Shown: piece by piece, positions 1-64,000 of the stretch | Position numbering within the stretch: position 1 is the stretch's first letter | Layout: each line of letters begins with the position of its first letter | From: Candidatus Bruticola sp. | GTDB lineage: Bacteria > Vulcanimicrobiota > Xenobia > Xenobiales > Xenobiaceae | Reading direction: 5' to 3' | Assembly (NCBI GenBank): GCA_051874735.1 | Contig: JBJEGD010000026.1 | Coordinates: 91,452 to 155,451 of the forward strand | DNA length: 64,000 nucleotides | The notes under the pieces: generated by a model | Told to the model about the DNA's origin: nothing | The model's database searches: none | Seen by the model: only the letters and a program-made list of their open reading frames with translations | Made by a program: the position numbers and the translations under genes

Positions 1-1068
1 TTGCCTTTAGAAATAGAGGATGCTGAAGTTGAGCCTAATCCTGCCACAGAAGAACAGCTCGCTGCTGCTAAAATGCTGATGGATCGTGAATCCCGTCAGC
101 TTCTAGAACAGATTAAAAATGCTGGTTCAATATTTTTGAATAAGATTGAGTGTCCTGATCGCGATCTGTTAGAAAGACGTATCCACAACTTCAAAGATTT
201 AGGGCTCTTAAGTATGGATTACGCGGTACTCTGCCACCGAACTGGTCAGCAGATCCTGCGTGTTGCTGACAAAGCAACTATCGACGAAAGCTCCCAGAAG
301 GCTTTCAAGTGCTTTATTTGCGGTAGTCAAATTTCTGATGAACTCATTGAAGAAGTTCTCGCTTGTACGGAATGTGGCGTTACTATGCTCAGTGACCGTA
401 CTTGGCTGCTCATTTTAGTAAGAGGTATTTTAGCTGAACTCGGGATCCCCAGCAGTGCTATGAAGATCTACCGCAGCAAAGAGCTCCCAGTTCAAATATT
501 CCTTTCTATAAATGGGTTGCGTTATCTTTTAGTCCTTTGCACTGAACCCATCACCTTAGATCAGGCTTATCTTATTGGCGCGCATTTAGCTGCCTACAAA
601 CTGGACAGTGCTATTATTATTTCTACGGAAAAAATTACTACTCTTATGCGTTCTCACTTGGAGCAGACCAGCCCCCGGGCTAAATTTGAGTTCTTGGATA
701 AGATGGAAGATCTCAGTGCCCATTTGCAGCGTATAATTATCGATCAGCAGCGCGATTTCTTGAGCAAGCAGTTGGAAGATATGGTTTCTCTTACCAAGGT
801 AGATATCTCTCCGTTAGTTTTGCAGCGCATGCTCCCTATTCCTGAAAATTTAAAGGATGTAACTGTTAGAGATGAACCTGCTGCTTCAGTTCATGCTGAG
901 GTAAGTGTTAGCGAAGCTATTAAAGTCAGCAAGCCTTCTTTAGGAAAAGCGGCTCTGTCTATTGAGCCTAAATCAGCTTTAAATGCTGAAACAGTCGTGG
1001 AAATCATTGAAGAAAGCGGCGCTCTGGAGATTCCTTCCAAAGGTTCTAAAAAGGGCAAAAAACATTAA
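1..1068 (+). CDS. hypothetical protein, 5'-partial (frame is open from base 1); zinc-ribbon-like four-Cys motif
   Basis: The frame is open from the window edge to TAA at 1066-1068. It contains CFICGSQ...CTECG (CxxC..CxxC). I recognise no family. Confidence 0.55.
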   Translation: MPLEIEDAEVEPNPATEEQLAAAKMLMDRESRQLLEQIKNAGSIFLNKIECPDRDLLERRIHNFKDLGLLSMDYAVLCHRTGQQILRVADKATIDESSQKAFKCFICGSQISDELIEEVLACTECGVTMLSDRTWLLILVRGILAELGIPSSAMKIYRSKELPVQIFLSINGLRYLLVLCTEPITLDQAYLIGAHLAAYKLDSAIIISTEKITTLMRSHLEQTSPRAKFEFLDKMEDLSAHLQRIIIDQQRDFLSKQLEDMVSLTKVDISPLVLQRMLPIPENLKDVTVRDEPAASVHAEVSVSEAIKVSKPSLGKAALSIEPKSALNAETVVEIIEESGALEIPSKGSKKGKKH

Positions 1069-1214
1069 TTTAGCTGATTTTATAACTTTAGTATAAACTA
1101 GTGGTGGGGGACTGCAGGGGCTCTTCGTTTGCATAGCATCGGTGGGTCCCTGTGCTTTTTATGGTTCGGTTGAGTTCGTTCTTTAGCAAATAATTATTTT
1201 TAGAGGTGAACTTT

Positions 1215-4200
1215 ATGAAAGCAGTGATTATGGCCGGCGGTGAAGGCACTCGTTTGCGTCCCTTAACAGTGAGTAGACCCAAACCGATGGTTCCTGTATG
1301 CAACCGTCCAGTTATGGAATATACTATAGACCTTTTAAAACGCTATGGTATAGAGACCGTAGTTGTAACCCTTCACTACAAAGCTGAAGATATTATTTCC
1401 TACTTTGGAGATGGAACCGATTTCGGCCTAAAAATTGTTTATTCTATTGAAACTTCTCCTATGGGAACAGCGGGAAGCGTCAAGCAAATTCAAGACATAG
1501 TCGGAGACGATACTTTTTTAGTTATCAGCGGTGATGGACTTACCGATATAGATTTGGGGCGAGCTGTGGCTTTTCATAAAGAGAAAAGAGCTACAGCTAC
1601 TTTAGTGCTGATGCGTGTCAATAATCCCCTTGAGTATGGGGTGGTTATTACAGATAAAAACAATGCTATTGAGCGTTTTTTAGAAAAGCCTTCTTGGGGC
1701 GAAGTTTTTTCCGATCAAGTTAATACTGGCATCTATATTTTAGAACCAGAAATTTTCAATTTAATGGAGAAAGGTCAAAGTTACGATTTCTCTCGTGACA
1801 TCTTTCCCAAGCTTTTAGAACAGAAAAAAGGGCTGTATGGTTATGTCGCCTCAGGTTATTGGTGTGATATAGGCGATATAGACCATTATGCTGCGGCTCA
1901 TCGAGACATGTTTGATGGCAAAGTTCTCCAAGAAATGGTGGGAACCCAAAGAGCAGACGGGGTATGGATTGGAGAAGGCACAAAAATAGATCCTACGGCT
2001 ATTTTAGAAGCGCCTCTGATGATTGGGCGCAACTGCCGTATAGGAGCTCATACTTACGTATCATCTTACACTTGTATTGGTGATAACTGCATTATTGAAG
2101 AAGATGTCAATCTGCAAAGGGATATTATCTTTAATAACGTTTTCATTGGCGGTAAAAGCAACTGTGTCGGTGCCATTATTTGTCGGCAGTGCACTATAAA
2201 ACCGGGCGTTAGTTTAAATGACAGTTCTGTTATCGGTGAAAATGTTTTTATCGGTCGCGGAGCCTCTGTAAGAAGTCAGATTTCTATTTGGCCTGATAAG
2301 AATATTCCTGATGGTTTAACTATTTCTGAAAATTTAGTGTGGGGTAAAAAGAATTCTGAAACGCTTTTCGGACGTGACAGTATCATCGGGCTAGGCAATT
2401 TAGAAATTACTCCTGAATTCGCCATGAAGCTAGGGGCCGCTTTTGGAACTTTGCTTCCTAAAGAGTCTACAGTAACCGTTTCCCGAGATTCTCGCCCTGT
2501 CAGCCGTTTAATAAATAGGGCTATTATCAGCGGTCTGAGTTCAGTCGGTGTAAATACGCTCGATTTGCGTTTGCTGCCTGCAGCAGTGAGCCGGTATTTG
2601 GTTAGTCGGACTAAATCAGTAGGAGGGATTCATACGCGCGTTTACCGCGATGAATCGCGTTTAGTAGAGATTGAATTTTTTGATGAATTGGGCATCAATA
2701 TCGATAAAATTCGTCAACGTAAGGTTGAGAACTCCTTTATTCGCCAGGATTTCCGCCGTACCGATGTAGATGAAGTCGGTATTATCAGCTACATGGATGC
2801 TAGTATAGACAAATATATAGAAGGCTTTATAAGTTGCTTAGATACTAGGAGTATCAAAAATGCCAATTTTAAAGTAGTAATCGATTACTCGTATGGAACC
2901 GCTTGTCAAGTTCTTCCTTTTATTCTAAATAAATTAGGAGTAGAAACTGTTTCTATAAATGCTTATGTCGATTACGACAAGGCTAGAGAAGCGCAGGCTA
3001 AGAAAGATGATGCCCTGCGTCAGCTGTCAAATATTGTCAAGCCAGTTGGGGCAGATTTGGGCATCATTATGGATGCAGATGCCGAACGTATCTATTTAGT
3101 GGACGAAGAAGGCTCCCCCATTAAAGGGACTAATCTGCTAGCTTTGCTTGCTTTAATGGTATTTAGGCATAGCAAGGATGCTTTAGTAGCTGTGCCAATC
3201 AGCGTCCCGGGAATTATGGAAAAATTGGCTCAGCAGCAGCATGGCAAAATTATACGTACTAAAACTGACTATCGTTCAATTATGCACAGTGCTTTTGTCA
3301 GTGAAGGGCGCATTGCGTTAGCTGGAACTTCTTCTGGCGCTTTTGTTTTCCCTAAATTCTCTCCTGGTTTCGATGCCATGTTCCTTTTGGCCGAAATGCT
3401 GGAAATGATGGCTTTTGATAAGCGCAAACTGTCTGAAATAGCTAAAGTTATACCTCCTCACTATTCTCTTTCCGGTAGTGTCGAATGTAACTGGTCAGAG
3501 AAAGCCAAAGTTATGCGCCTTCTAGTAGAGCGTTACCGTGATGAAAAGTTGGAACTCCTCGATGGAGTGCGCATCGATTTTGATGATGATTCATCTGTAT
3601 TGATGGTGCCTCATCCTTCATTGGCTAGAATTAATGTCTGGACAGATGCTTCTTCTAAAGAAAGGGCTAAAGCATTAATGGAGAGGGCTCGTTTTGTGAT
3701 TCCTCAGTTAGCTAATGCTGACGAGAATGCACTGTTGAAAGAGCGCAAAGAAGACGACAATCATAATTTAATTAGTCCTACTACCATTATTCCTGAAGAG
3801 CGTGCTTTCCATTTTTGGGTACCCGGACGTTATTTAGGCGTTCAAGTGCGTAGTTTGCGCAGTTTTATCGACGTGCTGCACTATATTGAGACGGCTTCGT
3901 TGGAATATCATATGGAACGCAACGATTTCGCCAACTGGCTCAGAACTGAGTTAGGAAGATACTTAGTGGCTCTCGATTTAGAACAGATAAGTAAAGCTCG
4001 CTACAAAGGAGAAGAACTGCGCTGCCATATTTTGGAATGTTTTGGCGAAGCAGCTTCTTCTGAGTCTAGTAATTCTGTTGAGCACAATGATGATTTTGAG
4101 GAAACTCACTTCAAAATTAACGAAGATCATCATAGTCAAGAAGTTGGCGGTATCAGGTTTATGTCTGATCATGTTGTAAATGATATCCAGAAGGGACACG

Positions 4201-4445
4201 ATAAAGGAGCGGTTGCAGATGCTGCTGACAGCAACGATCCTAATTTAGGTTCAGCTATAGTGGTAGAAGAAGCTTCGAAAACTAATTTAGCTAGTAAACT
4301 AAATGATGAAGAGTTTACAACTCATAAAGGCGATTTATTGTCTGAAAATCAAGACAGCCGCTCTAAAGCTAGTCCTGGAGCTTTGGAGACTGACGGAGGT
4401 CTGAAACTCGATAATTCTTTGTCTGGAGCTAAGGCTGAGCAATAA
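1215..4445 (+). CDS. sugar-phosphate nucleotidyltransferase / left-handed beta-helix / phosphomannomutase-like fusion with an about 250-aa extra C-terminal region
   Basis: ATG at 1215 lies 8 nt after AGAGG; the track start at 1206 is GTG. The N-terminus has the VIMAGGEGTRLRPLT (GGxGTRLxPLT) motif. Hexapeptide-like repeats span aa ~250-370. The PGM/PMM metal loop GIIMDADAERIYLVDEEG is present. No TASHNP phosphoserine loop is visible (GGIHTRVYRD sits in its place). Confidence 0.85.
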   Translation: MKAVIMAGGEGTRLRPLTVSRPKPMVPVCNRPVMEYTIDLLKRYGIETVVVTLHYKAEDIISYFGDGTDFGLKIVYSIETSPMGTAGSVKQIQDIVGDDTFLVISGDGLTDIDLGRAVAFHKEKRATATLVLMRVNNPLEYGVVITDKNNAIERFLEKPSWGEVFSDQVNTGIYILEPEIFNLMEKGQSYDFSRDIFPKLLEQKKGLYGYVASGYWCDIGDIDHYAAAHRDMFDGKVLQEMVGTQRADGVWIGEGTKIDPTAILEAPLMIGRNCRIGAHTYVSSYTCIGDNCIIEEDVNLQRDIIFNNVFIGGKSNCVGAIICRQCTIKPGVSLNDSSVIGENVFIGRGASVRSQISIWPDKNIPDGLTISENLVWGKKNSETLFGRDSIIGLGNLEITPEFAMKLGAAFGTLLPKESTVTVSRDSRPVSRLINRAIISGLSSVGVNTLDLRLLPAAVSRYLVSRTKSVGGIHTRVYRDESRLVEIEFFDELGINIDKIRQRKVENSFIRQDFRRTDVDEVGIISYMDASIDKYIEGFISCLDTRSIKNANFKVVIDYSYGTACQVLPFILNKLGVETVSINAYVDYDKAREAQAKKDDALRQLSNIVKPVGADLGIIMDADAERIYLVDEEGSPIKGTNLLALLALMVFRHSKDALVAVPISVPGIMEKLAQQQHGKIIRTKTDYRSIMHSAFVSEGRIALAGTSSGAFVFPKFSPGFDAMFLLAEMLEMMAFDKRKLSEIAKVIPPHYSLSGSVECNWSEKAKVMRLLVERYRDEKLELLDGVRIDFDDDSSVLMVPHPSLARINVWTDASSKERAKALMERARFVIPQLANADENALLKERKEDDNHNLISPTTIIPEERAFHFWVPGRYLGVQVRSLRSFIDVLHYIETASLEYHMERNDFANWLRTELGRYLVALDLEQISKARYKGEELRCHILECFGEAASSESSNSVEHNDDFEETHFKINEDHHSQEVGGIRFMSDHVVNDIQKGHDKGAVADAADSNDPNLGSAIVVEEASKTNLASKLNDEEFTTHKGDLLSENQDSRSKASPGALETDGGLKLDNSLSGAKAEQ

Positions 4446-4485
4446 TAGATCAAAAACTGTTAGAGAAGATTAAATTCTCTATCTA

Positions 4486-4537
4486 AGCTCTTCTTAGAAT
4501 TTTGGTAAAAGTTCTAACCGAGAAGAGCTCTTTTTTT
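4486..4537 (+). terminator. rho-independent terminator
   Basis: agctcttct (4486-4494) pairs with agaagagct (4521-4529) and is followed by c+T7. Confidence 0.75.
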
Positions 4538-4608
4538 ATCCTAGGGGGGAAATTGTTTCTTATAAAAGAAGCGCTAAAAAATTAAATTTTGAGGCGGGAG
4601 TACAGTCT

Positions 4609-5403
4609 ATGTCCTTTTGGGATGATTTGAGAAGTGAAGTCAGAGATCGCTATACTACGGGAGATATAAGTGTAGGTTTATTCAGTACTATAACTAGTTT
4701 CGGGGTCATGCCTTTACCAGTAGTACAGCCTACATTTTATATGGGTAGATGCTATATCCTTTGTTTCGATTACATGGATTACGTAGAAAAACTTTTGGCT
4801 TGTCAGGCTAAGCAGGAAAACGTTTTTCAACTTCTGCTTTATATAAAAGAGACTGCAGCTACCTTGGGCCGATGCGTTCATCACGCTGTTGGTCCTATAG
4901 AAGAGATTCTTTCTGCCATAGATGATATTTTTGATGAACGTATGCGCAAACTGGAAGAAACTTTAGCTGAATCAATTATTGAAGAGGCTGAAGAAGAAGC
5001 TGCTGATGAGCTTGAAAATGAAAGCAATTCTGACGATTACGATGAATTCAAAAGAGAGCGCACTCTTATGGCAGCTAGTCTTCAGGAAAAGTTTGAAGCG
5101 GTTGATATATCCTACACTGTAGCTGTGGAATTGTCTATGCGTTTAGCGGCTATGTATGACTGTTGTACGCGCTATGTTCGAGATTTAAGGGAACTCAATT
5201 CGTCTGAAGTTTTAGGTGAAGTCGTTATTTTTATGCGTACTTTTATAGATGTGCAGCATATACTCGATACGCAGATGCGTCAGCTTCTTTTGGAAGATGT
5301 CTTTATGGAAAGAAGCAACTTATTCTCCACAGGTTTAATGCCTTGGATTAGTCATTCTGTAGGTGAATTAGTCCATCAAATTAACGGATTAGAACATGAA
5401 TAA
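4609..5403 (+). CDS. hypothetical protein with an acidic central segment
   Basis: 264-aa ORF with an upstream GGCGGGAG. It has an EEAEEEAADELENESNSDDYDE acidic tract. No family recognised. Confidence 0.6.
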   Translation: MSFWDDLRSEVRDRYTTGDISVGLFSTITSFGVMPLPVVQPTFYMGRCYILCFDYMDYVEKLLACQAKQENVFQLLLYIKETAATLGRCVHHAVGPIEEILSAIDDIFDERMRKLEETLAESIIEEAEEEAADELENESNSDDYDEFKRERTLMAASLQEKFEAVDISYTVAVELSMRLAAMYDCCTRYVRDLRELNSSEVLGEVVIFMRTFIDVQHILDTQMRQLLLEDVFMERSNLFSTGLMPWISHSVGELVHQINGLEHE

Positions 5404-5421
5404 AAATTGGAGATGTGAACA

Positions 5422-6198
5422 ATGGCTGCCAATATTGTTGCCTTATTAACTGATTTCGGTTCTCAAGATTCGTATGCGGCCATTGTTAAAGGGGTTATTT
5501 GGAAAATAAATGCTGACATTAAGTTAATAGATATTACTCATAATGTTCCTTTAGGAAAAATAAACAGGGCCGCTTTTCTGTTGGAATCGTGTATTAATTG
5601 GTTCCCGGAAGGTACCGTCTTTTTAGCTGTAGTTGATCCCGGAGTCGGCAGCCAGCGCAAAGCGATAGCTATTCGCGGTGAAAAATATTTTTATGTAGGC
5701 CCTGACAATGGCATTTTCACTTTAGCCCTCAAACGCGATCCCTTAAGGATGGCTGTAGAAATTGCAGTTGGAGCAGATAAAAATAAGGAAATAAGCAACA
5801 CTTTCCATGGTCGCGATCTGTTCGCTCCAGCTGCAGCCAGATTAGCTCAGGGAGAAGATGTGCGAATGTTGGGATCTGAACTGAAAGAACTAGTTAAACT
5901 GAATATATCAAAGAATCGTTTATCAGATCAAATCGGTCAAGGAAGTATTCTTTGCATAGACAGCTTCGGGAACTTAATCACTTCTTTGTGTAACCTCGAG
6001 GTGCGCAAAAAAGTAGTTGCTGCTGTTGTCAAGGGGCACAGATTTCCTATGTGCAGAACTTATTCAGAGGTAAAAGAGGGTGAGGGGCTAGCCTATTGGG
6101 GGTCTTCGGATTACTGTGAACTGGCTGTTAACAAAGGTTCAGCTGCCGACTTAACCCAGGCTCAGGAAGGAGACTTAGTTTCCTTTGAGCTTATCTAA
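5422..6198 (+). CDS. SAM hydroxide adenosyltransferase / SAM hydrolase family (DUF62, fluorinase-chlorinase-like fold)
   Basis: Motifs LTDFGSQDSY, VVDPGVGS, GPDNGIF and FHGRDLFAPAAA are typical of the family. GGAGA RBS. Confidence 0.85.
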   Translation: MAANIVALLTDFGSQDSYAAIVKGVIWKINADIKLIDITHNVPLGKINRAAFLLESCINWFPEGTVFLAVVDPGVGSQRKAIAIRGEKYFYVGPDNGIFTLALKRDPLRMAVEIAVGADKNKEISNTFHGRDLFAPAAARLAQGEDVRMLGSELKELVKLNISKNRLSDQIGQGSILCIDSFGNLITSLCNLEVRKKVVAAVVKGHRFPMCRTYSEVKEGEGLAYWGSSDYCELAVNKGSAADLTQAQEGDLVSFELI

Positions 6199-6224
6199 AA
6201 AATTGCTTAAAAAAAGTTAAGCAA
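6197..6224 (-). terminator. hairpin terminator for the small minus-strand ORF
   Basis: ttgcttaa (6203-6210) pairs with ttaagcaa (6217-6224). On the minus strand the stem is followed by a T6 run. Confidence 0.5.
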
Positions 6225-6273
6225 AGCAGACCTTGAAAAAACGTATTTTTATTTAAAGTTGGCAATAGTAGTT

Positions 6274-6507
6274 TTAGAAGATCTGATATTGATTGTGTAC
6301 TTCCACATTGGTGAAGCGTTCTAAATAGTTAATCACAGTTATTAAAGCTATAATAGCAAAAACAATCCAGAAAAAAGGACTTTTAAAAATTTTTGCCCAT
6401 ATTCCGGGTTCAGATATAGTTTCTAGATTGTTGTTATCTGTTTTGACTGATTCTTGGGGCTGTTCTGTCATGAATAAGGCCTCATTTTCTAGGGATAGAA
6501 CAGCCAA
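6274..6507 (-). CDS. small single-pass membrane protein (hypothetical)
   Basis: 77-aa ORF with one clear TM segment (FFWIVFAIIALITVINYL) and a dedicated downstream hairpin. The start is uncertain (Met1 or Met13). Confidence 0.4.
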   Translation of the reverse strand: MAVLSLENEALFMTEQPQESVKTDNNNLETISEPGIWAKIFKSPFFWIVFAIIALITVINYLERFTNVEVHNQYQIF

Positions 6508-6605
6508 AACCTTCGTGTTAAGATGACAATTTGCCTTTTTTGAAACAGCTTTGTAAAGCCGCTGATGTTATTTTTTTCAGCTGGTTGACAGATAGGGGAA
6601 TTAAT

Positions 6606-8087
6606 ATGAATGCTGCTTATATTGAACGTCAGAGTCGAGCACCTATTTATGAAGCTTTAGAGGAATATATTCAAGAAGCGAATGTTCCTTTTCATATGCC
6701 TGGACATAGTCTGGGTAGAGGAGCTGATCCTTATTTGCAAAGTTTAATGGGAGCTAAGGCCTTAGCAGCAGATATCACTCAAGTGCTAGATATGGATGAT
6801 ATCCATCGTCCCTACAGCTACACTAAAAAAGCTCAAGAATTGGCAGCTGAATGTTTTGGAGCTGACAAAACTTGGTTTTTAGTGAATGGCTCTACTTGCG
6901 GTAATCAAGCTATGCTTTTGGCCTCTTTAAAAACTGGTCAGGAGGTTATTATGCCTCGCTGCGCTCACCGATCTCTGCAAGCTGGATTAGTTTTTTCTGG
7001 TGCGGTACCTCGTTATGTCTCTTCTCCGTACGATAAAGAAGCTGGGGTTAGTTTAGCAGTTGAATGCTCTGATATGGAGTACTTACAGCACAAATACCCT
7101 AATGTGATAGCTTGGGCTGTTACTAGTGTCACTCCTTATGGGGCCTGTGCTGATATCAACACTATAAGTACTGCAGCTCATAATCATGGACTGCCTCTTT
7201 TAGTCGATGAAGCTTGGGGCCCCCACTTCGGTTTTCATCCCGATTTGCCCCAGTCTGCTATTTCCCTGGGAGCAGACTGCTCAGTGCAGAGTGCTCATAA
7301 ACTTTTAGCCGCTCTTTCTCAGGCTTCTATGCTCCACATAAAAGGCAAAAGGCTCAATTATGAACGTTTTAACTTGACTTTGCGTATGCTGCAGAGCACT
7401 AGCCCCAACTATTTGCTTTTAGCTTCGTTAGATATTGCGCGCCGTCAGTTGGCTTTGCATGGCTATCAGGATTGGCAGAGAGCTTTAGATTCTGCTGAGA
7501 GAATACGTCAATTTGTGCGTCATACTGAGGGACTACAGCTTATGGAACAGGGAGCGGCTTTTAACTACGATAAAACCAGAATTGTAATTTCTGCTCTAGA
7601 TTTGGGTATAGATGGAGTCGAGTTAGAAAGAACGCTGCGTTATCGTTTTAAAATTCAGCCGGAAATGTCCGATATGCGCCAAATCGTTTTAGTTATTACG
7701 CCCGGACATACTTCTAAGGACTTAGATAAACTTGAAGCAGCTCTTAAAGAAATTGCCGAAGCTCCTCACGGCTGGGTTTCTGCTGAAGGGGTTAAAGCGC
7801 CACTGCGCAGAGCTGCTTCTTTAGACTTTCCTGGTTTTCCTGAACAGTTAATGAGTCCTCGTCAATCTTATTTTAGCTCTTCTAAATATGTGCCTTGGGA
7901 GCAAGCTTTAGGAGAGGTTTGCGCTGAATTGATCACTCCTTATCCGCCTGGTATTCCCTTAATATGTCCCGGGGAAAGAATTGAGCGTCCCCATTGGGAG
8001 TACTTAAAGGCTCTTAACAAGGCTGGAGTACCTATTGATGGGTTGAGTGATCTTTCTATGCATCAAGTTAGAGTTATAGTTGGATAA
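6606..8087 (+). CDS. Orn/Lys/Arg decarboxylase-family PLP enzyme (YaaO-like)
   Basis: ATG at 6606 follows AGGGGA; the track start at 6531 is TTG. It has an FHMPGHS N-terminal motif, the SAHK PLP-lysine motif and the C-terminal PYPPGIP motif. Confidence 0.85.
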   Translation: MNAAYIERQSRAPIYEALEEYIQEANVPFHMPGHSLGRGADPYLQSLMGAKALAADITQVLDMDDIHRPYSYTKKAQELAAECFGADKTWFLVNGSTCGNQAMLLASLKTGQEVIMPRCAHRSLQAGLVFSGAVPRYVSSPYDKEAGVSLAVECSDMEYLQHKYPNVIAWAVTSVTPYGACADINTISTAAHNHGLPLLVDEAWGPHFGFHPDLPQSAISLGADCSVQSAHKLLAALSQASMLHIKGKRLNYERFNLTLRMLQSTSPNYLLLASLDIARRQLALHGYQDWQRALDSAERIRQFVRHTEGLQLMEQGAAFNYDKTRIVISALDLGIDGVELERTLRYRFKIQPEMSDMRQIVLVITPGHTSKDLDKLEAALKEIAEAPHGWVSAEGVKAPLRRAASLDFPGFPEQLMSPRQSYFSSSKYVPWEQALGEVCAELITPYPPGIPLICPGERIERPHWEYLKALNKAGVPIDGLSDLSMHQVRVIVG

Positions 8088-8180
8088 AACTTTAGATTCT
8101 TTCTTTTTGGAGGAACAAAACTGCGGTTAATTAAAATACATCCTCATTTTTGGAACAGATAAGAGGTTCTTCTCTGCATT

Positions 8181-10010
8181 ATGAATACAGACTCATCTGG
8201 ACAGTTAGTTATCGCGTCCGATAATCTTGAAGAGCTGATGTGCGTTTTTCCCGTAGATTGGTGTGAAGGATATGCCAGTTTAGGGCGTCCAGCTGATGAT
8301 TTAATTGAATTTGTCGCTGATTTAGGGCGCCTTCCTATGGCACGTTTCCAAGATGAAATATGTACTATTAGCGATTATCCGGTGAGCTACGGCGATCTGG
8401 ATTATATCGCTTCTTATGTTTCTTCTTTCGGTTCCGATAATAGAGCCGGTATAGATGCTACCTTGCATCGCATTTCCGCTATCCGCAATAGAAAGGGAAG
8501 AATTGTAGGTATTACCGCTAGAGTGGGCCGAGCTGTTTACGGAGATGCTGACATTATAAAAGATGTTGTTAAAAGCGGTCGGAGTATTCTGCTGTTAGGA
8601 CAACCTGGCGTTGGTAAAACTACGGTTTTACGTGAAATTTCGCGTGTATTGGCGGATGAATTGCACAAAAGAGTGGTTATTGTTGACACTTCTAACGAAA
8701 TTGCTGGTGATGGTGATATTCCTCATCCGGGAGTTGGAGCGGCTAGGCGTATGCAGGTGGCTGATCCGATAGAACAGCATAAAATTATGATTGAAGCTGT
8801 CGAGAATCATACTCCTCAAGTTGTTGTCATAGACGAAATTGGTACCGAGGCTGAAACTTATGCTGCTAGGACAATTGCTGAGCGTGGAGTTATGTTGGTA
8901 GCTACGGCTCACGGTACTAAACTGGAAAATTTAATTCAAAATCCTTCTTTATGTGATTTAGTAGGTGGCATAGAATCTGTAACTCTCTCTGATGAGATTG
9001 CCTTTAAAAAAGGTGGGGGACACAAAGCTATTTTAGAGCGCAAAGCTCCGCCAACTTTTGAGGTAGTTATAGAGCTCAGAGATCGTCATACTTTTGCTAT
9101 TCACAAAAATGTGGCTGACTCTGTTGATGCTATTTTACGTGGAGCAGAAATAGCTCCAATAGTTAGAATGAGACATAGTTCTGAGGCCAAAGATAATACA
9201 GAAGATACACCATCAGTAGTGACATTTAAGAAAAAAAAGAATAAAAGTTTAGAAACAATGGGAGCGCAGTTAGCTCCTCAGAATGGAATAGAACTCCAGG
9301 TAAATGGTTCTGCTGTGAATATAGACAAGCCGAACAGCGTTTCAGTTTTAGCTAAATACGGTTCTTTAATTCCTAAAAATAGTGCATCTTCCCACCGGAA
9401 ACAGGAAAAAATGGCTGAACTCGCTGATTCGAGCAGCCTTAATGAAAGGTTCGCCTACTTGCGCCGCGATCGCTACACAGATGAAGAGGGCAATATATTA
9501 CTGGCCCAAAAAGAGGAGCGCAAACCTTGTGTAGGAACGAAGCCTAAGGTCAATATTTATCCTATTGGAGTAAGTCGCAACCGTTTAGAAAAGTTAATTG
9601 GACTCTTGGAGCTGCCTGCTCAAGTTGTACCTAGTTGGAAGTCTGCTAGCGTTGTTTTAGCCTTAGAATCTAGCCAGGAGAGTGATCCTCATCTCTTTAA
9701 GGCTATCAAAAATGCCGGACTTAAGGTCTGTCGTTTGGCTGAGAATACTTGGCCTAAAATTAAGTCTTTTCTCGATAACTATTTTGAAGATACTATTTTA
9801 AGCCCCGCTGAGTTGGCCCAACTTGAAGTTATGGAAGCTATCGAAGAGGTGCAAAAAACTGGCCGTCCCTATAATTTGTTGCCTCAAGAGCGCTCTTTAC
9901 GTCGTCTGCAGGGGCAGCTGGCCTCTGAAGCTGGTATACAATCAATTATTTATGGTACAGAGCCAGAATGTTATCTGCGTTTGCAGATGCATAAAGTTCA
10001 TTCAGTTTAA
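8181..10010 (+). CDS. Ycf45/SpoIIIAA-like AAA ATPase with a C-terminal R3H-like domain
   Basis: Walker A GQPGVGKTT and Walker B VVVIDEIGT. The C-terminus LLPQERSLRRLQ...GTEPECYLRL resembles R3H, with Gln at the His position. Confidence 0.8.
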   Translation: MNTDSSGQLVIASDNLEELMCVFPVDWCEGYASLGRPADDLIEFVADLGRLPMARFQDEICTISDYPVSYGDLDYIASYVSSFGSDNRAGIDATLHRISAIRNRKGRIVGITARVGRAVYGDADIIKDVVKSGRSILLLGQPGVGKTTVLREISRVLADELHKRVVIVDTSNEIAGDGDIPHPGVGAARRMQVADPIEQHKIMIEAVENHTPQVVVIDEIGTEAETYAARTIAERGVMLVATAHGTKLENLIQNPSLCDLVGGIESVTLSDEIAFKKGGGHKAILERKAPPTFEVVIELRDRHTFAIHKNVADSVDAILRGAEIAPIVRMRHSSEAKDNTEDTPSVVTFKKKKNKSLETMGAQLAPQNGIELQVNGSAVNIDKPNSVSVLAKYGSLIPKNSASSHRKQEKMAELADSSSLNERFAYLRRDRYTDEEGNILLAQKEERKPCVGTKPKVNIYPIGVSRNRLEKLIGLLELPAQVVPSWKSASVVLALESSQESDPHLFKAIKNAGLKVCRLAENTWPKIKSFLDNYFEDTILSPAELAQLEVMEAIEEVQKTGRPYNLLPQERSLRRLQGQLASEAGIQSIIYGTEPECYLRLQMHKVHSV

Positions 10011-10025
10011 TTTTAGGGTATAAAT

Positions 10026-10739
10026 ATGGATACAGCTAGTAGAAAAGGACTATTTATTACCTTAGAGGGGCCTGAGGGCGGTGGTAAAACCTCACAGGCT
10101 AATGCTCTAGCAGAGAAGCTGCGCCGTTATGGCTTGACAGTTTCTGTTACTCGTGAGCCTGGGGGAACCCCATTGGGCGATAAAATTCGCCAGCTGCTTA
10201 TTGATCCGGCTAATAAAGAAATGAAGCCCTTAACTGAGCTGTTACTTTTTGAAGCTTCTCGAGCTCAGCATGTTCAGGAGTTTATTAAGCCTAAGCTTAA
10301 TTCGGGAGAAATCGTTATTTGTGATCGTTTTTACGACTCTACAGTAGCTTATCAAGGGGCAAGAAATTTGCCTTTAGATACTGTCCATTACTTAAATAAT
10401 TTGGTAGCCGCTCAATGCTGCCCTGATTTTACTATTCTCCTCGATCTCGACTATGAAGTAGGTCGCTCTCGCTTAATGAAGCGTTATCGGCAAAATAGCG
10501 GAGCTGTAGATCGCATTGAGCGTGAAGAACAAGCTTTTTTTGAACGGTTGCGTCAAAATTATTTAGAGTTAGCTAGAGGAGGCTTACAGAAGGACGGATT
10601 AAGAGATAATTCCCTCAATCGTTGGCATATTGTAGATGCTTCTGTAAGCTTTTCTGAAGTTGCTGAGCAAGTTTGGAAGGCTGTTTGGCCGGTAGTGAAG
10701 TCTTGTATGGATAAATTATCTGCTGCAAAGAGGAGTTAA
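10026..10739 (+). CDS. tmk: thymidylate (dTMP) kinase
   Basis: FITLEGPEGGGKTSQ P-loop, CDRFYDSTVAYQG, and a typical length of 237 aa. Confidence 0.9.
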   Translation: MDTASRKGLFITLEGPEGGGKTSQANALAEKLRRYGLTVSVTREPGGTPLGDKIRQLLIDPANKEMKPLTELLLFEASRAQHVQEFIKPKLNSGEIVICDRFYDSTVAYQGARNLPLDTVHYLNNLVAAQCCPDFTILLDLDYEVGRSRLMKRYRQNSGAVDRIEREEQAFFERLRQNYLELARGGLQKDGLRDNSLNRWHIVDASVSFSEVAEQVWKAVWPVVKSCMDKLSAAKRS

Positions 10740-10740
10740 G

Positions 10741-11745
10741 GTGAAAATAATTGGCAGCGAAGTTATACTGGAACGCTTGGGCATTTTGGCTTTTGAGACT
10801 AAATTAGCTCCTAGTTATCTTTTTATAGGTCCTAAAGGAGTTGGTAAATTTTTATGCGCTCGTTGGTTCGCTGCAGCTGTACTTTGCCCCAATAAGAATA
10901 AGCTGGGCCCTTGTGGGCAGTGTTCTGTTTGTAAGAGAATCGAATCGGGTAATCATCCTGATATTAATATTTTGGCTAGCAGCGGTCGTTCTACTATCGG
11001 TATTGATGACATTCGGGAAGGCATAGTTTCAATGCAGACCTGCTCTTTTGAAGGAGGTTATCGCTTTTGGATTATTGACGAAGCTCAGCGGTTAACTGAA
11101 GAAGGTCAAAATGCTTTATTAAAAACCCTTGAAGAGCCCCCGCCTTCATTAGTTATTGTTTTAGTAGCTCAACTTGGTGGTTCTCTTTTAAATACTGTTA
11201 TGTCTCGCTGCCGCCGGTTCGATTTTAAAACTTTGCCCATCGTCTCTCTTCAGCAGGAACTTATAGTTCGAGGGGCCTCTCCAGATAAAGCCTTGGCTGC
11301 AGCTAAAATAAGCGAAGGCTCTTTAGGCGGAGCTTTAGAAATTTTGAGTGACAGCGTGCTTTGGGATTACAGGGTAGCTCTGTTGGAAATTTTAGCTTCA
11401 TTAGCTTCTGAAGAGCCAAGTTTATGGAAGGCAATTAGCGCTTCAATCACCTTAGAAAAGTTTTGTGGCGGTTCTTCAGCTAAAGACAAAGATCTTCTGT
11501 TAAAAACCTTTTCTATGGCCTCGTCATTTTATCGAGATTTGCTTTTGCTAAAAGTTGGAGCTCCCAGGCATATGCTTGTTAACGAAGATTATTTAGCCAT
11601 TCTTGAACAAGTATCTGAAAGTAGCAATGCTGCTAGCTTTAGAAAGGCTTTAGAGAGTATTAACCAGGCTAAGTCTCAAGCATTTCACAATGTTAATGTA
11701 AGGCTTTTACTGCAAAATCTGTGTTTATCCTTACAGCCAATGTAA
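10741..11745 (+). CDS. holB: DNA polymerase III subunit delta prime
   Basis: GTG start 8 nt after AGGAG and 2 nt after the tmk stop. It has GPKGVGKF, the zinc module CGQCSVCKRIESGNHPD, and IIDEAQRLT. Confidence 0.85.
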   Translation: MKIIGSEVILERLGILAFETKLAPSYLFIGPKGVGKFLCARWFAAAVLCPNKNKLGPCGQCSVCKRIESGNHPDINILASSGRSTIGIDDIREGIVSMQTCSFEGGYRFWIIDEAQRLTEEGQNALLKTLEEPPPSLVIVLVAQLGGSLLNTVMSRCRRFDFKTLPIVSLQQELIVRGASPDKALAAAKISEGSLGGALEILSDSVLWDYRVALLEILASLASEEPSLWKAISASITLEKFCGGSSAKDKDLLLKTFSMASSFYRDLLLLKVGAPRHMLVNEDYLAILEQVSESSNAASFRKALESINQAKSQAFHNVNVRLLLQNLCLSLQPM

Positions 11746-11773
11746 TTTTTCTTATCTTAGTAATTTACAGAAA

Positions 11774-11806
11774 AGAGCCCGCTTCAAAAACTTTGAAGCG
11801 GGCTCT
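11774..11806. terminator. bidirectional hairpin between convergent holB and the amylase gene
   Basis: agagcccgcttcaaa pairs with tttgaagcgggctct, a perfect 15-bp stem, with T-rich runs on both strands. Confidence 0.75.
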
Positions 11807-11901
11807 AGTTTTGAAGTCGTTTTGTATCGCTCTCAGCTAAGGTCTCTCGGTTACCGAAAACTACACAACCTTAGCTGACAACTTTATAATGCAACATTCA
11901 A

Positions 11902-13596
11902 TTACTTTTTGAATTGAATATTCCCATAGTCCTTTTCAGGAACCAGAACTCTTCCCTGCTTGTCCGCAGTGCCAATATTGAGGCAGTTGTCTTTGACTGT
12001 GAACTTGTCGCCAGTCAGGACGTCTACCATAACATCGCCATTGTGGATAGGACTGCCCTCACGCAGAGGAATGTTGCGGGTCTGGTGATTGTAGGAGTTA
12101 TTCAAAACTGTAATGCACTCCTGGCCTTCGTAGCGACGGCAGAAAGCGTAAACTTGGTCATCCTGCCACATCTCTTTTTGCTCACCGAATTGGAGGGCCG
12201 GCATAGCCGCACGGGTGCTGGTTAACTTTTGGAGGTGCTCGGTAATATGCGGGTTAGCACCAAACTCCATATCGCGACGGTTATCAGGATCACCTCCGCC
12301 GACCATGGCAGTTTCATCGCCGTAGTAAATGGAAGGAATACCGCGGCAAGTCATGATGAGATCCATACCCAGCTTAAGCTTATCATGGCCGCGGCTGTTG
12401 TTGGTGTTGTTCATGAAACGCTCGAAGTCATGGTTGTCTAAGAGAGTGACCATCTTGCTAGCATCGGGGTACTTGCTGTCCTCTGCAAAGCGTCTGCCAA
12501 GCTCTCTAGCACTGCCGTCTTTACCGATAGTATCACGGATTGTGTAATACAAAGGCATATCGAAGCAGCTGTCCATGCCGTCACGCTGGTAACCAGACAC
12601 CACGTTGGGATCGCCATGTAAAGCTTCACCCAAAATCATGAAGTCGTCGCCCATTTCTTTCTTTACATCGGCGCAGAACTTCTGCCAGAACTGGTGATCG
12701 ACATGCTTAATGGCGTCTAAACGAATACCATCAGCTCCGGTCTCTTTAGCCCACCACAGAGTATTGTCTAACAAATATTTGTAAACTTCAGGGTTACTCT
12801 GGTCAAGGTCGGGAAGACCGCAGACATCGCCGTTTTCGAGCTGCCAAGGATCATTCCAGTTACGGATGCCGCCGTTGTGGTGGAACCAATCTTTTTTACT
12901 AGGATCATTCAGCCAAGAATGGTTGGGAGAAACGTGGTTGAGCACGGTGTCCAAAACAACCTTCATGCCTTTTTCGTGAGCCTTAGAAACTAACTCTTTG
13001 GCGTCATCCATGGTACCCTGATGCTCATCTACTTTGTAGTGGTCAGTAATCCAGTAGCCGTGATAACCGGTACCTTCGTAGTTGCCCATTCTAATGGTGT
13101 CGGCGTTGTCGTACATAGGGGCGACCCAAAGACAAGTGGCGCCCAAATCTTTGATATAGTCTAATTTGTTGATAACACCGCGGAGATCGCCGCCATGGTA
13201 AGCGGTTGGGTTGTTCTTATCAACATTGAAGTTATTGCTGGGATCACCGTCGCAGAAGCGGTCAGTGAGGGGAAAATAAATTACCTGGGGGCCCCATTTC
13301 TCTTGCCAAGAACTCAAAGAGTTTGTGGTAACGGCAGAAGCACTAGCTGTCTCTTCGGTCTTAGCCGCAGTTGAGCAGAAAAGAGACTTCGGAATGAGTC
13401 CGGCCGAAGAATCAGACTTAGATTTCGTAAGAGTATCGGTGGGGAGGGCAGATACGCTCTCGGCCTCAGCGGCCTTGGCGGCAGGAACTGAAACGTTAGA
13501 TATAGGCTGATTGAAAACTTTAAAGTTATCAGACACGCCGGAAATCATGATAAAGCCTCCAAAAATAATTATAGATGTAAAAACTCTCTTAAGCAC
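11902..13596 (-). CDS. GH13 alpha-amylase family glycosidase with an N-terminal hydrophobic anchor and a Ser/Ala-rich linker
   Basis: GH13 regions DTVLNHV, GADGIRLDAIKHV, GEALHG and LLDNHDFERF. GTG start at 13596. An alternative ATG at 13548 follows GGAGG, so the start is ambiguous. Confidence 0.9.
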   Translation of the reverse strand: MLKRVFTSIIIFGGFIMISGVSDNFKVFNQPISNVSVPAAKAAEAESVSALPTDTLTKSKSDSSAGLIPKSLFCSTAAKTEETASASAVTTNSLSSWQEKWGPQVIYFPLTDRFCDGDPSNNFNVDKNNPTAYHGGDLRGVINKLDYIKDLGATCLWVAPMYDNADTIRMGNYEGTGYHGYWITDHYKVDEHQGTMDDAKELVSKAHEKGMKVVLDTVLNHVSPNHSWLNDPSKKDWFHHNGGIRNWNDPWQLENGDVCGLPDLDQSNPEVYKYLLDNTLWWAKETGADGIRLDAIKHVDHQFWQKFCADVKKEMGDDFMILGEALHGDPNVVSGYQRDGMDSCFDMPLYYTIRDTIGKDGSARELGRRFAEDSKYPDASKMVTLLDNHDFERFMNNTNNSRGHDKLKLGMDLIMTCRGIPSIYYGDETAMVGGGDPDNRRDMEFGANPHITEHLQKLTSTRAAMPALQFGEQKEMWQDDQVYAFCRRYEGQECITVLNNSYNHQTRNIPLREGSPIHNGDVMVDVLTGDKFTVKDNCLNIGTADKQGRVLVPEKDYGNIQFKK

Positions 13597-13809
13597 TCCG
13601 CTTTAGGAACACCTAATCCCAAACATTTGCAAAGAAGCCACAGTCTGAAATTAATATGTTGTTTTCTTGCAACTTCATTAACTTAGATTATACCTAATTA
13701 TCAAAAAAAAATGTTACCAGGAATTTAATTAACACCTAGAAAAAAACTAATTGTGCAGAGTAGAGCTTCTTTGCGCCCAGGTATTCGCATGTTTTCAGGA
13801 GTAAAGATT

Positions 13810-15834
13810 ATGAAATTACAGCCGCGTGTTTTTTTTAATATGGGAGCCATAGTTTTAGGAATTGCTTGTTTAACTTTGCCGGCTGTGGCCAACAGTGGTA
13901 CCCCAGAAAAGTTTTCTTCCAAGCATAATGCTATCGTCCGCCAAGTTAAGGGCAACCTTACCATAGAAGGAGTGCCGACAATCCCTGATTCTCTGATTGA
14001 ACGCTTGGCTCAGTACTCTAATGTGCGTTCCGCAGTAGTGGGTGATTGGGATCCCCAGGCTAAGGGCCTCTTAGTTTTTACCCGTTTTGGTCAAACTTCT
14101 CAAGTTCATCGTGTAGCTCGTCCGGGTTCTTTTCGCGAGCAGATTACTTTCTTTGATGAGCCTGTCAACAGTATAGCCGTCAATCCTGACAGTAAACGTA
14201 ACGAAATGGTAATGCTGAAAGATGTAGGCGGCAACGAAAATTATCAAATATTCTTGTGGAATTTTAGTGATGGCCGTTCTAAAATGCTCACTAATGGTAA
14301 GGCCAGATATGGCTCTGTAGTATGGAATGATGAAGGTACTAAAATAGCCTACCAGTCTACTGAACGTGATGGCGCTAATTGGGATATTTGGATTATGGAT
14401 CCTAAACATCCTGAACAAGCTAAAATGGTTTACAGCCCTGGAGGGTATTGGGGGGTATTAGATTGGTCTAAACAAGGCGATCGTTTGCTTCTTTATAAAT
14501 ATATTTCTATTACAGAATCGTCTATGGTGGTTCTCGATTTAAATAGCGGCAAGACTATACCTATTGGCATAGATGACGCTTCTCAACCTCCTTTTGCTTT
14601 AGGAGAGGTCGCTAAATTTTCTACCGACGGTAAGGGAGTGTTCTTTACTACAGATAGTGGCAGCGAATTTCAGCGTTTAGCTTATCAAGATCTGTCTACT
14701 AAAAAAATAAGTTACATGGCGAGAGATATCCAGGCTGATGTGATTGATATACAAATCAGCAAAGATGGCAGCTTGTTGGCTTTTGTTACTAATGAGGATG
14801 GTTTTTACAAAATTTATGTTATGAACTTAAATAAGGGAAACTGTAAATATCGCCGTTTAACTACTATACCTGAAGGTGTGGTTTACGGAATGAAATTTTC
14901 CCCTGACCGTCGTTTGGCTGTTAGCATCGGATCTGGTAATAGGCCTTGTGATACTTATACTGTTAACTTAGATCGAAAAGATGAGTGCTTGCGTTGGACT
15001 TTTAGTGAGGCCGGCGGTTTAGACACTTCTTCTTTTGCTGAACCTAAACTTTTACATTACCCTACTTTCGATAATGACGGGGACAAAGCACGTCAAATTC
15101 CCGCTTTTGTTTACATGCCTAAAAAAGCTGCCTCAGAGCCCTGTCCTGTACTTATTCAAATCCACGGAGGGCCAGAGAGTCAATATCAGCCTTATTTCAG
15201 TTCGTTTATTCAGTATTTAGTCAATGAAAAAGGTATAGCTGTTATCGCTCCCAATGTTCGGGGCTCTCATGGTTATGGCAAAACTTATGTGTCTTTAGAT
15301 AACGGATACAAGAGAGAAGATTCTGTTAAAGATATCGGTGCTCTCATTGATTGGATAAAAAAACAGCCTCAGTTCAATGGAAAGATCGCTGTTATGGGAG
15401 GTTCGTACGGCGGTTATATGACTTTAGCTTCCATGACTCATTACAGTCAGGATTTGAGTTGCGGCATAGACAACGTAGGTATTAGCAATTTTGTGACTTT
15501 CTTAGAGAATACTAATCCTAATCGCCAAGACTTGCGTCGTGTTGAATATGGTGATGAGCGAGATCCGGAAATGAGAGCTTTTATGGAAAAAATTGCTCCG
15601 GCTAATAATGCTGCCAAGATAACTAAACCTCTTTATGTGGTACAGGGATACAACGATCCGCGCGTTCCTGTTACTGAAGCAGAACAAATGGTTCGAGAAA
15701 TACGTCAGGCTGGCGGTTTAGTTTGGTATTGCTGTGCCGCTGATGAAGGACACGGATTCGCCAAAAAGAACAATCGCGATTATTACTGGCAGTCTGCAGT
15801 GCTTTTCTTAGAGAAATATTTGTTAGGTAAATAA
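13810..15834 (+). CDS. S9 prolyl oligopeptidase-family serine peptidase with an N-terminal beta-propeller
   Basis: ATG at 13810 follows AGGAG and gives a signal peptide (MKLQPRVFF...PAVA). It has the nucleophile elbow GGSYGGYM, then QGYNDPRV and DEGHGF of the catalytic triad. Confidence 0.85.
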   Translation: MKLQPRVFFNMGAIVLGIACLTLPAVANSGTPEKFSSKHNAIVRQVKGNLTIEGVPTIPDSLIERLAQYSNVRSAVVGDWDPQAKGLLVFTRFGQTSQVHRVARPGSFREQITFFDEPVNSIAVNPDSKRNEMVMLKDVGGNENYQIFLWNFSDGRSKMLTNGKARYGSVVWNDEGTKIAYQSTERDGANWDIWIMDPKHPEQAKMVYSPGGYWGVLDWSKQGDRLLLYKYISITESSMVVLDLNSGKTIPIGIDDASQPPFALGEVAKFSTDGKGVFFTTDSGSEFQRLAYQDLSTKKISYMARDIQADVIDIQISKDGSLLAFVTNEDGFYKIYVMNLNKGNCKYRRLTTIPEGVVYGMKFSPDRRLAVSIGSGNRPCDTYTVNLDRKDECLRWTFSEAGGLDTSSFAEPKLLHYPTFDNDGDKARQIPAFVYMPKKAASEPCPVLIQIHGGPESQYQPYFSSFIQYLVNEKGIAVIAPNVRGSHGYGKTYVSLDNGYKREDSVKDIGALIDWIKKQPQFNGKIAVMGGSYGGYMTLASMTHYSQDLSCGIDNVGISNFVTFLENTNPNRQDLRRVEYGDERDPEMRAFMEKIAPANNAAKITKPLYVVQGYNDPRVPVTEAEQMVREIRQAGGLVWYCCAADEGHGFAKKNNRDYYWQSAVLFLEKYLLGK

Positions 15835-15855
15835 ATTAACTTTATTAGTTATCTT

Positions 15856-15903
15856 AAAAATAAAGAGCTTCTCTACTATAAAGTAGCAAAGCTCTTTATT
15901 TTT
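15856..15903. terminator. bidirectional hairpin terminator
   Basis: aaaaataaagagc pairs with gctctttattttt, with an inner ctact/agtag stem, between convergent genes. Confidence 0.75.
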
Positions 15904-15961
15904 ATGGCGCGTAGATGGTAACTTTATATTGTACTGAGGTAAAAAAGCTTATGGCTTAAAA

Positions 15962-16285
15962 CTAGGGAGTACCAGGAAAACTGTCAACGAATTTAACAGT
16001 GAAGTCGGGGAAAGAGTCGACAAATTGAATTTTATAATCGGGGAAAGAGTCGACAAGCTGCCATTTCCCCGGGCCATCAGGAAAACTTTTAACTACTTTA
16101 ACTTTCAGATCGGGAAAAGAATTGTCTACTTTAACCTTATAATCGGGGAAAGAATTAACTATCTGAATTCTGCCGTATATTCCGCTAACAGGAACTTTCG
16201 GTTTTGCTTGTACATTGGTGGCTGCGCAGGCAAAGAGTATAATTAGCGTCAGTAAAGCTGCAGACAAGGAGATCTGCTTTCTCAT
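15962..16285 (-). CDS. small secreted protein made of six tandem SFPD repeats of about 11 aa
   Basis: Strong AGGAGG RBS and signal peptide MRKQISLSAALLTLIILFACAATNVQA. It is followed by IQIVNSFPDYK / VKVDNSFPDLK / VKVVKSFPDGPGK / WQLVDSFPDYK / IQFVDSFPDFT / VKFVDSFPGTP. Confidence 0.7.
   Translation of the reverse strand: MRKQISLSAALLTLIILFACAATNVQAKPKVPVSGIYGRIQIVNSFPDYKVKVDNSFPDLKVKVVKSFPDGPGKWQLVDSFPDYKIQFVDSFPDFTVKFVDSFPGTP
15965..16168 (-). repeat. 33-bp periodic in-frame coding repeat (SFPD units)
   Basis: cggggaaagagtcgaca recurs 33 bp apart (16008 and 16041). Degenerate copies lie near 16110 and 16143. Confidence 0.8.
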
Positions 16286-16406
16286 ATTGCACCTCCTGAA
16301 AATAGTTTTATTGACCTTTGCACTGAATTATTTCAGAGTCTACATGTTAATATCGTCTTTTCGTCTATTTTCCTTTGCACAAGTTATATAATACCCAAAT
16401 TTAATA

Positions 16407-16456
16407 AAGCCACAGTTTTATTGTACTAAAAATAGTACCTGTATAAACTGTGGCTT
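16407..16456 (-). terminator. hairpin terminator after the EEP gene
   Basis: aagccacagttt pairs with aaactgtggctt, with an inner gtacta/tagtac stem. A T-rich tail follows on the minus strand. Confidence 0.7.
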
Positions 16457-16483
16457 CATTTCACTCTATATGCCAGTAAAACG

Positions 16484-17380
16484 TTAGCCTCTAATATTAA
16501 ATTCGGAAGTAATCATGAGATGGTCTGAGGCTGTGGAAGATACCCAGCGAGTGTCTGTAGTATCGGATTGCGTATAACGATGGACTTGAGAGCTCACCAA
16601 GCGGTTGGACATAGATTTCGGGAAAATCATGTGATCGAACTGCTCGGGAGCAAAACCATTACTCTTTTTGGGATTGGCGGGCCAAGTGTTGCGCTCTGCA
16701 TCGGGTTTGCCTGCTAAACTGTCGACCCATTCTTCGCGCCCTCCGCCTGGATTCAAGACTGCTTGGACGGAAGCGTCGTCAGTGTTGTCGTTGAAGTCGC
16801 CGGTAAGCACGAAGAGACGGCCGGGGAATTCTTTCATTTCCGCTTCAGCAATGTCGCGCATAGCGCGCCCTTCGCTCAGGCGTTTCGTATCGGCGCTCAC
16901 ATGACCGGGAGCAGAGGGTCTTCTAGATTTTGAATGGGTAGTATATAAGCTGAGATCGGCGCTCTGGTTGCCATCGACATCTATATCGACGCGGAGCAAG
17001 TCGCGGCTGAATTTAGTGTCGCCGCTGCCGTCGGCTAGAGGGAAGGTTACGTCTTTATGGGAGACAACCTCAGTAAAGGGATATTTAGAGATTACTGCTA
17101 CGTTTACGCCGCGTCCGTCGTTGCCGGGAACGTGAGCTACGTATTTATAATTTTTGCTAAGCCCGCGAGTTTCGAGGAATTCATCTAAGGTTTCTTTAGA
17201 TGTACACTCTTGTAAGGCTACTACGTCGGCGTCAGCTCTTCTAATATTTTCGGCCAAAGCGTCTAAAGAACGCTCGCTCTTCACTGGAGTGCGGCCACCG
17301 CCAGCCCTTTGCACGTCGCGATCAGCAAACATGTTTTTTACATTGTAAGTACCTATGGTTACAGACGTTTTGCCTATCAT
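16484..17380 (-). CDS. endonuclease/exonuclease/phosphatase (EEP) family protein
   Basis: It has an N-terminal YNVKNMF, VVALQE, a late GDFND and a C-terminal SDHLMI, the usual EEP catalytic blocks. GC content is markedly higher than its neighbours. Confidence 0.8.
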   Translation of the reverse strand: MIGKTSVTIGTYNVKNMFADRDVQRAGGGRTPVKSERSLDALAENIRRADADVVALQECTSKETLDEFLETRGLSKNYKYVAHVPGNDGRGVNVAVISKYPFTEVVSHKDVTFPLADGSGDTKFSRDLLRVDIDVDGNQSADLSLYTTHSKSRRPSAPGHVSADTKRLSEGRAMRDIAEAEMKEFPGRLFVLTGDFNDNTDDASVQAVLNPGGGREEWVDSLAGKPDAERNTWPANPKKSNGFAPEQFDHMIFPKSMSNRLVSSQVHRYTQSDTTDTRWVSSTASDHLMITSEFNIRG

Positions 17381-17464
17381 ATTATTTAAACCCCGCTGGA
17401 TAAACTTTCTTTATACCGCTGTACTTTTAATACAGAAGTAGAATTAAGAATATAAGTTCCTCCC

Positions 17465-17608
17465 GCCGCATCTTTTTTAAGAAAATGACGATCCAAAAGC
17501 ATTTGTCTACTTCTGTTGGCTGTAAACCAACACAAGCAGCTGATACTTGCGACTCACAACCAAAAATTTTCTTTAACGGCGGACTATAAAACTAGAAAAA
17601 GATGCGGC
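17465..17608. repeat. 13-bp perfect inverted repeat enclosing 118 nt
   Basis: gccgcatcttttt (17465-17477) and aaaaagatgcggc (17596-17608). An inner hairpin gttgg..ccaac lies at about 17514-17530. Confidence 0.8.
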
Positions 17609-17614
17609 AGTCCA

Positions 17615-17634
17615 GCTTAGGCGTCAGCCTAAGC
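17615..17634 (-). terminator. 8-bp stem, 4-nt loop hairpin downstream of the SGNH gene
   Basis: gcttaggc gtca gcctaagc. The T-run on the minus strand begins about 15 nt after the stem, so function as a terminator is uncertain. Confidence 0.45.
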
Positions 17635-17718
17635 AGCTTTCTGCACACTATTATAAAGATTATACGTATAATTAACTACAAACAAAACTTTTGTGTAAGT
17701 GATTTAATGTATTTTTTG

Positions 17719-18912
17719 TTAATTTTCTAATATATCATTTTTAATCAGAGCTTCTTCTACTATTTTAGCCATAAAACGATGGCCTTCTGGAGTGAAATGT
17801 ACAGAATCTGCAAAAAGGCGGTCGTATTGCTGAGGTGGCAGAGACGCAAAAATTTGTGGAGCATCTATTATCATTATGTTGTATTCGGCAGCTAGGCGGC
17901 GCAAAGCTTCATGATAAAGAGGTAACTGAGAGCTATTAGCTATATGGCGATTAGTAGGTTCTAGAAGGAGAACTAGTTGGAATCCGTCTTCTTGGCTCAG
18001 TTTATAAAAATTTTTTATATTTTCGATAAACTCAGATAAGGGCACACGTTCAGTGGCGTTAACATCGCCACTTCGGCGGCTGTACATACTGCGGCTGTGC
18101 AGGCGCAGACTAAGGCTGCGTACTAGGATACATATTCGGCTGCGATATATCCAGGAGCGCAGATAATGAATCCACTTGTTGTCCGTAATTACTGAACGGT
18201 CAGTGGAAAAAGCTTCATTGGCATCGTGATAGCCAAAGGCTTCTATAACCATATCGGGTTTGTAAGGGGCTATGTCCGATTTGTAGAGCATCAGTCCCTG
18301 CCATGAGGAATAACCGGAAATAGCTCCATCAATTACTTCTATGTGGCGATGGCCATTGGCTTGGGCTTGTCGTCTGTTTAAATTATTCTGCAGTACTTTT
18401 GGGTAACAGTGTTTGGGGGCATATTGATGGCGGAAGGCAGAAATAGCCTGAGAATCGCCTAAAACGGTAATACGGAAGGTATTGCTATTTTTATGGCGCG
18501 GGTGTTCCTGATCAAAAATGCCGCTTATAGAAGTCCGCGAAGTACCGACCATATTAGTTCTGCGTCCGCGTTCATTGGCTGTCGCTTCTGGATTAGCTTT
18601 CCAAAAGGTGAGGGGATCGGGAATAAATAATTTAGAGGGACTGTAGTAAGGCAAGTGAAGCATAGCTTCGAAAATAACAAAGAATAGAAATGTAACAAGC
18701 AGATTACGCTTGAACAGAGAAAGCCTTGCCCAGCCTGAATATTTTTGGGCCACTACTTGACTTAGTTTGCATAGTAGGGCAGCAATAGTAAAACCCAATA
18801 GAAGGCTGGCTATAATTTGATTATCTAGCAGTCTGGGAATATTGCCTATAAGATATTGAGAACTTAGGGCCGTTTCTCCGCCGCTTACTATGTAAAATGC
18901 AGTATCTTCCAT
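17719..18912 (-). CDS. membrane-anchored SGNH/GDSL-family hydrolase
   Basis: Two N-terminal TM segments, block I ITVLGDSQA and block V DSVHFTPEGH. Confidence 0.75.
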   Translation of the reverse strand: MEDTAFYIVSGGETALSSQYLIGNIPRLLDNQIIASLLLGFTIAALLCKLSQVVAQKYSGWARLSLFKRNLLVTFLFFVIFEAMLHLPYYSPSKLFIPDPLTFWKANPEATANERGRRTNMVGTSRTSISGIFDQEHPRHKNSNTFRITVLGDSQAISAFRHQYAPKHCYPKVLQNNLNRRQAQANGHRHIEVIDGAISGYSSWQGLMLYKSDIAPYKPDMVIEAFGYHDANEAFSTDRSVITDNKWIHYLRSWIYRSRICILVRSLSLRLHSRSMYSRRSGDVNATERVPLSEFIENIKNFYKLSQEDGFQLVLLLEPTNRHIANSSQLPLYHEALRRLAAEYNIMIIDAPQIFASLPPQQYDRLFADSVHFTPEGHRFMAKIVEEALIKNDILEN

Positions 18913-18957
18913 GTGCCGTTAACTAGTGACTGAGTGTTTTTTATGTTGTTAGAAAAC

Positions 18958-21507
18958 TTATAACTCCGATAGGGGAGTATGTAGCAGTCGGCTGTAATAA
19001 CTGATGATTTTTTTAGTCTGTTCTCGATTTTCATTTAAAAGTTCTATACGGAAGGAAACTACTCCGGATCTGCCCAGCATAGGTAGTAGTTTTTGCCTCT
19101 GTTTGGGAGTCTGATCGAAGATTGTATTGCGGCAGTAGCAGTCTGTGCGCACTAAATGTGAATATTGCATACGATCTATTATATAAAGATCTTTTTTCAG
19201 GCAAGGTTGGCCGCAGCTTTTAGAGTCTGAGCCTGAACTAAGCAAGTTGGCGTAAAGACAATGACGGGAGTGAAAAACTGGTAAATGTCTATATAGGGTA
19301 AATACTAAACGCTCTGTGGGTGACATAGATGGGGGATAATTGGAGGCTAATTTTTTTAGGCCACCGAGCAAAACTGTCAGCTTTTGTTCGTCTAGATCGT
19401 CGCATGGTGTCAAAGTGTCTAGGCCTAGTCTGAGTAAAGTATCAAAAGTTAAAGAATTAACTGCATTAAATGAAAAATCGCCGTGCAGAGCGGGAATTTT
19501 TTTGCCCTGGAGCCGCAAGTTTATACAATATTGCAGACTGCCTAAATTTCGCAGGAGCAAAGCCTCTGGATTAAATTTTAACAGCTTATCTAGAATTGAA
19601 ATTTCACCTTGTTTTTGAATGCGTGGAGCAGCTAAGCACAAGGGCAGAGCAGAAGAAGTAGAACGAATAGCTTGGATCATTAATTCAAGTTTTTCGGGGC
19701 GGAAAGCTTCCAATTCCAGAGAAGTGCATCCCATTTCTAGTGCTGTTTCTGTTTGTTCTAAGGTGCGGCACAGCACATTTAAGCAATTTTTAGTTTGAAT
19801 TGCTTGGCGTCCCTGCGGATCGGGTAGAATAAAAGAAGAACGGTTATCTGCTTGAGGTAGCGTATTTTTTTTCTGCTTCAGATACTCAATTATAGAAGCA
19901 GTCAAAGTGCGGCGCATTGGTTTTAATTCTGATAAAGGTAGGAACAGTCCCGGAGCCAAAGACTCTGCCTGGACATTTTCCAAATGCAAGGGGGTATTGC
20001 TGAGGTCTGCAAATTTTTCAGCTATGGAAGTTGCTGTTAAAGCGTTTTTTTGGGCTTTGCTTAATATATTGTGGCTGCATACTGTAAATTCTTGTTCTAT
20101 TCCACTTACTGAGGCTCTGATCTGTAAGGGGTTGTTTAAAGAACCGCTAATAGTCAAATTTAAAGACAGTCTGCCCCGGCGCGGTTCATGCATAGATTGA
20201 CTGATGCGTTTGACCGTCGCAGGGGAGCTAGTAACGTAAACTAAATCGCCAATATGTACTTTAGATAGATCGGGACCTGGTTTGCTGAAGCCTAGAATAG
20301 CTTCTCCTGCATGGGATGAACAAGAGAAAATCGGTCCCCCTTGTACTTCTTCTGCTGAATTTTTTTTAGCTAGATCGGAAAGAAATAGCACGCCCATGCC
20401 GTTTTGCAGTATTATGGGGGCTGCTTCTATAGATCGTCGATCGCGCTCGCATGATGACAATTTTACTCTTATTTTGTAGCCGTTTTTAGCTATTACAGTA
20501 CCTAGCAGTTGCCCTCTGTGTTTAGGATATCCTTTTTGGGTGAAAGTTTGATGATTTACTGAACTTAAGAAGCCAGGAGTAAATCCTCGGGAAAATGTAA
20601 CATTTAAATCACTTATGTTGCGGCGAAGTTCCAATATTTGGGCCTCTTCCGGATTGCGGAAGTTCCCTGCCGTATCAAAGTGAGCATCGACCCATGAGCG
20701 CATTGTTTTTACGGCCATGTAAACATAGGCAGCTCCCTTCAGTCTCCCTTCTATTTTAAGCGAACTTACCTGAGCTTTAATCAGCTCGTTTACTTTATTA
20801 AAACCTGCTAAATCACAGGGACTGAGCAAATGAGAGGGGGCAGAAAGTTTGATGAGACCAGAGCTAAAATCGAGTTTTTGTCCATGTGGCAGAGCTGCCC
20901 AACGAAAAGGTAGGCGGCAGGGCTGAGCACATTGTCCTCTATTAGCTGAACGTCCGCCCCAAGTTAAACTGGCTAAACATTGGCCGCTGAAGGAGACGCA
21001 TAAAGCTCCTAGGGCAAATACTTCTAATTCGCAGTCAGTATCTTTTTTTATAGAAGCTATATCGTTTGAACTAAGCTCTCTGGCGACAACAACCCTTTGA
21101 AATCCCAGATTTTTAGCTAAAGAAACTCCGCAGCTGTCGCTTATAGTCATTTGAGTGCTGGCATGGAGACGCACTGAAGGGGCCAGTTGACTAGCTAGTC
21201 GAGCCACTCCTAAATCTTGAACGATTAGGGCATCTACTTGGCATTTTTCAATTTCACGCAGAATATTTTCCAGTTTAGACAGCTCATCTTCAAATACTAG
21301 AGTGTTTAAAGTTATATAAGCTTTAGCTCCGGAATGGTGAATTTCATCTATAGTTTGTTGTAGTGTGGAAAGAGTAAAGTTTTGGGCTCTGGCTCTGGCA
21401 TTAAAACCTTCAGAAAGACCAAAATAAACTGCGTCTGCCCCAGCCTGTAAGGCTGCCTGCAAAACTTGATAATCGCCCACAGGGGCTAAAACTTCTGGCT
21501 TGAACAT
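18958..21507 (-). CDS. U32-family peptidase-like protein (long form, 849 aa)
   Basis: The N-terminus MFKPEVLAPVGDYQVLQAALQAGADAVYFGL and the E..SRELS-type core are typical of U32. It carries a long C-terminal extension. Confidence 0.85.
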   Translation of the reverse strand: MFKPEVLAPVGDYQVLQAALQAGADAVYFGLSEGFNARARAQNFTLSTLQQTIDEIHHSGAKAYITLNTLVFEDELSKLENILREIEKCQVDALIVQDLGVARLASQLAPSVRLHASTQMTISDSCGVSLAKNLGFQRVVVARELSSNDIASIKKDTDCELEVFALGALCVSFSGQCLASLTWGGRSANRGQCAQPCRLPFRWAALPHGQKLDFSSGLIKLSAPSHLLSPCDLAGFNKVNELIKAQVSSLKIEGRLKGAAYVYMAVKTMRSWVDAHFDTAGNFRNPEEAQILELRRNISDLNVTFSRGFTPGFLSSVNHQTFTQKGYPKHRGQLLGTVIAKNGYKIRVKLSSCERDRRSIEAAPIILQNGMGVLFLSDLAKKNSAEEVQGGPIFSCSSHAGEAILGFSKPGPDLSKVHIGDLVYVTSSPATVKRISQSMHEPRRGRLSLNLTISGSLNNPLQIRASVSGIEQEFTVCSHNILSKAQKNALTATSIAEKFADLSNTPLHLENVQAESLAPGLFLPLSELKPMRRTLTASIIEYLKQKKNTLPQADNRSSFILPDPQGRQAIQTKNCLNVLCRTLEQTETALEMGCTSLELEAFRPEKLELMIQAIRSTSSALPLCLAAPRIQKQGEISILDKLLKFNPEALLLRNLGSLQYCINLRLQGKKIPALHGDFSFNAVNSLTFDTLLRLGLDTLTPCDDLDEQKLTVLLGGLKKLASNYPPSMSPTERLVFTLYRHLPVFHSRHCLYANLLSSGSDSKSCGQPCLKKDLYIIDRMQYSHLVRTDCYCRNTIFDQTPKQRQKLLPMLGRSGVVSFRIELLNENREQTKKIISYYSRLLHTPLSEL

Positions 21508-21542
21508 AAAAATTTTTCCTAAAATTAATGCTGACGAAAATA

Positions 21543-22298
21543 TTAAAACTGAAAAGAATTAGGAGTGCCCTGCCAATTTATTAAAAATGCCTGTAAAGAG
21601 TCTGGATGGAAGTTCAAGGCCAAAGATAAGCACATGTTTGGTATAAAGAAAGAGCTCTTTAAGTACAAGCAGCTAGGGGAGGGAAGAGGGCCTGAGCGAA
21701 CGTTGACGGGGAGTTGGTGCAGAACTTCGAAGCTGTCAAGGCGAGTGCGCAAACCTGTCCCCCACATTTTTAAGCAAGCTTCTTTACGGGTCCATAAATA
21801 GGCAAATTCTTGTCTTTGCTTAAGCTCGTTGCGGTAAGCTGACAAGTGTTGCCATTCCTTTACGCTGAAAAAACGCTCAGCTAGAGCAAGCATCGGATGT
21901 GAAGGAATTTCTTCTAAATCGATGCCTAACTCTACCCTAGCAGCGGTATCGGAAGAGTCTGCTGCTGCTAAAACCGCCCAATTACCTGAATGGCTGAAGT
22001 TAAAAGGAATTCGCTTAGGAAATGAAAGTTGCGGTTTGCCTAATTCTGAAGCTGTAAAGACCAACTTGGCTGCTTCTTTATAAAGTTCAGCTGAGCCTTC
22101 AGTTAAACTTTTGTTCATTATTTGGGCTAAAAAAAAGCGCAGTCCTAAATGGGACAACACAAAGCGGCGCCTGAGATGGGGAAAAATCAGCTTATTGGCA
22201 CGCTGAAGCTCCTCTCGGCTGAGCAGAATATTGCAGCGTGATTCTAGCTCAGCCGGAAAACTGCATAAATTAAAGCAGATTATTTTTACCGTAGTCAA
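21543..22298 (-). CDS. 4'-phosphopantetheinyl transferase (Sfp type)
   Basis: FNFSHSGNWAVLA, GIDLEE and WTRKEACLKMWGTG motifs. TTG start 9 nt after the fabI stop. Confidence 0.8.
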   Translation of the reverse strand: MTTVKIICFNLCSFPAELESRCNILLSREELQRANKLIFPHLRRRFVLSHLGLRFFLAQIMNKSLTEGSAELYKEAAKLVFTASELGKPQLSFPKRIPFNFSHSGNWAVLAAADSSDTAARVELGIDLEEIPSHPMLALAERFFSVKEWQHLSAYRNELKQRQEFAYLWTRKEACLKMWGTGLRTRLDSFEVLHQLPVNVRSGPLPSPSCLYLKSSFFIPNMCLSLALNFHPDSLQAFLINWQGTPNSFQF

Positions 22299-22307
22299 AG
22301 AATTCGT

Positions 22308-23069
22308 TTACATTCCCACTATATTGTAGCCGCAGTCTACGTGCAGAACTTCACCCGTAATAGCCGAAGAGGCTTGGGACAGTAAGAATACAGCACTTTG
22401 ACCTACTTCAGAAGCACTAACGCAACGTTTTAAAGGAGAACGCTCGCTGGTAATATGGAGCATATCAGTAAAACCGTGTATGCCTCTGGCGGAAAGAGTT
22501 TTTATAGCTCCAGCTGAAATAGCATTAACTCTAATATTTTGTGGCCCTAAATCGGCAGCCAAATAGCGCACTGAAGATTCTAAAGCCGACTTAGCTACTC
22601 CCATAACATTGTAATTTTTTACAACTTTCTCTGCCCCAAAGTAACTTAAAGATACAATGCTGCCACCTTCTGTCATCAAAGGAGCTGCTCTGCGGGCTAA
22701 GGCTACTAGTGAGTAGACACTTGTTTCCATGGCTGTGATGAAACCGGCGCGTGAAGTATCAACAAAGCGCCCCATTAAATCTTCGCCTTTGGCAAAGGCT
22801 ACAGAGTGAACTACAAAATCGAGTTTGCCCCATTTACTTTCAATTTCTTGGAAAAGAGCGTCTAAACTATCCTCATTGTTGACGTCGCAGGGTAGGATAT
22901 AATCAGCTTTTAAACTTTCAGCTAAAGGACGCATGCGTTTCTCAATGGCAGCATTGAGATAAGTGAAACCTAACTCTGCTCCCTGTTTAGACGCTGCTTC
23001 GGCAATACCCCAAGCTATGGAATTGGCATTGGCTAAGCCTACTATTAAACCGCGTTTACCTTGCAGCAT
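22308..23069 (-). CDS. fabI: enoyl-ACP reductase (NADH)
   Basis: GKRGLIVGLANANSIAWGIA, SYFGAEKVVKNYNVMGVAKSALE (Tyr/Lys) and INAISAGAIKTLSA. AAGGAG RBS. Confidence 0.9.
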   Translation of the reverse strand: MLQGKRGLIVGLANANSIAWGIAEAASKQGAELGFTYLNAAIEKRMRPLAESLKADYILPCDVNNEDSLDALFQEIESKWGKLDFVVHSVAFAKGEDLMGRFVDTSRAGFITAMETSVYSLVALARRAAPLMTEGGSIVSLSYFGAEKVVKNYNVMGVAKSALESSVRYLAADLGPQNIRVNAISAGAIKTLSARGIHGFTDMLHITSERSPLKRCVSASEVGQSAVFLLSQASSAITGEVLHVDCGYNIVGM

Positions 23070-23196
23070 TTGTTCCTTCTCCTTAAATAAGTTTGGCTTA
23101 CAAATTGTAGCAAAATTTTTTCCTCACCCTTCAATTTTATAATTTGTCTATCCTTCAGATGGACGTTCCTTTTTAGGGTATAGGCCTTTTTCCATA

Positions 23197-23227
23197 ATAA
23201 AAAAAGAGCCCCCCTTCAGGGGAGCTC
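23197..23227 (-). terminator. rho-independent terminator of small-protein gene A
   Basis: gagcccccc ttca ggggagctc, followed on the minus strand by T9. Confidence 0.7.
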
Positions 23228-23253
23228 CCTATTAGTTAGCCGCTAACTACAGA

Positions 23254-23526
23254 CTAGCTGCGAATGTACTCATCCCACTTGCCAAACATCTTGTCCTGGG
23301 TTTTGGCGCGGTTCACAGTTACATCCTGCTGGATCTCGAAGATCTTAGTCTGGGTGTCCTGGAGGATTTTCCAGCGTTCCATCTGCTGCTTCTGAGCATC
23401 GGCCTGCATCTGGGTGTAAATAGTTTGCGCCTGCTGAAGGTCACTGGCAGTCATTTGAGCTGCGGACGCTGCGGCTGCGAAACCGCCACCACCTAAAAAG
23501 TTACTTATACCACCGAAAATACCCAT
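23254..23526 (-). CDS. 90-aa Gly-rich N-terminus / Gln-rich helical protein, paralogue A
   Basis: ATG at 23526 lies 8 nt after GGAGG; the track start at 23541 lies inside the RBS. Residues 17-90 are identical to paralogue B. Confidence 0.75.
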   Translation of the reverse strand: MGIFGGISNFLGGGGFAAAASAAQMTASDLQQAQTIYTQMQADAQKQQMERWKILQDTQTKIFEIQQDVTVNRAKTQDKMFGKWDEYIRS

Positions 23527-23730
23527 TGTACTTACCTCCATAAGGTAAAATTTTTTTTCTTGCCCCTAGTATCACGTGTACAATTAAAAAAGTAAAGACT
23601 TCTTATAGAAAAAATAATTTTTTTATATATTTGATAAAAATATTAAAACAATAGATAAATATCAGATTAAGAAGCAGAAACAGCTAAGTCCACGTCTTTG
23701 CTGATGCCTGGCAAATTTCATTTAAATATA

Positions 23731-23765
23731 AAATGTGCTCCCGTCCTAAGGGCGGGAGCACATTT
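23731..23765. terminator. strong hairpin terminator after paralogue B (T-runs on both strands)
   Basis: aaatgtgctcccg pairs with cgggagcacattt, a 13-bp stem. Confidence 0.75.
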
Positions 23766-23798
23766 TTTCAGTTATTCTTAAACGTTTGAAAGATCAAA

Positions 23799-24071
23799 CT
23801 AACTGCGGATGTACTCATCCCACTTGCCGAACATCTTGTCCTGGGTTTTAGCGCGGTTAACGGTCACATCTTGTTGAATTTCGAAAATCTTAGTCTGGGT
23901 GTCCTGGAGGATTTTCCAGCGTTCCATCTGCTGCTTCTGGGCGTCGGCCTGCATCTGGGTGTAAATAGTCTGGGCTTGCTGAAGATCACTGGCTGTCATT
24001 TGAGCTGCAGACGCTGCGGCAGCATAGCCTCCTCCGCTGAACATACTGGTTAAATTGCTTAGAATACTCAT
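23799..24071 (-). CDS. 90-aa Gly-rich N-terminus / Gln-rich helical protein, paralogue B
   Basis: The ATG lies 10 nt after GGAGG. It has its own terminator. Confidence 0.75.
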   Translation of the reverse strand: MSILSNLTSMFSGGGYAAAASAAQMTASDLQQAQTIYTQMQADAQKQQMERWKILQDTQTKIFEIQQDVTVNRAKTQDKMFGKWDEYIRS

Positions 24072-24204
24072 ATTTTATTTACCTCCATAGGAGAAAAAAA
24101 TTTATTTATTTGATAATATTATCAGCTTATTTTTATCTGTAGTAAATGGATATTTATTTAAGGATAATAAAGCAAAACTAATGAATTCATTAATATAAAC
24201 AAGC

Positions 24205-24247
24205 AAAGAAAAACTGCCCCCAAACTTCGTTAAGGAGAGAGGGCAGT
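24205..24247 (-). terminator. terminator of paralogue C
   Basis: actgccc pairs with gggcagt around a partly paired loop. On the minus strand the stem is followed by ttttcttt. Confidence 0.6.
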
Positions 24248-24328
24248 CTATCTTAGATTTATCCTATATGGTAGAGATAAATTTTACGCTTAAACCTAGA
24301 AGCGATTCTGTCAGTTAGTTCCTTTTGA

Positions 24329-24601
24329 CTAGCTGCGGATGTATTCATCCCATTTACTGAACATTTGGTCCTGGGTTTTAGCGCGGTTAACGGTAACATC
24401 TTGTTGAATTTCGAAAATCTTAGTCTGGGTGTCCTGAAGAATCTGCCAGCGTTCCATCTGCTGTTTCTGGGCGTCAGCCTGCATCTGGGTGTAAATAGTT
24501 TGGGCTTGCTGAAGGTCACTGGCTGTCATTTGAGCTGCAGACGCTGCGGAAGCATAGCCTCCTCCGCTGAACATACTGGTTAAATTGCTAAGAATACTCA
24601 T
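24329..24601 (-). CDS. 90-aa Gly-rich N-terminus / Gln-rich helical protein, paralogue C
   Basis: ATG at 24601 lies 8 nt after GGAGG. It has 4 amino-acid differences from B over the region I aligned (codons 2-75 counting back from the stop). Confidence 0.75.
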   Translation of the reverse strand: MSILSNLTSMFSGGGYASAASAAQMTASDLQQAQTIYTQMQADAQKQQMERWQILQDTQTKIFEIQQDVTVNRAKTQDQMFSKWDEYIRS

Positions 24602-24853
24602 AGTGTTTGCCTCCATTAATAAGAGTTTCAGAGCTTTCTCTTATTGAAATTATCAGGGCAACAAAATAGCGCGTAAATATAGAAAGAATAGAGTTAAATA
24701 AGGTACAAGTTAGAGATAATTAAAAAATTAAAAACAAATTTAAAAAGACTGTTTTTAGTATAAAATCTATAAAAATATTGTAAACAAGAGATTAAATTAA
24801 AGGTTAATAATTTAGTTAAAAAGAGCGTAATTTGAAACTAGTGACCATTATTT

Positions 24854-26269
24854 TCATACATCGTTATTTTTTATTTCAAAACAGGCTAAGCGTCCATCTT
24901 TGCTGATTATATAAAGGTTATTGCCGCCTATAACTAGAGGACAGAAGGGAACGAAAGGAAGCTGATATTCTTTTTTTATACGTCCAGTTTCAGCATCTAA
25001 AACCAGCAGAGCCTTTTGTTCAGTTGCTGCTAAAACATTGCCGTTCCAATATAAAGCTGGAGAGGCCGGCGTTCCCGGTATTTTGCAGCTCCAAAGCAGA
25101 CGGCCGCTTAGAGAAGACAGAGATATTATTCTGCTATCTTTTTTTACTACAAAACAGCGCGGTTTCTTGAAATCGAAACTGGGAGCGCCGATAAAATATC
25201 CTTCAGAATTAACTTGGTAAATGTTATTATTGGGCAGCGATGACTTCCAGATTAACTTAGCGTGCAAATAGTTTTTGCCACTATCTGTAGAATTTAATGC
25301 ATAGCAGAAAACGGTTCCGTCCATGGCTGTAAAATACAGTAAATCTTTGATGAGGCGAACGGGACTGCGGAATTCCATATTACTTTTGCCGATAGTTTGC
25401 TGATAGACTTTTTCTGTATTTTGCAGATCTACGATCCATAATTGGCCGTCTAAAGTAACGGCGCATAATAATTCCTTTTGGTAAGTGCATATAACTGTTG
25501 GGGTGCTAACAAAAAGTTTGTTTTGCAGGCTACCGCATTTGAGCAAATTCCAGTTGGGTTTTGCTCCTTGGTCGTCAACTTGGGTGATTATGCCGTCTCC
25601 GGATAAGCAGACGATACCGTTTTTGCTAAAACAAGGTGAACTATAGGCTAATCTGGGCAAAGAACCCAAATTCAGCCGCAGTAGCTGATTTTTAAAACGT
25701 CTGTATTCAGCTTTGCGTTTTGCGTTGGATAAAGCAGCAGCTATGCCTGTTTCTCCTGTATGTTCAGTTTTTTTCTTATTAAAATCAATCAGATGATCAT
25801 ATGGAAAAGGTAATATCCAAGAATTTACTTCCCCACTAATAGCTTTTAATCTCACAATAGAACAATCTTTAGTAGTCAAAGTGAGGGTATTGTCAGAAAA
25901 AAGAGGTGGAGCTGCTGCAGGGGCTGGTAACTGAAAGTTCCACAATAATAAGCCGCTAGCTGTATCGTAGGAAGATACACGTTTGGTAAACGCAGAGCCT
26001 ACGCAAAGCATCTGGTTATTTACTCGCATCCAGTTAGGAACTGCTTGAAAATTAGCTTCCCAAAGTGGCACAGAGGTTATATAAAATTTACCATAAGCAG
26101 AGTTAATGTTTGGCTTGTCTGCCTTATCACCTTCTGAACTTGCTGATGAAGTTTTAACTGCAGAATCAGGCTCATCTGTAATCGGTGCTGCTTGCAGAGG
26201 AATCTGACATAAGTATAGAGATGCCAGCAGCGGAAATATATGTAAATAACTAGGCTTGGTAAACATCAT
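24854..26269 (-). CDS. PQQ-like beta-propeller repeat protein (BamB-like), secreted
   Basis: Recurrent propeller-like motifs (SGLLLWNFQLP, LSGRLLWSCKIPG, VLDAETGRIKKEYQLP). Starting at Met20 gives a signal peptide (MMFTKPSYLHIFPLLASLYLCQIPLQA). The gene is divergent from bamA. The start is uncertain (26326 or 26269). Confidence 0.6.
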   Translation of the reverse strand: MMFTKPSYLHIFPLLASLYLCQIPLQAAPITDEPDSAVKTSSASSEGDKADKPNINSAYGKFYITSVPLWEANFQAVPNWMRVNNQMLCVGSAFTKRVSSYDTASGLLLWNFQLPAPAAAPPLFSDNTLTLTTKDCSIVRLKAISGEVNSWILPFPYDHLIDFNKKKTEHTGETGIAAALSNAKRKAEYRRFKNQLLRLNLGSLPRLAYSSPCFSKNGIVCLSGDGIITQVDDQGAKPNWNLLKCGSLQNKLFVSTPTVICTYQKELLCAVTLDGQLWIVDLQNTEKVYQQTIGKSNMEFRSPVRLIKDLLYFTAMDGTVFCYALNSTDSGKNYLHAKLIWKSSLPNNNIYQVNSEGYFIGAPSFDFKKPRCFVVKKDSRIISLSSLSGRLLWSCKIPGTPASPALYWNGNVLAATEQKALLVLDAETGRIKKEYQLPFVPFCPLVIGGNNLYIISKDGRLACFEIKNNDV

Positions 26270-26339
26270 CTGCTTGTTGGGTTCTTTCTGTTCCAGCCTG
26301 ATCCTTGCTGAAGGGCAATTTCGCATGTTAACTACTGTA

Positions 26340-26886
26340 GTAAATCAAGACGCAAACTGTATACTCTCTTGTGTTTGTTTTTGAATTTGCTTTAATTTTT
26401 TCTATGAAGGATAGGCCTAGAGGGTAGCGAAAAAGGGCGGGATTTTCTGCAGAGCTGTGCTTTTTAGGGGCTACTCTGCTGTATGCAGCTGCGTCCGCTG
26501 TTTTGAGACAGCAGAGGCAATTTACAAGGAAGCAGGTTCATTTGTCTATCTTCTGGCTGAGCAAGGGGAAGGGTTGTTTGCAGAAAAAATCTGCTTTAGG
26601 CGGGTGGTATAAGGGGGGACATTCACTGCAGAAACGCTGGCGGTGCCGCGACTAAATGCAAACAATGTGCGCGCAGATGATGCACCATAAAATGACAAAC
26701 GGCACAGGCTATAAGATATGGTTAGCGTGTGAAGCTACCCGCTAGTTTTTGTCTCCATTGCAGATACATTTGTTGCGATAGTTGAAAAATATTAAATATA
26801 GAGAATGTTAGTAGGTTTGTGCCTTCAGCGCCGTTAAGCTCCAGCTTGAGGCGGCAGCCGCACTTCGTTTTTATTGGAGGAATTAA
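26340..26886. other. long ORF-poor, relatively GC-rich region upstream of bamA
   Basis: About 550 nt without a credible ORF. Roughly 50% GC between about 26400 and 26720, whereas other spacers are strongly AT-rich. It contains several local hairpins (for example ctctgctgt 26472-26480 with acagcagag 26508-26516). Confidence 0.5.
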
Positions 26887-29800
26887 ATGAGGAATGCACT
26901 CGGACATGTCTTGTCAGCAGCAGTGCTTGTAGGTAGTTTTGGGGCTTCAGTTCCTGCCTTTGCAGATAGTCCATCCGGAAATGCTGCGGTCAATACTGCT
27001 GAGCCTTTACCGGCTGCAGTAAATATGGGATTCAGCTTGGAAGCCGATTCTGCGGCTGCTCCCTACGTACATGGTTCTCAGACATCCTCTTTAACTAGTC
27101 AGACTGACAGTTGCGAGTACGTTCAGCCGCATATAATTCAGTTGGTAGCGACTGATAAAGGAGACACTGAGCTGGTTGATTCTGCGGCGATTGCTAGCGG
27201 TGCGGCAAACAGTAGCTGTTCGACTAGTGAACTTAGCACTTCAGAGAAAGATGCTACAGTTTCAACGTCTTCGGCTGTTTCTGCAGATGAGAGCAAAACT
27301 ATAAAAACAAAAACTAAGAGCTCAACTTCCGAACTAAAAAAAAGTAAAGCTAGGCTAAATAAGAGCAGAGCTGCGCGGCGTAAGAATAAAGTTAATTCTA
27401 CCGCCTTGGGAAAGCATTCTAGCCCTGAAAAGGTTGAATCTGCTGTTGCTAATTCTGATAATGGTGCGGTGGCAATAGATAGCAGCGAACCCATAAAAAG
27501 TAAGACTGAGTTTTCCGCTGAACTGTCAGATAAAACGGATCATGTTCAGACTTCCTCCAGCAGTGAACCTGCTGTCGAGGCTAAAGCCGCTTCTTCTGTT
27601 GAGCAAGAGTCTGTGCCAGTATCTACGTACTCCGCCAGCAAAAACAACGGTGATAACGTTTCTTCCGCTCTTGAAGAGAATAGCGCTGCTGCAGAACAAA
27701 AAGTTGCTCCTGCCGCCGATGAAACAAAAAGCCAGGTGGCAGATGAGGGTACGAAAAAGGCTGCAGCTTCGATCTCTCCTATTTTTAGCGGTACGGTTGA
27801 GGCTATAACTGATTCATCTTTGCGTATTTTCGGTATAGGTGCCAATGGTGAACCGCTTAGCCTCGATTTTATTGTCGATGCTAATAGTCAGATGGCTGAG
27901 GGGATAAAAATAGGCGACAGTTTATCTGTTTATTATGAAGTTTCTGAAAGCGGTGGTTTCAGAGTAACTTCGGCTAGGTATCTATCAGGTGAAGCTCCCA
28001 AGAATGTTTTCCCCGGAGATATCCCTTCTGAACTGCTCGACAATAATGATGTAACTGCAAAAGACGAGACTGATACTACCAACGAAGCGGATATACCTAA
28101 GGTCGTCAGTATTGAGGTTGAGGGCAATAAAACCGTTTCTTCAGAGGAAATACTGCAGATTATTTCCACCCGTATCGGTGACCCTTTGTTAGAACCGCGT
28201 ATCCGCCGCGATATGCAGGCTATCTACGACAGTGGATATTACACTGATGTACGTTTAGATACACGCTACACTTCAGATGGCGTCCGTGTGATCTTCCGGG
28301 TTTTGGAAAATCCTGTAGTTGATGAAATAGCTATCGAGGGTAATAGCGTAGTCCCTAGCGAAAAGCTTCGCTCTCTTATGCAACTTGAAACGGGTAAAGT
28401 GCTCAATACTCGTACTTTGCAAAATGATCTACAATCAATCAACAAATATTACAACGAAGATTTAGGCTATACTATTAGTCCTTCCCACGTTACCAAACTC
28501 GATTTTAATAGCGGTAAACTTACGTTTACCTTAGTTGATGGCATTGTAGTTAAAGAAGTTAAGGTTGAGGGGGTTACCGTTTTCCCTCAAGACCAGATCG
28601 CTTCTATGATCACGCTCAAGCCGGGCGATCTGTTTAATCGTAATACTCTGCGCGATGATACAGAAAAAATTTCTGCTCTCTACGATGAAAAACAGTACAT
28701 ATTAGATACTATTAAACCTTCGGTTGATGTCGAAACTGGTGTAGTTACGGTCAGTGTTGTTGAAGCCGTACTTCAGGAAATTAAGCTGGCTTGGACTGGC
28801 ACTAGTGCTACTAAGCACCGTACCAAAGACGACACTGTGCTGCGCAATATCCGTACTAAGCCTGGCGAGGTGATGCGTCGCGATCGCATACAAAAAGATT
28901 TGGAACGTCTTAATAACTTAGGTCTTTTCAAAAAAGTAGAGCCTGAGGTCGAGCCGGGATCTGCGCCAGGTCAAGCCGTTTTAGTTTTAAATATTGAAGA
29001 ACAGAAAACTGGTTTAGCTACGGTCGGTGTCGGTTATGCTGGAGGCGGATCGGGAGCTGTTCGCCCTGGTATAACTGGAGCGATTTCTTATTCTGAGCGC
29101 AACTTATTCGGAGAAGGTAAGCAGTTTTCCATAAACTTGCAGCGAGGTGCTCAGATCGGTGCGTATAGTATTTCTTATTACGATCCAGCCATTAACTCTG
29201 CTCAAGATTCTATTGGCGTATCTGCTTACTATAACAGCGTAGACGACTTGGAACAGCAGGTGACCGGAGCTGATTATGGCACTTACGCTTATTACGATCA
29301 GGAAGTGTACGGCGCCACTGTTACTTACGGCCATCCTTTCTCCGATGACCTTCGCGGTTTTGTCACTTTGCGTCATGAAACTATAAATTTAACTATGTCT
29401 GGTAAATCTCTGTATGTACCAGTTGGCTTGGGTAAAGGTGATTTGAACGCTATTGGTTTGTCTACTTTATATGACACTCGCGATGACGTCTTCAGCCCTC
29501 ACAAAGGTAGTTATGCTAATGTGGCCCTTACTTTTGCTGGTTTTGGGGGAGACTATAGTTACAATAAATTTGTTGTAGAAGGACGCCACTATGTGCCCTT
29601 AACTAAGCGATCTACTTTGGCTTTGCGCGGTATGTACGGAACTGTGGGCAATGGGGCTCCCGCGTCTGAATATTTTTATGCTGGCGGTACTGACACTTTG
29701 CGTGGCTATCAAGATAACTCAATGTTCGGAAACAAAGTTGTCCTTCTGAATGCTGAATACCGTTTCCCCATTGGAAATATTAAGATGCTCAGCGGCGCTG

Positions 29801-29979
29801 TGTTTGTTGACGCCGGCAATGCCTGGATCTCCGGCTACAAGTCGAGTGAACTGTATACCGATGCTGGTGTTGGTCTGCGCATAGTATTTCCTAACCTCGG
29901 TTTGGGTGTTATTCGTATCGATTATGCTTTCGGCAAAGATGGATCCCGCTCCAGTATAGGTATAGGTCAGTCATTCTAG
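26887..29979 (+). CDS. bamA: outer membrane protein assembly factor BamA (Omp85) with an about 400-aa low-complexity N-terminal extension
   Basis: GGAGG RBS and a signal peptide. POTRA-like units begin IEVEGNKTV, IAIEGNSVV, VKVEGVTVF and IKLAWTG. The C-terminal barrel has RGY, VFVDAGNAW and a terminal GIGQSF (C-terminal Phe). Confidence 0.9.
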   Translation: MRNALGHVLSAAVLVGSFGASVPAFADSPSGNAAVNTAEPLPAAVNMGFSLEADSAAAPYVHGSQTSSLTSQTDSCEYVQPHIIQLVATDKGDTELVDSAAIASGAANSSCSTSELSTSEKDATVSTSSAVSADESKTIKTKTKSSTSELKKSKARLNKSRAARRKNKVNSTALGKHSSPEKVESAVANSDNGAVAIDSSEPIKSKTEFSAELSDKTDHVQTSSSSEPAVEAKAASSVEQESVPVSTYSASKNNGDNVSSALEENSAAAEQKVAPAADETKSQVADEGTKKAAASISPIFSGTVEAITDSSLRIFGIGANGEPLSLDFIVDANSQMAEGIKIGDSLSVYYEVSESGGFRVTSARYLSGEAPKNVFPGDIPSELLDNNDVTAKDETDTTNEADIPKVVSIEVEGNKTVSSEEILQIISTRIGDPLLEPRIRRDMQAIYDSGYYTDVRLDTRYTSDGVRVIFRVLENPVVDEIAIEGNSVVPSEKLRSLMQLETGKVLNTRTLQNDLQSINKYYNEDLGYTISPSHVTKLDFNSGKLTFTLVDGIVVKEVKVEGVTVFPQDQIASMITLKPGDLFNRNTLRDDTEKISALYDEKQYILDTIKPSVDVETGVVTVSVVEAVLQEIKLAWTGTSATKHRTKDDTVLRNIRTKPGEVMRRDRIQKDLERLNNLGLFKKVEPEVEPGSAPGQAVLVLNIEEQKTGLATVGVGYAGGGSGAVRPGITGAISYSERNLFGEGKQFSINLQRGAQIGAYSISYYDPAINSAQDSIGVSAYYNSVDDLEQQVTGADYGTYAYYDQEVYGATVTYGHPFSDDLRGFVTLRHETINLTMSGKSLYVPVGLGKGDLNAIGLSTLYDTRDDVFSPHKGSYANVALTFAGFGGDYSYNKFVVEGRHYVPLTKRSTLALRGMYGTVGNGAPASEYFYAGGTDTLRGYQDNSMFGNKVVLLNAEYRFPIGNIKMLSGAVFVDAGNAWISGYKSSELYTDAGVGLRIVFPNLGLGVIRIDYAFGKDGSRSSIGIGQSF

Positions 29980-30175
29980 TTGCTAGGGAGCTACGCTTAT
30001 AGAGCATTCGAAAAAGTTGAGCGGGTGGGCATCTCTAATAGTTGTAGCTCTCTTTTGGGGGGAATTTACGAAAACGTGAAATGCCGCGTTCTGCCGACAT
30101 TTTTTTTGGGTAAAAATGAGCGGCGCAGTTGCTATTTATAGTTTGTTGGAACCCTTAAAGGAGGTTCAAGTTTAA

Positions 30176-31171
30176 ATGTCTGAAGTCAATTTGAGTAAAT
30201 CTGCTGACAACACTGCAGATGAAGCTGTTAGTGAGTCAGCTACTCCTTCTGGCGGAAACAAGAAAATTGTTGGCGTAGTTGTTGCTGTAGCTGTTTTAAT
30301 AATTATCGGTATTGGAACTTGGATGTTCCTCAGTCCTAGCGGTATGATGTCTTCTCCTGCTAAAAAAGTAGGCTGTATAGACGCTTCAGCTATTTATGCT
30401 CTCGATGAGTTTAAAAACGCTGAAAAGCAGATCGCTGATTTTGCTGAAGCTAAAAACAAAGAATTTGAAAAAGCTGTCAGTGAAAAAAATGGAAAAGAAG
30501 GTTCTGAGACTGAGCTCCAGCTGCTTTATAACAAGCTTCAAGGTGAAGTTGAGGTTAACCGTAACAAAATTATTCTTCCTTTGAATAATCGTGTCTCTGC
30601 AGCTATCGCTTCCGTATCTGCTGGAAAAGGGCTTAATGTAGTCCTGGATAAGCGCGTAGTCGTATGTGGAGTTCCCGATATCACTGAAGATGTAAAAAAA
30701 CTTTTTCAACAAAAAGGCGAGCTGAAAGTTCCTTCTGAGGAAGATACTAGCGATTCTCCGGTGGCTTATTTCGATCAGGGAATAGTTCGCAAATTGAAAG
30801 TGTTCGGTGAAGTTGATATCCGCTTGAGTCAAGCCCGCGCTGACATGATGCGTGAGTATGAGAAAAAAGCTCCCAGTCTTTCAGCTTCAGAGCGTGAGGC
30901 CCTGCAGCGTGAGATGTCCGCTCGTTTTGAGGCTATTAGTCAGCAACAGTATGCTCCTCTCTATCAGAAGGTCAATAATTCTGTAAATAAAGTTGCCAAA
31001 GATTTAGGCATTTCGCTGGTACTGAACAAACAGACTGTGATGTACGGCGGGCGCAATATTACTGATGAAGTTATTGATACTTTTAATGCTAGTCTGAACA
31101 CAGATTCATCTTCTGCTGAAGCTGCAGACAGCAAAGCTGCAGACTCTAAGAATACTGAAGCTGCTAAGTAA
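30176..31171 (+). CDS. membrane-anchored protein with two Skp/OmpH-like halves
   Basis: AAGGAGG RBS and TM segment IVGVVVAVAVLIIIGIGTWMFL. There are two units, each ending with ...GLNVVLDKRVVVCGVPDITEDV or ...GISLVLNKQTVMYGGRNITDEVI, the typical OmpH C-terminal pattern. Confidence 0.65.
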   Translation: MSEVNLSKSADNTADEAVSESATPSGGNKKIVGVVVAVAVLIIIGIGTWMFLSPSGMMSSPAKKVGCIDASAIYALDEFKNAEKQIADFAEAKNKEFEKAVSEKNGKEGSETELQLLYNKLQGEVEVNRNKIILPLNNRVSAAIASVSAGKGLNVVLDKRVVVCGVPDITEDVKKLFQQKGELKVPSEEDTSDSPVAYFDQGIVRKLKVFGEVDIRLSQARADMMREYEKKAPSLSASEREALQREMSARFEAISQQQYAPLYQKVNNSVNKVAKDLGISLVLNKQTVMYGGRNITDEVIDTFNASLNTDSSSAEAADSKAADSKNTEAAK

Positions 31172-31184
31172 TTGAGGTGTTTTT

Positions 31185-32624
31185 ATGCAGTTTTTTTCTG
31201 TCCCTAAATTCAAAAGTACAGGCGTATGGCTGGGGGTCGGCAGCATTCTAGTCGGCGCCGCTGTGGCTGTTCAAGTAGGCTTAGCTGAGGTTGCCTGTGC
31301 TGAAGGGACTGAGCCGAAAAAATCTGCTGCTCTTGATAAGGCTGATGATAAGTTCACTGAGTTAGCTGTAGTTGACTTCGATAAGCTGTTGAAAGATCGT
31401 CCCGATTATGAGCGCATCAATCAACTCGATGAACAGATTCGTTTACTGCAACAGGAACTAGATTTTTTGCCTTTAGCTGACCACAGGCGTAAAGTAGATT
31501 CTGGACGTAAACGTATGGAACGCGAGGTTGAAAAGGCTCGCAATGAACTTCAAGCTGAGTCTGAGCGTATTGGACGGGAATTGAAAAATTTTCGCAATGC
31601 ACTTTCTTCTCAGCTTGAACGGGAAAGTAAAGCTCTCAATGAACATTACCAAAATGTTTTACGTCAGCGTATTGCCGCTCTGACTCCCAAAGCTCAGCCG
31701 CAGGTTCCTGAAGATGTTCGCAAGCGTATGGATAGTTTCCTTAGCGATTTGGCTGGAGTGCGTCAGCAGCGACTCTCTGCTAAGCGTTTAGAACTTGAGC
31801 GCCTTATGCAGAATAATTTGGAAAGTGCCAGAGCTTCCATGGATGAGCGCTTAGCAGCCTACGACAATTCTCTTATGGAAGAGAATCAAGCGCAGCGCGT
31901 TAATCTTCAGCTTCAGTTGCAAACGGCAGCTAATGCTGAAGAAGAGTCGTCCATTCAAGATAAGCTGAGTGCTTTGAGTGATGAAGAAACGGCTAAAAAA
32001 GCGGCCAAACGCGATGAACTTAGTGCTGAGTATCAAGCGCTTGAAGCTTCAGAGAGAGCTAATGTTAACTCAAAAATGAAAGCTTTTGAAGATTCTTTAG
32101 ATAAGGAAACTTCTGCTAAAGCGGCTGCTGAACGGGAACGTCTCTTAAAGACGGTGTCAGTTCCTTCTCCCCAGGCTAACAAAGCTGATATTGAGGCCCA
32201 GATCGAAAAGATTAAGGCGACTATCAACGCTGAAATGGAAGCGAAGAAGGCTTCCATGACGGCGGCCATGCAGCAAAAGGCTGAGGAAGCCCAGCGCAAT
32301 ATGGAAAAAAAGCAGGCTGAACTAGAAAAGCGTCTCATGGCCACTCAGAAGCAGCTTGAAGCGATGGTTAAAAATTCCCAAAATGATGTCAGCGATGAAA
32401 CTCGCAAAAAGATGGATGACATTAAGGCCAAGATAGAAGATCTGCAGAAACAGCGCACTGAATTGCACGATTCCATGGCGGCTGATCTGCGCAAGGTTAT
32501 CAGTAAGATAGCTGCAGAGCAGGAAGGGCAGCCTTCTGTAATAGGAACTTATGTAATGAATATTGACTGTTTGGATCTTACCGACAAGACTATGATCGCT
32601 TTGGAGAAAGAGGACCAGCATTAG
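31185..32624 (+). CDS. 479-aa coiled-coil protein with Skp/OmpH-like termini
   Basis: N-terminal hydrophobic segment. An OmpH-like start (LAVVDFDKLLKDRPDYERI) and end (VIGTYVMNIDCLDLTDKTM) are separated by about 380 aa of heptad-rich E/K/Q/A sequence. Confidence 0.55.
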   Translation: MQFFSVPKFKSTGVWLGVGSILVGAAVAVQVGLAEVACAEGTEPKKSAALDKADDKFTELAVVDFDKLLKDRPDYERINQLDEQIRLLQQELDFLPLADHRRKVDSGRKRMEREVEKARNELQAESERIGRELKNFRNALSSQLERESKALNEHYQNVLRQRIAALTPKAQPQVPEDVRKRMDSFLSDLAGVRQQRLSAKRLELERLMQNNLESARASMDERLAAYDNSLMEENQAQRVNLQLQLQTAANAEEESSIQDKLSALSDEETAKKAAKRDELSAEYQALEASERANVNSKMKAFEDSLDKETSAKAAAERERLLKTVSVPSPQANKADIEAQIEKIKATINAEMEAKKASMTAAMQQKAEEAQRNMEKKQAELEKRLMATQKQLEAMVKNSQNDVSDETRKKMDDIKAKIEDLQKQRTELHDSMAADLRKVISKIAAEQEGQPSVIGTYVMNIDCLDLTDKTMIALEKEDQH

Positions 32625-32633
32625 GAGGTCGCA

Positions 32634-33194
32634 GTGAAGAGAATTTTTTGGTGCGGAGCAGTTTGTGCGTTACTCACTGTCGGTGTTTTGTTGGCGTCAG
32701 GATGCAATACCCAGAATCAAAAAGCTATTATTCGCACTGGAACTATAAATAGCACTGTGGTGCTTCAGCAGGATGACAAGTATCAAGAATTATCGCGTCA
32801 GTACTTCGCTGAGCGCGTTAAAGCCAGTCAAGAAGTGCAGCGAATCGTCAAAGAAAATTCTGATGCCAACGGTGTTGTGAGTGATAAGTCTATTTATGAT
32901 AAGCTTATGAAAATTCAGAACGATGTAGAATCGAAGTGGCAGAAACGCACCGCCGACTATATAGATGCTAAAATGAAGAGTATGGAAGAAGCTGCTCAGA
33001 AGGTTGCAGTGGACAGCAAGCTCGATATCATTTTAATCGATTCCGATGATGTACCTACTGTAGAGTATGGCGGCCACGACGTTACAGCTAATGTTCTAGC
33101 TGCTATGCCCGGGTTCGCTGGCAAGTCTGAAGCTGAAAGTACTAGTGCTGAGACTGCAGCTGATTCTAAGCAGCCTGTGAATAACAGCAAATAG
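32634..33194 (+). CDS. Skp/OmpH-like lipoprotein
   Basis: GTG follows AGGAGG. Lipobox LLASGC. It has a coiled-coil middle and an LDIILIDSDDVPTVEYGGHDVTANVL end. Confidence 0.6.
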   Translation: MKRIFWCGAVCALLTVGVLLASGCNTQNQKAIIRTGTINSTVVLQQDDKYQELSRQYFAERVKASQEVQRIVKENSDANGVVSDKSIYDKLMKIQNDVESKWQKRTADYIDAKMKSMEEAAQKVAVDSKLDIILIDSDDVPTVEYGGHDVTANVLAAMPGFAGKSEAESTSAETAADSKQPVNNSK

Positions 33195-33214
33195 AAATGC
33201 GGAGGATAAACAGG

Positions 33215-33688
33215 TTGAAGCATTCAAAGTTTATTAACTGTTTGATTTTAACGGCTGTAGGCGCCGCTCTGCTGCTGTCAGGGGGAGGATGCGCTAAGCG
33301 TTCACTTAAAGTAGGGGTGGTTAATACTGAGAGAATTATCAGGGAAAATCCCAAGTACATGGAATTGAATGTGGTTTTGTCTGATGAGCGGAACAAGTTG
33401 TTCTCGCAAATTCCCAGTAATGTCAACAGCATGTCTGGAGCACAAAAGAAAGCTTTGCAGGAAAAATTAGCTAAAGAGGCTGCTGAGCGTTCCAGTAAAT
33501 TTGACAAGCTTTACAATGAAAGCATGAAAAGCCTGCGTGAAGATATAAAAAAACAGGCTTCAGAAGTTGCTAAAGATAAAAATATCGACTTAGTGGTAGT
33601 TAATACCATAAATTATCCAGTAGTGCTTTATACCAGCGGCGATAATGTCACTTTAGATATTCTTCTCAAAATGGACGGAGCAAAATAA
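33215..33688 (+). CDS. Skp/OmpH-family lipoprotein
   Basis: TTG at 33215 lies 9 nt after GGAGG; the track ATG at 33197 has no RBS. Lipobox LLLSGGGC. It has KVGVVNTERIIRENPKY ... KNIDLVVVNTINYPVVLYTSGDNVTLDIL, a classical OmpH pattern. Confidence 0.75.
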   Translation: MKHSKFINCLILTAVGAALLLSGGGCAKRSLKVGVVNTERIIRENPKYMELNVVLSDERNKLFSQIPSNVNSMSGAQKKALQEKLAKEAAERSSKFDKLYNESMKSLREDIKKQASEVAKDKNIDLVVVNTINYPVVLYTSGDNVTLDILLKMDGAK

Positions 33689-34402
33689 ATGGAACAGGGA
33701 CTCATACATACTAGCGCTTGTATTGATGTCTTCGCCTCTCTTGGAGAGGGATGCCGAGTCGGAGCTATGGCTGTTATTGAAAGTGGAGCCCAAATTGGCT
33801 GCGGAGCTGAAATCGGTCCTAAAGTTTATATCGGACGCAACGTTTCTATCGGTGAAAGAGCTGTTATAAAGTGCGGTGCTGTTATTATGGATGGCGTTGT
33901 TGTTGGCAGAGAAGCGGTAGTCGAGTCGGGGGCTGTTTTGGGAATGGATGGCTTTGGATATGTTTTTGACGGACAAAGCCATCGTAAAATTCAGCAAATA
34001 GGCAATGTTGTCATTGGGCAGGGAGCGAAAATTGGCGCTTGTTCCTGTATAGACAGGGCCGCTTCTGCTTCAACGGTCGTTGGCGATCATACTGAAATAG
34101 GTCATATGGTGATGGTCGGTCATAACAGCAAGATTGGCAGCGGGTGTCGCATTGGTGATCAGAGCGGTTTAACTGGTTCCTCTCTGGTCGGTAACGATTG
34201 TATCATCGGCTCTCAGTGTGGTATAGGTGTGCGTGTTGAACTTGGCGATGGCTGTGTGTTGCTAGATCGAGCCACGGCTATGCGCAAATATGAGCCTGGG
34301 CAGGTTCTGGCCGGACATCCAGGACGACCGGTGGCGGAGGTTCGCCGTGCAGAAGCGGCTTTTAATTTGCTGCCTAAACTTTTAAAAGATTATATTGAGT
34401 AG
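33689..34402 (+). CDS. lpxD: UDP-3-O-acylglucosamine N-acyltransferase, short form (LbH plus C-terminal helix only)
   Basis: It aligns without gaps to the E. coli LpxD catalytic region: IDRAASASTVVGDHTEIGHMVMVGHNSKIG...LTGSS versus [30 protein letters not shown]...MAGSL. The His of the HN motif is present. At 237 aa it has no room for the about 100-aa N-terminal domain, because the upstream gene ends at 33688. Confidence 0.75.
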   Translation: MEQGLIHTSACIDVFASLGEGCRVGAMAVIESGAQIGCGAEIGPKVYIGRNVSIGERAVIKCGAVIMDGVVVGREAVVESGAVLGMDGFGYVFDGQSHRKIQQIGNVVIGQGAKIGACSCIDRAASASTVVGDHTEIGHMVMVGHNSKIGSGCRIGDQSGLTGSSLVGNDCIIGSQCGIGVRVELGDGCVLLDRATAMRKYEPGQVLAGHPGRPVAEVRRAEAAFNLLPKLLKDYIE

Positions 34403-34406
34403 TTCG

Positions 34407-34448
34407 TACCGGTCTTGGGGGCGGTTTTCTAGTCGGGAAGACCGGTAG
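34407..34448 (+). terminator. hairpin after short lpxD (weak T tail)
   Basis: taccggtctt pairs with aagaccggta, a 10-bp stem with a 22-nt loop. Confidence 0.45.
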
Positions 34449-34613
34449 ATCTTGTTGTTAGGGCAGATTCGGAGCAACTCATTTCCATTTTATCAATATT
34501 TATGTCAAGGCGCCTCAATTAGTCTGCAGTTTTGAAATTTGCAGCAGCACAGTTTAGGGCGCTATTTTTCTGTGTAACGCAGAGAGCGATGAATCTGTCG
34601 GAGTTGGGTTTTT

Positions 34614-36458
34614 ATGAGAAAATATAATTTATGGGCCTTAATTTTGGCTTTTGTAGTCTTTTATTCCGCTGCTCTGTCATCTGCCTGGGCTGCTGATGTA
34701 ATGCTGGGAGGCCAGGTTATCTTTCGTATAAATGATGAGGATCAAGCAAAAAAAATATCCCAAAAAATTGAAGCTATGTTGCAGAGGGGGGCTTCTTCGT
34801 CTTCAATTAAAGTCGTACGTAAAGATATTGCTGTAGCCTCGGAGGGGCAAGATAAGCAAGATAAAGATGAAGGTAGCAAGGGAGGGGCTAAAGCGAAAAA
34901 ATCTGTTTATAAAATATTTTGGGGAAGTGAATTAGTCATTGAAGTGAATGACGAAATTGCCAAGCAGAATGCTTCTTCTCCAGAAGCTTTAGCTAATTTA
35001 TGGGCCTCCAATATGCGCAATGTCGTCGATATTGGCCTGTTGAATGTTGATGTTGCTAGAGTCGTTTTACCTATAGAGGCTGATAAGGTTATTTACGCTT
35101 CTGGTTTGGCAACCGGTCCTTTGAGTGCTGAAGAGACTTCAGGTATCGTTGATATTGATATCGATCAGGAAAACGGCCTTATTAAGATAAAAGGGCGCAG
35201 GGTTGGAAAGTCGTCTATCGTTATTAGCAAAGGGGTTGCCTCCGTTTCCGTTTTTGTGCAGGTGAAAGATTGGGCCGGCAAACTTCCTCAGACGGTTAAT
35301 GTTGAAGTAACTGGCAATCCTGCACAGATTGATGACGTTTCCCAGGCGGTTATGCTTTCCATAGCGGCTAATACTTTCGTTCAGCCAGGCTGCAGTGTTT
35401 ATGTTGATGATTCCAACTTTAAACCGATTCCGGTGAGTAAAGGCGACAGTATGCGCTTAAGCGTGCCTGTGGGTATAAATGCTTCGGAAGATTATTTTGC
35501 GCTTCGCGGCAATGTTAATGTTGTAGTTAGCAATATAGAAGCTCCTGTAGTTGAGCAGAATCTGCTTCTAGTCAGCAATCGGCCGGAGCGTGTCAGCACA
35601 GATGGAGTATTAATGAAGTATAACTTCAAGAGACGTGAGCCCAGTCGTCTTATGTTCTCCCATCTTAATGCTTCCGAAAAGAATCGTTATTTGTGGATAA
35701 ATTTAGCTAATTTAAATGACGAACCGATAAAGATTGTTATCAGTCGCACTTCTGCTGGACCTGAGCGCAGCGAAATTTATGTCGGCCAAACGGCTGCCAA
35801 GCGCTTTTTAGAAAATTTGGCCAGTCGTTCCGGCTATATCATTACTCTTCCGCCCAATTCTGCTTTAGAGCTCTGTTCTTATGTGATGCGTCCTGAAGCT
35901 TTGGTAAGTGGATTTATAAATTTCCAAATTTTGGAAGGTACTAGCGCGACCGTTGAAGTGCGCAGTTCATTAAATCCTAATGCTAACGATGGACGTCCTC
36001 TGCCAGAAATAGGGGCCCCTTTTAATCCTTTCAAAATACATCCTCACGGAGTTTTTGCTCAGCCTTATTTTGAAAATGAAGGTGAATTTGTTATAGGTGG
36101 CAGTCCTTTAACTTTTCGTTATGGTGAGAGTCCTTGGCTGATTGATTTTGAAACTGGGCTGCCCAACACTGGCAATTTCGGGGTTTTGTATAAATCTTTG
36201 GTAGAATTAAAAAATCCTACTAAGCGTACAAAAACTGTGGGACTTTACTTTACGCCTTTGTCCGGCCCTGGCGGTGCTAACTTCCTGATAGGCAATTCTG
36301 TTTATCAGGCAGTTTTCCGCAAAAAAGGTGATGAAGTACTTGTAGCTAAAATCGAACTCTCGCCAGAGTCTAGCAGTATAATTGAAATTGTCACTTTACC
36401 TGAGGCGACTTCCTGTTATCCTGCCCAGTATGAATTGCGTGAACTGGACGGGCGCTGA
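34614..36458 (+). CDS. secreted 614-aa protein of unknown function
   Basis: Signal peptide MRKYNLWALILAFVVFYSAALSSAWA. It has its own terminator. No family recognised. Confidence 0.7.
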   Translation: MRKYNLWALILAFVVFYSAALSSAWAADVMLGGQVIFRINDEDQAKKISQKIEAMLQRGASSSSIKVVRKDIAVASEGQDKQDKDEGSKGGAKAKKSVYKIFWGSELVIEVNDEIAKQNASSPEALANLWASNMRNVVDIGLLNVDVARVVLPIEADKVIYASGLATGPLSAEETSGIVDIDIDQENGLIKIKGRRVGKSSIVISKGVASVSVFVQVKDWAGKLPQTVNVEVTGNPAQIDDVSQAVMLSIAANTFVQPGCSVYVDDSNFKPIPVSKGDSMRLSVPVGINASEDYFALRGNVNVVVSNIEAPVVEQNLLLVSNRPERVSTDGVLMKYNFKRREPSRLMFSHLNASEKNRYLWINLANLNDEPIKIVISRTSAGPERSEIYVGQTAAKRFLENLASRSGYIITLPPNSALELCSYVMRPEALVSGFINFQILEGTSATVEVRSSLNPNANDGRPLPEIGAPFNPFKIHPHGVFAQPYFENEGEFVIGGSPLTFRYGESPWLIDFETGLPNTGNFGVLYKSLVELKNPTKRTKTVGLYFTPLSGPGGANFLIGNSVYQAVFRKKGDEVLVAKIELSPESSSIIEIVTLPEATSCYPAQYELRELDGR

Positions 36459-36493
36459 CATTTTATGAAGATTATATAAAAATAATATCTAAA

Positions 36494-36531
36494 GCCCGTT
36501 CTGCCGTTGAGGCGGCTCACGGGTTTTTTTT
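36494..36531 (+). terminator. rho-independent terminator
   Basis: gcccgt..(gccg/cggc inner stem)..acgggt followed by T8. Confidence 0.8.
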
Positions 36532-36660
36532 GATATAAATTATGGCGTCAGCATGCTTCTCTAGTGCGATGGAACGATAAATATGGAGGAATAGCGGAGA
36601 AAATATAAAAAAGCGCCGTAGCTTTTTTTCTTTATTTTTTATTAAATTCGGAGTATTTTC

Positions 36661-37500
36661 ATGTGCAGAGCGCAGCGTACTTTGGCGAAAGAAGTTTCCT
36701 TCGAAGGAGTAGGGATTCATACTGGGAGAGCGAGTCACCTAACTATTAAGCCGGCTCCTGTCGATCACGGTCTCGTTTTTCTTAGTTCTGGAGAGTATAT
36801 CCCTGCTACCTATGAGTACGTTATTTCTACAAAGCGCTCTACAACGATTGGTAAGGGACAGGTCGCGGTAAATACTATCGAGCATTTAATGGCCGCTTTT
36901 GGAGGTCTTTCTGTGGATAATGCTCTTATAGAGATAGAAGGGCCGGAAGTTCCTATTTTAGACGGTTCTGCTTTGCCTTTTTGTCAGGCTATGGAAGAAG
37001 CAGGTATAGTTAATATCAAAGGCAGTGAAGTAGAAGATTATTATCTGAGCGAGCCCATTTTTGCTGCAGAAGGGGACAGTTTAGTTTTGGCTATGCCCGA
37101 TTCCCAATATAATCTTGAAGGAGCTGTCAGCTACAACAGTCCTCAAGTAGGTATTCAGCGATATCGTTACTGCGGATATGACAACTTTGTGACTCATATA
37201 GCTCCTGCTCGTACTTTTGGTTTTTGGTCTGAGGTAAAAACTCTCTTAGAAAACGGATTAGGGCAAGGTGGCGATCTGTCTAATGCTTTAATTTATGATC
37301 GTCCTGGTTTTAATGCTGCAGAAAATCAGCGTTTTGTCAATGAACCGGTGCGTCACAAAATTTTAGATTTAGCTGGTGATATTTGTCTGTTAGGTCGTCC
37401 GCTGTGTGCTTTTGTTTTGGCCGTTCGGGCTGGTCATAAATTGCATGTAGAATTCGTTCGCAAAATCGCTGAGGAGATGAAAAAAAATGCTGAATACTAA
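36661..37500 (+). CDS. lpxC: UDP-3-O-acyl-GlcNAc deacetylase
   Basis: RTLAKEVSFEGVGIHTG, TIEHLMAA, EVPILDGSA and HKILDLAGD motifs. Confidence 0.9.
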   Translation: MCRAQRTLAKEVSFEGVGIHTGRASHLTIKPAPVDHGLVFLSSGEYIPATYEYVISTKRSTTIGKGQVAVNTIEHLMAAFGGLSVDNALIEIEGPEVPILDGSALPFCQAMEEAGIVNIKGSEVEDYYLSEPIFAAEGDSLVLAMPDSQYNLEGAVSYNSPQVGIQRYRYCGYDNFVTHIAPARTFGFWSEVKTLLENGLGQGGDLSNALIYDRPGFNAAENQRFVNEPVRHKILDLAGDICLLGRPLCAFVLAVRAGHKLHVEFVRKIAEEMKKNAEY

Positions 37501-37912
37501 AGATATATTGCACAGGATTAATTACAAAAGTCCTCTTTTTTTTGTTGATATTGTTAACGAGTTAGAGTTTCCTAAAATCTCTGGTTATAAAAATGTGACT
37601 ATGAGCGAGCCCCATTTCGCTGGACATTTCCCAGGCAAACCCATTATGCCTGGAGTACTACAAATGGAAGCTTTGGTACAGATTTGCCGACTTCTCTATA
37701 TAGGGAATGAAGAGGCTCCTATTAAAGTAAAAGAGCTCGATTTAGTTGGAGTTAAAAAATTTAAGTTTAGAACTCCTGTTGTTCCAGGAGATCGCCTCGA
37801 TCTTTATGCTGAAGAAATTGAGCGTAACAACGAAAATATAGTGCTATCTGTTAAAGCTTGCGTTGGAGATAATGTCGCTTGTGAAGGAATACTTTCTTTC
37901 AGTTGGCAATAA
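37487..37912 (+). CDS. fabZ: 3-hydroxyacyl-ACP dehydratase
   Basis: HFPGKPIMPGVLQMEAL motif. It overlaps lpxC by 14 nt. GAGGAG RBS. Confidence 0.9.
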   Translation: MLNTKDILHRINYKSPLFFVDIVNELEFPKISGYKNVTMSEPHFAGHFPGKPIMPGVLQMEALVQICRLLYIGNEEAPIKVKELDLVGVKKFKFRTPVVPGDRLDLYAEEIERNNENIVLSVKACVGDNVACEGILSFSWQ

Positions 37913-38028
37913 AAGGCGAACGCACGACCGTTTGCGGCTAGCTGTAGGAAATTTGCCATATACAGACGAAATTATAAACCGTTTTGTGTTCGCTTTTGCA
38001 TAGAGACAAAAATTGGAGGATAAGCATT

Positions 38029-38967
38029 ATGAAGCCGATTAAAGTTGGCGTGGTCGGCATTGGTAGTATGGGGAAAAACCATGCTCGAGTGTGCGCCGAA
38101 CTACCTCAAATTGAACTTACAGGCATGGTGGATCTCGATGAAGCCAGAGTCGCCCCTTTAGCTCAGCAGTACGGCACACAGTATTATAAAGATTATAAGA
38201 GTCTCTATGGCAAAATCGACGCTGTAGTTATTGTTGCACCTACACCGCTTCACTATCAAATCGCTCAAGATTTTTTGGAACAGGGCGTTCATGTCTTGGT
38301 AGAAAAGCCCATTACTGTAGAGGTAAGCGAGGCTAAACGGTTAGTGACTTCCGCTAAGGAAAAAAATCTTGTTCTGCAGGTAGGTCATTTGGAGCGTTTC
38401 AATCCAGCCGTAATAAAGCTTAAGCAGATGGTGAGCAAACCTGTGTTAATAGAATGCCACCGCCTTTCTGGGCCTACTACTCGCAGTCTCGATGTCGGTA
38501 TTATTTGGGATTTAATGATCCACGATTTTGATATACTTCTCAGTTTATATAAATCTCCAGTAGCCGAAATCCATGCTATGGGGACTTCTATCTATTCTAA
38601 ATTTGAAGATGTAGCTCACGTGCAAATGCGGTTTGAATGTGGGGCTGTAGCCAGTTTGGTAGCTAGTCGCAATTCCGGAGAAAGGAAGCGCAGTCTCAAA
38701 ATTACTGAAGATACCGGACGAGTTTTGTCTCTCGATTTTATTAACCAAACTTTAGTTATTTCTCGTCCTGGCCCCGATGGGCGTCCCCTAGATTTGGAGC
38801 CAGTTCACATCGAGAAAGAGGAACCTCTACGTTTGGAACTCAGCAATTTTGCAGATTGTGTGATTAATCACAAGGAACCTGTTGTATCCGGTGAGGATGG
38901 CAAGCGAGCTTTGGAATTAGCTGTTCACGTTTTGGAGAATATGCAAAAAATTACGCTTTCTAAGTAA
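38029..38967 (+). CDS. Gfo/Idh/MocA-family NAD(P)-dependent oxidoreductase (GnnA-like position)
   Basis: ATG at 38029 follows GGAGG. Rossmann N-terminus IKVGVVGIGSMGKNHA and an EKP motif (LVEKPIT). It lies between fabZ and lpxA. Confidence 0.85.
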   Translation: MKPIKVGVVGIGSMGKNHARVCAELPQIELTGMVDLDEARVAPLAQQYGTQYYKDYKSLYGKIDAVVIVAPTPLHYQIAQDFLEQGVHVLVEKPITVEVSEAKRLVTSAKEKNLVLQVGHLERFNPAVIKLKQMVSKPVLIECHRLSGPTTRSLDVGIIWDLMIHDFDILLSLYKSPVAEIHAMGTSIYSKFEDVAHVQMRFECGAVASLVASRNSGERKRSLKITEDTGRVLSLDFINQTLVISRPGPDGRPLDLEPVHIEKEEPLRLELSNFADCVINHKEPVVSGEDGKRALELAVHVLENMQKITLSK

Positions 38968-39017
38968 AGCAGCAATAAAAATTTTTCCGCTTAAAGTACA
39001 GAGAGGAGAGCCAAGAG

Positions 39018-39827
39018 GTGATTCATTCCAGCGCTATAGTACATCCCGGGGCACGCATCGGTGAGGGAGTAGAAATCGGACCTTTTTCTATTATCGGAGA
39101 AAATGTAGAAATTGGAGACGGAACTAAAATTATGTCTTCTGTCGTCATAGATGGATGGACAACTATAGGCAAAAATAACAAAATTTATCCGGGTGTATCT
39201 ATTGGTCTGGCACCTCAGGATTTCAGTTATAAAGGGCAGCGTTCATTTGTAACTATTGGTGATAATAATGAGTTCCGTGAATATGTGACTATTCATAGGG
39301 CTGCCGATGAAGATGGTATTACTTCTGTGGGTAGCGGCAATCTGCTTATGGCGAATGTACACATCGCTCATAACTGCCATATTGGTAGTCAAATTACTAT
39401 GGCTAATTATGCTGGTTTGGCTGGTCATACTGTAGTAGAAGATCAGGCGGTATTAGGTGGGCTTGTAGGTATCCATCAGCACACCCGCATCGGTCGTTTG
39501 TGTATGGTAGGCGGATGCTCCAAGATAAATAAAGATTTGCCGCCCTTCAGTATTGTCGATGGTAATCCTTGTCGTCTCTTTGGTATGAATTTCCGAGGCA
39601 TGCGGCGCCGTGACATTTCTAAGGAAAGTCGTTTAGCTGTTCATAAAGCTATCAATATTTTGGGCAGTTGTGGACTGACCTTAGACGCCGCTATAGAACG
39701 CATAGACAGTGAGTTGGAGCATACCCCTGAAATTGAACATTTCCTGACTTTCCTGCGCGGTGATTCTCATATGGGAGTTCTCAATAAAGCCGGCAACGTA
39801 GGGGCGAGAGCTCACAGTAACGCTTAA
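39018..39827 (+). CDS. lpxA: acyl-ACP:UDP-GlcNAc O-acyltransferase
   Basis: GTG follows AGAGG. It has an IHSSAIVHPGARIGEGVEIGPFSIIG hexapeptide start, a catalytic-region HIAHNCHIG and a C-terminal helical domain. Confidence 0.9.
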   Translation: MIHSSAIVHPGARIGEGVEIGPFSIIGENVEIGDGTKIMSSVVIDGWTTIGKNNKIYPGVSIGLAPQDFSYKGQRSFVTIGDNNEFREYVTIHRAADEDGITSVGSGNLLMANVHIAHNCHIGSQITMANYAGLAGHTVVEDQAVLGGLVGIHQHTRIGRLCMVGGCSKINKDLPPFSIVDGNPCRLFGMNFRGMRRRDISKESRLAVHKAINILGSCGLTLDAAIERIDSELEHTPEIEHFLTFLRGDSHMGVLNKAGNVGARAHSNA

Positions 39828-39838
39828 TTGGTGCAGCT

Positions 39839-42286
39839 TTGACTGAAAATAGTCAGCAACAATCATCTGCTTATCCTCAGTTGACGGTTGCGATAATCGC
39901 CATAGAGCCTTCTGCCGATCTTCATGGAAGCAATTTGGCTAGGGCTCTTTTGGCGATTAATCCGCATCTAAAACTGGTCGGCGTAGGCGGATCGCATATG
40001 GCCGCGTCGGGAGTCAGTCTGTGGTTAAGGACCACAGACATGGCAGTTATTGGTCCCGGCGGGGCTATTGCTCGTTTGCCTAAATATATATGTTACTATT
40101 TGTACGTGCGCAGGCATTTGCTTAAGGAACATCCTCACCTCAGCATTTTAATAGACTGCCCCGCCGTTAACATGCGTTATGCTGGTCTTTTGACTCGCTA
40201 TGGCTATCATTCTGTTTATTACTTTCCCCCTTCTGCCTGGACAACCAGCGAAGTGCGTCTTAGACAGATTTTTAGCCGCACAGATAGGGTAATTTGTACC
40301 TTCTTGAGCAATGCCGAAAATTATCGCCGTCTGGGTATGGATGTAGATTTCTTCGGCCATCCTCTTATCGATATGCCCGAGTTAGGAATTTCTGCAGAAG
40401 AAGCTAAAAACAAGTTGGGGCTGGTAGGCGAAAATATTTTGGCTTTACTTCCGGGCAGTCGTGCTTCAGAAATAAAGTATCTATTGCCGATTTTTTTAGA
40501 AATAGTTGCTAAGTTGCATCAAGAAATAGAAAATTTGCAGGTACTTGTACCTTGTGCAACTCAGGCGCTTCGCAGGCAAATAGTTGCCTATATGGGGGAT
40601 AGGTTCCCTTATGTGCGTGTTTTAAATGGGCAGTCTCGTTTAGCCCTTTTAGCTTGTCGAGCAGCGTTGATGAGCTCTGGCACAGCTAGCCTGGAAGCTG
40701 CGATATTAGGCGCCCCAATGGTTCTGTCTTATAAACTTTGTCCCTTCGATGCTGTTATAGGTAAGTTCCTGATTTGGAGTGGTTTATTAAAAATTGAGCA
40801 TATCGGGTTGCCCAGTTTGGTCGCTGGACATCGCATTGTTCCAGAGTTTGTTCAAGATGAAGTTTCACCTGAAAATATTATCCCTCATTTGCGCAATTTT
40901 ATGCGAGATACTCCTGAGCGGTGCCAAATAAAACAAGATCTTTTAGATATGAGGAAGTCCATGGGCGCTCCTGGAGTAATTACCAAGATAGCCTCTTCTT
41001 TATATAGTCGCATTGAGAGCAGTGCTGCTGAAAGGATGGCTGAACCTTTCGACATTGTTATAACATCTAATTCTCCTGGAGAGGTGTCCACGTGGGTGCG
41101 ACGCACTGTTGCTCAGTTGGAGGTTAAAAACAAAGGGCAGTTTAGAGTTATAGTAGCGTTAGTTCCATGTCCTTATGCTTCCGGAGCTGAAGCTGAAGTC
41201 GCCGCTTCTCTGCCAGGCGTTTCCATTGTTCTGACGCCTAGTCAGACTGTGCGTTTAATGTGCGGCATGTTCAACGATTTTGAGCTGCGTAAAAAGGGAG
41301 TAGTAGTATTTTTAGGCGGTGATCTTATTCACGCTAAAATTTTGGCTTGGCGTTTAAAATATCGCTCTATAGCCTATGCAGCTAGATACAACAGGCTAAT
41401 CTACTATTTTGATAAAGTCGCTGCTTCAGATATTTCACTGGCCTCTGAATTATTAGAAGCTGGAGTTAATGAAGTTGTTAATATAGGTAATTTAAGTATT
41501 GATGGGGTTATTTCTGAAGTTGATAGGGAAGCAGCTGATAAAGTATCCCGTAGAACTGGCTTGAAGATTGGCATTTTCCCAGGATCGCGTTTTCTGCATA
41601 CTAAGATCGCTCTAGGAGTGTTTTTGCGTGTAGCTGCTCTAATAAAAACGCGTCACCCTGAGGTTGAATTTGTCCTTTCTGTATCGCCTTTTCTTTCCCC
41701 AGCTCGGCTGGAATCGGCACTTTGTAATCCTTTTAGTTTGGGGCTTCCGGTAGCTAAGGGTAAATTGCTCAGTGCTGATCGCATTGCAGTTGAGTGTATG
41801 TATGAAGATGAACAGGCTGCAGGACGCAGTTTTGAAGTTGAAGTTTTGTGGGGCCATCCTTATCAAGCTATTGCAGAAATAGATATGGCACTTACCATTC
41901 CGGGAACGAATACTGGAGAGTTGGGGTGTTGCGGCAAACCTATGGTAGTAGGACTTTCTGCTGATGCTTCCCTGCCCAGAGGAGGTTTGGGCGGCTTATT
42001 TGAAAGGATGCCAGTTTTATCAAAACTTAAGAGTTATTTGCGCTTGCGTTCTTATGCGCGTCACGGTTTCGCTGCGATCCCTAACCGTATTGCTTCTAGA
42101 GCTATCGTTCCTGAAGTTTTAGTAAAAAAAGATACGTCTGTGCTGGCCCAGCCTATTTTAGAGTGGATTGAAACTCCTGAGAAGTACGCCCGTGTTTCCC
42201 AAGATTTAAAAGACACTATGAGAACGACAGAGGGAGCGGGCAAGCGCATGGCTGAGTTGATCCTGGGTTTGGTTGATTCTAAATAA
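39839..42286 (+). CDS. lpxB: lipid-A-disaccharide synthase fused to a second LpxB-related GT-B module
   Basis: TTG start. Residues about 15-395 look like LpxB (IEPSADLHG..., YYFPPSAW, FFGHPLID, LLPGSRASE, GTASLEAAILGAPMV). Residues about 400-815 form a second module (ITSNSPGEVS, IFPGSRFLH, PGTNTGELGCCGKPMVV). Confidence 0.8.
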   Translation: MTENSQQQSSAYPQLTVAIIAIEPSADLHGSNLARALLAINPHLKLVGVGGSHMAASGVSLWLRTTDMAVIGPGGAIARLPKYICYYLYVRRHLLKEHPHLSILIDCPAVNMRYAGLLTRYGYHSVYYFPPSAWTTSEVRLRQIFSRTDRVICTFLSNAENYRRLGMDVDFFGHPLIDMPELGISAEEAKNKLGLVGENILALLPGSRASEIKYLLPIFLEIVAKLHQEIENLQVLVPCATQALRRQIVAYMGDRFPYVRVLNGQSRLALLACRAALMSSGTASLEAAILGAPMVLSYKLCPFDAVIGKFLIWSGLLKIEHIGLPSLVAGHRIVPEFVQDEVSPENIIPHLRNFMRDTPERCQIKQDLLDMRKSMGAPGVITKIASSLYSRIESSAAERMAEPFDIVITSNSPGEVSTWVRRTVAQLEVKNKGQFRVIVALVPCPYASGAEAEVAASLPGVSIVLTPSQTVRLMCGMFNDFELRKKGVVVFLGGDLIHAKILAWRLKYRSIAYAARYNRLIYYFDKVAASDISLASELLEAGVNEVVNIGNLSIDGVISEVDREAADKVSRRTGLKIGIFPGSRFLHTKIALGVFLRVAALIKTRHPEVEFVLSVSPFLSPARLESALCNPFSLGLPVAKGKLLSADRIAVECMYEDEQAAGRSFEVEVLWGHPYQAIAEIDMALTIPGTNTGELGCCGKPMVVGLSADASLPRGGLGGLFERMPVLSKLKSYLRLRSYARHGFAAIPNRIASRAIVPEVLVKKDTSVLAQPILEWIETPEKYARVSQDLKDTMRTTEGAGKRMAELILGLVDSK

Positions 42287-42287
42287 T

Positions 42288-42941
42288 ATGAAAATTCCTA
42301 ATGAAAATTGCCAAAATATTGCTACTCCTTTTATTTTCAAGTGGCGAGGCTTGATTATGGCAGTAGTGACGGCTATCATACTGGCTGCTGCCAAGCCAAC
42401 TTTAGTTACCTGCTGCTGGGGAATTGGCTTTGTACTTTTAGGAGAGCTGTTGCGTTCATGGGCTTTGGGCTGGACTGGAGAACATACACGTAGTCAGGAA
42501 TTAATGGCGTCTTTTTTAGTTACTGGCGGTCCTTATAAATACATACGCAATCCACTGTACTTAGGCAATATTTTAAACGGATTTGGGGTTATGGTTGCTG
42601 CTTCTGGAGCTATGTCGTATTTGGGAACGGCTGCTTTGTGGGCTTTTGGTCTTCTATCTCTTTATATGGTTTATGCTTCATGTATAATCGCTGAAGAAGC
42701 TTTCTTGGCTATGCGTTTTGGTGATCTCTTCTTCCGCTACAGAGCAGTTACGCCGACCATTGTACCGCGTTGGGGAGATTATCTCGATTTTATAAGCAGT
42801 TTTTTCAATTTCTCTTCCTGTACAGATGTTCAATATGAAGGGAGAGGCTTCTTCTCTTGGCAATCTTTAAAATTTGAATATAGTACTTGGGGATGGATAA
42901 TTGCTGTTTGGTCTTGTTTATTTATAAAAGCTTTCATGTAA
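42288..42941 (+). CDS. ICMT/Ste14-like membrane methyltransferase family protein
   Basis: The ATG at 42288 begins immediately after the lpxB stop. The protein is multi-TM and has GPYKYIRNPLYLGNIL, the family signature. Confidence 0.7.
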   Translation: MKIPNENCQNIATPFIFKWRGLIMAVVTAIILAAAKPTLVTCCWGIGFVLLGELLRSWALGWTGEHTRSQELMASFLVTGGPYKYIRNPLYLGNILNGFGVMVAASGAMSYLGTAALWAFGLLSLYMVYASCIIAEEAFLAMRFGDLFFRYRAVTPTIVPRWGDYLDFISSFFNFSSCTDVQYEGRGFFSWQSLKFEYSTWGWIIAVWSCLFIKAFM

Positions 42942-42949
42942 AAACATTT

Positions 42950-42985
42950 AGTGCTTATCCCCTGCCTTAGGCTGGGATAAGCACT
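42950..42985. terminator. hairpin between convergent operons
   Basis: agtgcttatccc pairs with gggataagcact, a 12-bp stem with an inner gcc/ggc. T-runs are weak. Confidence 0.65.
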
Positions 42986-43026
42986 TGACCAGGCTATGTT
43001 ATATGCTGCTATTCTCTAGTTAATAG

Positions 43027-44202
43027 TTAAGGCCGCATGGAAATCTCGGTTAAAATTTGAGCCATGCGGGCTGCTCCTCCGGGAGGGCCTAGTCTCTCTT
43101 GGCCGATAGATCCGCGCCGTTGCCGATCAGCTTTGTCTTGCATTAGGCGACATAGAGTTTCGATTATATCGGGATCGTAATCTTCACAAACAATAAGAGC
43201 CTCACCGAGCAGCCCCTTTTGTCTGGCCCTATACCACTTTAAACGAGTCTCTCCGCCTGGTTCATAAGCAACAACAGGAATACCGTGACCAGCCGCTTGT
43301 TCATGTGCTGTGCCCGCCAATCCTAGAGCGACTTGACTGTATTTTAGTACATCAGCTAGATGGCCTTTGATAAGAAAGAACTGAACTTGATACTCCGCCT
43401 TGTTGTCTGCAAGTTTAAGTTCGCTCCAACCCGGATAAGGTGCTTCGTTCATAACAAAACCCGGACAGGCCTGTGCTAACTTTGAGGTATCAATAGATGG
43501 AGCTACGGCAATAAAGGCACAAATTTTCTTATTTAAGCGTTGAGACAGCTGGCAACTTATTTCTAAAAGGCGAGGCAGTACCCTGTAAGTAGCTTGTCTG
43601 CTGCCGGGAAAGAGAGCTAGGCCTATTTCTTTGCTGCTGTCTAGACTGAAGTCCAGTTCTTGAGGAACCAAACCATCCATCATAGCATTACCTACCCAGA
43701 TAGCTTTAACTCCTTTTTGACGCAGACTGGCAGCTGTAGGTTCATCTCGGACAATAGAGCGAACTTTGAAAGTTCTCAGAACCCAAGCTTCTAGAGCTGA
43801 GTAAGGATGATGATAGTCAGATTTAGCCGTGCCAATGAAGGTTATTGGGCGTATACCAGATAGGGCAGCTAGAATAACTGGCCAAAGATCGCCGACAGCG
43901 GCAATGTGATTGAAACGGTGACGATTTGAGCGCAGCCAAAACAGCTGTTTTAAAGTTAAATAGGCTAAGCCGCCGCCAAGATCTTTCCAAAAATTACGCC
44001 AATCTTCTTGAATAAGGCCGCCGCTGGGCATGTCGCTGACAGGGCCGTTTATGGGAGCTATTCCTTTGTACGCTGAGCCTTCTCCAACCAAAGGTAAAGC
44101 TTCTATATCGATTGATTTAGGCAGCTCCTTAATTATCTGGGCAGCTATGGAATCTTCACCGGCTCCGTTAGATACAAGTAAAAGGCGTTGAGGGGCGGGC
44201 AT
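43027..44202 (-). CDS. LpxB-related GT-B glycosyltransferase (lipid-A-disaccharide synthase-related type)
   Basis: ATG at 44202 follows AAGGAGAG. It has LLLVSNGAGEDSIAAQII, LFPGSRQAT and GLAGTAHEQAAGHGIPVV, the same architecture as the second module of the lpxB fusion. Confidence 0.7.
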   Translation of the reverse strand: MPAPQRLLLVSNGAGEDSIAAQIIKELPKSIDIEALPLVGEGSAYKGIAPINGPVSDMPSGGLIQEDWRNFWKDLGGGLAYLTLKQLFWLRSNRHRFNHIAAVGDLWPVILAALSGIRPITFIGTAKSDYHHPYSALEAWVLRTFKVRSIVRDEPTAASLRQKGVKAIWVGNAMMDGLVPQELDFSLDSSKEIGLALFPGSRQATYRVLPRLLEISCQLSQRLNKKICAFIAVAPSIDTSKLAQACPGFVMNEAPYPGWSELKLADNKAEYQVQFFLIKGHLADVLKYSQVALGLAGTAHEQAAGHGIPVVAYEPGGETRLKWYRARQKGLLGEALIVCEDYDPDIIETLCRLMQDKADRQRRGSIGQERLGPPGGAARMAQILTEISMRP

Positions 44203-44234
44203 AATCTCTCCTTTTAAGTTTTTTAGCAGCAAAT

Positions 44235-45080
44235 TTAAGCTAAACTTATCAACTTACAGTGACTTAGCTGTGGATTATCCATATTGTATTCAATTTCATT
44301 TATATGTTTGGCGAATGCACCAGTTTGTACAATAAAAGAACCATTAACTTGACAAGGTGAGTCCAGTTGGGTATGGGTATGGCCTCCTAAAATCCAGGTG
44401 CCTGGCGGCGTATTAACCGCCAATTGCTGATCTCGGTCAAAACCTATGTGACTGATGATAACTAAATTAGTTCTTAGACCTAATTTAGCTGAGCAGCGAT
44501 CAGCTATCTGAGGCAAAGTTGTCTCTGCTTTGAAAAAACGAAAACCAAATATTTTTTCCCATATGGCATTATGAGGGTATTGCACCGGCATGGCTGATAA
44601 AATCAGCAAGGCACAATTTGAGCTCCAAGAGCTGTTAAAAAGCGCCAGACCGGGAATCCAGCGCTCTGAGGATAGTTCTTGCCAGGCCGAGGAGTTACGC
44701 CAGTTAGCAGAACTGCAGTCTATTATTGGTATATCTTGAATTTGCTCGACAAATTCGCGCTGAGTTAAATGACCACTAAGACGTATATCAGACAAATTAG
44801 TACAGATAAGCGGAAAAGAACGCTGTCTAGCTCTTTTGTCTAGAATACGCCTTTGATAATTGAACTCTCGATTGCCCATAGCCATGGCTGCGCAGCCGAC
44901 AGAACTCATTTTATCTAAGTTTGGTTCAAAGTTTTTCCATACTGTGTTAGAACCGATTAGAGCGTCGCCGCTGTCAAAATAAAGGGCTTGACCTGCGGCT
45001 ATAGAGGCCTGGGCCTGGCTTTTGAGCCAAGCCAAAGCCTCGCTGCGTCCGTGCATATCGTTGGTATGATAAATAATCAT
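44235..45080 (-). CDS. UshA-type calcineurin-like metallophosphoesterase (N-domain only, 281 aa)
   Basis: Motifs YHTNDMHGR, DSGDALIGS, GNREF, ISHIG and GGHTH. Arg replaces the usual His of the GNHE motif. Confidence 0.8.
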   Translation of the reverse strand: MIIYHTNDMHGRSEALAWLKSQAQASIAAGQALYFDSGDALIGSNTVWKNFEPNLDKMSSVGCAAMAMGNREFNYQRRILDKRARQRSFPLICTNLSDIRLSGHLTQREFVEQIQDIPIIDCSSANWRNSSAWQELSSERWIPGLALFNSSWSSNCALLILSAMPVQYPHNAIWEKIFGFRFFKAETTLPQIADRCSAKLGLRTNLVIISHIGFDRDQQLAVNTPPGTWILGGHTHTQLDSPCQVNGSFIVQTGAFAKHINEIEYNMDNPQLSHCKLISLA

Positions 45081-45105
45081 GCAACTTAGAGATGACTTAT
45101 AACAA

Positions 45106-45678
45106 TCAATTTTTGCTTCGCTGGGAAACTTTTGAGCTTCTTTCCTGAGCTACTTCGGTATAGACTTGACGGTAGCGATCTATTCCTATATATCTACAAA
45201 TTACTATACCGTAACCTATTATCCAACCGACTCCAGCTAGAGAAGCACCACCCAAACATACCCCTAATATTAAACCAATGCATCCGAAAATTAAACTGTT
45301 TAGCATAGGCTTAGAATCTAGTGATATTGAGTAACCTAAAGAAAGCCCAATAATAGCTCCCACTAGTCCGTAGTAACTACCTTTGCCTATATCTGCAGCC
45401 GTGGTTGCAATAGCCAAACTCGCTTTAGCTGCCTGCACAAGTGAATATTCAGACTGGCCAGCATCGATAATGGAGTTCGCTCCCCACAAGAATCCCATCA
45501 TCAGTCCCATGCCGGCGAAGCAGAGGCAGTACAAAGTCCTCTGTTGTTTGGTAAGAAAAGTTACAGACTGTTCTGTATTACTAGTCTTATTCGCGGTAGA
45601 CGATGAATTTTTTTTATCTTGCTTAGCGTTTTTCTTTTCTTTTTTTTTGCTGTCTTTGAGAGACGCCGGATCACTCAT
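45106..45678 (-). CDS. membrane protein with a Lys-rich N-terminus and Gly-zipper TM segments
   Basis: It has KKKEKKNAKQDKKNSS followed by about 4 Gly/Ala-rich hydrophobic segments. It overlaps the upstream gene by 8 nt. Confidence 0.6.
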   Translation of the reverse strand: MSDPASLKDSKKKEKKNAKQDKKNSSSTANKTSNTEQSVTFLTKQQRTLYCLCFAGMGLMMGFLWGANSIIDAGQSEYSLVQAAKASLAIATTAADIGKGSYYGLVGAIIGLSLGYSISLDSKPMLNSLIFGCIGLILGVCLGGASLAGVGWIIGYGIVICRYIGIDRYRQVYTEVAQERSSKVSQRSKN

Positions 45679-46654
45679 GTTTTTTATCTTTGTCCTTCAG
45701 AGATAATTTTGCCAATTTTTTTATTTGCTCCCATTTTTTTAAAGGAAGCTGACGCATCGCAATTTGGCGCATCGATACTTTATGTGCTTGAACGGGATCG
45801 CCGGACCACACTGACTGACCGGCTGGAATATCTTTATCCACGCCCGATCTAGCTGCTACTGTGGCAAAATCGCCGATATGACGCCCTTCTTTTACCAAGC
45901 ATTGGCCGGCGGCTATGGATAATTTTCCAATATAAGCTCTCTCCTGCAGACAGTTTTGAGAAATAATTATAGCCATAGGCTCTATAATAGATTCTTTGTT
46001 AATGCAGGCTAAATTGTCTATGCGCACTCCTTGATGAATAAGTGCTTTCCTGCCTATAAAGCAGCGAGCACCTATTTCAATATCACTTCCCAAAGAAGCT
46101 TCATCTTCGATAATGGTTAGCGGCCCTACTAAACTTGAACCTTCCAATTTTACTTTTTTCCCTAAAGAAACTCCGGGCATCAATTTAGTGTCAGCTCCTA
46201 CAAAGCTGTCGCTATCTATGCTGACATGAGCTTGAATTTGGCAGTTATCGCCAATGGTTACTCCATCTGCTATAACGGCAAAGGGGCCTATATAGGCTGT
46301 AGGAGATATGTTGGCAGAATCGCTTATGCAAGCACTTTCGTGTATCCCCGGCTTAAAGCGAAAAGGAGGATAATACAAATCGAGGAGCTTAGCATAGGCT
46401 ACTCGAGAATTTTTCACTAATATAGCCGGAATATTTGTTTGTATTTTTTCGGGTATAATTACTGCAGCAAAGCCGAGGTGCACTGCTTCTTGTAGTGAAC
46501 TTTCGTCTTCAGCGAAAGTAATTGCCGAGTTTAGATTGTGACTTAAAGCTGCGTCCATACCTGTGACTTCTTTTATAACCAGAGAAGCACTTTCCGGTAT
46601 GTTCAGACGACCTTCAAGATAATCGGCCAGCTCTTTTAAGTTCTTTACCACCAT
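45671..46654 (-). CDS. LpxD-like acyltransferase paralogue (full-length architecture, catalytic His position is Lys)
   Basis: The N-terminus is like the LpxD uridine-binding domain (LKELADYLEGRL...ITFAEDESSLQEA...AVIIPE). It has LbH repeats. The region IDNLACINKESII aligns to E. coli IDNQCQIAHNVVI. Confidence 0.75.
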   Translation of the reverse strand: MVVKNLKELADYLEGRLNIPESASLVIKEVTGMDAALSHNLNSAITFAEDESSLQEAVHLGFAAVIIPEKIQTNIPAILVKNSRVAYAKLLDLYYPPFRFKPGIHESACISDSANISPTAYIGPFAVIADGVTIGDNCQIQAHVSIDSDSFVGADTKLMPGVSLGKKVKLEGSSLVGPLTIIEDEASLGSDIEIGARCFIGRKALIHQGVRIDNLACINKESIIEPMAIIISQNCLQERAYIGKLSIAAGQCLVKEGRHIGDFATVAARSGVDKDIPAGQSVWSGDPVQAHKVSMRQIAMRQLPLKKWEQIKKLAKLSLKDKDKKHE

Positions 46655-47964
46655 AATTCAGGATAATCACTCCAAGTTTCTGCCGGATCTATATCCGCTT
46701 CTTCTAATGTTAGACTGCGTACAGCCAAGGGAACGCACATGGTACGCCCGTTCAAAACTGATTCATAACCTAAACCTATCAAGTCTGCTCCCAAGAGATC
46801 GGTGTAGTTAGCCCTGACAATAAACTGGGGCACTCGGCAAATAGGGCGGCCGTGGTGCAGCAAGAAAGCTGTCTCGCATCGCCTAGCAAACTGTCCCTCT
46901 TTTTTCAGGTGACTAGGAAGAGGAGTCAACCTGTCCAATAAAATGCCAAAGTCTGTCTTAGCGCATAATTCGCCTAAAGAATAGTCTCCGCCTTTGAGAA
47001 TTAAATTAGAATGACCAGGTTTAGGTGGCTGTCCCCAAGGACGCACTGCCGAACCGTTAGGTACAACTCCGCAGGCTCTCGCTGTGCTTAAATCGTAAAT
47101 GCCGCCTACTAGTTCGCCTTGGCGTATTAGTGGTAGTGATGTTTTAGTAATTCCTTCACCGTCAAAAGGTACACTGCCAAAGCCTCTGGGTAAAGACGCA
47201 TCATCCGTTATATTTATGCAAGGGGACAGCCACGGAGAATTTTTGGGTAAAGATTTAAAAAGCGGTGCATCAGCATAAAGCATTTCTTTGGCGAAATCTT
47301 CGAGTAATTTACCGCAGGCGCTCGATGTAAATACGCCAGGAATCGTATTGCTATCTGGCCAGGCCATCTCTGTGGAATGTACGGAACGCCAGGTTAACCT
47401 GCAGAGCATTTCTGCAGGAGAATGCTGAGCAGAAGTACTGTAGATGGCGTCTCCCACAGGTATACCGTCGTTGGAGTTTAAAGTTAGCAGATGTAGAATG
47501 CGGCTGGCACAGCGCTCTCCGCTTCTAGTTGTGATTTTTAACGTATGCTGCAATAACCTGGCACTAAGAGAAAAACGCCTGTTGGGCAACAAAGAAGGAA
47601 GCATAAAATCAAGCCCTTGAATTAAGGCTTTAAAATGCATAATTGAATCTTCGAGTTGTTGCGAAGTTTCAGAGATGTTGGAAACTGAGGTAGGAGAAAT
47701 TAAGCCCTTTTGTGAGAATGAACCGCGCTTGCCGTTGGCCGCACTTTGGGCAGCTTTCTGTAGTAAATCGCTAATGGAAAATTCTCCCTCAGACCAAACA
47801 TAACCAAGACGTCCGTCTATATTTATTCTGAGCCCTAGTCCGGGTTTAAATATACGCTGATCAGGCTGAGCTAAGTTGACTTCTGTATAAACTTCTTCGG
47901 AAACTTCAGCATCTCTGGCCATACCGAGTGCTTTGACCAGCAGTTGATTTGCATAACTGGCCAT
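46645..47964 (-). CDS. TldD/PmbA-fold protein (PmbA-like, no HExxxH)
   Basis: The GSVPFDGEGITKTSLPLIRQGELVGGIYDL block is typical of the family. No HExxxH motif is present anywhere. Confidence 0.8.
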   Translation of the reverse strand: MASYANQLLVKALGMARDAEVSEEVYTEVNLAQPDQRIFKPGLGLRINIDGRLGYVWSEGEFSISDLLQKAAQSAANGKRGSFSQKGLISPTSVSNISETSQQLEDSIMHFKALIQGLDFMLPSLLPNRRFSLSARLLQHTLKITTRSGERCASRILHLLTLNSNDGIPVGDAIYSTSAQHSPAEMLCRLTWRSVHSTEMAWPDSNTIPGVFTSSACGKLLEDFAKEMLYADAPLFKSLPKNSPWLSPCINITDDASLPRGFGSVPFDGEGITKTSLPLIRQGELVGGIYDLSTARACGVVPNGSAVRPWGQPPKPGHSNLILKGGDYSLGELCAKTDFGILLDRLTPLPSHLKKEGQFARRCETAFLLHHGRPICRVPQFIVRANYTDLLGADLIGLGYESVLNGRTMCVPLAVRSLTLEEADIDPAETWSDYPELWW

Positions 47965-47966
47965 AG

Positions 47967-48614
47967 TTATTCTTTATTTCCCAAAATCAGTATATTATAG
48001 GGCAGTACTTCCATATCTGATAGAAGTTTTTGATAATTTGGTTCGCATATAGACGTGCTGTTTTCATTAGGAAGCTTAAGCAACCAAAGTTGCTCCACAG
48101 AGTCAACTTGACTAACTTCGGCGCCATTAATAGCTGCCCACTGTCTGGCTACTCTTCGGCTGTTTTGAGCATCCAGATATAAGAAGCAGTATTGTAGGTT
48201 CTGTTTTGTAACTATTTTTACGAAACTTTCTAATCCGGAAGCAGAGTCCTGAGCAGAAGCTCCCCGCAAATCTAGACATGGAGTTCCTTTAAATACAGAA
48301 GCTTGAGAATGAGTTAATTTTGTTAATAGATCTGATTTCAGATGTTTTGAACTTTGAGAATGATTTTGGGAGGCTTCAGGAAGAGTGCTGTAATTATTTA
48401 AAACAACCTCAGCTTGAGGATCTAAATAGCGTCTTAAGGTGCCCTGCAGTCCTTTAACTAGAAAGGCCGTTGGCAATCCGGGAGCAAAGCGCTCCAGACT
48501 GACATTTAATCTATTTAATTCTTTATCGAAACTAAAGCTTGTGAAACGTACCCCCTCATCATTAAAAGTTTTAGTCAATTTATTTAAAATTTCCTCAGGG
48601 GTATACTTATCCAT
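47967..48614 (-). CDS. hypothetical protein (first gene of the operon)
   Basis: 215-aa ORF with an AAAGGA RBS. It ends 2 nt before the next start. No family recognised. Confidence 0.6.
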   Translation of the reverse strand: MDKYTPEEILNKLTKTFNDEGVRFTSFSFDKELNRLNVSLERFAPGLPTAFLVKGLQGTLRRYLDPQAEVVLNNYSTLPEASQNHSQSSKHLKSDLLTKLTHSQASVFKGTPCLDLRGASAQDSASGLESFVKIVTKQNLQYCFLYLDAQNSRRVARQWAAINGAEVSQVDSVEQLWLLKLPNENSTSICEPNYQKLLSDMEVLPYNILILGNKE

Positions 48615-48699
48615 TTCATGTTTCCTTTATTAAATTTAGTTTTAGCTGCTGATTAAGTATGTTGGACTTAAACTTAACAGTATTAACATTATAAATAAG

Positions 48700-48754
48700 G
48701 CGCCGTTCAGTCTTGAATCTCTTCTTTCAAGGAGGAGATTAATCTGCACGGCGC
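48700..48754 (-). terminator. long imperfect hairpin after the Pro-rich/TPR gene
   Basis: gcgccgt pairs with acggcgc on the outside, with inner cag/ctg and gaatctc/gagatt pairs. A T-rich tail follows on the minus strand. Confidence 0.55.
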
Positions 48755-48827
48755 TTCTGAGTAATTATAATGATAAACACGAAAACGGCCGACAGCAACA
48801 ACGGCAATTTCGGCGGCGCAGGACTAT

Positions 48828-50597
48828 TTAGAAAACGGCTGTACCTGGATCTGTTTTAGCTTGCTGGTAAAAATCTTGCCAGAGTTTTTTCTCATTGTTC
48901 ATGCGTTCAACGCTGACATTTTTACTCTTAATTTTTGCGACTATGTCTTGCCGACTGCGTTCTACTTCTTTGAAACGACCTGGTTTCCAAGCGTACTCGT
49001 CAAGATTGTATATATCGCGGTTGCGGTACTCTCCCACTTTATAAAGGACAGCGTAATTTTTTTCCATGTAGTACAAAGTTTCAAACGAAAAAGGATTAAG
49101 TTTGTTAGCTTTTTCGAAACACTGAGCTGCATCGTAGAAATAACTCTCTACAGGACGGTTTTTATCCTGAGCTTTATCGCCTTTGCGTAAGCGCTCGTAT
49201 CGGTATATACCCGCCCTTAAGTAACTTTGCCCTTGATTAAATTTAAATGAGGAATAAGTCCAGAAGCCAAGAGCGACAGCTATGATTAAAGGTCCTATCA
49301 CCAGAGCGAAGATGCTAGCTGCTTTATATGTGGCGGTGGAGTCTCCTTTGTCTTTGGGGGCATTACCGGACACAATGCGCTCTCTGGCAGCATAAAAATC
49401 TTGTTCTATAGTTTCTTTAGTTTTGGAAGCTAAAGCCCTTATTTTAGCTTCGTATCGGTTAGAAGCCATGATTTTTGTGCATATATCGGAGGCCGCTTCT
49501 AAAAAACCAGAGTGACCGATCTCTTCAGCCATTAACAGCCAATCCTCAGGATCGCTGCTGGTAATTTCGTGAATAACTTCACCTGGGCGAATGGAATCAT
49601 CTAGTTCCAACGCTTTGGAAAAATGGACTGCTGCTCTTTCTGGTTCGCCTATGGCCATAGAACATAGGCCTAAGCCATAGTGAGCATCAATATTATTAGG
49701 GAAGCGTTTCAGACTATTCTGAATATCAAAGTGCAGCTCTGAGAATTTTCCTTTGTCGAAAAGCTCAAGCTGTTCTTCCGTAAAAATATTGGCGATTTTG
49801 CGGGAAGTTACTGGAATTTTAGGAGTTGTCGACTGAGAGTTTTGCTCAGCTTCGACCTTTACTACATTTTGGGATACCGAAGGAGTTGCGGGCGGTACCG
49901 TAGGCTGCGAAGATAGCTGTGCTGACCTTTCTGTTGGTATATTCGCAGAGGTTGGGGCTGTCTGAGGATATCCCGGCTGCATAGGTCTGGGCTGGGGCGG
50001 TCTGCCTCCCGGTGTACCTGCGAGCACGGGAGCAGACTGAGGGTATCCCGTCTGCATAGGTCTGGGCTGGGGCGGTCTGCCTCCCGGTGTACCTGCGAGC
50101 ACGGGAGCAGACTGAGGGTATCCCGTCTGCATAGGTCTGGGCTGAGGCGGTCTGCCTCCTGGTGTACCTGCGGGCATGGGAGCAGACTGAGGATATCCCG
50201 TATGCGTAGGTCTGGGCTGAGGCGGTCTTCCTCCTGGTGTACCTGCGGGCATAGGAGCAGACTGAGGATATCCCGTCTGCATAGGTCTGGGCTGAGGCGG
50301 TCTTCCTCCTGGTGTACCTGCAGGCATGGGAGCAGACTGAGGATATCCCGTCTGCATAGGTCTGGGCTGAGGTAGTCTTCCTCCTGGCGTATTTAAAGGC
50401 ATGGGAGCAGACTGAGGGTGTCCCGGATGCATGGGGCTAGGCTGGGGGGGACGGGGAGTATAGCTTTGCCTTGATGAATACGGTTGAGATGTACTGGGAA
50501 TTGCAGTTTGAGCACTGAAATTATCCGCAGGAGTACCCTGGCTATCCTGCTGGTCTTGTAGTGTTAAATTGCTGCGCGGAGGCATTTGCATGCTCAC
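48828..50597 (-). CDS. single-pass membrane protein with an N-terminal Pro/Gln-rich tandem repeat, a TPR-like segment, a TM segment and a C-terminal domain
   Basis: GTG start follows AAGGA. It has six or more units of PMQTGYPQSAPMPAGTPGGRPPQPR, a TPR-like AHYGLGLCSMAIGEPERAAVHFSKALELD and TM segment IFALVIGPLIIAVALGFWTY. Confidence 0.75.
   Translation of the reverse strand: MSMQMPPRSNLTLQDQQDSQGTPADNFSAQTAIPSTSQPYSSRQSYTPRPPQPSPMHPGHPQSAPMPLNTPGGRLPQPRPMQTGYPQSAPMPAGTPGGRPPQPRPMQTGYPQSAPMPAGTPGGRPPQPRPTHTGYPQSAPMPAGTPGGRPPQPRPMQTGYPQSAPVLAGTPGGRPPQPRPMQTGYPQSAPVLAGTPGGRPPQPRPMQPGYPQTAPTSANIPTERSAQLSSQPTVPPATPSVSQNVVKVEAEQNSQSTTPKIPVTSRKIANIFTEEQLELFDKGKFSELHFDIQNSLKRFPNNIDAHYGLGLCSMAIGEPERAAVHFSKALELDDSIRPGEVIHEITSSDPEDWLLMAEEIGHSGFLEAASDICTKIMASNRYEAKIRALASKTKETIEQDFYAARERIVSGNAPKDKGDSTATYKAASIFALVIGPLIIAVALGFWTYSSFKFNQGQSYLRAGIYRYERLRKGDKAQDKNRPVESYFYDAAQCFEKANKLNPFSFETLYYMEKNYAVLYKVGEYRNRDIYNLDEYAWKPGRFKEVERSRQDIVAKIKSKNVSVERMNNEKKLWQDFYQQAKTDPGTAVF
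49981..50430 (-). repeat. 75-bp head-to-tail coding tandem repeat, six copies plus degenerate flanks
   Basis: Units begin (a/g)taggtctgggct at 49981, 50056, 50131, 50206, 50281 and 50356. The first two units are identical by eye, and partial copies sit at both ends. Confidence 0.9.
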
Positions 50598-51026
50598 TTG
50601 AGTACATCCTTTTCGAAACTATTAAAAGACTGCGTCTCTGATATAGTCTTCACGCAGCAGCACGAAAGGTCTAGAGCGAAAACCTCTGATTAAAGCGTTT
50701 TTATAAACCGCTTTTTTATATAACAGAGTTACATCCTTCTTCGTTTTTATTGTGTTCGGTGTAGCTATCTATTGACGGAATATCAAGTTCACCGAATGCT
50801 GACTGCTGCATTAGACAAGCCTACTTATATTTGACGAAAATGGCTTATAACCTTTTATCTATCAACTTGCACAACAGTCAGCTTATTTAATTTGTTTCAT
50901 ATTTTTATTGTTAGCAACTAAAAAATATTAATAACAATTCAATGTCTTAAATGGCAAGGAAAAGAAAAGTTTGCCTGATATTATATAAAATTATGCAGTT
51001 TATTAAGGTTGCAGCGGAGGCATTAT

Positions 51027-51728
51027 ATGATTTCTCCTAGTGGCAGGCTTTTGTGTCTGTTAGCCGTTATGTCTGTTTTATATGGATGCGGAGAAAATAT
51101 TGAGAAAAAAAGCGGTACGGATACTGTGCCCACTGATAAGTCTGTTGCTTCATCCGTTGATCAGAATACAAATTTGAAAACAAAAGAAGAGACAACAGGC
51201 GGTGTGGTTGGCCGTTCTGTTAGCTCTGACAGCAAGGTAAAATCGTTTGAAGACGGGGCTGTAAAAGCAGATCAAGAAGCCGAGATAAAAGAAGATAGGC
51301 AGGGAGTTAATGCTATATCTCTCTCTGCTAAAGGAGATTCTCCTTGGAGTTTAACGGCCAACCGTATTGTTTACGATGATTCAACGAAAAAGGCCAGAGC
51401 TTCAAACATAACTTGGAACTTGCTTGATAAAAATGGAAAGTCTTCTCTAGAGCTTAAAGGTGACGCCGCTGTGGTAAATTTAGAGACGCAAGGGTTGGCC
51501 TTTGAAGGGCCTGTTCATGCCATTGGTCCCAAGGGAGAAAATATTACCTGCACTAAGCTTATTTGGGACAGTAAAACAAGGAAGCTGCGCGGATCTCATG
51601 GAGTTAAAGTTATCAGAGAAAGTTCTGTTATGACTGGAGATAATATGGTGGCGTCTCCCGATCTGAAACAAATTGAAGTTGAGGGTAATGTACGCATTCA
51701 CTTTAATTCAAGTTTGGAATCGAATTAG
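51027..51728 (+). CDS. LptC/LptA (OstA-fold) family lipoprotein
   Basis: ATG at 51027 lies 6 nt after GGAGG. Lipobox VLYGC. The C-terminal beta-jellyroll-like pattern (LELKGDAAVVNL...FEGPVHA...TGDNMVASPDLKQIEVEGNVRIHF) sits directly upstream of lptB. Confidence 0.6.
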   Translation: MISPSGRLLCLLAVMSVLYGCGENIEKKSGTDTVPTDKSVASSVDQNTNLKTKEETTGGVVGRSVSSDSKVKSFEDGAVKADQEAEIKEDRQGVNAISLSAKGDSPWSLTANRIVYDDSTKKARASNITWNLLDKNGKSSLELKGDAAVVNLETQGLAFEGPVHAIGPKGENITCTKLIWDSKTRKLRGSHGVKVIRESSVMTGDNMVASPDLKQIEVEGNVRIHFNSSLESN

Positions 51729-51752
51729 ATCGACAAGGCGAGAGGGCAAAGA

Positions 51753-52538
51753 ATGGCTATCAAGGCTGAAGGTCTAGTCAAAATATATAAAGACCGCCGT
51801 GTTGTAGACGGAGTTAATTTTGAAGTTGGTCCAGGAGAAGTGGTTGGCCTTTTGGGGGCTAACGGAGCTGGTAAAACTACAACTTTTTATATGGTAGTGG
51901 GGCTTATACGTCCTGATGGAGGAAAAATTTTTCTTAACGGTAGCGATGTTACCTCTTTGCCCATGCATATAAGAGCCAGGATGGGTATAGGGTATCTACC
52001 TCAAGAAGCTTCTGCATTTCGCAAACTTACTGTAGAAGATAATCTGCGCCTTTTATGGCAAATTAATGGAGTACCTCCTAAGGAACAGGCTGAGCGTTTA
52101 GAAAAGCTGCTGGATGAGTACCAGCTGCATAAAGTCCGCCACAGTCGAGCTATAGAACTTTCCGGAGGTGAACGTCGACGTCTAGAAATAGCCAGATCGT
52201 TGGCCATTAAACCTCAATACCTCCTTTTAGATGAACCTTTCTCTGGTGTCGATCCTATAGCGGTAGCTTCTATTCAAAAAATTATTCGCAGTGTAAAAGC
52301 TCAGGGGCTGGGAGTTTTAATTACTGACCACAATGTAAGAGAAACTTTAGCCATTACCGACAGAGCGTATATTATTCGTGAAGGCAGGATATTAGTATCT
52401 GGTAGCGCTGTGGAGCTGGCTAATAATTCTGATGCGCGCAAGTACTATTTGGGAGAAGCTTACCGGACCGGATTTGAAAATGAGCAGACAGCTGCAGAAG
52501 TGGATAAAGCCATAATAGAAGAGAAGGCTGGAAGGTAA
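51753..52538 (+). CDS. lptB: LPS export ABC transporter ATP-binding protein
   Basis: Walker A GANGAGKTTTFY, signature LSGGERRRLEIARSL, Walker B LLLDEPFSGVDP and ITDHNVRETL. Confidence 0.9.
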   Translation: MAIKAEGLVKIYKDRRVVDGVNFEVGPGEVVGLLGANGAGKTTTFYMVVGLIRPDGGKIFLNGSDVTSLPMHIRARMGIGYLPQEASAFRKLTVEDNLRLLWQINGVPPKEQAERLEKLLDEYQLHKVRHSRAIELSGGERRRLEIARSLAIKPQYLLLDEPFSGVDPIAVASIQKIIRSVKAQGLGVLITDHNVRETLAITDRAYIIREGRILVSGSAVELANNSDARKYYLGEAYRTGFENEQTAAEVDKAIIEEKAGR

Positions 52539-52647
52539 AAAGAATAAACAGCTAAGAGCATCTGCTGCTTAGTTAATCTTAACAAGTAGAACTCTGATTT
52601 ATAGTCGGCTGGAAAATCCGGATTAGAAGGCAAGTAGACAGGTATTT

Positions 52648-53778
52648 ATGAAAATTCTCGATCGTTACATAATGGCGGAGATGGCCAGTCCGTTTTTATT
52701 TGGGGTTTGCGCCTTTACTTTGCTATTTTTTTCTGCTGAAACACTGATGGGCGTTGCCAAGATGATTTTAGAGTCTCAGGCTGGTGTAGGCATGGTCATT
52801 AAGTATCTTTTTAATCGCTTGCCTTATGTGCTGATCATGACTTTCCCTATGTCTGCACTGCTTTCTGCTCTTATGGCGTATGGCCGTCTTTCCGGAGATA
52901 GTGAGGTTATTGCCCTGAAAGCCGGAGGCGTTGGATTCTTTCGCATATTTTTGCCAGGTTTTTTCTTCTGTTTTTTCATATCTATGATATCATTAGCTAT
53001 TAACCAGTATTGGGTTCCGCCGGCTACTAAACAGGCTTACAACATGGTTATGAAGCTGGAGGCTCCAGACCAAATTGAACGGGCTTTAATTACATCTCCG
53101 CGTTTGCTTTCTAATGGAGACGAACAACTTGTATATGCTCATGTACTTAATGTGGGTGAGCAAACTATGAAGGGCGTTTATGTTCACTTCTTCCGCAATA
53201 ATAATCGTTTGCGCGAAATGTATGCCAAAGAGGCGCGTTGGAATGCAAAACTTCAAGTTTGGGAAGTTTTAGATATTGAAGCTCGTGATTTTAATCCTGT
53301 TACTGGCGAAGAGCGGTATGCTGTAAAAGGACAAACTGGTTGGACCGCTCTAGATAAGGGCGACTCTCCAGCCAGTCCGGATTTATTGGCTCAGCGCAAA
53401 CTTCGTCCGGAAGAAATGACCGCTCAAGAGCTATCAGCTTATCTTAATTCTTTACCTCCTATAGAAAAAACTAATCCGGAGGAGTACCGCAAACGCAATA
53501 AATATAAGGTTATGTATCATCAGAAGATATCTTTACCTATGAGCTGTTTAGTGTTCGGGGCTTTTGCTATTCCCTTAGGGCTGCGTCCGCAGAGAACTAG
53601 CACCTCCATTGGTTTCGGCCTTTCGTTGTTTTTTATTCTGCTCTATTATGTCTTTATGACTATCGGTATGATGCTGGGAGAAAACGGCACTGCTGCTCCA
53701 TGGCTGGCAGCTTGGCTTCCTAACATCATTTTTGCTGTAGTAGGGGTAAGTTTTGTAGCCGACGCCTCAAGAAAATAA
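52648..53778 (+). CDS. LptF/LptG (YjgP/YjgQ) family permease
   Basis: MKILDRYI start, six predicted TM segments with a large periplasmic loop, and a typical length. Confidence 0.85.
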   Translation: MKILDRYIMAEMASPFLFGVCAFTLLFFSAETLMGVAKMILESQAGVGMVIKYLFNRLPYVLIMTFPMSALLSALMAYGRLSGDSEVIALKAGGVGFFRIFLPGFFFCFFISMISLAINQYWVPPATKQAYNMVMKLEAPDQIERALITSPRLLSNGDEQLVYAHVLNVGEQTMKGVYVHFFRNNNRLREMYAKEARWNAKLQVWEVLDIEARDFNPVTGEERYAVKGQTGWTALDKGDSPASPDLLAQRKLRPEEMTAQELSAYLNSLPPIEKTNPEEYRKRNKYKVMYHQKISLPMSCLVFGAFAIPLGLRPQRTSTSIGFGLSLFFILLYYVFMTIGMMLGENGTAAPWLAAWLPNIIFAVVGVSFVADASRK

Positions 53779-53971
53779 GCTTGTGATGTCCAATAGCTAA
53801 ACTGTAAAAAATTATAGAAATATTTTATGTAAAAACGTTATATATTATGTAGTAACGTACAGGTATTCAAAGCCATTATAGGTTCGTTATTTTGTTTCTT
53901 ATATGTGGGCGGGAGAGGCTTTATAGGTAGGAGCAGCGCAGACAGTGGACTTTTTTTCTTGGCAAACCGTC

Positions 53972-54949
53972 ATGAGAATTGCCTTCGTATATGCTTTAGT
54001 TTCGGCTGTAGCTGCTGGCATCGCCTATCTAGCCAATCAGTTGGGAAGGCATATAGGCAAGCGCAAGATGAGTATTCTTCATTTGCGTCCTCGCCATACT
54101 TCTATTTTAATAACCACAGTTACTGGCGTAGCTATAGCTCTTATAACTCTCACTGTATTTGCCTGCCTCTCAGAACCGGTGCGCAGTTTCCTTATTGGTT
54201 TGGAAAAGTTGCGTGCTGAAGAAACTAAGCTGAGACAGAGCGTTCTGTCTTTACAGAAAACATTAGCAGAAGGCAGCTTTGTTTGGCGTATAGATGAGCC
54301 TATTGTTCATATGACTATTCCTGGAGGTTTGCCCTATGAACGCACGCGTGCAGCTGTAACCAGCCTTTTGGCTGAAGCTAATGTGCGCACTATAATGCGG
54401 AATAACTCTATCGCCGCAGAAAAAGGTGATAAGCCGATCCCAGTAAGCGATGTCCTTATTGATTACGATCCTGAACAAGTGGAAGATATAATTAGTTCCA
54501 TATCTAGTGAGCAAGGTTTTATAGGCTTGAGAGTTTTGGCTTCGCAGAATAGTCTGTACGCTCATAAAGCTCCACTTCGTTTGGAATCTTGGAAAGTTCG
54601 TAAAGTTTTTTCTGAGGGTGAAATAGTTTCGAAAAGAGAAATGGACACTCAGCAGGCTGGTTTGGAATTTCTAAAATTTATTGAAGACACCAGGCAAAAA
54701 GCGATATCTAAGGGAATGCGTCCGATTGACGGTGAATTAGGAGGCGAACTTAACAATGATGACTTTGAGCGGCTGCAAAAAGATATAAGCCGGGAAAAAG
54801 GTAGATTCGAAGTGGTAGCTGTAGCTAATCGTGATCTTTACGAAACCAGTAGCCTGGATGTACGGGTGGAAGTGCATAGTTTGGAACTGCCATCCGATTC
54901 TAAGTCATCTAACGGATTTGATAGCAGCGGAGAGGAAGCTTATTATTGA
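53972..54949 (+). CDS. DUF3084-like membrane-anchored coiled-coil protein
   Basis: ATG at 53972. It has an N-terminal TM segment, then GRHIGKRKMSILHLRPRHTS, a second TM segment and a coiled coil. As I remember it, this pattern belongs to a cyanobacteria-associated family. Confidence 0.65.
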   Translation: MRIAFVYALVSAVAAGIAYLANQLGRHIGKRKMSILHLRPRHTSILITTVTGVAIALITLTVFACLSEPVRSFLIGLEKLRAEETKLRQSVLSLQKTLAEGSFVWRIDEPIVHMTIPGGLPYERTRAAVTSLLAEANVRTIMRNNSIAAEKGDKPIPVSDVLIDYDPEQVEDIISSISSEQGFIGLRVLASQNSLYAHKAPLRLESWKVRKVFSEGEIVSKREMDTQQAGLEFLKFIEDTRQKAISKGMRPIDGELGGELNNDDFERLQKDISREKGRFEVVAVANRDLYETSSLDVRVEVHSLELPSDSKSSNGFDSSGEEAYY

Positions 54950-55347
54950 TAGTCTTATCTGTAGATCCGGGCAGCAAAAAATGTGGAATAGCTGTTGTGT
55001 CTTCTCGTGATGGGGTACTTGAACATACAGTAGTGGCTGTAGGAGCACTGAGTGAATCTTGTGCCGAATTGGGTACCCGTTACCAGTTCGATCATATCAT
55101 TGTTGGTGGTAGTACTGGTTCGTCTAATACTGTATCGGTTTTAAAGCAGACATTAAAATGTAATGTCTCTGTGGTTAATGAAGCTCACTCCACAGAAAGG
55201 GCTAAGTTGCGCTATTTTGAAGATCATCCTCCTAAAGGGCTGTGGCGTTTGATACCTTTGAGCCTGCAGGTTCCTTCCGGACTTTACGACGACTACGCGG
55301 CTATAGTTCTAGCCGAAGATTTTATCGCTTCTAATGGCGCTGGTTGA
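54946..55347 (+). CDS. RNase H-fold nuclease (YqgF/RuvX-like resolvase-type)
   Basis: TTG start follows GGAGAGGA and overlaps the upstream stop by 4 nt. The N-terminus IVLSVDPGSKKCGIAVV is typical of the fold. Confidence 0.5.
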   Translation: MIVLSVDPGSKKCGIAVVSSRDGVLEHTVVAVGALSESCAELGTRYQFDHIIVGGSTGSSNTVSVLKQTLKCNVSVVNEAHSTERAKLRYFEDHPPKGLWRLIPLSLQVPSGLYDDYAAIVLAEDFIASNGAG

Positions 55348-55413
55348 TATCTTATTTTAGAACAAAAAACGAATTGAAACTTTTCGCTTGCGGAGAGGGC
55401 GGAGTTTTTTTTA

Positions 55414-57486
55414 GTGTACAGAGGTGCTAAAGTGCATTTTAAAGAGAAAAATACGGGGTACAGTTTCTCATTTGGTTCAAAGTTTGGCAGAAGAGTGGCG
55501 TTTTTTTGTTCTCTTTTAGCCTTAGGAGGGACAGCGCAGGCTCAATCTGTCAATCCTTCCATTGATAATACCGCTAGTCCAAATTTTTATCGTCAACAAT
55601 CGGCGGTTTACGAGAAATGTGATGAACTTTTGGCCTCTGCTGAACAGCCGGAAATACAGTTGCGTGTTAATAAGAAAAACACACCTGCCGCTGTGGGAAC
55701 CCCTGAATACAATTATCAGCTGGCTAAGAAGTATTACGATGAAAAAGTTTATTATAAAGCTATTAAATTCTTTACTCAGGCGGCCGAAGGCGGTCATATT
55801 GAAGCACAGAGTTTCTTAGGAAGATGCTATTATGAAGGCAGTGGGGTTGAACGCGATTACTATAAAGCTGCAGAATGGCTTTCTAAAGCTGCCGATCAAG
55901 ATGAACACCTTGCTCAGTACTACATGGGTATGTGCTACGAAAGTGGTTTAGGGGTAGAACAAAGTTTCGATTCTGCAGTTAGTTATTATGAGAGAGCGGC
56001 GTTCGGCGGTGTCCCTGAAGCTCAAAATGCTTTGGGGCGCTACTATTACTTTGGCCGGTGGGTAGATCGCGATTATCATCAGGCTGCTGAGTGGTTTTTG
56101 AGAGCTGCAAATCAGAAGCTTCCCAATGCCATGTATAATTTAGGGGTTTGCTACGATTTAGGGCAGGGAGTAGAAAAAGACCCGCAAAAAGCTGTCGATC
56201 TTTATTTTAGAGCAGCCAACGCTGGTGAGGCCAGTGCGCAGTGCAATTTGGGCATGTGCTATAGCTCCGGATCGGGCGTAGAGAAAAATTTAAATAAGGC
56301 TTTTTTATGGTATCAGCGAGCAGCCGCTAGTGGCAATATTAAGGCTCAAAATAATTTGGGAGTATGCTACAAAAACGGTGAAGGCGTGCAGCGTAATCCG
56401 CGCGAAGCTGCCCGCCTTTTTATAGCTGCTGCTGATCAAGGTTTGGCTGGAGCTCAATATAATGCTGGTTGGTCTTATTTAAATGGTTTCGGCGTCGGAC
56501 GCGATTACAAAAAGGCTTTTGAGTATTTCTCGAATGCTGCAGCTCAAAATTATCCTAAAGCTCAGCTTCAATTAGCTAACCTTTATTATAAAGGTTGCGG
56601 TACTGAACAAGATTATACTGAGGCTGTTCGGTGGTATACTATGGCTGCTAATCACGGTATACCCTCTGCTAAGTACTATTTAGCACGTTGCTATGCTCTA
56701 GGTCAGGGTGGGACCAAAGATTTAGGTAAGGCTGTTGAATTTTACACTGAAGCTGCTGAGGGAGGCGATGGGGAAGCGCAAACTCAGTTGGGACTCTGCT
56801 ACAGAAACGGCATTGTCGTATCCCAGGATTACGCTGAAGCTGCCAAATTGTTTGAGAAAGCTGCTGCCCAAAATATACCTGAAGCTCAGGCTTATTTGGG
56901 AGTAGCCTATCTTTTGGGAGAAGGTATTCAAGCCGATTATCAAGAGGCTTATAAACTTTTATCTAAAGCGGCTGACAGAGGAAATGCTTTAGCCGACTAT
57001 GCGTTGGGTTGCATGTTCTATGAAGGGTTGGGAGTGCAGAAAAACTTTAGTAGAAGCATAAGTCATTGGAACAATGTGGCTCGCAGCGGTTATGCAGAAG
57101 CACAAAATAATTTAGGATACTGCTACTATTACGGACGGGCAAGCGAACAGAACGAGCAAAAGGCCCTGAAGTGGTGGCGTCGGGCAGCTGATCAAGGCTG
57201 GGCTAATGCTGAAAATGCCTTAGGTGTGGCTTATTTTACTGGAATAGTAGTAAACGTAAATTATCCGATTGCTCAGGAGTGGTTTAAAAAAGCGGCAGAG
57301 CACGGCGATCCTGAGGGAGAGAAGAATTTCGCCATAATGCAGGGGGCCGATTTAGAGACGATGCCTACATTGACAGATCTTGTAAATCTGAAGTTCGATT
57401 ATAGGCCTGCTTCCGAAATCGAAAAGTTTATTAAGACATATGAGGAACGGGTGAAAACAACGGAACAGACTGGAGAATCAAGTTAA
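55414..57486 (+). CDS. secreted Sel1 (SLR) repeat protein, about 15 or more repeats
   Basis: Signal peptide. The recurrent pattern A..WY.KAA.QG...AQ..LG.CY..G.GV..D runs throughout. Confidence 0.85.
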   Translation: MYRGAKVHFKEKNTGYSFSFGSKFGRRVAFFCSLLALGGTAQAQSVNPSIDNTASPNFYRQQSAVYEKCDELLASAEQPEIQLRVNKKNTPAAVGTPEYNYQLAKKYYDEKVYYKAIKFFTQAAEGGHIEAQSFLGRCYYEGSGVERDYYKAAEWLSKAADQDEHLAQYYMGMCYESGLGVEQSFDSAVSYYERAAFGGVPEAQNALGRYYYFGRWVDRDYHQAAEWFLRAANQKLPNAMYNLGVCYDLGQGVEKDPQKAVDLYFRAANAGEASAQCNLGMCYSSGSGVEKNLNKAFLWYQRAAASGNIKAQNNLGVCYKNGEGVQRNPREAARLFIAAADQGLAGAQYNAGWSYLNGFGVGRDYKKAFEYFSNAAAQNYPKAQLQLANLYYKGCGTEQDYTEAVRWYTMAANHGIPSAKYYLARCYALGQGGTKDLGKAVEFYTEAAEGGDGEAQTQLGLCYRNGIVVSQDYAEAAKLFEKAAAQNIPEAQAYLGVAYLLGEGIQADYQEAYKLLSKAADRGNALADYALGCMFYEGLGVQKNFSRSISHWNNVARSGYAEAQNNLGYCYYYGRASEQNEQKALKWWRRAADQGWANAENALGVAYFTGIVVNVNYPIAQEWFKKAAEHGDPEGEKNFAIMQGADLETMPTLTDLVNLKFDYRPASEIEKFIKTYEERVKTTEQTGESS

Positions 57487-57491
57487 AATTC

Positions 57492-58064
57492 ATGGAACAC
57501 GACTTAAGTTTATCTGAATTTGAAAAGATGCGTTTAGGATTGGTTTACGATCCCTACGATGCCGATTTATTGCGCCGTCGTCAGCGTGCTCTCAGCTTAA
57601 CTGAGCGTTTCAATGCGCTATCTCCTTTCAGCAGCAAAGATAGAGAGTTGATAGCTGCTGAGCTGTTTTCATCTATAGGAACGGAAACGTGTATTATGCC
57701 TCACTTCCATTGTGATTACGGAGAAAACATATGTTTAGGAAGCCGGTGCTATATTAATTACAATTGTGTTATGCTGGACTGTGCACCGATTTCCATAGGT
57801 GACAGTGTACTGATAGGCCCCGGGTGTGGATTGTATACGGCTGCTCATCCTTTAGAAAGCGAGTTGCGCCTTCAGGGAATTGAAACTGCTAGAGGCATCA
57901 GTATCGGCAATGGTGTGTGGCTGGGAGGAAACGTCACAGTGCTGCCTGGGGTGTCTATTGGAGAGTATTCTGTAATCGGCGCCGGGAGTGTGGTTACTAA
58001 AGATATCCCGCCTCATAGTTTAGCTTACGGAAATCCGTGTCGGGTGGTGAAAAATATACCTTAG
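57492..58064 (+). CDS. maa: maltose/galactoside-type sugar O-acetyltransferase
   Basis: N-terminal EFEKMRLGLVYDPYDADLLRRRQRA, hexapeptide repeats and GNPCRVVKNI at the end. Confidence 0.85.
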   Translation: MEHDLSLSEFEKMRLGLVYDPYDADLLRRRQRALSLTERFNALSPFSSKDRELIAAELFSSIGTETCIMPHFHCDYGENICLGSRCYINYNCVMLDCAPISIGDSVLIGPGCGLYTAAHPLESELRLQGIETARGISIGNGVWLGGNVTVLPGVSIGEYSVIGAGSVVTKDIPPHSLAYGNPCRVVKNIP

Positions 58065-58102
58065 CCCGTCCTTACACTACATTTTGTATATATATTTACT
58101 AA

Positions 58103-58137
58103 AGCCGCATTGTGTAATATGCGGCTCAATTTTTTTG
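58103..58137 (+). terminator. rho-independent terminator
   Basis: agccgcat pairs with atgcggct, then caa+T7. Confidence 0.75.
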
Positions 58138-58158
58138 TTTGAGAGAATGTAATTTATT

Positions 58159-58869
58159 ATGCTGGTTGGTTCAATTACAAATGCTATTTCCGTTATTGTA
58201 GGATCCACCTTGGGATTGCTTTTTAGTAGAGGTATACCTAAACATTTTAATAAAACTATTATGGGCGGATTGGGATTATGTTTGCTATACATAGGTATAA
58301 GCGGTTTAAGTTCAGGTAAACAGCCTCTGCTTATTATTATGTCCGTAGTTTTGGGAACTTTGACAGGGGAGGCTTTGCGTTTAAATGCACGATTAGAAAA
58401 GCTAGGAACTTTAATCGGACGTAAATTTGCTAAAAGCAGCGGGGAAGGGCGCAATTTCTCTCAAGGATTCATATCCGCTTCTTTATTTTATTGTATAGGA
58501 TCGATGGCTTTTATGGGGGCCCTGCAGGACGGATTATGCGGCGATCATAAAATACTGTTCGCAAAATCGGCTATCGACGTTACTTCTTCTGTATTTTTTG
58601 CTTCTAGTATGGGAGCGGGAGTGGCTTTATCTGCCTTGCCTATTTTTCTGGTTGAGGGAGGAATCGCTGCCGGCGCAAGATTGGCAGCTCCATTTTTAAC
58701 CACTGCAGCTATCGGAGAATTAAATTGTGTAGGATCGGTAATAGTGATCGGTATAGGGTTAAATATGCTAGATATTACTAAGCTAAAGATGGCTAACTAC
58801 ATTCCCGCTGTGTTTTTTCCATTTGTACTGATGCCTATTTTCAATTATGTTTCTACTCTGTTCCAATAA
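58159..58869 (+). CDS. DUF554-family membrane protein
   Basis: MLVGSITNAISVIVGSTLGLLF start and a multi-TM, Gly-rich profile typical of the family. Confidence 0.8.
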   Translation: MLVGSITNAISVIVGSTLGLLFSRGIPKHFNKTIMGGLGLCLLYIGISGLSSGKQPLLIIMSVVLGTLTGEALRLNARLEKLGTLIGRKFAKSSGEGRNFSQGFISASLFYCIGSMAFMGALQDGLCGDHKILFAKSAIDVTSSVFFASSMGAGVALSALPIFLVEGGIAAGARLAAPFLTTAAIGELNCVGSVIVIGIGLNMLDITKLKMANYIPAVFFPFVLMPIFNYVSTLFQ

Positions 58870-59079
58870 AAAAGGGAAGGAACTAAAATCCTTTTTTTTT
58901 GATTAGTTTTCCTTCTTTAGGTTGACTTCTGACTGGACTGTGGTGATAATTGAAGCAAGGAATTAGAAGGGTTGGCGGAACTCAATCGAGTGTTGAAGCC
59001 AACTCGGAGGTGGCTGCGCTGCTTAGTGAGTCGCTGTAAGGGTGGCGTTGGCTTAAGTCTTCAGATGGTTGAGGGTCAG

Positions 59080-60177
59080 ATGATTTCACAGCAAGTTAAT
59101 AATGGTATTAGTATTCAGTCCCTGCAGAGTGGGCAGGTTTCTTTCCAGGGAAAAACTGGAGTAACTCAGGCTTTGTCCGGTATCAGCAAGGGGTTGGTAG
59201 GTGCAGAGTCTGCATCAGCTTCTACCGGATCTAATTCCAGCGCCAGTTTAGAGGCCACAAGTAGTGTATCTAACTTGCTTGGAGTGAATTCTTCCGATAC
59301 GGCTTCTTCTACTGACAACATAACTAGAGCTAATGAGAACAGGCAGGCTAACAGTTTTAATCCGTTAGATCCAGAAGGCAATGCCAATCGTGATATCGAC
59401 GGTAGTTTCAGCGGTATTTCCGACTATTCTAGAGATTGGTTAGAGAGCGTGTTCAGCGTCTATCGCGATGAAAACAGCGGCCAGTCAGTAGCGCTTCAGA
59501 ATTATTTAAACAGTTGCAACAGCGTTTTGAGCGATTTCGTGCCTACGAAGGTCGATCTGTTCTCCCAGCAGTATCAGAATTTGACTGGTATCAAACCTGG
59601 AAACGGCTTCGATCCTAGTGTTTCGTCGCAGAGTTGTCCTATGTGTGGAAGCTCCTTATCTAATTCTAAGCCCGGTTCGGTAGCCTACTTCCAGTCTACC
59701 GCTCCCACTTTTAGCAATGTAGAAATGTTTTTACCTCCTGCGGGTAGTTTCGGCTCTAAGAATATCGTGAATGGCGATTTGGATGTTTTTGGAGCTAATT
59801 CTATCGCTTATGAGGGGTTGGCTTCCCTCTATCAGAACAGTTTTACTAATATAAATAATCAAAGTGGCGGCGTATCAGAAAGCATTCCTGGTTTCGATGC
59901 ATCTGCTTATATGCAGCAGATTCAAGATATGTACGGTGAGGGGTATACCTCTATGGCCTCCGATTATATGGAGGCTTGCGGTTTGAGCAGTATTTCAACT
60001 GACGACATCAACGCTTATATGCAAGAGGTTCGAACTGCAGCTATGTCTACTAGTCAGCTGGTTGAGAAGTATAATGCTCAGATGACCGACGGTATACTTT
60101 CCGACTCTGAGCTGCAGGCCATGTATGAAAAGGCTGTTTCCGCCAACGGTGTCTTTGCTAGTTCGTTCTTAGCCTAG
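59080..60177 (+). CDS. Ser/Asn/Gln-rich hypothetical protein
   Basis: I chose the ATG at 59080, which lies 4 nt after GAGGG. The track start at 58972 is TTG with a basic, Cys-containing leader. There is no signal peptide and no recognised family. Confidence 0.55.
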   Translation: MISQQVNNGISIQSLQSGQVSFQGKTGVTQALSGISKGLVGAESASASTGSNSSASLEATSSVSNLLGVNSSDTASSTDNITRANENRQANSFNPLDPEGNANRDIDGSFSGISDYSRDWLESVFSVYRDENSGQSVALQNYLNSCNSVLSDFVPTKVDLFSQQYQNLTGIKPGNGFDPSVSSQSCPMCGSSLSNSKPGSVAYFQSTAPTFSNVEMFLPPAGSFGSKNIVNGDLDVFGANSIAYEGLASLYQNSFTNINNQSGGVSESIPGFDASAYMQQIQDMYGEGYTSMASDYMEACGLSSISTDDINAYMQEVRTAAMSTSQLVEKYNAQMTDGILSDSELQAMYEKAVSANGVFASSFLA

Positions 60178-60219
60178 TTTATTGTAATATTAACTCTGAG
60201 CATAGTTCAGATTCATGAT

Positions 60220-60271
60220 GGCCCGTCTAACCACTAGGCAGTATTCACCTACAAAAGACGGGCCGTTTTTT
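60220..60271 (+). terminator. rho-independent terminator
   Basis: ggcccgtct pairs with agacgggcc, then g+T6. Confidence 0.7.
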
Positions 60272-60286
60272 GTGCTCTGCCAAAAT

Positions 60287-60967
60287 TTATTGGTTGTTAT
60301 TGGGAGATTCAAATTTTAAGCAGCACATAAGGCGTCCGCAGGCTCCAGATACTTTACCCGGCGCAAGAGGCATCTTTTGATTTTTAGCCATTTTTATTGA
60401 GACTGAAGAAAAATCGCGCAGCCAGGATGAACAGCACAAACGACGACAGCATACCCCGCGTCCCCCTACTAAAATAGCCCTGTCTCGCGGACCTATCTGG
60501 CGCAATTCGACTCTTTTTTTTAATCGGGCTGCTAAATCATGGACTAAAACTCGGAAATCTATCCTTTGCTCTGCGTAAAATTCTATAATTATGCGAGTTC
60601 CGTCTAAGGTAATGTAAGCAGATAAAATATTCATAGGCAGATTGTGGTAAATAACTCTAGCTTTAATAATTTTTAAAGCCTGAGCTGCCTGCAGTTCTTG
60701 TTCTTTAGCTAAAACTATGTTTTCTTTGGAAGCTGCTCCAATTATGAGGCTGGGAGTGCTATGTTTATTTGTGTTGCTCAGTGTTTCTACTTTATTGGGC
60801 GAACTGTTAGCATAAACTGGCGGAGCAGCAGAAATTGTGCCTAGTTCTTTACCACGAGCACTTTCTGTGACAACTTTTTGATTTGGTTGGTAATCAGCCC
60901 CATCTATAGCTTCGAAAAAAGTCGGAGCTTTTATGGCAGGTAAAATAACTTCATAATATTTTTTCAT
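60287..60967 (-). CDS. ricT: PSP1-domain protein (YaaT/RicT-like)
   Basis: GGRGVCCRRLCCSSWLRDFSSVSIKMAKNQKMPLAPGKVSGACGRLMCCLKFE matches the conserved Cys-rich PSP1 core. Confidence 0.8.
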   Translation of the reverse strand: MKKYYEVILPAIKAPTFFEAIDGADYQPNQKVVTESARGKELGTISAAPPVYANSSPNKVETLSNTNKHSTPSLIIGAASKENIVLAKEQELQAAQALKIIKARVIYHNLPMNILSAYITLDGTRIIIEFYAEQRIDFRVLVHDLAARLKKRVELRQIGPRDRAILVGGRGVCCRRLCCSSWLRDFSSVSIKMAKNQKMPLAPGKVSGACGRLMCCLKFESPNNNQ

Positions 60968-61211
60968 AGTCAGAACTTTCGTTAAGCTTCTTATTAATTT
61001 CTGCTGTCAGCCGACAGGGGCGGTGACTAAAAATAATATATTCACTTTTTTAAGTTACAGCTAATTATATTATACAATTCTTCCGTTTTCGTGTTTCAGG
61101 TAGCCGCTGATAGTTAAAGTTTTTGCCTTAGGGCAGGGCCGCAGGGAGAGTAAGCTAGAACTATAAGCGCTGCTGAAAAATTGTTAGTATATTTGACGGA
61201 GGTTATATTTT

Positions 61212-63185
61212 ATGAGCAAGTATGCTACTTACGCTGCTATTGCTTTGGTTTTAGCTTTAGGAACTCCCTGCTTTTCTGCTCCCGATACTTCCAGTCGTGC
61301 GAAAAAAGTTGGCCAGATTAGCACTGATGCTTTTGTGCCCGATTCCAATATGTCCCGCAATCAAATTCCCGATCGTTACAAATGGAATTTGTCCGCTCTT
61401 TTTAAAAATGAGGCTGATTTTGAGGAGGCCTTAATAAAAACTAAAGAGGGAATAGAGTCTATAGCTTCTTATCGCGGTAAGCTGAGCAACAGCGATGCTC
61501 TATATAGCTGTATGCAAGCCTATTTCGATACGCGTCGTCTAGCCAATAGCGTAACTTTATATAGCAATTTGCGTTTAACTACCGATTTGCGCAACGCTCA
61601 GCTGCAGGATATGGATGCTAGAGCCCAGGCGGTGATGCGCAGTTTTATGGCTAATACAGCTTTTATTCGCGATGAACTTCTGAAAATAGATGATAAAGTA
61701 ATTAAACAGGCCGTAGCTGATCATGCTTCTATGCAGGAATTTCTTCCTTGGATTCAAGGAGTACGCCGTCGTCAGGCTCACATTCTTTCTCCTGAAGAAG
61801 AGCGCATTCTCTCCTTAGCTGGGGATAACCAACTGGCTGAAATTGACTTAAATGAACTTCCTTCTGATTTCGAAAAAGCTTTTCAATCGCTTTATTCCGA
61901 TATAAAGCTTCCGGTTATTCAAGATGAAAATGGCCAAGATGTACAGCTAACCTTTTCTAATTACGGTAAGTACAGAGCTAGTAAAGATCGCCGAGTTCGC
62001 CAGGATACTGTTGAAAAGTTCTTTGCCGCTCTCAATGATTATCGCAATACTTTTGCGTCTCTTATGTCCGGTCAGGTTCGCTTCTCATCCTTCTTGGCTC
62101 AGTCCCGCGGTTACGATTCTGCTTTGCAGGCTTACTTAGATAAAGATAACATCCCGGAGCAAGTTTACCGCAATGTTGTGGATACCGTCAAAAATAATAC
62201 AGAACCGCTGCATCGTTATATAGCACTGCGCAAGAAGGTTATGGGACTTCAGGACATACATCTTTACGATCTTTACACTCCCTTAGTTCCGACTGTGAGT
62301 CGCGATATCTCCTACGAAGAAGCCTGTCAGATTATTCCAAAAGCTTTGGCTCCTCTAGGTGAAGAGTATGTAAAATCGCTTACTTATGGTCTCGATTTGA
62401 AAAATGGTTGGGTTGACGTCTATCCTCATGCTGATAAAGACAGCGGGGCCAGCTGCGCCAGTATTTACGGCTGTCATCCTTTTGTAAAGCTCAACTACAT
62501 GAATTCTTTTAATGATATGTCTACGGTGGCCCATGAGTTCGGCCACGCTATGCACAGTAATCTTAACTACGCTAAGCAGAATTATAGTAATTCCGGATAC
62601 GTGCCATTTGTAGCGGAAGTAGCTTCTACTTGCAATGAAAAGTTCTTATCCGATTATCTTATAGCCAATGCTAAAGATGATGCTGAGCGTCTTTATTTGA
62701 TCAATGAAATGCTCGATGCTATCAGGTCTACAATTTATCGCCAGGCTTTGTTCGCCGATTTTGAAATGCGTATCCACGAAGCTAGTGAAAAAGGACAGAC
62801 TCTGACGGCTGACTTCCTCAATAAAACTTATGCTGATTTAATTCGGGAGTATTATGGGCCGGAGTTCACTATCGATGCTAATGACGGCATTGAGTGGGCT
62901 TACATTCCTCATCTTTATTACAAATTCTATGTATTCTCTTATGCTGCCGGTATGTCAAGTGGCATTGCTATTGCTGACAGGGTACATAATGAGGGGGCTC
63001 CTGCTCGCCAGGCTTACTTAGATATGCTCTCTAGTAGTTCTTCTACTCCTCCAGTTGAAATATTGAAGATAGCTGGTGTCGATCTCACTAAACCTGATGC
63101 TGTGAAATCAGCTGCCCAATTAATGGATAAACTTTTAGATGAGATGGAAGCTATTTTAATTAAGCAACATAAAATTGAAAAATAA
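61212..63185 (+). CDS. pepF: M3B oligoendopeptidase F family, secreted
   Basis: GGAGG RBS, signal peptide and zinc site HEFGHAMH with a downstream E (FVAEVAS). Confidence 0.9.
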   Translation: MSKYATYAAIALVLALGTPCFSAPDTSSRAKKVGQISTDAFVPDSNMSRNQIPDRYKWNLSALFKNEADFEEALIKTKEGIESIASYRGKLSNSDALYSCMQAYFDTRRLANSVTLYSNLRLTTDLRNAQLQDMDARAQAVMRSFMANTAFIRDELLKIDDKVIKQAVADHASMQEFLPWIQGVRRRQAHILSPEEERILSLAGDNQLAEIDLNELPSDFEKAFQSLYSDIKLPVIQDENGQDVQLTFSNYGKYRASKDRRVRQDTVEKFFAALNDYRNTFASLMSGQVRFSSFLAQSRGYDSALQAYLDKDNIPEQVYRNVVDTVKNNTEPLHRYIALRKKVMGLQDIHLYDLYTPLVPTVSRDISYEEACQIIPKALAPLGEEYVKSLTYGLDLKNGWVDVYPHADKDSGASCASIYGCHPFVKLNYMNSFNDMSTVAHEFGHAMHSNLNYAKQNYSNSGYVPFVAEVASTCNEKFLSDYLIANAKDDAERLYLINEMLDAIRSTIYRQALFADFEMRIHEASEKGQTLTADFLNKTYADLIREYYGPEFTIDANDGIEWAYIPHLYYKFYVFSYAAGMSSGIAIADRVHNEGAPARQAYLDMLSSSSSTPPVEILKIAGVDLTKPDAVKSAAQLMDKLLDEMEAILIKQHKIEK

Positions 63186-63210
63186 GTTTCTTTTTAGAAA
63201 TTTTTAAAGC

Positions 63211-63247
63211 ATAAACGGCTAGCTCGGCGGGCTAGCCGTTTATTTTG
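63211..63247. terminator. bidirectional hairpin terminator
   Basis: ataaacggctagc pairs with gctagccgtttat, a 13-bp stem, between convergent genes. Confidence 0.75.
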
Positions 63248-63311
63248 ATTTTAGGTAGAGCTGACCATCAGCAGAAAGAAGATCGAGCACCGTTGAGAGG
63301 CGACTTAAGAT

Positions 63312-64000
63312 TCATTTTGGCGAAGACGTCGCTCCGACTTTAAACTGATACAAACGATTGTTAAGTTCAAAACTTTTACTTTTAGGATTGTAGCTTTCGC
63401 GTCCGATTTCTCCCAAATTCGGAGCGTAGTAGGCTCTATAGGAACCGTCCGTCAGTTTACCCTTTTCTCTGCCGAAATAAGTTACGCGCAAGCAGTCGCT
63501 GTAAGAACCCGCTGCTGTGTTTACATCGTAAAGATCAGAATCTACTTGATACCACCGGTTTTCAAACATATATGGAGTATCCAAAGAGGAGAGAGGAGGA
63601 ATTTGTACTGTCAAGTTGATGCCTTCTTGACCTTTATACAAGCGCATGTAGGCCTGACTTTCAGCATCAATAAAATCTATGCCCTGCATTCCTTCTTTGT
63701 CGGGAGTAATGAGACGCTCAGGATCGTTGGGATCGGCCGCTGCATCATGACGTTTCCAATTGCACTTTACATGGGCGAAGGGGATGATATGCTCGTAGTT
63801 ATAGAAAATAAAGCATTGAGATATATTCTCTTTTTTTAAGTTTTCAGGAACTGCAGTCGTGAAAGTTTTTGAGGCGATATTGGGAGCTGCTAAGTATAAA
63901 CCTATGTCAGGCTTAGGCGGAGTTTTGTCTAAAGAAGGACGATTAGTTTTTTCGTAAGCAGCTAATACGGTACGCGGATAAAAATCTTTAGTTTGAGGAT
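63312..64000 (-). CDS. hypothetical protein, 5'-partial (frame is open to the window end)
   Basis: I translated the minus strand by hand from 64000 and found no stop in this frame (..PQTKDFYPRTVLAAYEKTNRPSLDKTPPKPDIGLYL...HVKCNWKRHDAAADPNDPERLITPDKEGMQGIDF..). The track entry 63312..63689 is therefore a truncated view of a longer gene. Confidence 0.6.
   Translation of the reverse strand, partial: PQTKDFYPRTVLAAYEKTNRPSLDKTPPKPDIGLYLAAPNIASKTFTTAVPENLKKENISQCFIFYNYEHIIPFAHVKCNWKRHDAAADPNDPERLITPDKEGMQGIDFIDAESQAYMRLYKGQEGINLTVQIPPLSSLDTPYMFENRWYQVDSDLYDVNTAAGSYSDCLRVTYFGREKGKLTDGSYRAYYAPNLGEIGRESYNPKSKSFELNNRLYQFKVGATSSPK

What the first reader, a model, noticed from the sequence alone, without database searches (positions are those of the whole stretch)
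44235..45080. Candidate non-canonical UDP-2,3-diacylglucosamine pyrophosphatase: UshA-like metallophosphoesterase carrying the LpxH-style GNR motif
Seen: a 281-aa protein has the calcineurin-like blocks DMHGR, DSGDAL, GNREF, SHIG and GGHTH. The motif that is normally GNHE/D reads GNRE. It resembles only the N-terminal catalytic domain of UshA-type UDP-sugar hydrolases/5'-nucleotidases, and it sits between an LpxD-like and an LpxB-like gene. No lpxH, lpxI or lpxG is recognisable in the window. Established: LpxH is a calcineurin-like phosphoesterase whose corresponding motif is GNRD (E. coli IHGNRDF). Chlamydial LpxG is another member of the superfamily, and UshA cleaves UDP-sugar pyrophosphate bonds. 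Inference: this protein supplies step 4 of lipid A synthesis.
Basis: partly seen in the sequence, partly recalled or inferred. Interest (0 to 1): 0.66.

Follow-up and report, generated by a model that had tools for sequence, protein, structure and literature searches.

The report
Candidate fourth-type lipid A pyrophosphatase
A small cytoplasmic metal-dependent phosphoesterase, built like half of a 5'-nucleotidase and carrying the arginine otherwise typical of LpxH, sits inside the lipid A gene cluster of an uncultured gut bacterium and its relatives, and is the best candidate for the enzyme of the lipid A pathway step that has no recognisable gene there.

Summary
ORF 44235-45080 (-) encodes a 281-aa metallophosphoesterase with all five motifs, including GNRE in place of GNHE. 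The exact protein is a "hypothetical protein" of a Candidatus Bruticola MAG (Vulcanimicrobiota/Eremiobacterota).

GNR[E/D] is present in all 201 short stand-alone relatives sampled. The roughly 75 long 5'-nucleotidases sampled carry GNH.

In 28 of 29 species-level genomes of its subfamily the gene lies in the lipid A cluster (LpxC-FabZ-GnnA-LpxA-LpxB-...-MPE), directly upstream of an LpxB-related gene (TIGR03492). One contig encodes the two as a single fused protein. More distant members, mostly Armatimonadota, sit in KdsD-KdsC-MPE-ArnT-like operons.

The window holds BamA, Skp, LpxA/B/C/D and LptB/C/F-G, but no lpxH, lpxI, lpxG or other phosphoesterase.

Best reading (about 0.62): an independently evolved UDP-2,3-diacylglucosamine pyrophosphatase. 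This is untested biochemically, and absence of lpxH/I/G from the rest of the genome could not be checked.

The parts
44235..45080 (-). GNRE metallophosphoesterase (281 aa): a stand-alone UshA-N-domain-like enzyme and the candidate UDP-2,3-diacylglucosamine pyrophosphatase
44865..44876 (-). Codons for GNRE (res 69-72), with Arg71 replacing the catalytic His of GNHE
   Evidence: Translation. UshA has GNHEFD where the family has GNREF[N/H]. E. coli LpxH has GNRDF.
44631..44783 (-). Approximate position of the insertion specific to the Xenobia-clade members (about 35-45 aa, Trp-rich, residues ~100-150); absent from most of the family
   Evidence: Alignment columns 117-170. Modelled with pLDDT 94-98.
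43027..44232 (-). TIGR03492 'lipid-A-disaccharide synthase-related protein', immediately downstream. The likely true start is the ATG at 44201, behind an AAGGAGAG ribosome-binding site
   Evidence: NCBIfam 273.7 bits, above the 219.2 cutoff. Sequence. Directly downstream of the MPE in 28/29 genomes. Fused to the MPE in P0084/L087.
45106..45678 (-). 190-aa multi-pass membrane protein of unknown family, immediately upstream
   Evidence: Homologue in the same position in 17/29 subfamily loci.
45671..46654 (-). LpxD-like N-acyltransferase (327 aa, with the LpxD N-terminal domain), same strand; its end overlaps the membrane-protein gene by 8 nt
   Evidence: NF002060, 163.7 bits, below cutoff. 25% identity to E. 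coli LpxD.
46645..47964 (-). PmbA/TldD-family protein, same strand, overlaps the LpxD-like gene by 10 nt
   Evidence: Conserved next to the LpxD-like gene in 9 loci.
42273..42941 (+). PEMT/ICMT-family membrane methyltransferase; its best named match is the Leptospira lipid A 1-phosphate methyltransferase LmtA
   Evidence: TIGR04571, E 5.5e-11, far below cutoff. Present in 24/29 loci.
39839..42286 (+). LpxB (N-terminal half) fused to a second, remote LpxB-like domain (815 aa)
   Evidence: TIGR00215, 248.6 bits, above the 190.25 cutoff. 32% identity to E. coli LpxB. The C-terminal half is a separate gene elsewhere.
39018..39827 (+). LpxA
   Evidence: NF003657, 333 bits, above cutoff.
37984..38967 (+). 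GnnA-like UDP-GlcNAc 3-dehydrogenase (GFO/IDH/MocA family)
37487..37912 (+). FabZ
36661..37500 (+). LpxC
   Evidence: PF03331, 280.7 bits.
33689..34402 (+). Short LpxD (237 aa; left-handed beta-helix core only)
   Evidence: NF002060, 207 bits, equal to the cutoff. 36% identity to E. coli LpxD residues 100-319.

Best explanation
The gene encodes a cytoplasmic, binuclear-metal UDP-2,3-diacylglucosamine pyrophosphatase. Because a GnnA-like gene lies in the cluster, the substrate may be the GlcN3N analogue. The enzyme would perform step 4 of lipid A synthesis, UDP-diacyl-GlcN + H2O -> lipid X + UMP, in bacteria whose lipid A cluster has no lpxH, lpxI or lpxG.

It arose from the catalytic N-terminal domain of a UshA-type UDP-sugar hydrolase/5'-nucleotidase. 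It lost the signal peptide and the C-terminal nucleotide-binding domain, and it replaced the His-Asp catalytic dyad (GNHEFD) by GNREF[N/H].

Shown here: the fold, the intact seven metal ligands, the invariant Arg, the cytoplasmic location and the conserved operon position.

Inferred by analogy with LpxH and UshA: a metal-bridged hydroxide attacks the alpha (UMP) phosphate, while Arg71 salt-bridges the beta phosphate that becomes the 1-phosphate of lipid X.

Also inferred: lipid X is handed to the LpxB-type glycosyltransferases encoded next to it. The TIGR03492 protein directly downstream may act as partner or consumer, and the upstream membrane protein may hold the enzyme at the membrane.
For: 1. 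Chemistry and fold.
- UshA is annotated as a 5'-nucleotidase/UDP-sugar hydrolase.
- All metal ligands are conserved (D8, H10, D39, N70, H211, H234, H236).

2. The Arg.
- GNRE is invariant in 28 sequences down to 25% identity.
- All 201 short relatives carry GNR[E/D], whereas the roughly 75 long 5'-nucleotidases hit by the same profile carry GNH at this motif.
- E. coli LpxH has GNRD.
- PMC5016852 reports that this His-to-Arg change is found 'only in LpxH' among metallophosphoesterases, and that the Arg makes a bidentate salt bridge to the lipid X phosphate.

3. Location. There is no signal peptide or transmembrane segment; the DxH motif starts at residue 8. UshA has a 25-aa leader.

4. Context in the window.
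- Present: BamA, Skp x2, short LpxD, LpxC, FabZ, GnnA, LpxA, LpxB, methyltransferase, TIGR03492, MPE, LpxD-like, LptC, LptB, LptF/G.
- Absent: any other Metallophos protein, LpxI, LpxK, WaaA.
- The MPE is the only hydrolase candidate. The other unknown protein of the cluster (614 aa) has a signal peptide.

5. Conserved synteny.
- Of 29 species-level genomes of the subfamily (Vulcanimicrobiota, UBP9 and others), 28 have TIGR03492 directly downstream and 28 have lpx genes in the flanks.
- Gene overlaps (MPE/TIGR03492 in L001 and L003) indicate translational coupling.
- Another divergent member follows lpxB with a 4-nt overlap.

6. Gene fusion. P0084 (650 aa) is MPE fused to TIGR03492, sitting in LpxC-FabZ-GnnA-LpxA-LpxB-PEMT-[fusion]-LptC.

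7. Distant members lie in KdsD-KdsC-MPE-PMT_2(ArnT-like)-GT2 operons.

8. Precedent and gap.
- The metallophosphoesterase superfamily has produced UDP-DAGn hydrolases twice, LpxH and LpxG (PMC4807358).
- A 2025 review still lists only LpxH, LpxI and LpxG (PMC12444477).
- The cultured relative Vulcanimicrobium alpinus has an outer membrane and abundant 3-OH fatty acids (PMC9758169).
Against: - There is no biochemical or genetic test.
- Absence of lpxH/lpxI/lpxG from the rest of the genome was not testable. Only 64 kb of this genome, and about 20 kb per related genome, were available.
- The basal family has no obvious acyl-chain-binding cap like the helical insertion domain of LpxH. The insertion seen here is restricted to the Xenobia clade, so how two acyl chains are accommodated is unexplained.
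- The Arg is suggestive, not diagnostic. The LpxH paralogue LpxH2 is thought to have another substrate.
- In three Armatimonadota genomes a GNRE member is paired with a separate 5'-nucleotidase C-domain gene, so part of the family may still act on soluble nucleotides.
- In most Armatimonadota the gene is next to Kdo and ArnT-like genes rather than lpxA-lpxB, which allows other LPS-related roles.
- The fusion rests on a single metagenomic contig, and an assembly frameshift could have created it.
Confidence: 0.62

Rival explanations
1. It is a lipid A/LPS-pathway phosphoesterase, but not the canonical step-4 enzyme. One option is that it works with the TIGR03492 glycosyltransferase on a later intermediate, cleaving UMP or UDP from a UDP-linked disaccharide made by condensing two UDP-diacyl-GlcN molecules. 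Another is that it removes or trims a phosphate or pyrophosphate of a lipid A precursor on the cytoplasmic face.
For: - The pairing is strictest with TIGR03492 (28/29 genomes plus a fusion), not with LpxB itself.
- Three LpxB-like proteins in one cluster suggest non-canonical glycosyl transfers.
- In Armatimonadota the gene sits with ArnT-like and GT2 genes, which in other bacteria decorate lipid A phosphates.
- No LpxK or WaaA is in the cluster, which resembles the reduced cyanobacterial pathway (PMC3087551).
Against: - Known lipid A 1- and 4'-phosphatases are membrane PAP2 enzymes that act at the periplasmic face. This protein is soluble and cytoplasmic.
- A true LpxB (TIGR00215 above cutoff) needs lipid X as its acceptor, and no other enzyme in the cluster can make it.
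- The LmtA-like methyltransferase suggests that the 1-phosphate is retained.
Confidence: 0.2
2. It is a cytoplasmic hydrolase of soluble UDP-sugars or nucleotides, i.e. a trimmed UshA. Its role would be to tune or recycle nucleotide-sugar pools (UDP-GlcNAc, UDP-GlcNAc3N, UMP/UDP by-products) for envelope synthesis. It would not handle the lipid substrate itself.
For: - The closest characterised relatives are UDP-sugar hydrolases and 5'-nucleotidases.
- There is no evident lipid-binding cap in the basal family.
- Three members are encoded next to a separate 5'-nucleotidase C-terminal, base-binding domain.
- Source annotations call relatives '5'-nucleotidase / UDP-sugar diphosphatase'. These names are automatic.
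Against: - An unregulated cytoplasmic UDP-sugar hydrolase would waste lipid A and peptidoglycan precursors.
- The substrate-binding C-domain and the His-Asp dyad used by 5'-nucleotidases are both missing.
- Such strict operon linkage, and a fusion to an LpxB-like lipid glycosyltransferase, is not expected for a pool-tuning enzyme.
Confidence: 0.1
3. It is a catalytically dead or purely structural metallophosphoesterase-fold subunit, for example a scaffold for the LpxB-like proteins. On this reading the loss of the catalytic His reflects loss of activity.
For: Both residues of the UshA His117-Asp120 dyad are replaced. The window protein falls below the Pfam Metallophos cutoff.
Against: - All seven metal ligands are conserved over sequences as low as 25% identical. 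That is not expected in a pseudo-enzyme.
- LpxH is fully active with the same His-to-Arg change.
Confidence: 0.03

Closest known systems
UshA / 5'-nucleotidase family (E. coli UshA, human CD73, T. thermophilus 5'-NT, SoxB): N-terminal metallophosphoesterase domain
   Same: - The metal-ligand set and motif order are the same.
- UshA cleaves the pyrophosphate of UDP-sugars, which is the same bond type.
   Different: - No signal peptide, so the protein is cytoplasmic rather than periplasmic or extracellular.
- No C-terminal 5_nucleotid_C substrate-binding domain.
- The catalytic dyad GNHEFD is replaced by GNREF[N/H].
- The last motif is HTH rather than HSQ.
- The gene is embedded in lipid A/LPS operons.
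LpxH (UDP-2,3-diacylglucosamine diphosphatase of beta/gamma-proteobacteria)
   Same: - Both belong to the metallophosphoesterase superfamily and are cytoplasmic.
- Both have Arg in place of the GNH His (GNRD vs GNRE).
- The proposed reaction and mechanism are identical.
   Different: - It lacks LpxH's four-helix insertion domain, which forms the acyl-chain chamber.
- The Arg is therefore convergent.
LpxG (Chlamydia UDP-diacylglucosamine hydrolase, Ct461)
   Same: It is another independently recruited metallophosphoesterase doing step 4 in a lineage that lacks lpxH and lpxI. It was discovered because of the same kind of pathway gap (PMC4807358).
   Different: LpxG keeps the canonical GNHD, has the GDXXDR motif and carries an N-terminal transmembrane helix. 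The protein here has GNRE and no transmembrane helix, and it belongs to the 5'-nucleotidase branch.
LpxI (DUF1009; alpha-proteobacteria, diderm Firmicutes)
   Same: The pathway step is the same. In diderm Firmicutes lpxI sits inside the lpx cluster (lpxACDIBK; PMC5007114), as this gene does here.
   Different: The fold is unrelated and LpxI attacks the other phosphate. There is no Pfam LpxI match anywhere in the window.

Membership tests
LpxH | Sequence membership (NCBIfam/Pfam-level similarity to LpxH) | tested here: not met
   No LpxH model among the NCBIfam hits. BLASTP to E. coli LpxH gives E 0.017, covering the GHTH motif only. A phmmer search with E. coli LpxH found 0 hits in the window and 85 loci.
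LpxH | Arg replacing His in the GNH[D/E] motif | tested here: met
   GNRE at residues 69-72, invariant in the family. LpxH has GNRD.
LpxH | Helical insertion (cap) domain that forms the acyl-chain cavity | tested here: not met
   [not shown]
LpxH / LpxG / LpxI (functional class) | Hydrolysis of UDP-2,3-diacyl-GlcN to lipid X + UMP; complementation of an lpxH depletion | not testable with these tools
   Needs an enzyme assay and genetics.
LpxG | Canonical DXH...GDXXDR...GNHD motifs plus an N-terminal transmembrane helix | tested here: not met
   The motif is GNRE, the second motif is DSGDAL, and there is no N-terminal hydrophobic segment.
LpxI | LpxI/DUF1009 domains | tested here: not met
   No such Pfam hit for this ORF or any other ORF of the window.
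UshA / bifunctional 5'-nucleotidase family | N-terminal metallophosphoesterase domain of the 5'-nucleotidase type | tested here: met
   [not shown]
UshA / bifunctional 5'-nucleotidase family | C-terminal 5_nucleotid_C substrate-binding domain (PF02872) | tested here: not met
   The protein ends about 45 residues after GGHTH, and no PF02872 hit was found. All 201 short relatives are under 330 aa.
UshA / bifunctional 5'-nucleotidase family | Catalytic His-Asp dyad in GNHEFD | tested here: not met
   The window protein has GNREFN, and the family has GNREF[N/H].
UshA / bifunctional 5'-nucleotidase family | Secreted or periplasmic location (signal peptide) | tested here: not met
   The N-terminus is MIIYHTNDMHG, whereas UshA has a 25-aa leader.
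Calcineurin-like metallophosphoesterase superfamily (PF00149) | Seven metal-ligand residues in five motifs; beta-alpha-beta-alpha-beta sandwich fold | tested here: met
   D8, H10, D39, N70, H211, H234 and H236 are conserved. The fold is confirmed. The Pfam score is 19.6 bits, below the 21.5 cutoff, for this protein and 36.4 bits for a relative.

The most novel reading that the evidence does not exclude
The metallophosphoesterase and the TIGR03492 LpxB-derived protein form a two-part enzyme, fused in some organisms. In it, a glycosyltransferase-fold domain that binds UDP-2,3-diacylglucosamine has replaced the C-terminal substrate-binding domain of 5'-nucleotidases. That domain would present the lipid-linked nucleotide sugar to the dimetal site, and perhaps channel lipid X straight into disaccharide formation. 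This would be a new architecture for step 4 of lipid A synthesis. It would be shared by several little-studied diderm phyla (Vulcanimicrobiota/Eremiobacterota, UBP9, part of Armatimonadota), and it would assign a function to TIGR03492, which is also found in cyanobacteria.
Probability: 0.15. Interest if true: 0.85.

Novelty: new variant of a known kind. Interest (0 to 1): 0.7.

Why it matters
Step 4 of the Raetz pathway is the only step known to be carried out by non-homologous enzymes: LpxH, LpxI and LpxG. Several diderm lineages outside the Proteobacteria have no recognisable gene for it.

A fourth, independently recruited enzyme would close that gap for Vulcanimicrobiota/Eremiobacterota, UBP9 and probably Armatimonadota. 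It would also improve LPS-pathway annotation in metagenomes, where these proteins are currently named 'hypothetical', 'metallophosphatase' or '5'-nucleotidase'.

The case would be a clear example of convergent active-site evolution. The same His-to-Arg switch would have arisen twice in one superfamily for the same pyrophosphate-lipid substrate.

The strict coupling to the uncharacterised LpxB paralogue TIGR03492 gives a first functional lead for that family.

LpxH is an antibiotic target, so knowing which organisms use a different enzyme bears on the spectrum of LpxH inhibitors.

The hypothesis can be tested directly with the E. coli lpxH-depletion complementation that was used to find LpxG.

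Tried and rejected
- **Genome-wide check for lpxH/lpxI/lpxG.** This was not possible, because only the 64-kb window and flanks of up to 10 kb in related genomes can be read. I scanned all real ORFs of the window with Pfam or NCBIfam. I also ran E. coli LpxH by phmmer against every ORF of the window and 85 loci, about 1.3 Mb, and found nothing.
- **No LpxI or LpxG query sequence.** Neither could be obtained from the available collections, so those two rest on the Pfam scans only.
- **Literature.** Searches for this family, for TIGR03492 and for LpxH in Armatimonadetes or Eremiobacterota found no description of such an enzyme.
- **Promoter/terminator scan of 42.8-48.9 kb.** Counts equal the shuffled expectation, so it gives no information on operon boundaries.
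- **Rfam scan of the window.** No hits.
- **Other step-4 candidate in the cluster.** I considered the conserved 614-aa unknown protein of the cluster. I rejected it because it has a clear signal peptide.
- **Is the Xenobia-specific insertion an LpxH-like cap?** This cannot be decided.
- **Last homologue search.** I considered using it on TIGR03492 to reach cyanobacteria. I judged that close relatives would fill the 120 listed rows, so I did not spend it.
Full report

The minus-strand ORF 44235-45080 starts with ATG and encodes 281 aa. It contains DMHGR, DSGDAL, GNREF, SHIG and GGHTH exactly as reported. Translating 44865-44876 (-) gives GNRE.

The identical sequence is recorded at NCBI as a hypothetical protein of a 'Candidatus Bruticola sp.' MAG. 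That genus belongs to the class Xenobia of the phylum Vulcanimicrobiota, formerly Eremiobacterota.

A single-sequence search found 69 relatives. A profile search found 691 at E<=1e-20. An exhaustive profile search of 1.8 billion representatives found 1,744 at E<=1e-30. The gene is therefore real and belongs to a sizeable, unnamed family.

**2. What kind of protein is it?**

- *Sequence.* The protein hits only partial N-terminal regions of UshA, Nt5e, SoxB and CpdB models, far below their cutoffs. It falls just under Pfam's Metallophos threshold. PDB sequence hits are to UshA residues 44-119.
- *Model.* An AlphaFold2 model built on a 28-sequence alignment is very confident (pLDDT 95.8, pTM 0.94).
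- *Relation to LpxH.* BLASTP against E. coli LpxH gives only the GHTH motif, E 0.017. The protein is thus a stand-alone UshA-type catalytic domain. It is not an LpxH or LpxG orthologue.

Compared with UshA, the protein differs in three ways:
- It lacks the 25-residue signal peptide.
- It lacks the whole C-terminal 5_nucleotid_C domain.
- It replaces both residues of the catalytic dyad, GNHEFD becoming GNREFN.

It keeps all seven metal ligands: D8, H10, D39, N70, H211, H234 and H236. The first beta-strand begins at residue 2, so the protein must be cytoplasmic.

**3. Is the Arg meaningful?**

In the 28-sequence alignment, which reaches down to 25% identity, G69-N70-R71-E72 is invariant. Among all proteins retrieved by the profile searches, the split is clean:
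- Every short (under 330 aa) stand-alone protein carries GNR[E/D]. That was 137 at first count and 201 after the second search.
- Every long multidomain 5'-nucleotidase carries GNH at this motif.

E. coli LpxH reads FIHGNRDF. The P. aeruginosa LpxH structure paper states that among metallophosphoesterases this His is replaced by Arg 'only in LpxH'. [quoted passage not shown] LpxG keeps GNHD (PMC4807358).

The family here has therefore acquired the LpxH-type substitution independently, on a different branch of the superfamily.

**4. Genomic context in the window**

Pfam and NCBIfam annotation of all substantial ORFs shows an outer-membrane/LPS supercluster. Plus strand:

| Coordinates | Gene |
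|---|---|
| 26887-29979 | BamA |
| 30176-31171 and 33197-33688 | two Skp |
| 33689-34402 | short LpxD |
| 34614-36458 | secreted 614-aa unknown protein |
| 36661-37500 | LpxC |
| 37487-37912 | FabZ |
| 37984-38967 | GnnA-like dehydrogenase |
| 39018-39827 | LpxA |
| 39839-42286 | LpxB fused to a second LpxB-like domain |
| 42273-42941 | PEMT/LmtA-like methyltransferase |

Minus strand, converging on these genes:

| Coordinates | Gene |
|---|---|
| 47967-48614 | unknown protein |
| 46645-47964 | PmbA/TldD-like |
| 45671-46654 | LpxD-like |
| 45106-45678 | 190-aa membrane protein |
| 44235-45080 | the metallophosphoesterase (MPE) |
| 43027-44232 | TIGR03492 'lipid-A-disaccharide synthase-related protein' |

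LptC, LptB and LptF/G follow at 51-54 kb.

Within the minus-strand group the genes overlap or lie 25-35 nt apart, and a strong ribosome-binding site precedes the ATG at 44201.

Steps 1, 2, 3 and 5 of the Raetz pathway are thus all encoded here. Step 4 is not: there is no second Metallophos protein and no LpxI domain (same calls), and no LpxH-like ORF. LpxK and WaaA are also absent from the window. The only cytoplasmic hydrolase in the cluster is the MPE. The 614-aa unknown has a signal peptide.

**5. Is the linkage conserved?**

A scan of one genome per GTDB species found 168 genomes with a GNRE relative, and 80 loci were retrieved. I searched the ORFs of all loci with the window's cluster proteins.

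*Subfamily A.* The 29 closest species-level genomes (L006-L034, about 28-79% identity) form one subfamily. They are labelled Vulcanimicrobiota or Eremiobacteraeota, UBP9, rumen and gut MAGs, and a few probably mislabelled bins.
- 28 have TIGR03492 immediately downstream, and 28 have lpx genes in the available flanks.
- 24 have LpxB, 22 LpxA, 19 LpxC, 24 the methyltransferase and 17 the small membrane protein.
- The usual order is LpxC-FabZ-GnnA-LpxA-LpxB-(LpxB-like)-PEMT-(membrane protein)-MPE-TIGR03492. In L001 and L003 the MPE/TIGR03492 stop and start codons overlap.
- A 650-aa protein (P0084) is a natural fusion of the MPE (res 1-230) with TIGR03492 (res 248-645). It lies in LpxC-FabZ-GnnA-LpxA-LpxB-PEMT-[fusion]-LptC. 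This is one contig only.
- Another divergent member follows lpxB with a 4-nt overlap.

*Subfamily B.* The remaining 51 loci (24-29% identity) are mostly Armatimonadota and are not in the lpxA-lpxB cluster.
- 38 of the 51 have at least one of three neighbours: KdsD (SIS+CBS), KdsC (HAD) immediately upstream, or a PMT_2/ArnT-like glycosyltransferase, often followed by a GT2, downstream.
- Three have a separately encoded 5'-nucleotidase C-terminal domain upstream.
- A few have uninformative neighbours.

**6. Most likely mechanism**

*Shown.* The protein is a cytoplasmic dimetal phosphoesterase of the UDP-sugar-hydrolase lineage. It has an LpxH-like Arg next to the metal-binding Asn. It is co-transcribed with, and once fused to, LpxB-type lipid glycosyltransferases, in a cluster that otherwise lacks step 4.

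*Inferred.*
- It hydrolyses UDP-2,3-diacyl-GlcN to UMP and lipid X. Given the GnnA-like gene, the substrate may be the GlcN3N analogue.
- The metal-bridged hydroxide attacks the alpha phosphate, as in LpxH, LpxG and UshA.
- Arg71 neutralises the beta phosphate that remains on lipid X.
- Lipid X is then used by LpxB and/or the TIGR03492 protein.
- The LmtA-like methyltransferase suggests that a 1-phosphate is kept in the final lipid A. This is a weak family-level hit, and the LmtA function is taken from the NCBIfam model name.
- The cultured relative Vulcanimicrobium alpinus has an outer membrane and 3-hydroxy iso-C13/C14 fatty acids (PMC9758169), consistent with lipid A synthesis in this phylum.

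*Unexplained.* It is not clear where the two acyl chains bind, because the basal family has no cap like LpxH's. The Xenobia-clade proteins, including this one, carry a Trp-rich insertion of about 35-45 residues (about res 100-150) that is modelled confidently. Its position relative to the active site could not be inspected.

A speculative solution is that the LpxB-derived TIGR03492 protein plays the role of the lost 5'-nucleotidase C-domain and presents the substrate.

**7. Rivals**

- (a) An LPS-pathway phosphoesterase acting on another intermediate together with TIGR03492: about 0.2.
- (b) A soluble UDP-sugar or nucleotide hydrolase: about 0.1. The missing substrate-binding domain and dyad argue against it, as does the strict operon linkage.
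- (c) A dead enzyme: about 0.03. The conserved metal ligands argue against it.

**8. Comparison with what is known, and novelty**

A 2025 review still lists only LpxH, LpxI and LpxG for this step (PMC12444477). Opiyo et al. noted lineages with lpxA, lpxC, lpxD and lpxB but no lpxH (PMC3087551). Diderm Firmicutes use lpxI inside their cluster (PMC5007114).

No paper in the searchable library describes this family or TIGR03492. Database names for relatives are generic.

If the prediction holds, this is a fourth, independently evolved class of a known enzyme activity within a known superfamily. It would be a new variant of a known kind, not a new kind of system.

**9. Limits**

- There is no biochemical evidence.
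- Absence of lpxH, lpxI and lpxG from the rest of the genome could not be examined.
- The fusion is a single metagenomic contig.
- MAG taxonomic labels are partly unreliable (for example 'Burkholderiales', 'Selenomonadaceae' and 'Chloroflexota' bins that carry the same cluster).

Noticed in passing
window 39839-42286 (+); compare L001 6578-8913 and L003 6549-8955: LpxB is an 815-aa fusion. The N-terminal half is a true LpxB (32% identity to E. coli LpxB, E 1e-50). The C-terminal half is a remote LpxB paralogue that is a separate 387-419 aa gene in other phyla. Together with TIGR03492, the cluster encodes three LpxB-like proteins but no LpxK or WaaA.
   Followed up: partly
window 33689-34402 (+) and 45671-46654 (-): There are two LpxD-like genes. 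One is a 237-aa version with only the beta-helix core (36% identity to E. coli LpxD 100-319), in the classical position after Skp. The other is a more divergent 327-aa version that retains the LpxD N-terminal domain. With the GnnA-like gene this may reflect a GlcN3N-based, all-amide lipid A.
   Followed up: partly
window 34614-36458 (+): A 614-aa protein with a clear signal peptide and no family assignment. It is conserved between the short LpxD and LpxC in 15 of 29 related clusters. It is an unknown envelope component of this LPS cluster.
   Followed up: partly
window 48828-50597 (-): A 589-aa protein with about seven tandem proline-rich repeats (GYPQSAPMPAGTPGGRPPQPRPMQT), followed by a TPR region and a predicted membrane segment.
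   Followed up: no
window 23254-23541, 23799-24071, 24329-24616 (-): Three tandem, nearly identical small genes (90-95 aa) that share the C-terminal sequence AAQMTASDLQQAQTIYTQMQADAQKQQMERW...KWDEYIRS. They lie in an otherwise ORF-poor 1.8-kb stretch. Function unknown.
   Followed up: no
L087 8144-10096 (protein P0084): A natural single-ORF fusion of the GNRE phosphoesterase with the TIGR03492 LpxB-related protein, inside an lpx cluster that ends with LptC. It is a single metagenomic contig (SRR22388351).
   Followed up: partly
L078 6304-7026, L080 2006-2764, L070 8982-9737: In three Armatimonadota genomes a stand-alone 5'-nucleotidase C-terminal domain gene (PF02872) lies directly upstream of the GNRE phosphoesterase. 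This is a 'split' 5'-nucleotidase arrangement with the domain order reversed.
   Followed up: partly
L035-L085, e.g. L059 8307-13187 and L092 6460-10606: In Armatimonadota the family sits in a recurrent KdsD-KdsC-MPE-PMT_2(ArnT-like)-GT2 operon. This suggests a link between Kdo supply, this phosphoesterase and a lipid A/core glycosylation module.
   Followed up: partly
window 44631-44783 (-), residues ~100-150 of the protein: The Xenobia-clade members carry a Trp-rich insertion of about 35-45 residues that is absent from the rest of the family and is predicted with high confidence. It may be a membrane-interface or lipid-binding element.
   Followed up: no
window 42273-42941 (+): A PEMT/ICMT-family membrane methyltransferase whose best named match is the Leptospira lipid A 1-phosphate methyltransferase LmtA (weak hit). 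It is conserved in 24 of 29 related clusters, hinting at a methylated lipid A phosphate in these phyla.
   Followed up: no

What the first reader, a model, noticed from the sequence alone, without database searches (positions are those of the whole stretch)
45671..46654. Full-length LpxD paralogue keeps the UDP-binding N-domain but has Lys where the catalytic His should be
Seen: the 327-aa protein has an LpxD-like N-terminus and LbH. In the catalytic turn it reads IDNLACINKESIIE against E. coli IDNQCQIAHNVVIG, so His239 corresponds to Lys. The following GS motif is also lost (QER). This is the exact complement of the short LpxD at 33689-34402, which has the His but no N-domain. Inference: it is a pseudo-enzyme or scaffold subunit, an enzyme with altered chemistry, or one half of a split LpxD.
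Basis: partly seen in the sequence, partly recalled or inferred. Interest (0 to 1): 0.6.

Follow-up and report, generated by a model that had tools for sequence, protein, structure and literature searches.

The report
Dead LpxD copy complementing truncated LpxD
A gut bacterium of the uncultured phylum Vulcanimicrobiota carries two incomplete copies of the lipid A enzyme LpxD, one with the nucleotide-binding half of the active site and one with the catalytic half, which suggests (untested) that the enzyme works only as a mixed complex of the two.

Summary
ORF 45671-46654 (minus strand, 327 aa) is a three-domain LpxD homologue. Every alignment method puts Lys220 on the catalytic His239.

The Lys is not conserved. 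The column reads K, R, N, E, D, Q, S, A, T, P, G or V across the family, so "altered chemistry by Lys" is rejected.

The paralogue has lost His239, Asn240, Gly257/Ser258, His276 and the Phe183 loop. It keeps the uracil-stacking Phe and the invariant Asp232/Asn233. dN/dS is about 0.1 in all regions.

In published LpxD structures those two residue sets come from different subunits of one active site. The N-domain-less LpxD at 33689-34402 shows the mirror pattern: it keeps the catalytic set but has lost the N-domain and Asp232/Asn233.

Both proteins occur together in all four assemblies checked, and both lie in the lipid A gene cluster.

Best explanation (about 45%): a mixed trimer with one composite active site. 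Rivals are a stand-alone non-catalytic binder or scaffold working with its neighbours, and a base-independent acyltransferase.

The family is wider than first thought: 32 of the top 150 cluster representatives lack the His. It is uncharacterised.

The parts
45671..46654 (-). CDS of the His-less LpxD paralogue ('L', 327 aa; NCBI name 'DapH/DapD/GlmU-related protein', Candidatus Bruticola sp.)
46355..46654 (-). N-terminal uridine-binding-type domain (residues 1-100), pLDDT 91-98, dN/dS 0.07-0.15
46514..46516 (-). Phe47, equivalent to E. coli Phe41 (uracil stacking). Invariant in 13 of 13 family members; Phe or Tyr in all 32 distant His-less representatives
45785..46354 (-). Left-handed beta-helix (residues 101-290). 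The 19-residue GFG...PQxG loop of canonical LpxD is deleted between codons 185 and 186 (46097-46102)
46061..46066 (-). Arg197-Cys198, family-specific invariant pair. The Arg replaces canonical Asn212
46013..46018 (-). Asp213-Asn214, equivalent to canonical Asp232/Asn233. These are 100% invariant in 61 LpxDs, retained in every His-less paralogue and lost in every short LpxD
45995..45997 (-). Lys220 codon, occupying the column of catalytic His239. Not conserved in the family
45938..45943 (-). Glu238-Arg239 in place of Gly257 (oxyanion hole) and Ser258
45884..45886 (-). Gly257 in place of canonical His276 (pyrophosphate contact)
45674..45784 (-). C-terminal helix (residues 291-327), corresponding to the helical ACP-recognition and trimer-bundle domain of LpxD. 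Carries the conserved HKxxMR...LPLKxW motif
33689..34402 (+). Short LpxD ('S', 237 aa): beta-helix plus C-terminal helix only, with no uridine-binding domain. Sits in the ancestral position after Skp
33950..33961 (+). GFGY loop motif of S (canonical Gly182-Phe183-Gly184), retained
34100..34105 (+). Gly138-His139 of S in place of the invariant Asp232/Asn233 (Gly in 11 of 11 short LpxDs)
34121..34126 (+). His145-Asn146 of S, equivalent to catalytic His239/Asn240, retained in 11 of 11. Gly163-Ser164 (34175-34180) correspond to Gly257/Ser258. Arg182 (34232-34234) replaces His276
46645..47964 (-). Divergent PmbA/TldE-like gene (439 aa). Only its C-terminal domain is recognised by Pfam. Its 3' end overlaps the start of L by 10 nt. 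It is the most constant neighbour of L
47967..48614 (-). First gene of the operon, 215 aa, no family match
45106..45678 (-). 190-aa predicted membrane protein. Overlaps the end of L by 8 nt
44235..45080 (-). 281-aa metallophosphoesterase resembling only the N-terminal catalytic domain of UshA/5'-nucleotidase. Candidate UDP-2,3-diacylglucosamine hydrolase (inference)
43027..44232 (-). TIGR03492 'lipid-A-disaccharide synthase-related protein' (273.7 bits, above the cut-off of 219.2)

Best explanation
L (45671-46654) is a catalytically incompetent descendant of LpxD. It supplies the uridine-binding half of a composite LpxD active site, and the N-domain-less short LpxD S (33689-34402) supplies the catalytic half.

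In canonical homotrimeric LpxD each active site lies between two subunits. One subunit gives the N-terminal uridine-binding domain and Asp232. Its neighbour gives His239 (base), Gly257 (oxyanion hole), His276 (pyrophosphate) and the Phe183 loop.

L has kept the first set and lost the second. S has kept the second and lost the first. I therefore propose that S and L co-assemble through their beta-helices into a mixed trimer. The one interface where the catalytic face of S meets the uridine-binding face of L would carry out N-acylation of the UDP-3-acyl-glucosamine-type (probably GlcN3N-type) lipid A precursor.

Shown: the residue losses and retentions, purifying selection, co-occurrence, and location in the lipid A cluster. 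Inferred: the physical S-L complex, its stoichiometry, and which protein binds acyl-ACP.
For: **What L has lost and kept.**
- Five alignments place non-conserved residues of L at His239, and show Gly257/Ser258, His276 and the GFG loop lost or deleted.
- L keeps Phe47 (= Phe41) in 13 of 13 sequences, Asp213/Asn214 (= Asp232/Asn233) in 13 of 13, and also Glu208, Gly269 and Gln270.

**Chain assignment.** The published review states that the N-domain residues and Asp232 belong to one chain, and that His239, Gln/Asn240, Gly257, His276 and Phe183 belong to the adjacent chain. It also reports that H239A lowers kcat by about 1000-fold and F41A raises the acceptor Km 29-fold (PMC6286764).

**The mirror pattern in S.**
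- S keeps every catalytic-side column in 11 of 11 sequences.
- S lacks the N-domain and has Gly at Asp232 in 11 of 11. Asn233, Glu208, Gly228 and Gly269 are variable.
- All 14 columns that are 100% invariant in 61 canonical LpxDs survive in at least one of S and L.
- The two sets of lost columns occupy different registers of the 18-residue coil, 1-10 against 12-17 and 0. Within each family they vary more than the background.

**Selection and distribution.**
- dN/dS of L is 0.09-0.12 overall and 0.08-0.16 in the former catalytic coils.
- S and L occur in the same assembly in all four cases checked: this window, one Logan contig, GCA_012799975.1 and GCA_017458675.1.
- An Eremiobacteraceae contig has a full-length LpxD, with both residue sets, in the position that S occupies.
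- L lies in or at the end of the lipid A gene cluster in at least nine divergent lineages.

**Precedent.** A beta-helix heterotrimer with only one complete interfacial active site is documented for the gammaCA/gammaCAL module of plant complex I (PMC8290278).
Against: - No direct evidence of an S-L interaction exists.
- The two genes are never adjacent. They are 11 kb apart on opposite strands here, and on different contigs in two assemblies. L's constant neighbour is a PmbA-like gene, not S.
- A count-based test of complementarity is not significant: 6 columns are lost in both, against 8.6 expected under independence.
- Asn212 is lost in both proteins, and His276 is Arg in S.
- A rough phylogeny does not resolve S and L as sisters (1 of 300 bootstraps).
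- LpxA works without any uridine-binding domain, so S might be self-sufficient.
- In lineages L062, L069 and L070 the type of LpxD present could not be seen.
- The AlphaFold model is weakest (pLDDT 59-71) in exactly the region concerned.
Confidence: 0.45

Rival explanations
1. L is a stand-alone non-catalytic ligand-binding or scaffold protein that works with its operon partners rather than with S. One version: it binds the UDP-diacylglucosamine-type product through its retained uridine-binding domain and presents it to the adjacent UshA-like metallophosphoesterase, which has no nucleotide-binding domain of its own, and to the LpxB-like transferase. Another version: it acts with the PmbA-like protein as a sensor or regulator of lipid A synthesis.
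For: - L overlaps the PmbA-like gene by 10 nt and the membrane-protein gene by 8 nt, within a tightly packed six-gene operon.
- The PmbA-like/L pair persists even outside the lipid A locus, in L019 and L020.
- The PmbA-like clade is as narrow and divergent as L.
- The metallophosphoesterase matches only the N-terminal catalytic domain of UshA/5'-nucleotidase, and no LpxH, LpxI or LpxG was recognised in the cluster.
- The TM, metallophosphoesterase and TIGR03492 trio is next to L in most lineages.
Against: - It does not explain why S has lost the N-domain and the otherwise invariant Asp232/Asn233 in the same lineages.
- It does not explain why L preserves exactly those residues.
- The PmbA-like gene is not adjacent in L003, L062, L069 or L070.
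- No known LpxD-derived adaptor exists.
Confidence: 0.27
2. L is still an acyltransferase that works without a general base or with other residues, like the base-independent beta-helix N-acyltransferases of the QdtC type. It would acylate a different position or a different sugar nucleotide in the GlcN3N-type lipid A pathway.
For: - The whole protein, including the former catalytic coils, is under purifying selection.
- The family has its own invariant residues: Arg197, Cys198, Cys235, Leu253, Trp283 and His291.
- QdtC is among the PDB sequence and fold matches. That QdtC lacks a catalytic base is from my own knowledge and was not checked here.
- A GnnA-like gene in the cluster implies an extra amine to acylate.
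Against: - Besides the His, L has lost the oxyanion-hole Gly, His276 and the Phe183 loop.
- The small residues that line the acyl-chain groove are replaced by bulkier invariant ones: Gly254 by Cys, Gly272 by Leu, Gly175 by Leu.
- The columns around the former catalytic centre are the most variable in the family, with a top-residue fraction of 0.23-0.38. That is not what a relocated active site on that face would show.
- LpxA is present for the 3-position.
Confidence: 0.13
3. L is a decaying pseudogene or a functionless remnant of a duplicated lpxD.
For: It has lost the catalytic residues, and it scores below the curated LpxD cut-offs.
Against: - The reading frame is intact in about 20 species-level genomes.
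- At least 32 cluster representatives at 50% identity lack the His.
- dN/dS is about 0.1 in every domain.
- Synteny is conserved, and 41 columns are invariant within the family.
Confidence: 0.02

Closest known systems
Canonical LpxD (UDP-3-O-acylglucosamine N-acyltransferase; E. coli 3EH0/4IHF, C. trachomatis 2IU8, A. baumannii 4E79)
   Same: - Same three-domain architecture: uridine-binding N-domain, left-handed beta-helix, C-terminal helix.
- Profile-profile probability of 100%, and the 25 best fold matches are all LpxD.
- Retains Phe41, Glu208, Asp232, Asn233, Gln252 and Gln270.
- Encoded in the lipid A cluster.
   Different: - Lacks His239, Asn240, Gly244, Gly254, Gly257, Ser258, Gly272, His276, Asn212, Asp216, Arg217, Thr223 and the Gly182-Gly199 loop.
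- Scores below both curated NCBIfam cut-offs.
- About 30% identical to any canonical LpxD, against 32-80% within its own clade.
gammaCA/gammaCAL heterotrimer of plant mitochondrial complex I
   Same: A trimer of left-handed beta-helix paralogues in which active sites lie at subunit interfaces. One paralogue has lost active-site residues, so only one interface is complete (PMC8290278). This is the same logic as proposed for S and L.
   Different: - A different enzyme (zinc carbonic anhydrase) in a eukaryotic respiratory complex.
- Its heterotrimer is seen in cryo-EM structures; the S-L trimer is only inferred.
- In gammaCA/CAL the loss is one-sided. Here both paralogues are incomplete in reciprocal ways.
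LpxD1/LpxD2 paralogue pairs (for example Francisella), from my own knowledge and not checked here
   Same: Two lpxD-derived genes in one genome, both tied to lipid A synthesis.
   Different: Those paralogues are both full-length, catalytically complete enzymes that differ in acyl-chain preference and regulation. Neither lacks the His or the N-domain.
LpxA (UDP-GlcNAc O-acyltransferase)
   Same: A beta-helix acyltransferase of the same pathway with no N-terminal uridine-binding domain. It is therefore the natural comparison for the short LpxD S. Its substrates also bind between subunits.
   Different: - LpxA binds UDP through its own beta-helix loops and C-terminal domain.
- S is clearly an LpxD by sequence (207 bits to the LpxD model, 79 to LpxA).
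- A genuine LpxA is present at 39018-39827.
Base-independent beta-helix N-acyltransferases (QdtC type, PDB 3FS8)
   Same: A hexapeptide-repeat trimer that, from my own knowledge, catalyses N-acylation without a catalytic His. This shows that absence of the His alone does not prove inactivity. It appears among the sequence and fold matches.
   Different: Much weaker similarity than to LpxD (E = 3e-8, Foldseek rank 50). It uses acetyl-CoA and dTDP-sugars, has no uridine-binding N-domain, and is unrelated in gene context.

Membership tests
LpxD (TIGR01853 / PRK00892) | Three-domain architecture: N-terminal uridine-binding domain, left-handed beta-helix, C-terminal helix | tested here: met
   hhalign covers residues 4-319. 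AlphaFold model plus Foldseek: top 25 matches are all LpxD.
LpxD (TIGR01853 / PRK00892) | Score at or above the curated family cut-off | tested here: not met
   143.6 bits against 242.5 (TIGR01853) and 163.7 against 207 (PRK00892). The match is split into three stretches.
LpxD (TIGR01853 / PRK00892) | Catalytic base His239 (invariant in 61 of 61 canonical sequences) | tested here: not met
   Lys220 here. D5, E3, K2, R1, N1, Q1 across 13 family members; never His in 32 further representatives.
LpxD (TIGR01853 / PRK00892) | Oxyanion-hole Gly257 with Ser258 (both invariant) | tested here: not met
   Glu238/Arg239 here; variable in the family.
LpxD (TIGR01853 / PRK00892) | His276 (pyrophosphate contact; H276A lowers kcat 32-fold) | tested here: not met
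   Gly257 here; G, D, E, S or K in the family.
LpxD (TIGR01853 / PRK00892) | Gly182-Phe183-Gly184 ... Pro196-Gln197-x-Gly199 loop | tested here: not met
   Deleted in 13 of 13 family members and in 30 of 32 distant His-less representatives.
LpxD (TIGR01853 / PRK00892) | Uracil-stacking Phe41 in the N-domain | tested here: met
   Phe47, invariant in the family. Role taken from PMC6286764.
LpxD (TIGR01853 / PRK00892) | Asp232/Asn233 (invariant; Asp232 contacts the acyl 3-hydroxyl from the partner chain) | tested here: met
   Asp213/Asn214, 13 of 13 in the family and 32 of 32 in distant representatives.
LpxD (TIGR01853 / PRK00892) | N-acyltransferase activity with acyl-ACP and UDP-3-O-acyl-GlcN | not testable with these tools
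   Needs an enzyme assay.
Hexapeptide-repeat (left-handed beta-helix) transferase superfamily | Hexapeptide repeats above the Pfam threshold | tested here: met
   PF00132 69.4 bits against 27; PF14602 37 bits against 27.
Pseudo-subunit of a beta-helix heterotrimer (gammaCA/gammaCAL-type arrangement) | Paralogue lacking interfacial active-site residues that co-occurs with a paralogue retaining them | tested here: met
   Reciprocal-loss table. Same-assembly co-occurrence in 4 of 4 cases.
Pseudo-subunit of a beta-helix heterotrimer (gammaCA/gammaCAL-type arrangement) | Physical co-assembly of the two paralogues in one trimer | not testable with these tools
   No multimer prediction or experiment was available.
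Base-independent beta-helix N-acyltransferases (QdtC type) | Closer relationship to that group than to His-dependent enzymes, with an intact acyl-donor pocket | tested here: not met
   QdtC scores E = 3.4e-8, against 2.4e-18 for LpxD. The groove glycines are replaced by Cys and Leu.

The most novel reading that the evidence does not exclude
L is not, or not only, a partner of the short LpxD. It would be the substrate-recognition subunit of a new multi-protein machine for the step after LpxD. An LpxD-derived UDP-diacylglucosamine binder, a non-proteolytic PmbA/TldE-like scaffold, a small membrane protein, an UshA-like metallophosphoesterase lacking its own nucleotide-binding domain, and a TIGR03492 LpxB-like transferase would together replace LpxH, LpxI or LpxG. 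That would be a fourth, composite solution to UDP-2,3-diacylglucosamine hydrolysis and disaccharide formation.
Probability: 0.15. Interest if true: 0.8.

Novelty: new variant of a known kind. Interest (0 to 1): 0.66.

Why it matters
LpxD is treated as a self-sufficient homotrimer and is an antibiotic target. A lineage in which the enzyme has split into two reciprocally degenerate paralogues would matter for three reasons:

- It would be the first heteromeric LpxD.
- It would be a clean natural example of duplication followed by complementary loss across a subunit-interface active site.
- It would be a natural experiment separating the uridine-binding and catalytic halves of the site.

There is also a practical point for annotation. 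In these genomes neither gene alone should be called 'LpxD'. Pipelines currently label them 'DapH/DapD/GlmU-related', 'hypothetical' or 'LpxD N-terminal domain-containing protein'.

Finally, the finding draws attention to an uncharacterised set of genes that travel with lipid A genes in Vulcanimicrobiota: the PmbA-like protein, the UshA-like phosphoesterase and TIGR03492. The enzyme for the LpxH step has not been identified in this phylum.

Tried and rejected
**Ideas rejected**
- Lys220 as a substitute catalytic residue. The column is not conserved.
- Misalignment hiding a His nearby. Five independent alignments agree, and no conserved His exists in residues 200-270 of the family.
- Pseudogene. 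dN/dS is about 0.1, and frames are intact in about 20 genomes.
- A missed N-domain for the short LpxD. The ORF starts right after the stop codon of the Skp-like gene, and 11 orthologues are all 237-244 aa.

**Tests that were uninformative**
- Count-based test of complementarity: not significant, 6 columns lost in both against 8.6 expected.
- Neighbour-joining phylogeny to show a lineage-specific duplication: S and L are each monophyletic in 300 of 300 bootstraps, but their relationship is unresolved. Two earlier runs failed, one by time-out and one with NaN distances.
- Promoter and terminator scan of the operon: counts at or below chance.

**Searches that led nowhere**
- Metagenome scan with P0293 returned only His-containing LpxDs.
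- Alignments A4 and A5 of distant His-less members were too diverse for the locus finder.
- Primary LpxD structure papers PMC2748855 and PMC1810333 are not held. Residue roles were taken from the review PMC6286764 instead.
- Literature searches for TIGR03492, for LpxD paralogues lacking the His, and for Eremiobacterota lipid A found nothing relevant.
Full report
**1. The observation**

The ORF is real: 45671-46654, minus strand, ATG start, 327 aa. An identical protein is on record from a Candidatus Bruticola sp. MAG (phylum Vulcanimicrobiota, formerly Eremiobacterota; class Xenobia). NCBI names it only 'DapH/DapD/GlmU-related protein'.

It is unmistakably LpxD-like. It matches the NCBIfam LpxD models at E = 6e-48 and 7e-42, but below both curated cut-offs and in three separate stretches. 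The Pfam LpxD N-domain match is also sub-threshold.

Five alignments put Lys220 of 'RIDNLACINKESIIE' on the catalytic His:
- two pairwise phmmer alignments to solved LpxDs;
- two MAFFT alignments that include E. coli residues 101-318;
- a profile-profile alignment of the family against 61 diverse canonical LpxDs (probability 100%, E = 8e-74).

An AlphaFold model (mean pLDDT 86.7) has LpxD chains as its 25 best PDB matches. The model is least confident, at pLDDT 59-71, over residues 200-270, which are the former catalytic coils.

**2. The Lys is incidental; the whole catalytic face is gone**

The protein belongs to a narrow clade, P0001-P0014 at 715 down to 178 bits. It is separated by a sharp drop from ordinary LpxDs, which score 117 bits or less.

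In that clade the His239 column reads D, E, K, R, N or Q. In more distant members it reads S, A, T, P, G or V. It is never His.

I compared against the columns conserved in at least 85% of 61 canonical LpxDs.
- Lost in the family: His239, Asn240, Gly244, Gly254, Gly257, Ser258, Gly272, His276, Asn212, Asp216, Arg217 and Thr223. The Gly182...Gly199 loop is deleted outright.
- Kept in the family: Phe43 (Phe41 in E. coli), Glu208, Gly210, Asp232, Asn233, Leu234, Gln252, Gly269 and Gln270.

This is not decay. The frame is intact in about 20 species-level genomes. dN/dS is 0.09-0.12 overall and 0.07-0.19 across the four regions tested: N-domain, first coils, former catalytic coils and C-terminal helix. 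The family also has invariant residues of its own: Arg197, Cys198, Leu179, Cys235, Leu253, Trp283 and His291.

**3. Why the pattern of loss is informative**

The review PMC6286764 summarises the C. trachomatis and E. coli structures. [quoted passage not shown]
- One chain supplies the uracil-stacking Phe, the other N-domain contacts, and Asp232, which contacts the acyl 3-hydroxyl.
- The other chain supplies His239 (base), residue 240, Gly257 (oxyanion hole), His276 (pyrophosphate) and Phe183.
- H239A lowers kcat by about three orders of magnitude, F41A raises the acceptor Km 29-fold, and H276A lowers kcat 32-fold.

The paralogue, which I call L, has therefore lost one complete side of the composite site and retained the other.

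**4. The short LpxD is the mirror image**

The ORF 33689-34402, which I call S, is 237 aa. It follows the last Skp-like gene without a gap and aligns to LpxD profile positions 103-332, reaching the PRK00892 cut-off exactly at 207 bits. Eleven orthologues are 237-244 aa long.

S keeps every catalytic-side column in 11 of 11 sequences: GFG, PQ.G, Asp216, Arg217, Thr223, His239, Asn240, Gly244, Gly254, Gly257, Ser258 and Gly272.

Besides the N-domain, S has lost Asp232 (Gly in 11 of 11), Asn233, Leu234, Glu208, Ala211, Gly228, Gly269 and Ala287.

All 14 columns that are 100% invariant in canonical LpxD survive in at least one of S and L. The only two that S lacks are Asp232 and Asn233, and L keeps both in every sequence.

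The two sets of lost columns fall in different registers of the 18-residue coil: 1-10 for the set L lost, and 12-17 plus 0 for the set S lost. Within each family the lost columns are more variable than the background, 0.58 and 0.61 against 0.69. Each protein therefore appears to have one relaxed face and one constrained face.

Caveats:
- A plain count is not different from independence: 6 columns lost in both, against 8.6 expected.
- Asn212 is lost in both proteins.
- His276 is Arg in S.

**5. Distribution**

S and L are found in the same assembly in each of the four cases I could check:
- this window;
- a 24-kb Logan contig (P0006 and P0122 both list a longest contig of 24,135 nt);
- GCA_012799975.1, on separate contigs (L024 and L057);
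- GCA_017458675.1, on separate contigs (L016 and L060).

An Eremiobacteraceae contig has a full-length LpxD with both residue sets in the same post-Skp position.

An exhaustive profile search of 1.84 billion cluster representatives shows the His-less family is wider than the Xenobia set. Of the top 150 representatives, 32 lack the His and 30 of those also lack the loop. All 32 keep Asp232/Asn233 and an aromatic residue at position 43. Where names exist they are 'Vulcanimicrobiota bacterium', 'Armatimonadetes bacterium', one Nitrosotenuis label (possibly a binning or labelling error), or 'LpxD N-terminal domain-containing protein'.

A rough neighbour-joining tree makes S and L each monophyletic in 300 of 300 bootstraps. 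It does not resolve how they relate to each other or to the phylum's full-length LpxD.

**6. Gene context**

In the window, L is the third gene of a tightly packed minus-strand operon:
- unknown, 215 aa;
- PmbA/TldE-like, 439 aa, overlapping L by 10 nt;
- L;
- membrane protein, 190 aa, overlapping L by 8 nt;
- UshA-like metallophosphoesterase, 281 aa;
- TIGR03492 LpxB-related protein, 401 aa.

This operon is convergent with the plus-strand lipid A cluster: BamA, four Skp-like genes, S, unk614, LpxC, FabZ, GnnA-like, LpxA, LpxB fusion, LmtA-like methyltransferase. LptC, LptB and LptFG lie on the other side.

The six-gene operon is conserved in the gut and rumen Xenobia. In more distant lineages (L003, L021-L024, L062, L069, L070) L sits at the end of the lipid A cluster, next to Rce1-like, TIGR03492, metallophosphoesterase and TM genes. 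The PmbA-like gene is then either about 3 kb away or absent from the neighbourhood. In L019 and L020 only the PmbA-like/L pair is kept, among unrelated genes. The PmbA-like clade is as narrow as L's.

**7. Interpretation**

I favour a mixed S-L trimer, at about 45%. The one interface where the catalytic face of S meets the uridine-binding face of L would form a complete LpxD active site. This accounts for four things:
- the reciprocal losses;
- the retention of Phe47 and Asp213/Asn214 under purifying selection;
- the co-occurrence of S and L;
- the lipid A context.

The gammaCA/gammaCAL heterotrimer of plant complex I is a documented precedent for a beta-helix trimer with a single complete interfacial site (PMC8290278).

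The main rival, at about 27%, is that L is a non-catalytic nucleotide-sugar binder or scaffold serving its operon neighbours. This rival explains the PmbA-like coupling, which the heteromer model leaves unexplained. The two are not mutually exclusive.

A base-independent acyltransferase (about 13%) cannot be excluded from sequence alone. It fits poorly with the filled acyl groove and with the hypervariable former catalytic columns.

A pseudogene is effectively excluded.

**8. Novelty and limits**

Nothing in the held literature or in the source annotations describes a His-less LpxD paralogue, a uridine-domain-less LpxD, or their pairing. I classify the finding as a new variant of a known kind.

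No interaction or activity has been shown. The type of LpxD in several L-bearing lineages remains unseen. The statistical support for complementarity rests on which residues are involved, not on counts.

Noticed in passing
window 39839-42286 (+) and 43027-44232 (-): Three LpxB-like modules. An 815-aa fusion combines a genuine LpxB (TIGR00215, 248.6 bits) with a second, faintly LpxB-like half that is a separate 387-396-aa gene in other lineages. A TIGR03492 'lipid-A-disaccharide synthase-related' gene adds a third. No paper in the held library mentions TIGR03492.
   Followed up: partly
window 44235-45080 (-): A 281-aa metallophosphoesterase matches only the N-terminal catalytic domain of UshA/5'-nucleotidase and SoxB. 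No LpxH, LpxI or LpxG was recognised in the cluster, so this is a candidate for the missing UDP-2,3-diacylglucosamine hydrolase step.
   Followed up: partly
window 46645-47964 (-): A divergent PmbA/TldE-like protein in which Pfam recognises only the C-terminal domain. By eye I saw no HExxxH motif. It forms a clade as narrow as that of the LpxD paralogue (1008 down to 265 bits, then 78 bits or less for ordinary PmbA) and is its most constant neighbour.
   Followed up: partly
window 34614-36458 (+): A 614-aa protein with an apparent signal peptide and no family match. It is always found between the short LpxD and LpxC in Xenobia-type clusters (576-614 aa in other loci).
   Followed up: no
window 37984-38967 (+) and 42273-42941 (+): A GnnA-like UDP-GlcNAc 3-dehydrogenase and an LmtA/ICMT-like methyltransferase lie inside the lipid A cluster. 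They suggest a 2,3-diamino-glucose backbone and a methylated phosphate. No GnnB aminotransferase was identified among the ORFs I scanned.
   Followed up: no
window 30176-33688 (+): Four consecutive genes lie between BamA and the short LpxD. At least two are Skp/OmpH-like. One is a 479-aa Glu/Lys-rich, probably coiled-coil, protein. The arrangement is conserved in all Xenobia loci seen.
   Followed up: no
window 1206-4445 (+): A 1079-aa fusion of a nucleotidyltransferase, a hexapeptide beta-helix, and three phosphoglucomutase/phosphomannomutase domains, with a weak DUF5752 match.
   Followed up: no
window 55414-57486 (+): A 690-aa protein with 13 Sel1 repeats (413 bits), downstream of LptC, LptB, LptFG and a DUF3084 gene.
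   Followed up: no
window 48828-50597 (-): A 589-aa TPR protein lies directly upstream of the operon in all gut Xenobia loci. Another TPR protein is near the PmbA-like/L pair in L020. It could be a LapB-like organiser of lipid A enzymes, but this was not tested.
   Followed up: no
L021 and L024 (genome contigs): Two MAGs labelled 'Burkholderiales bacterium' carry the Xenobia-type cluster. One of them, GCA_012799975.1, also carries the Xenobium-type short LpxD. The taxonomic labels look wrong, or the bins are mixed.
   Followed up: no
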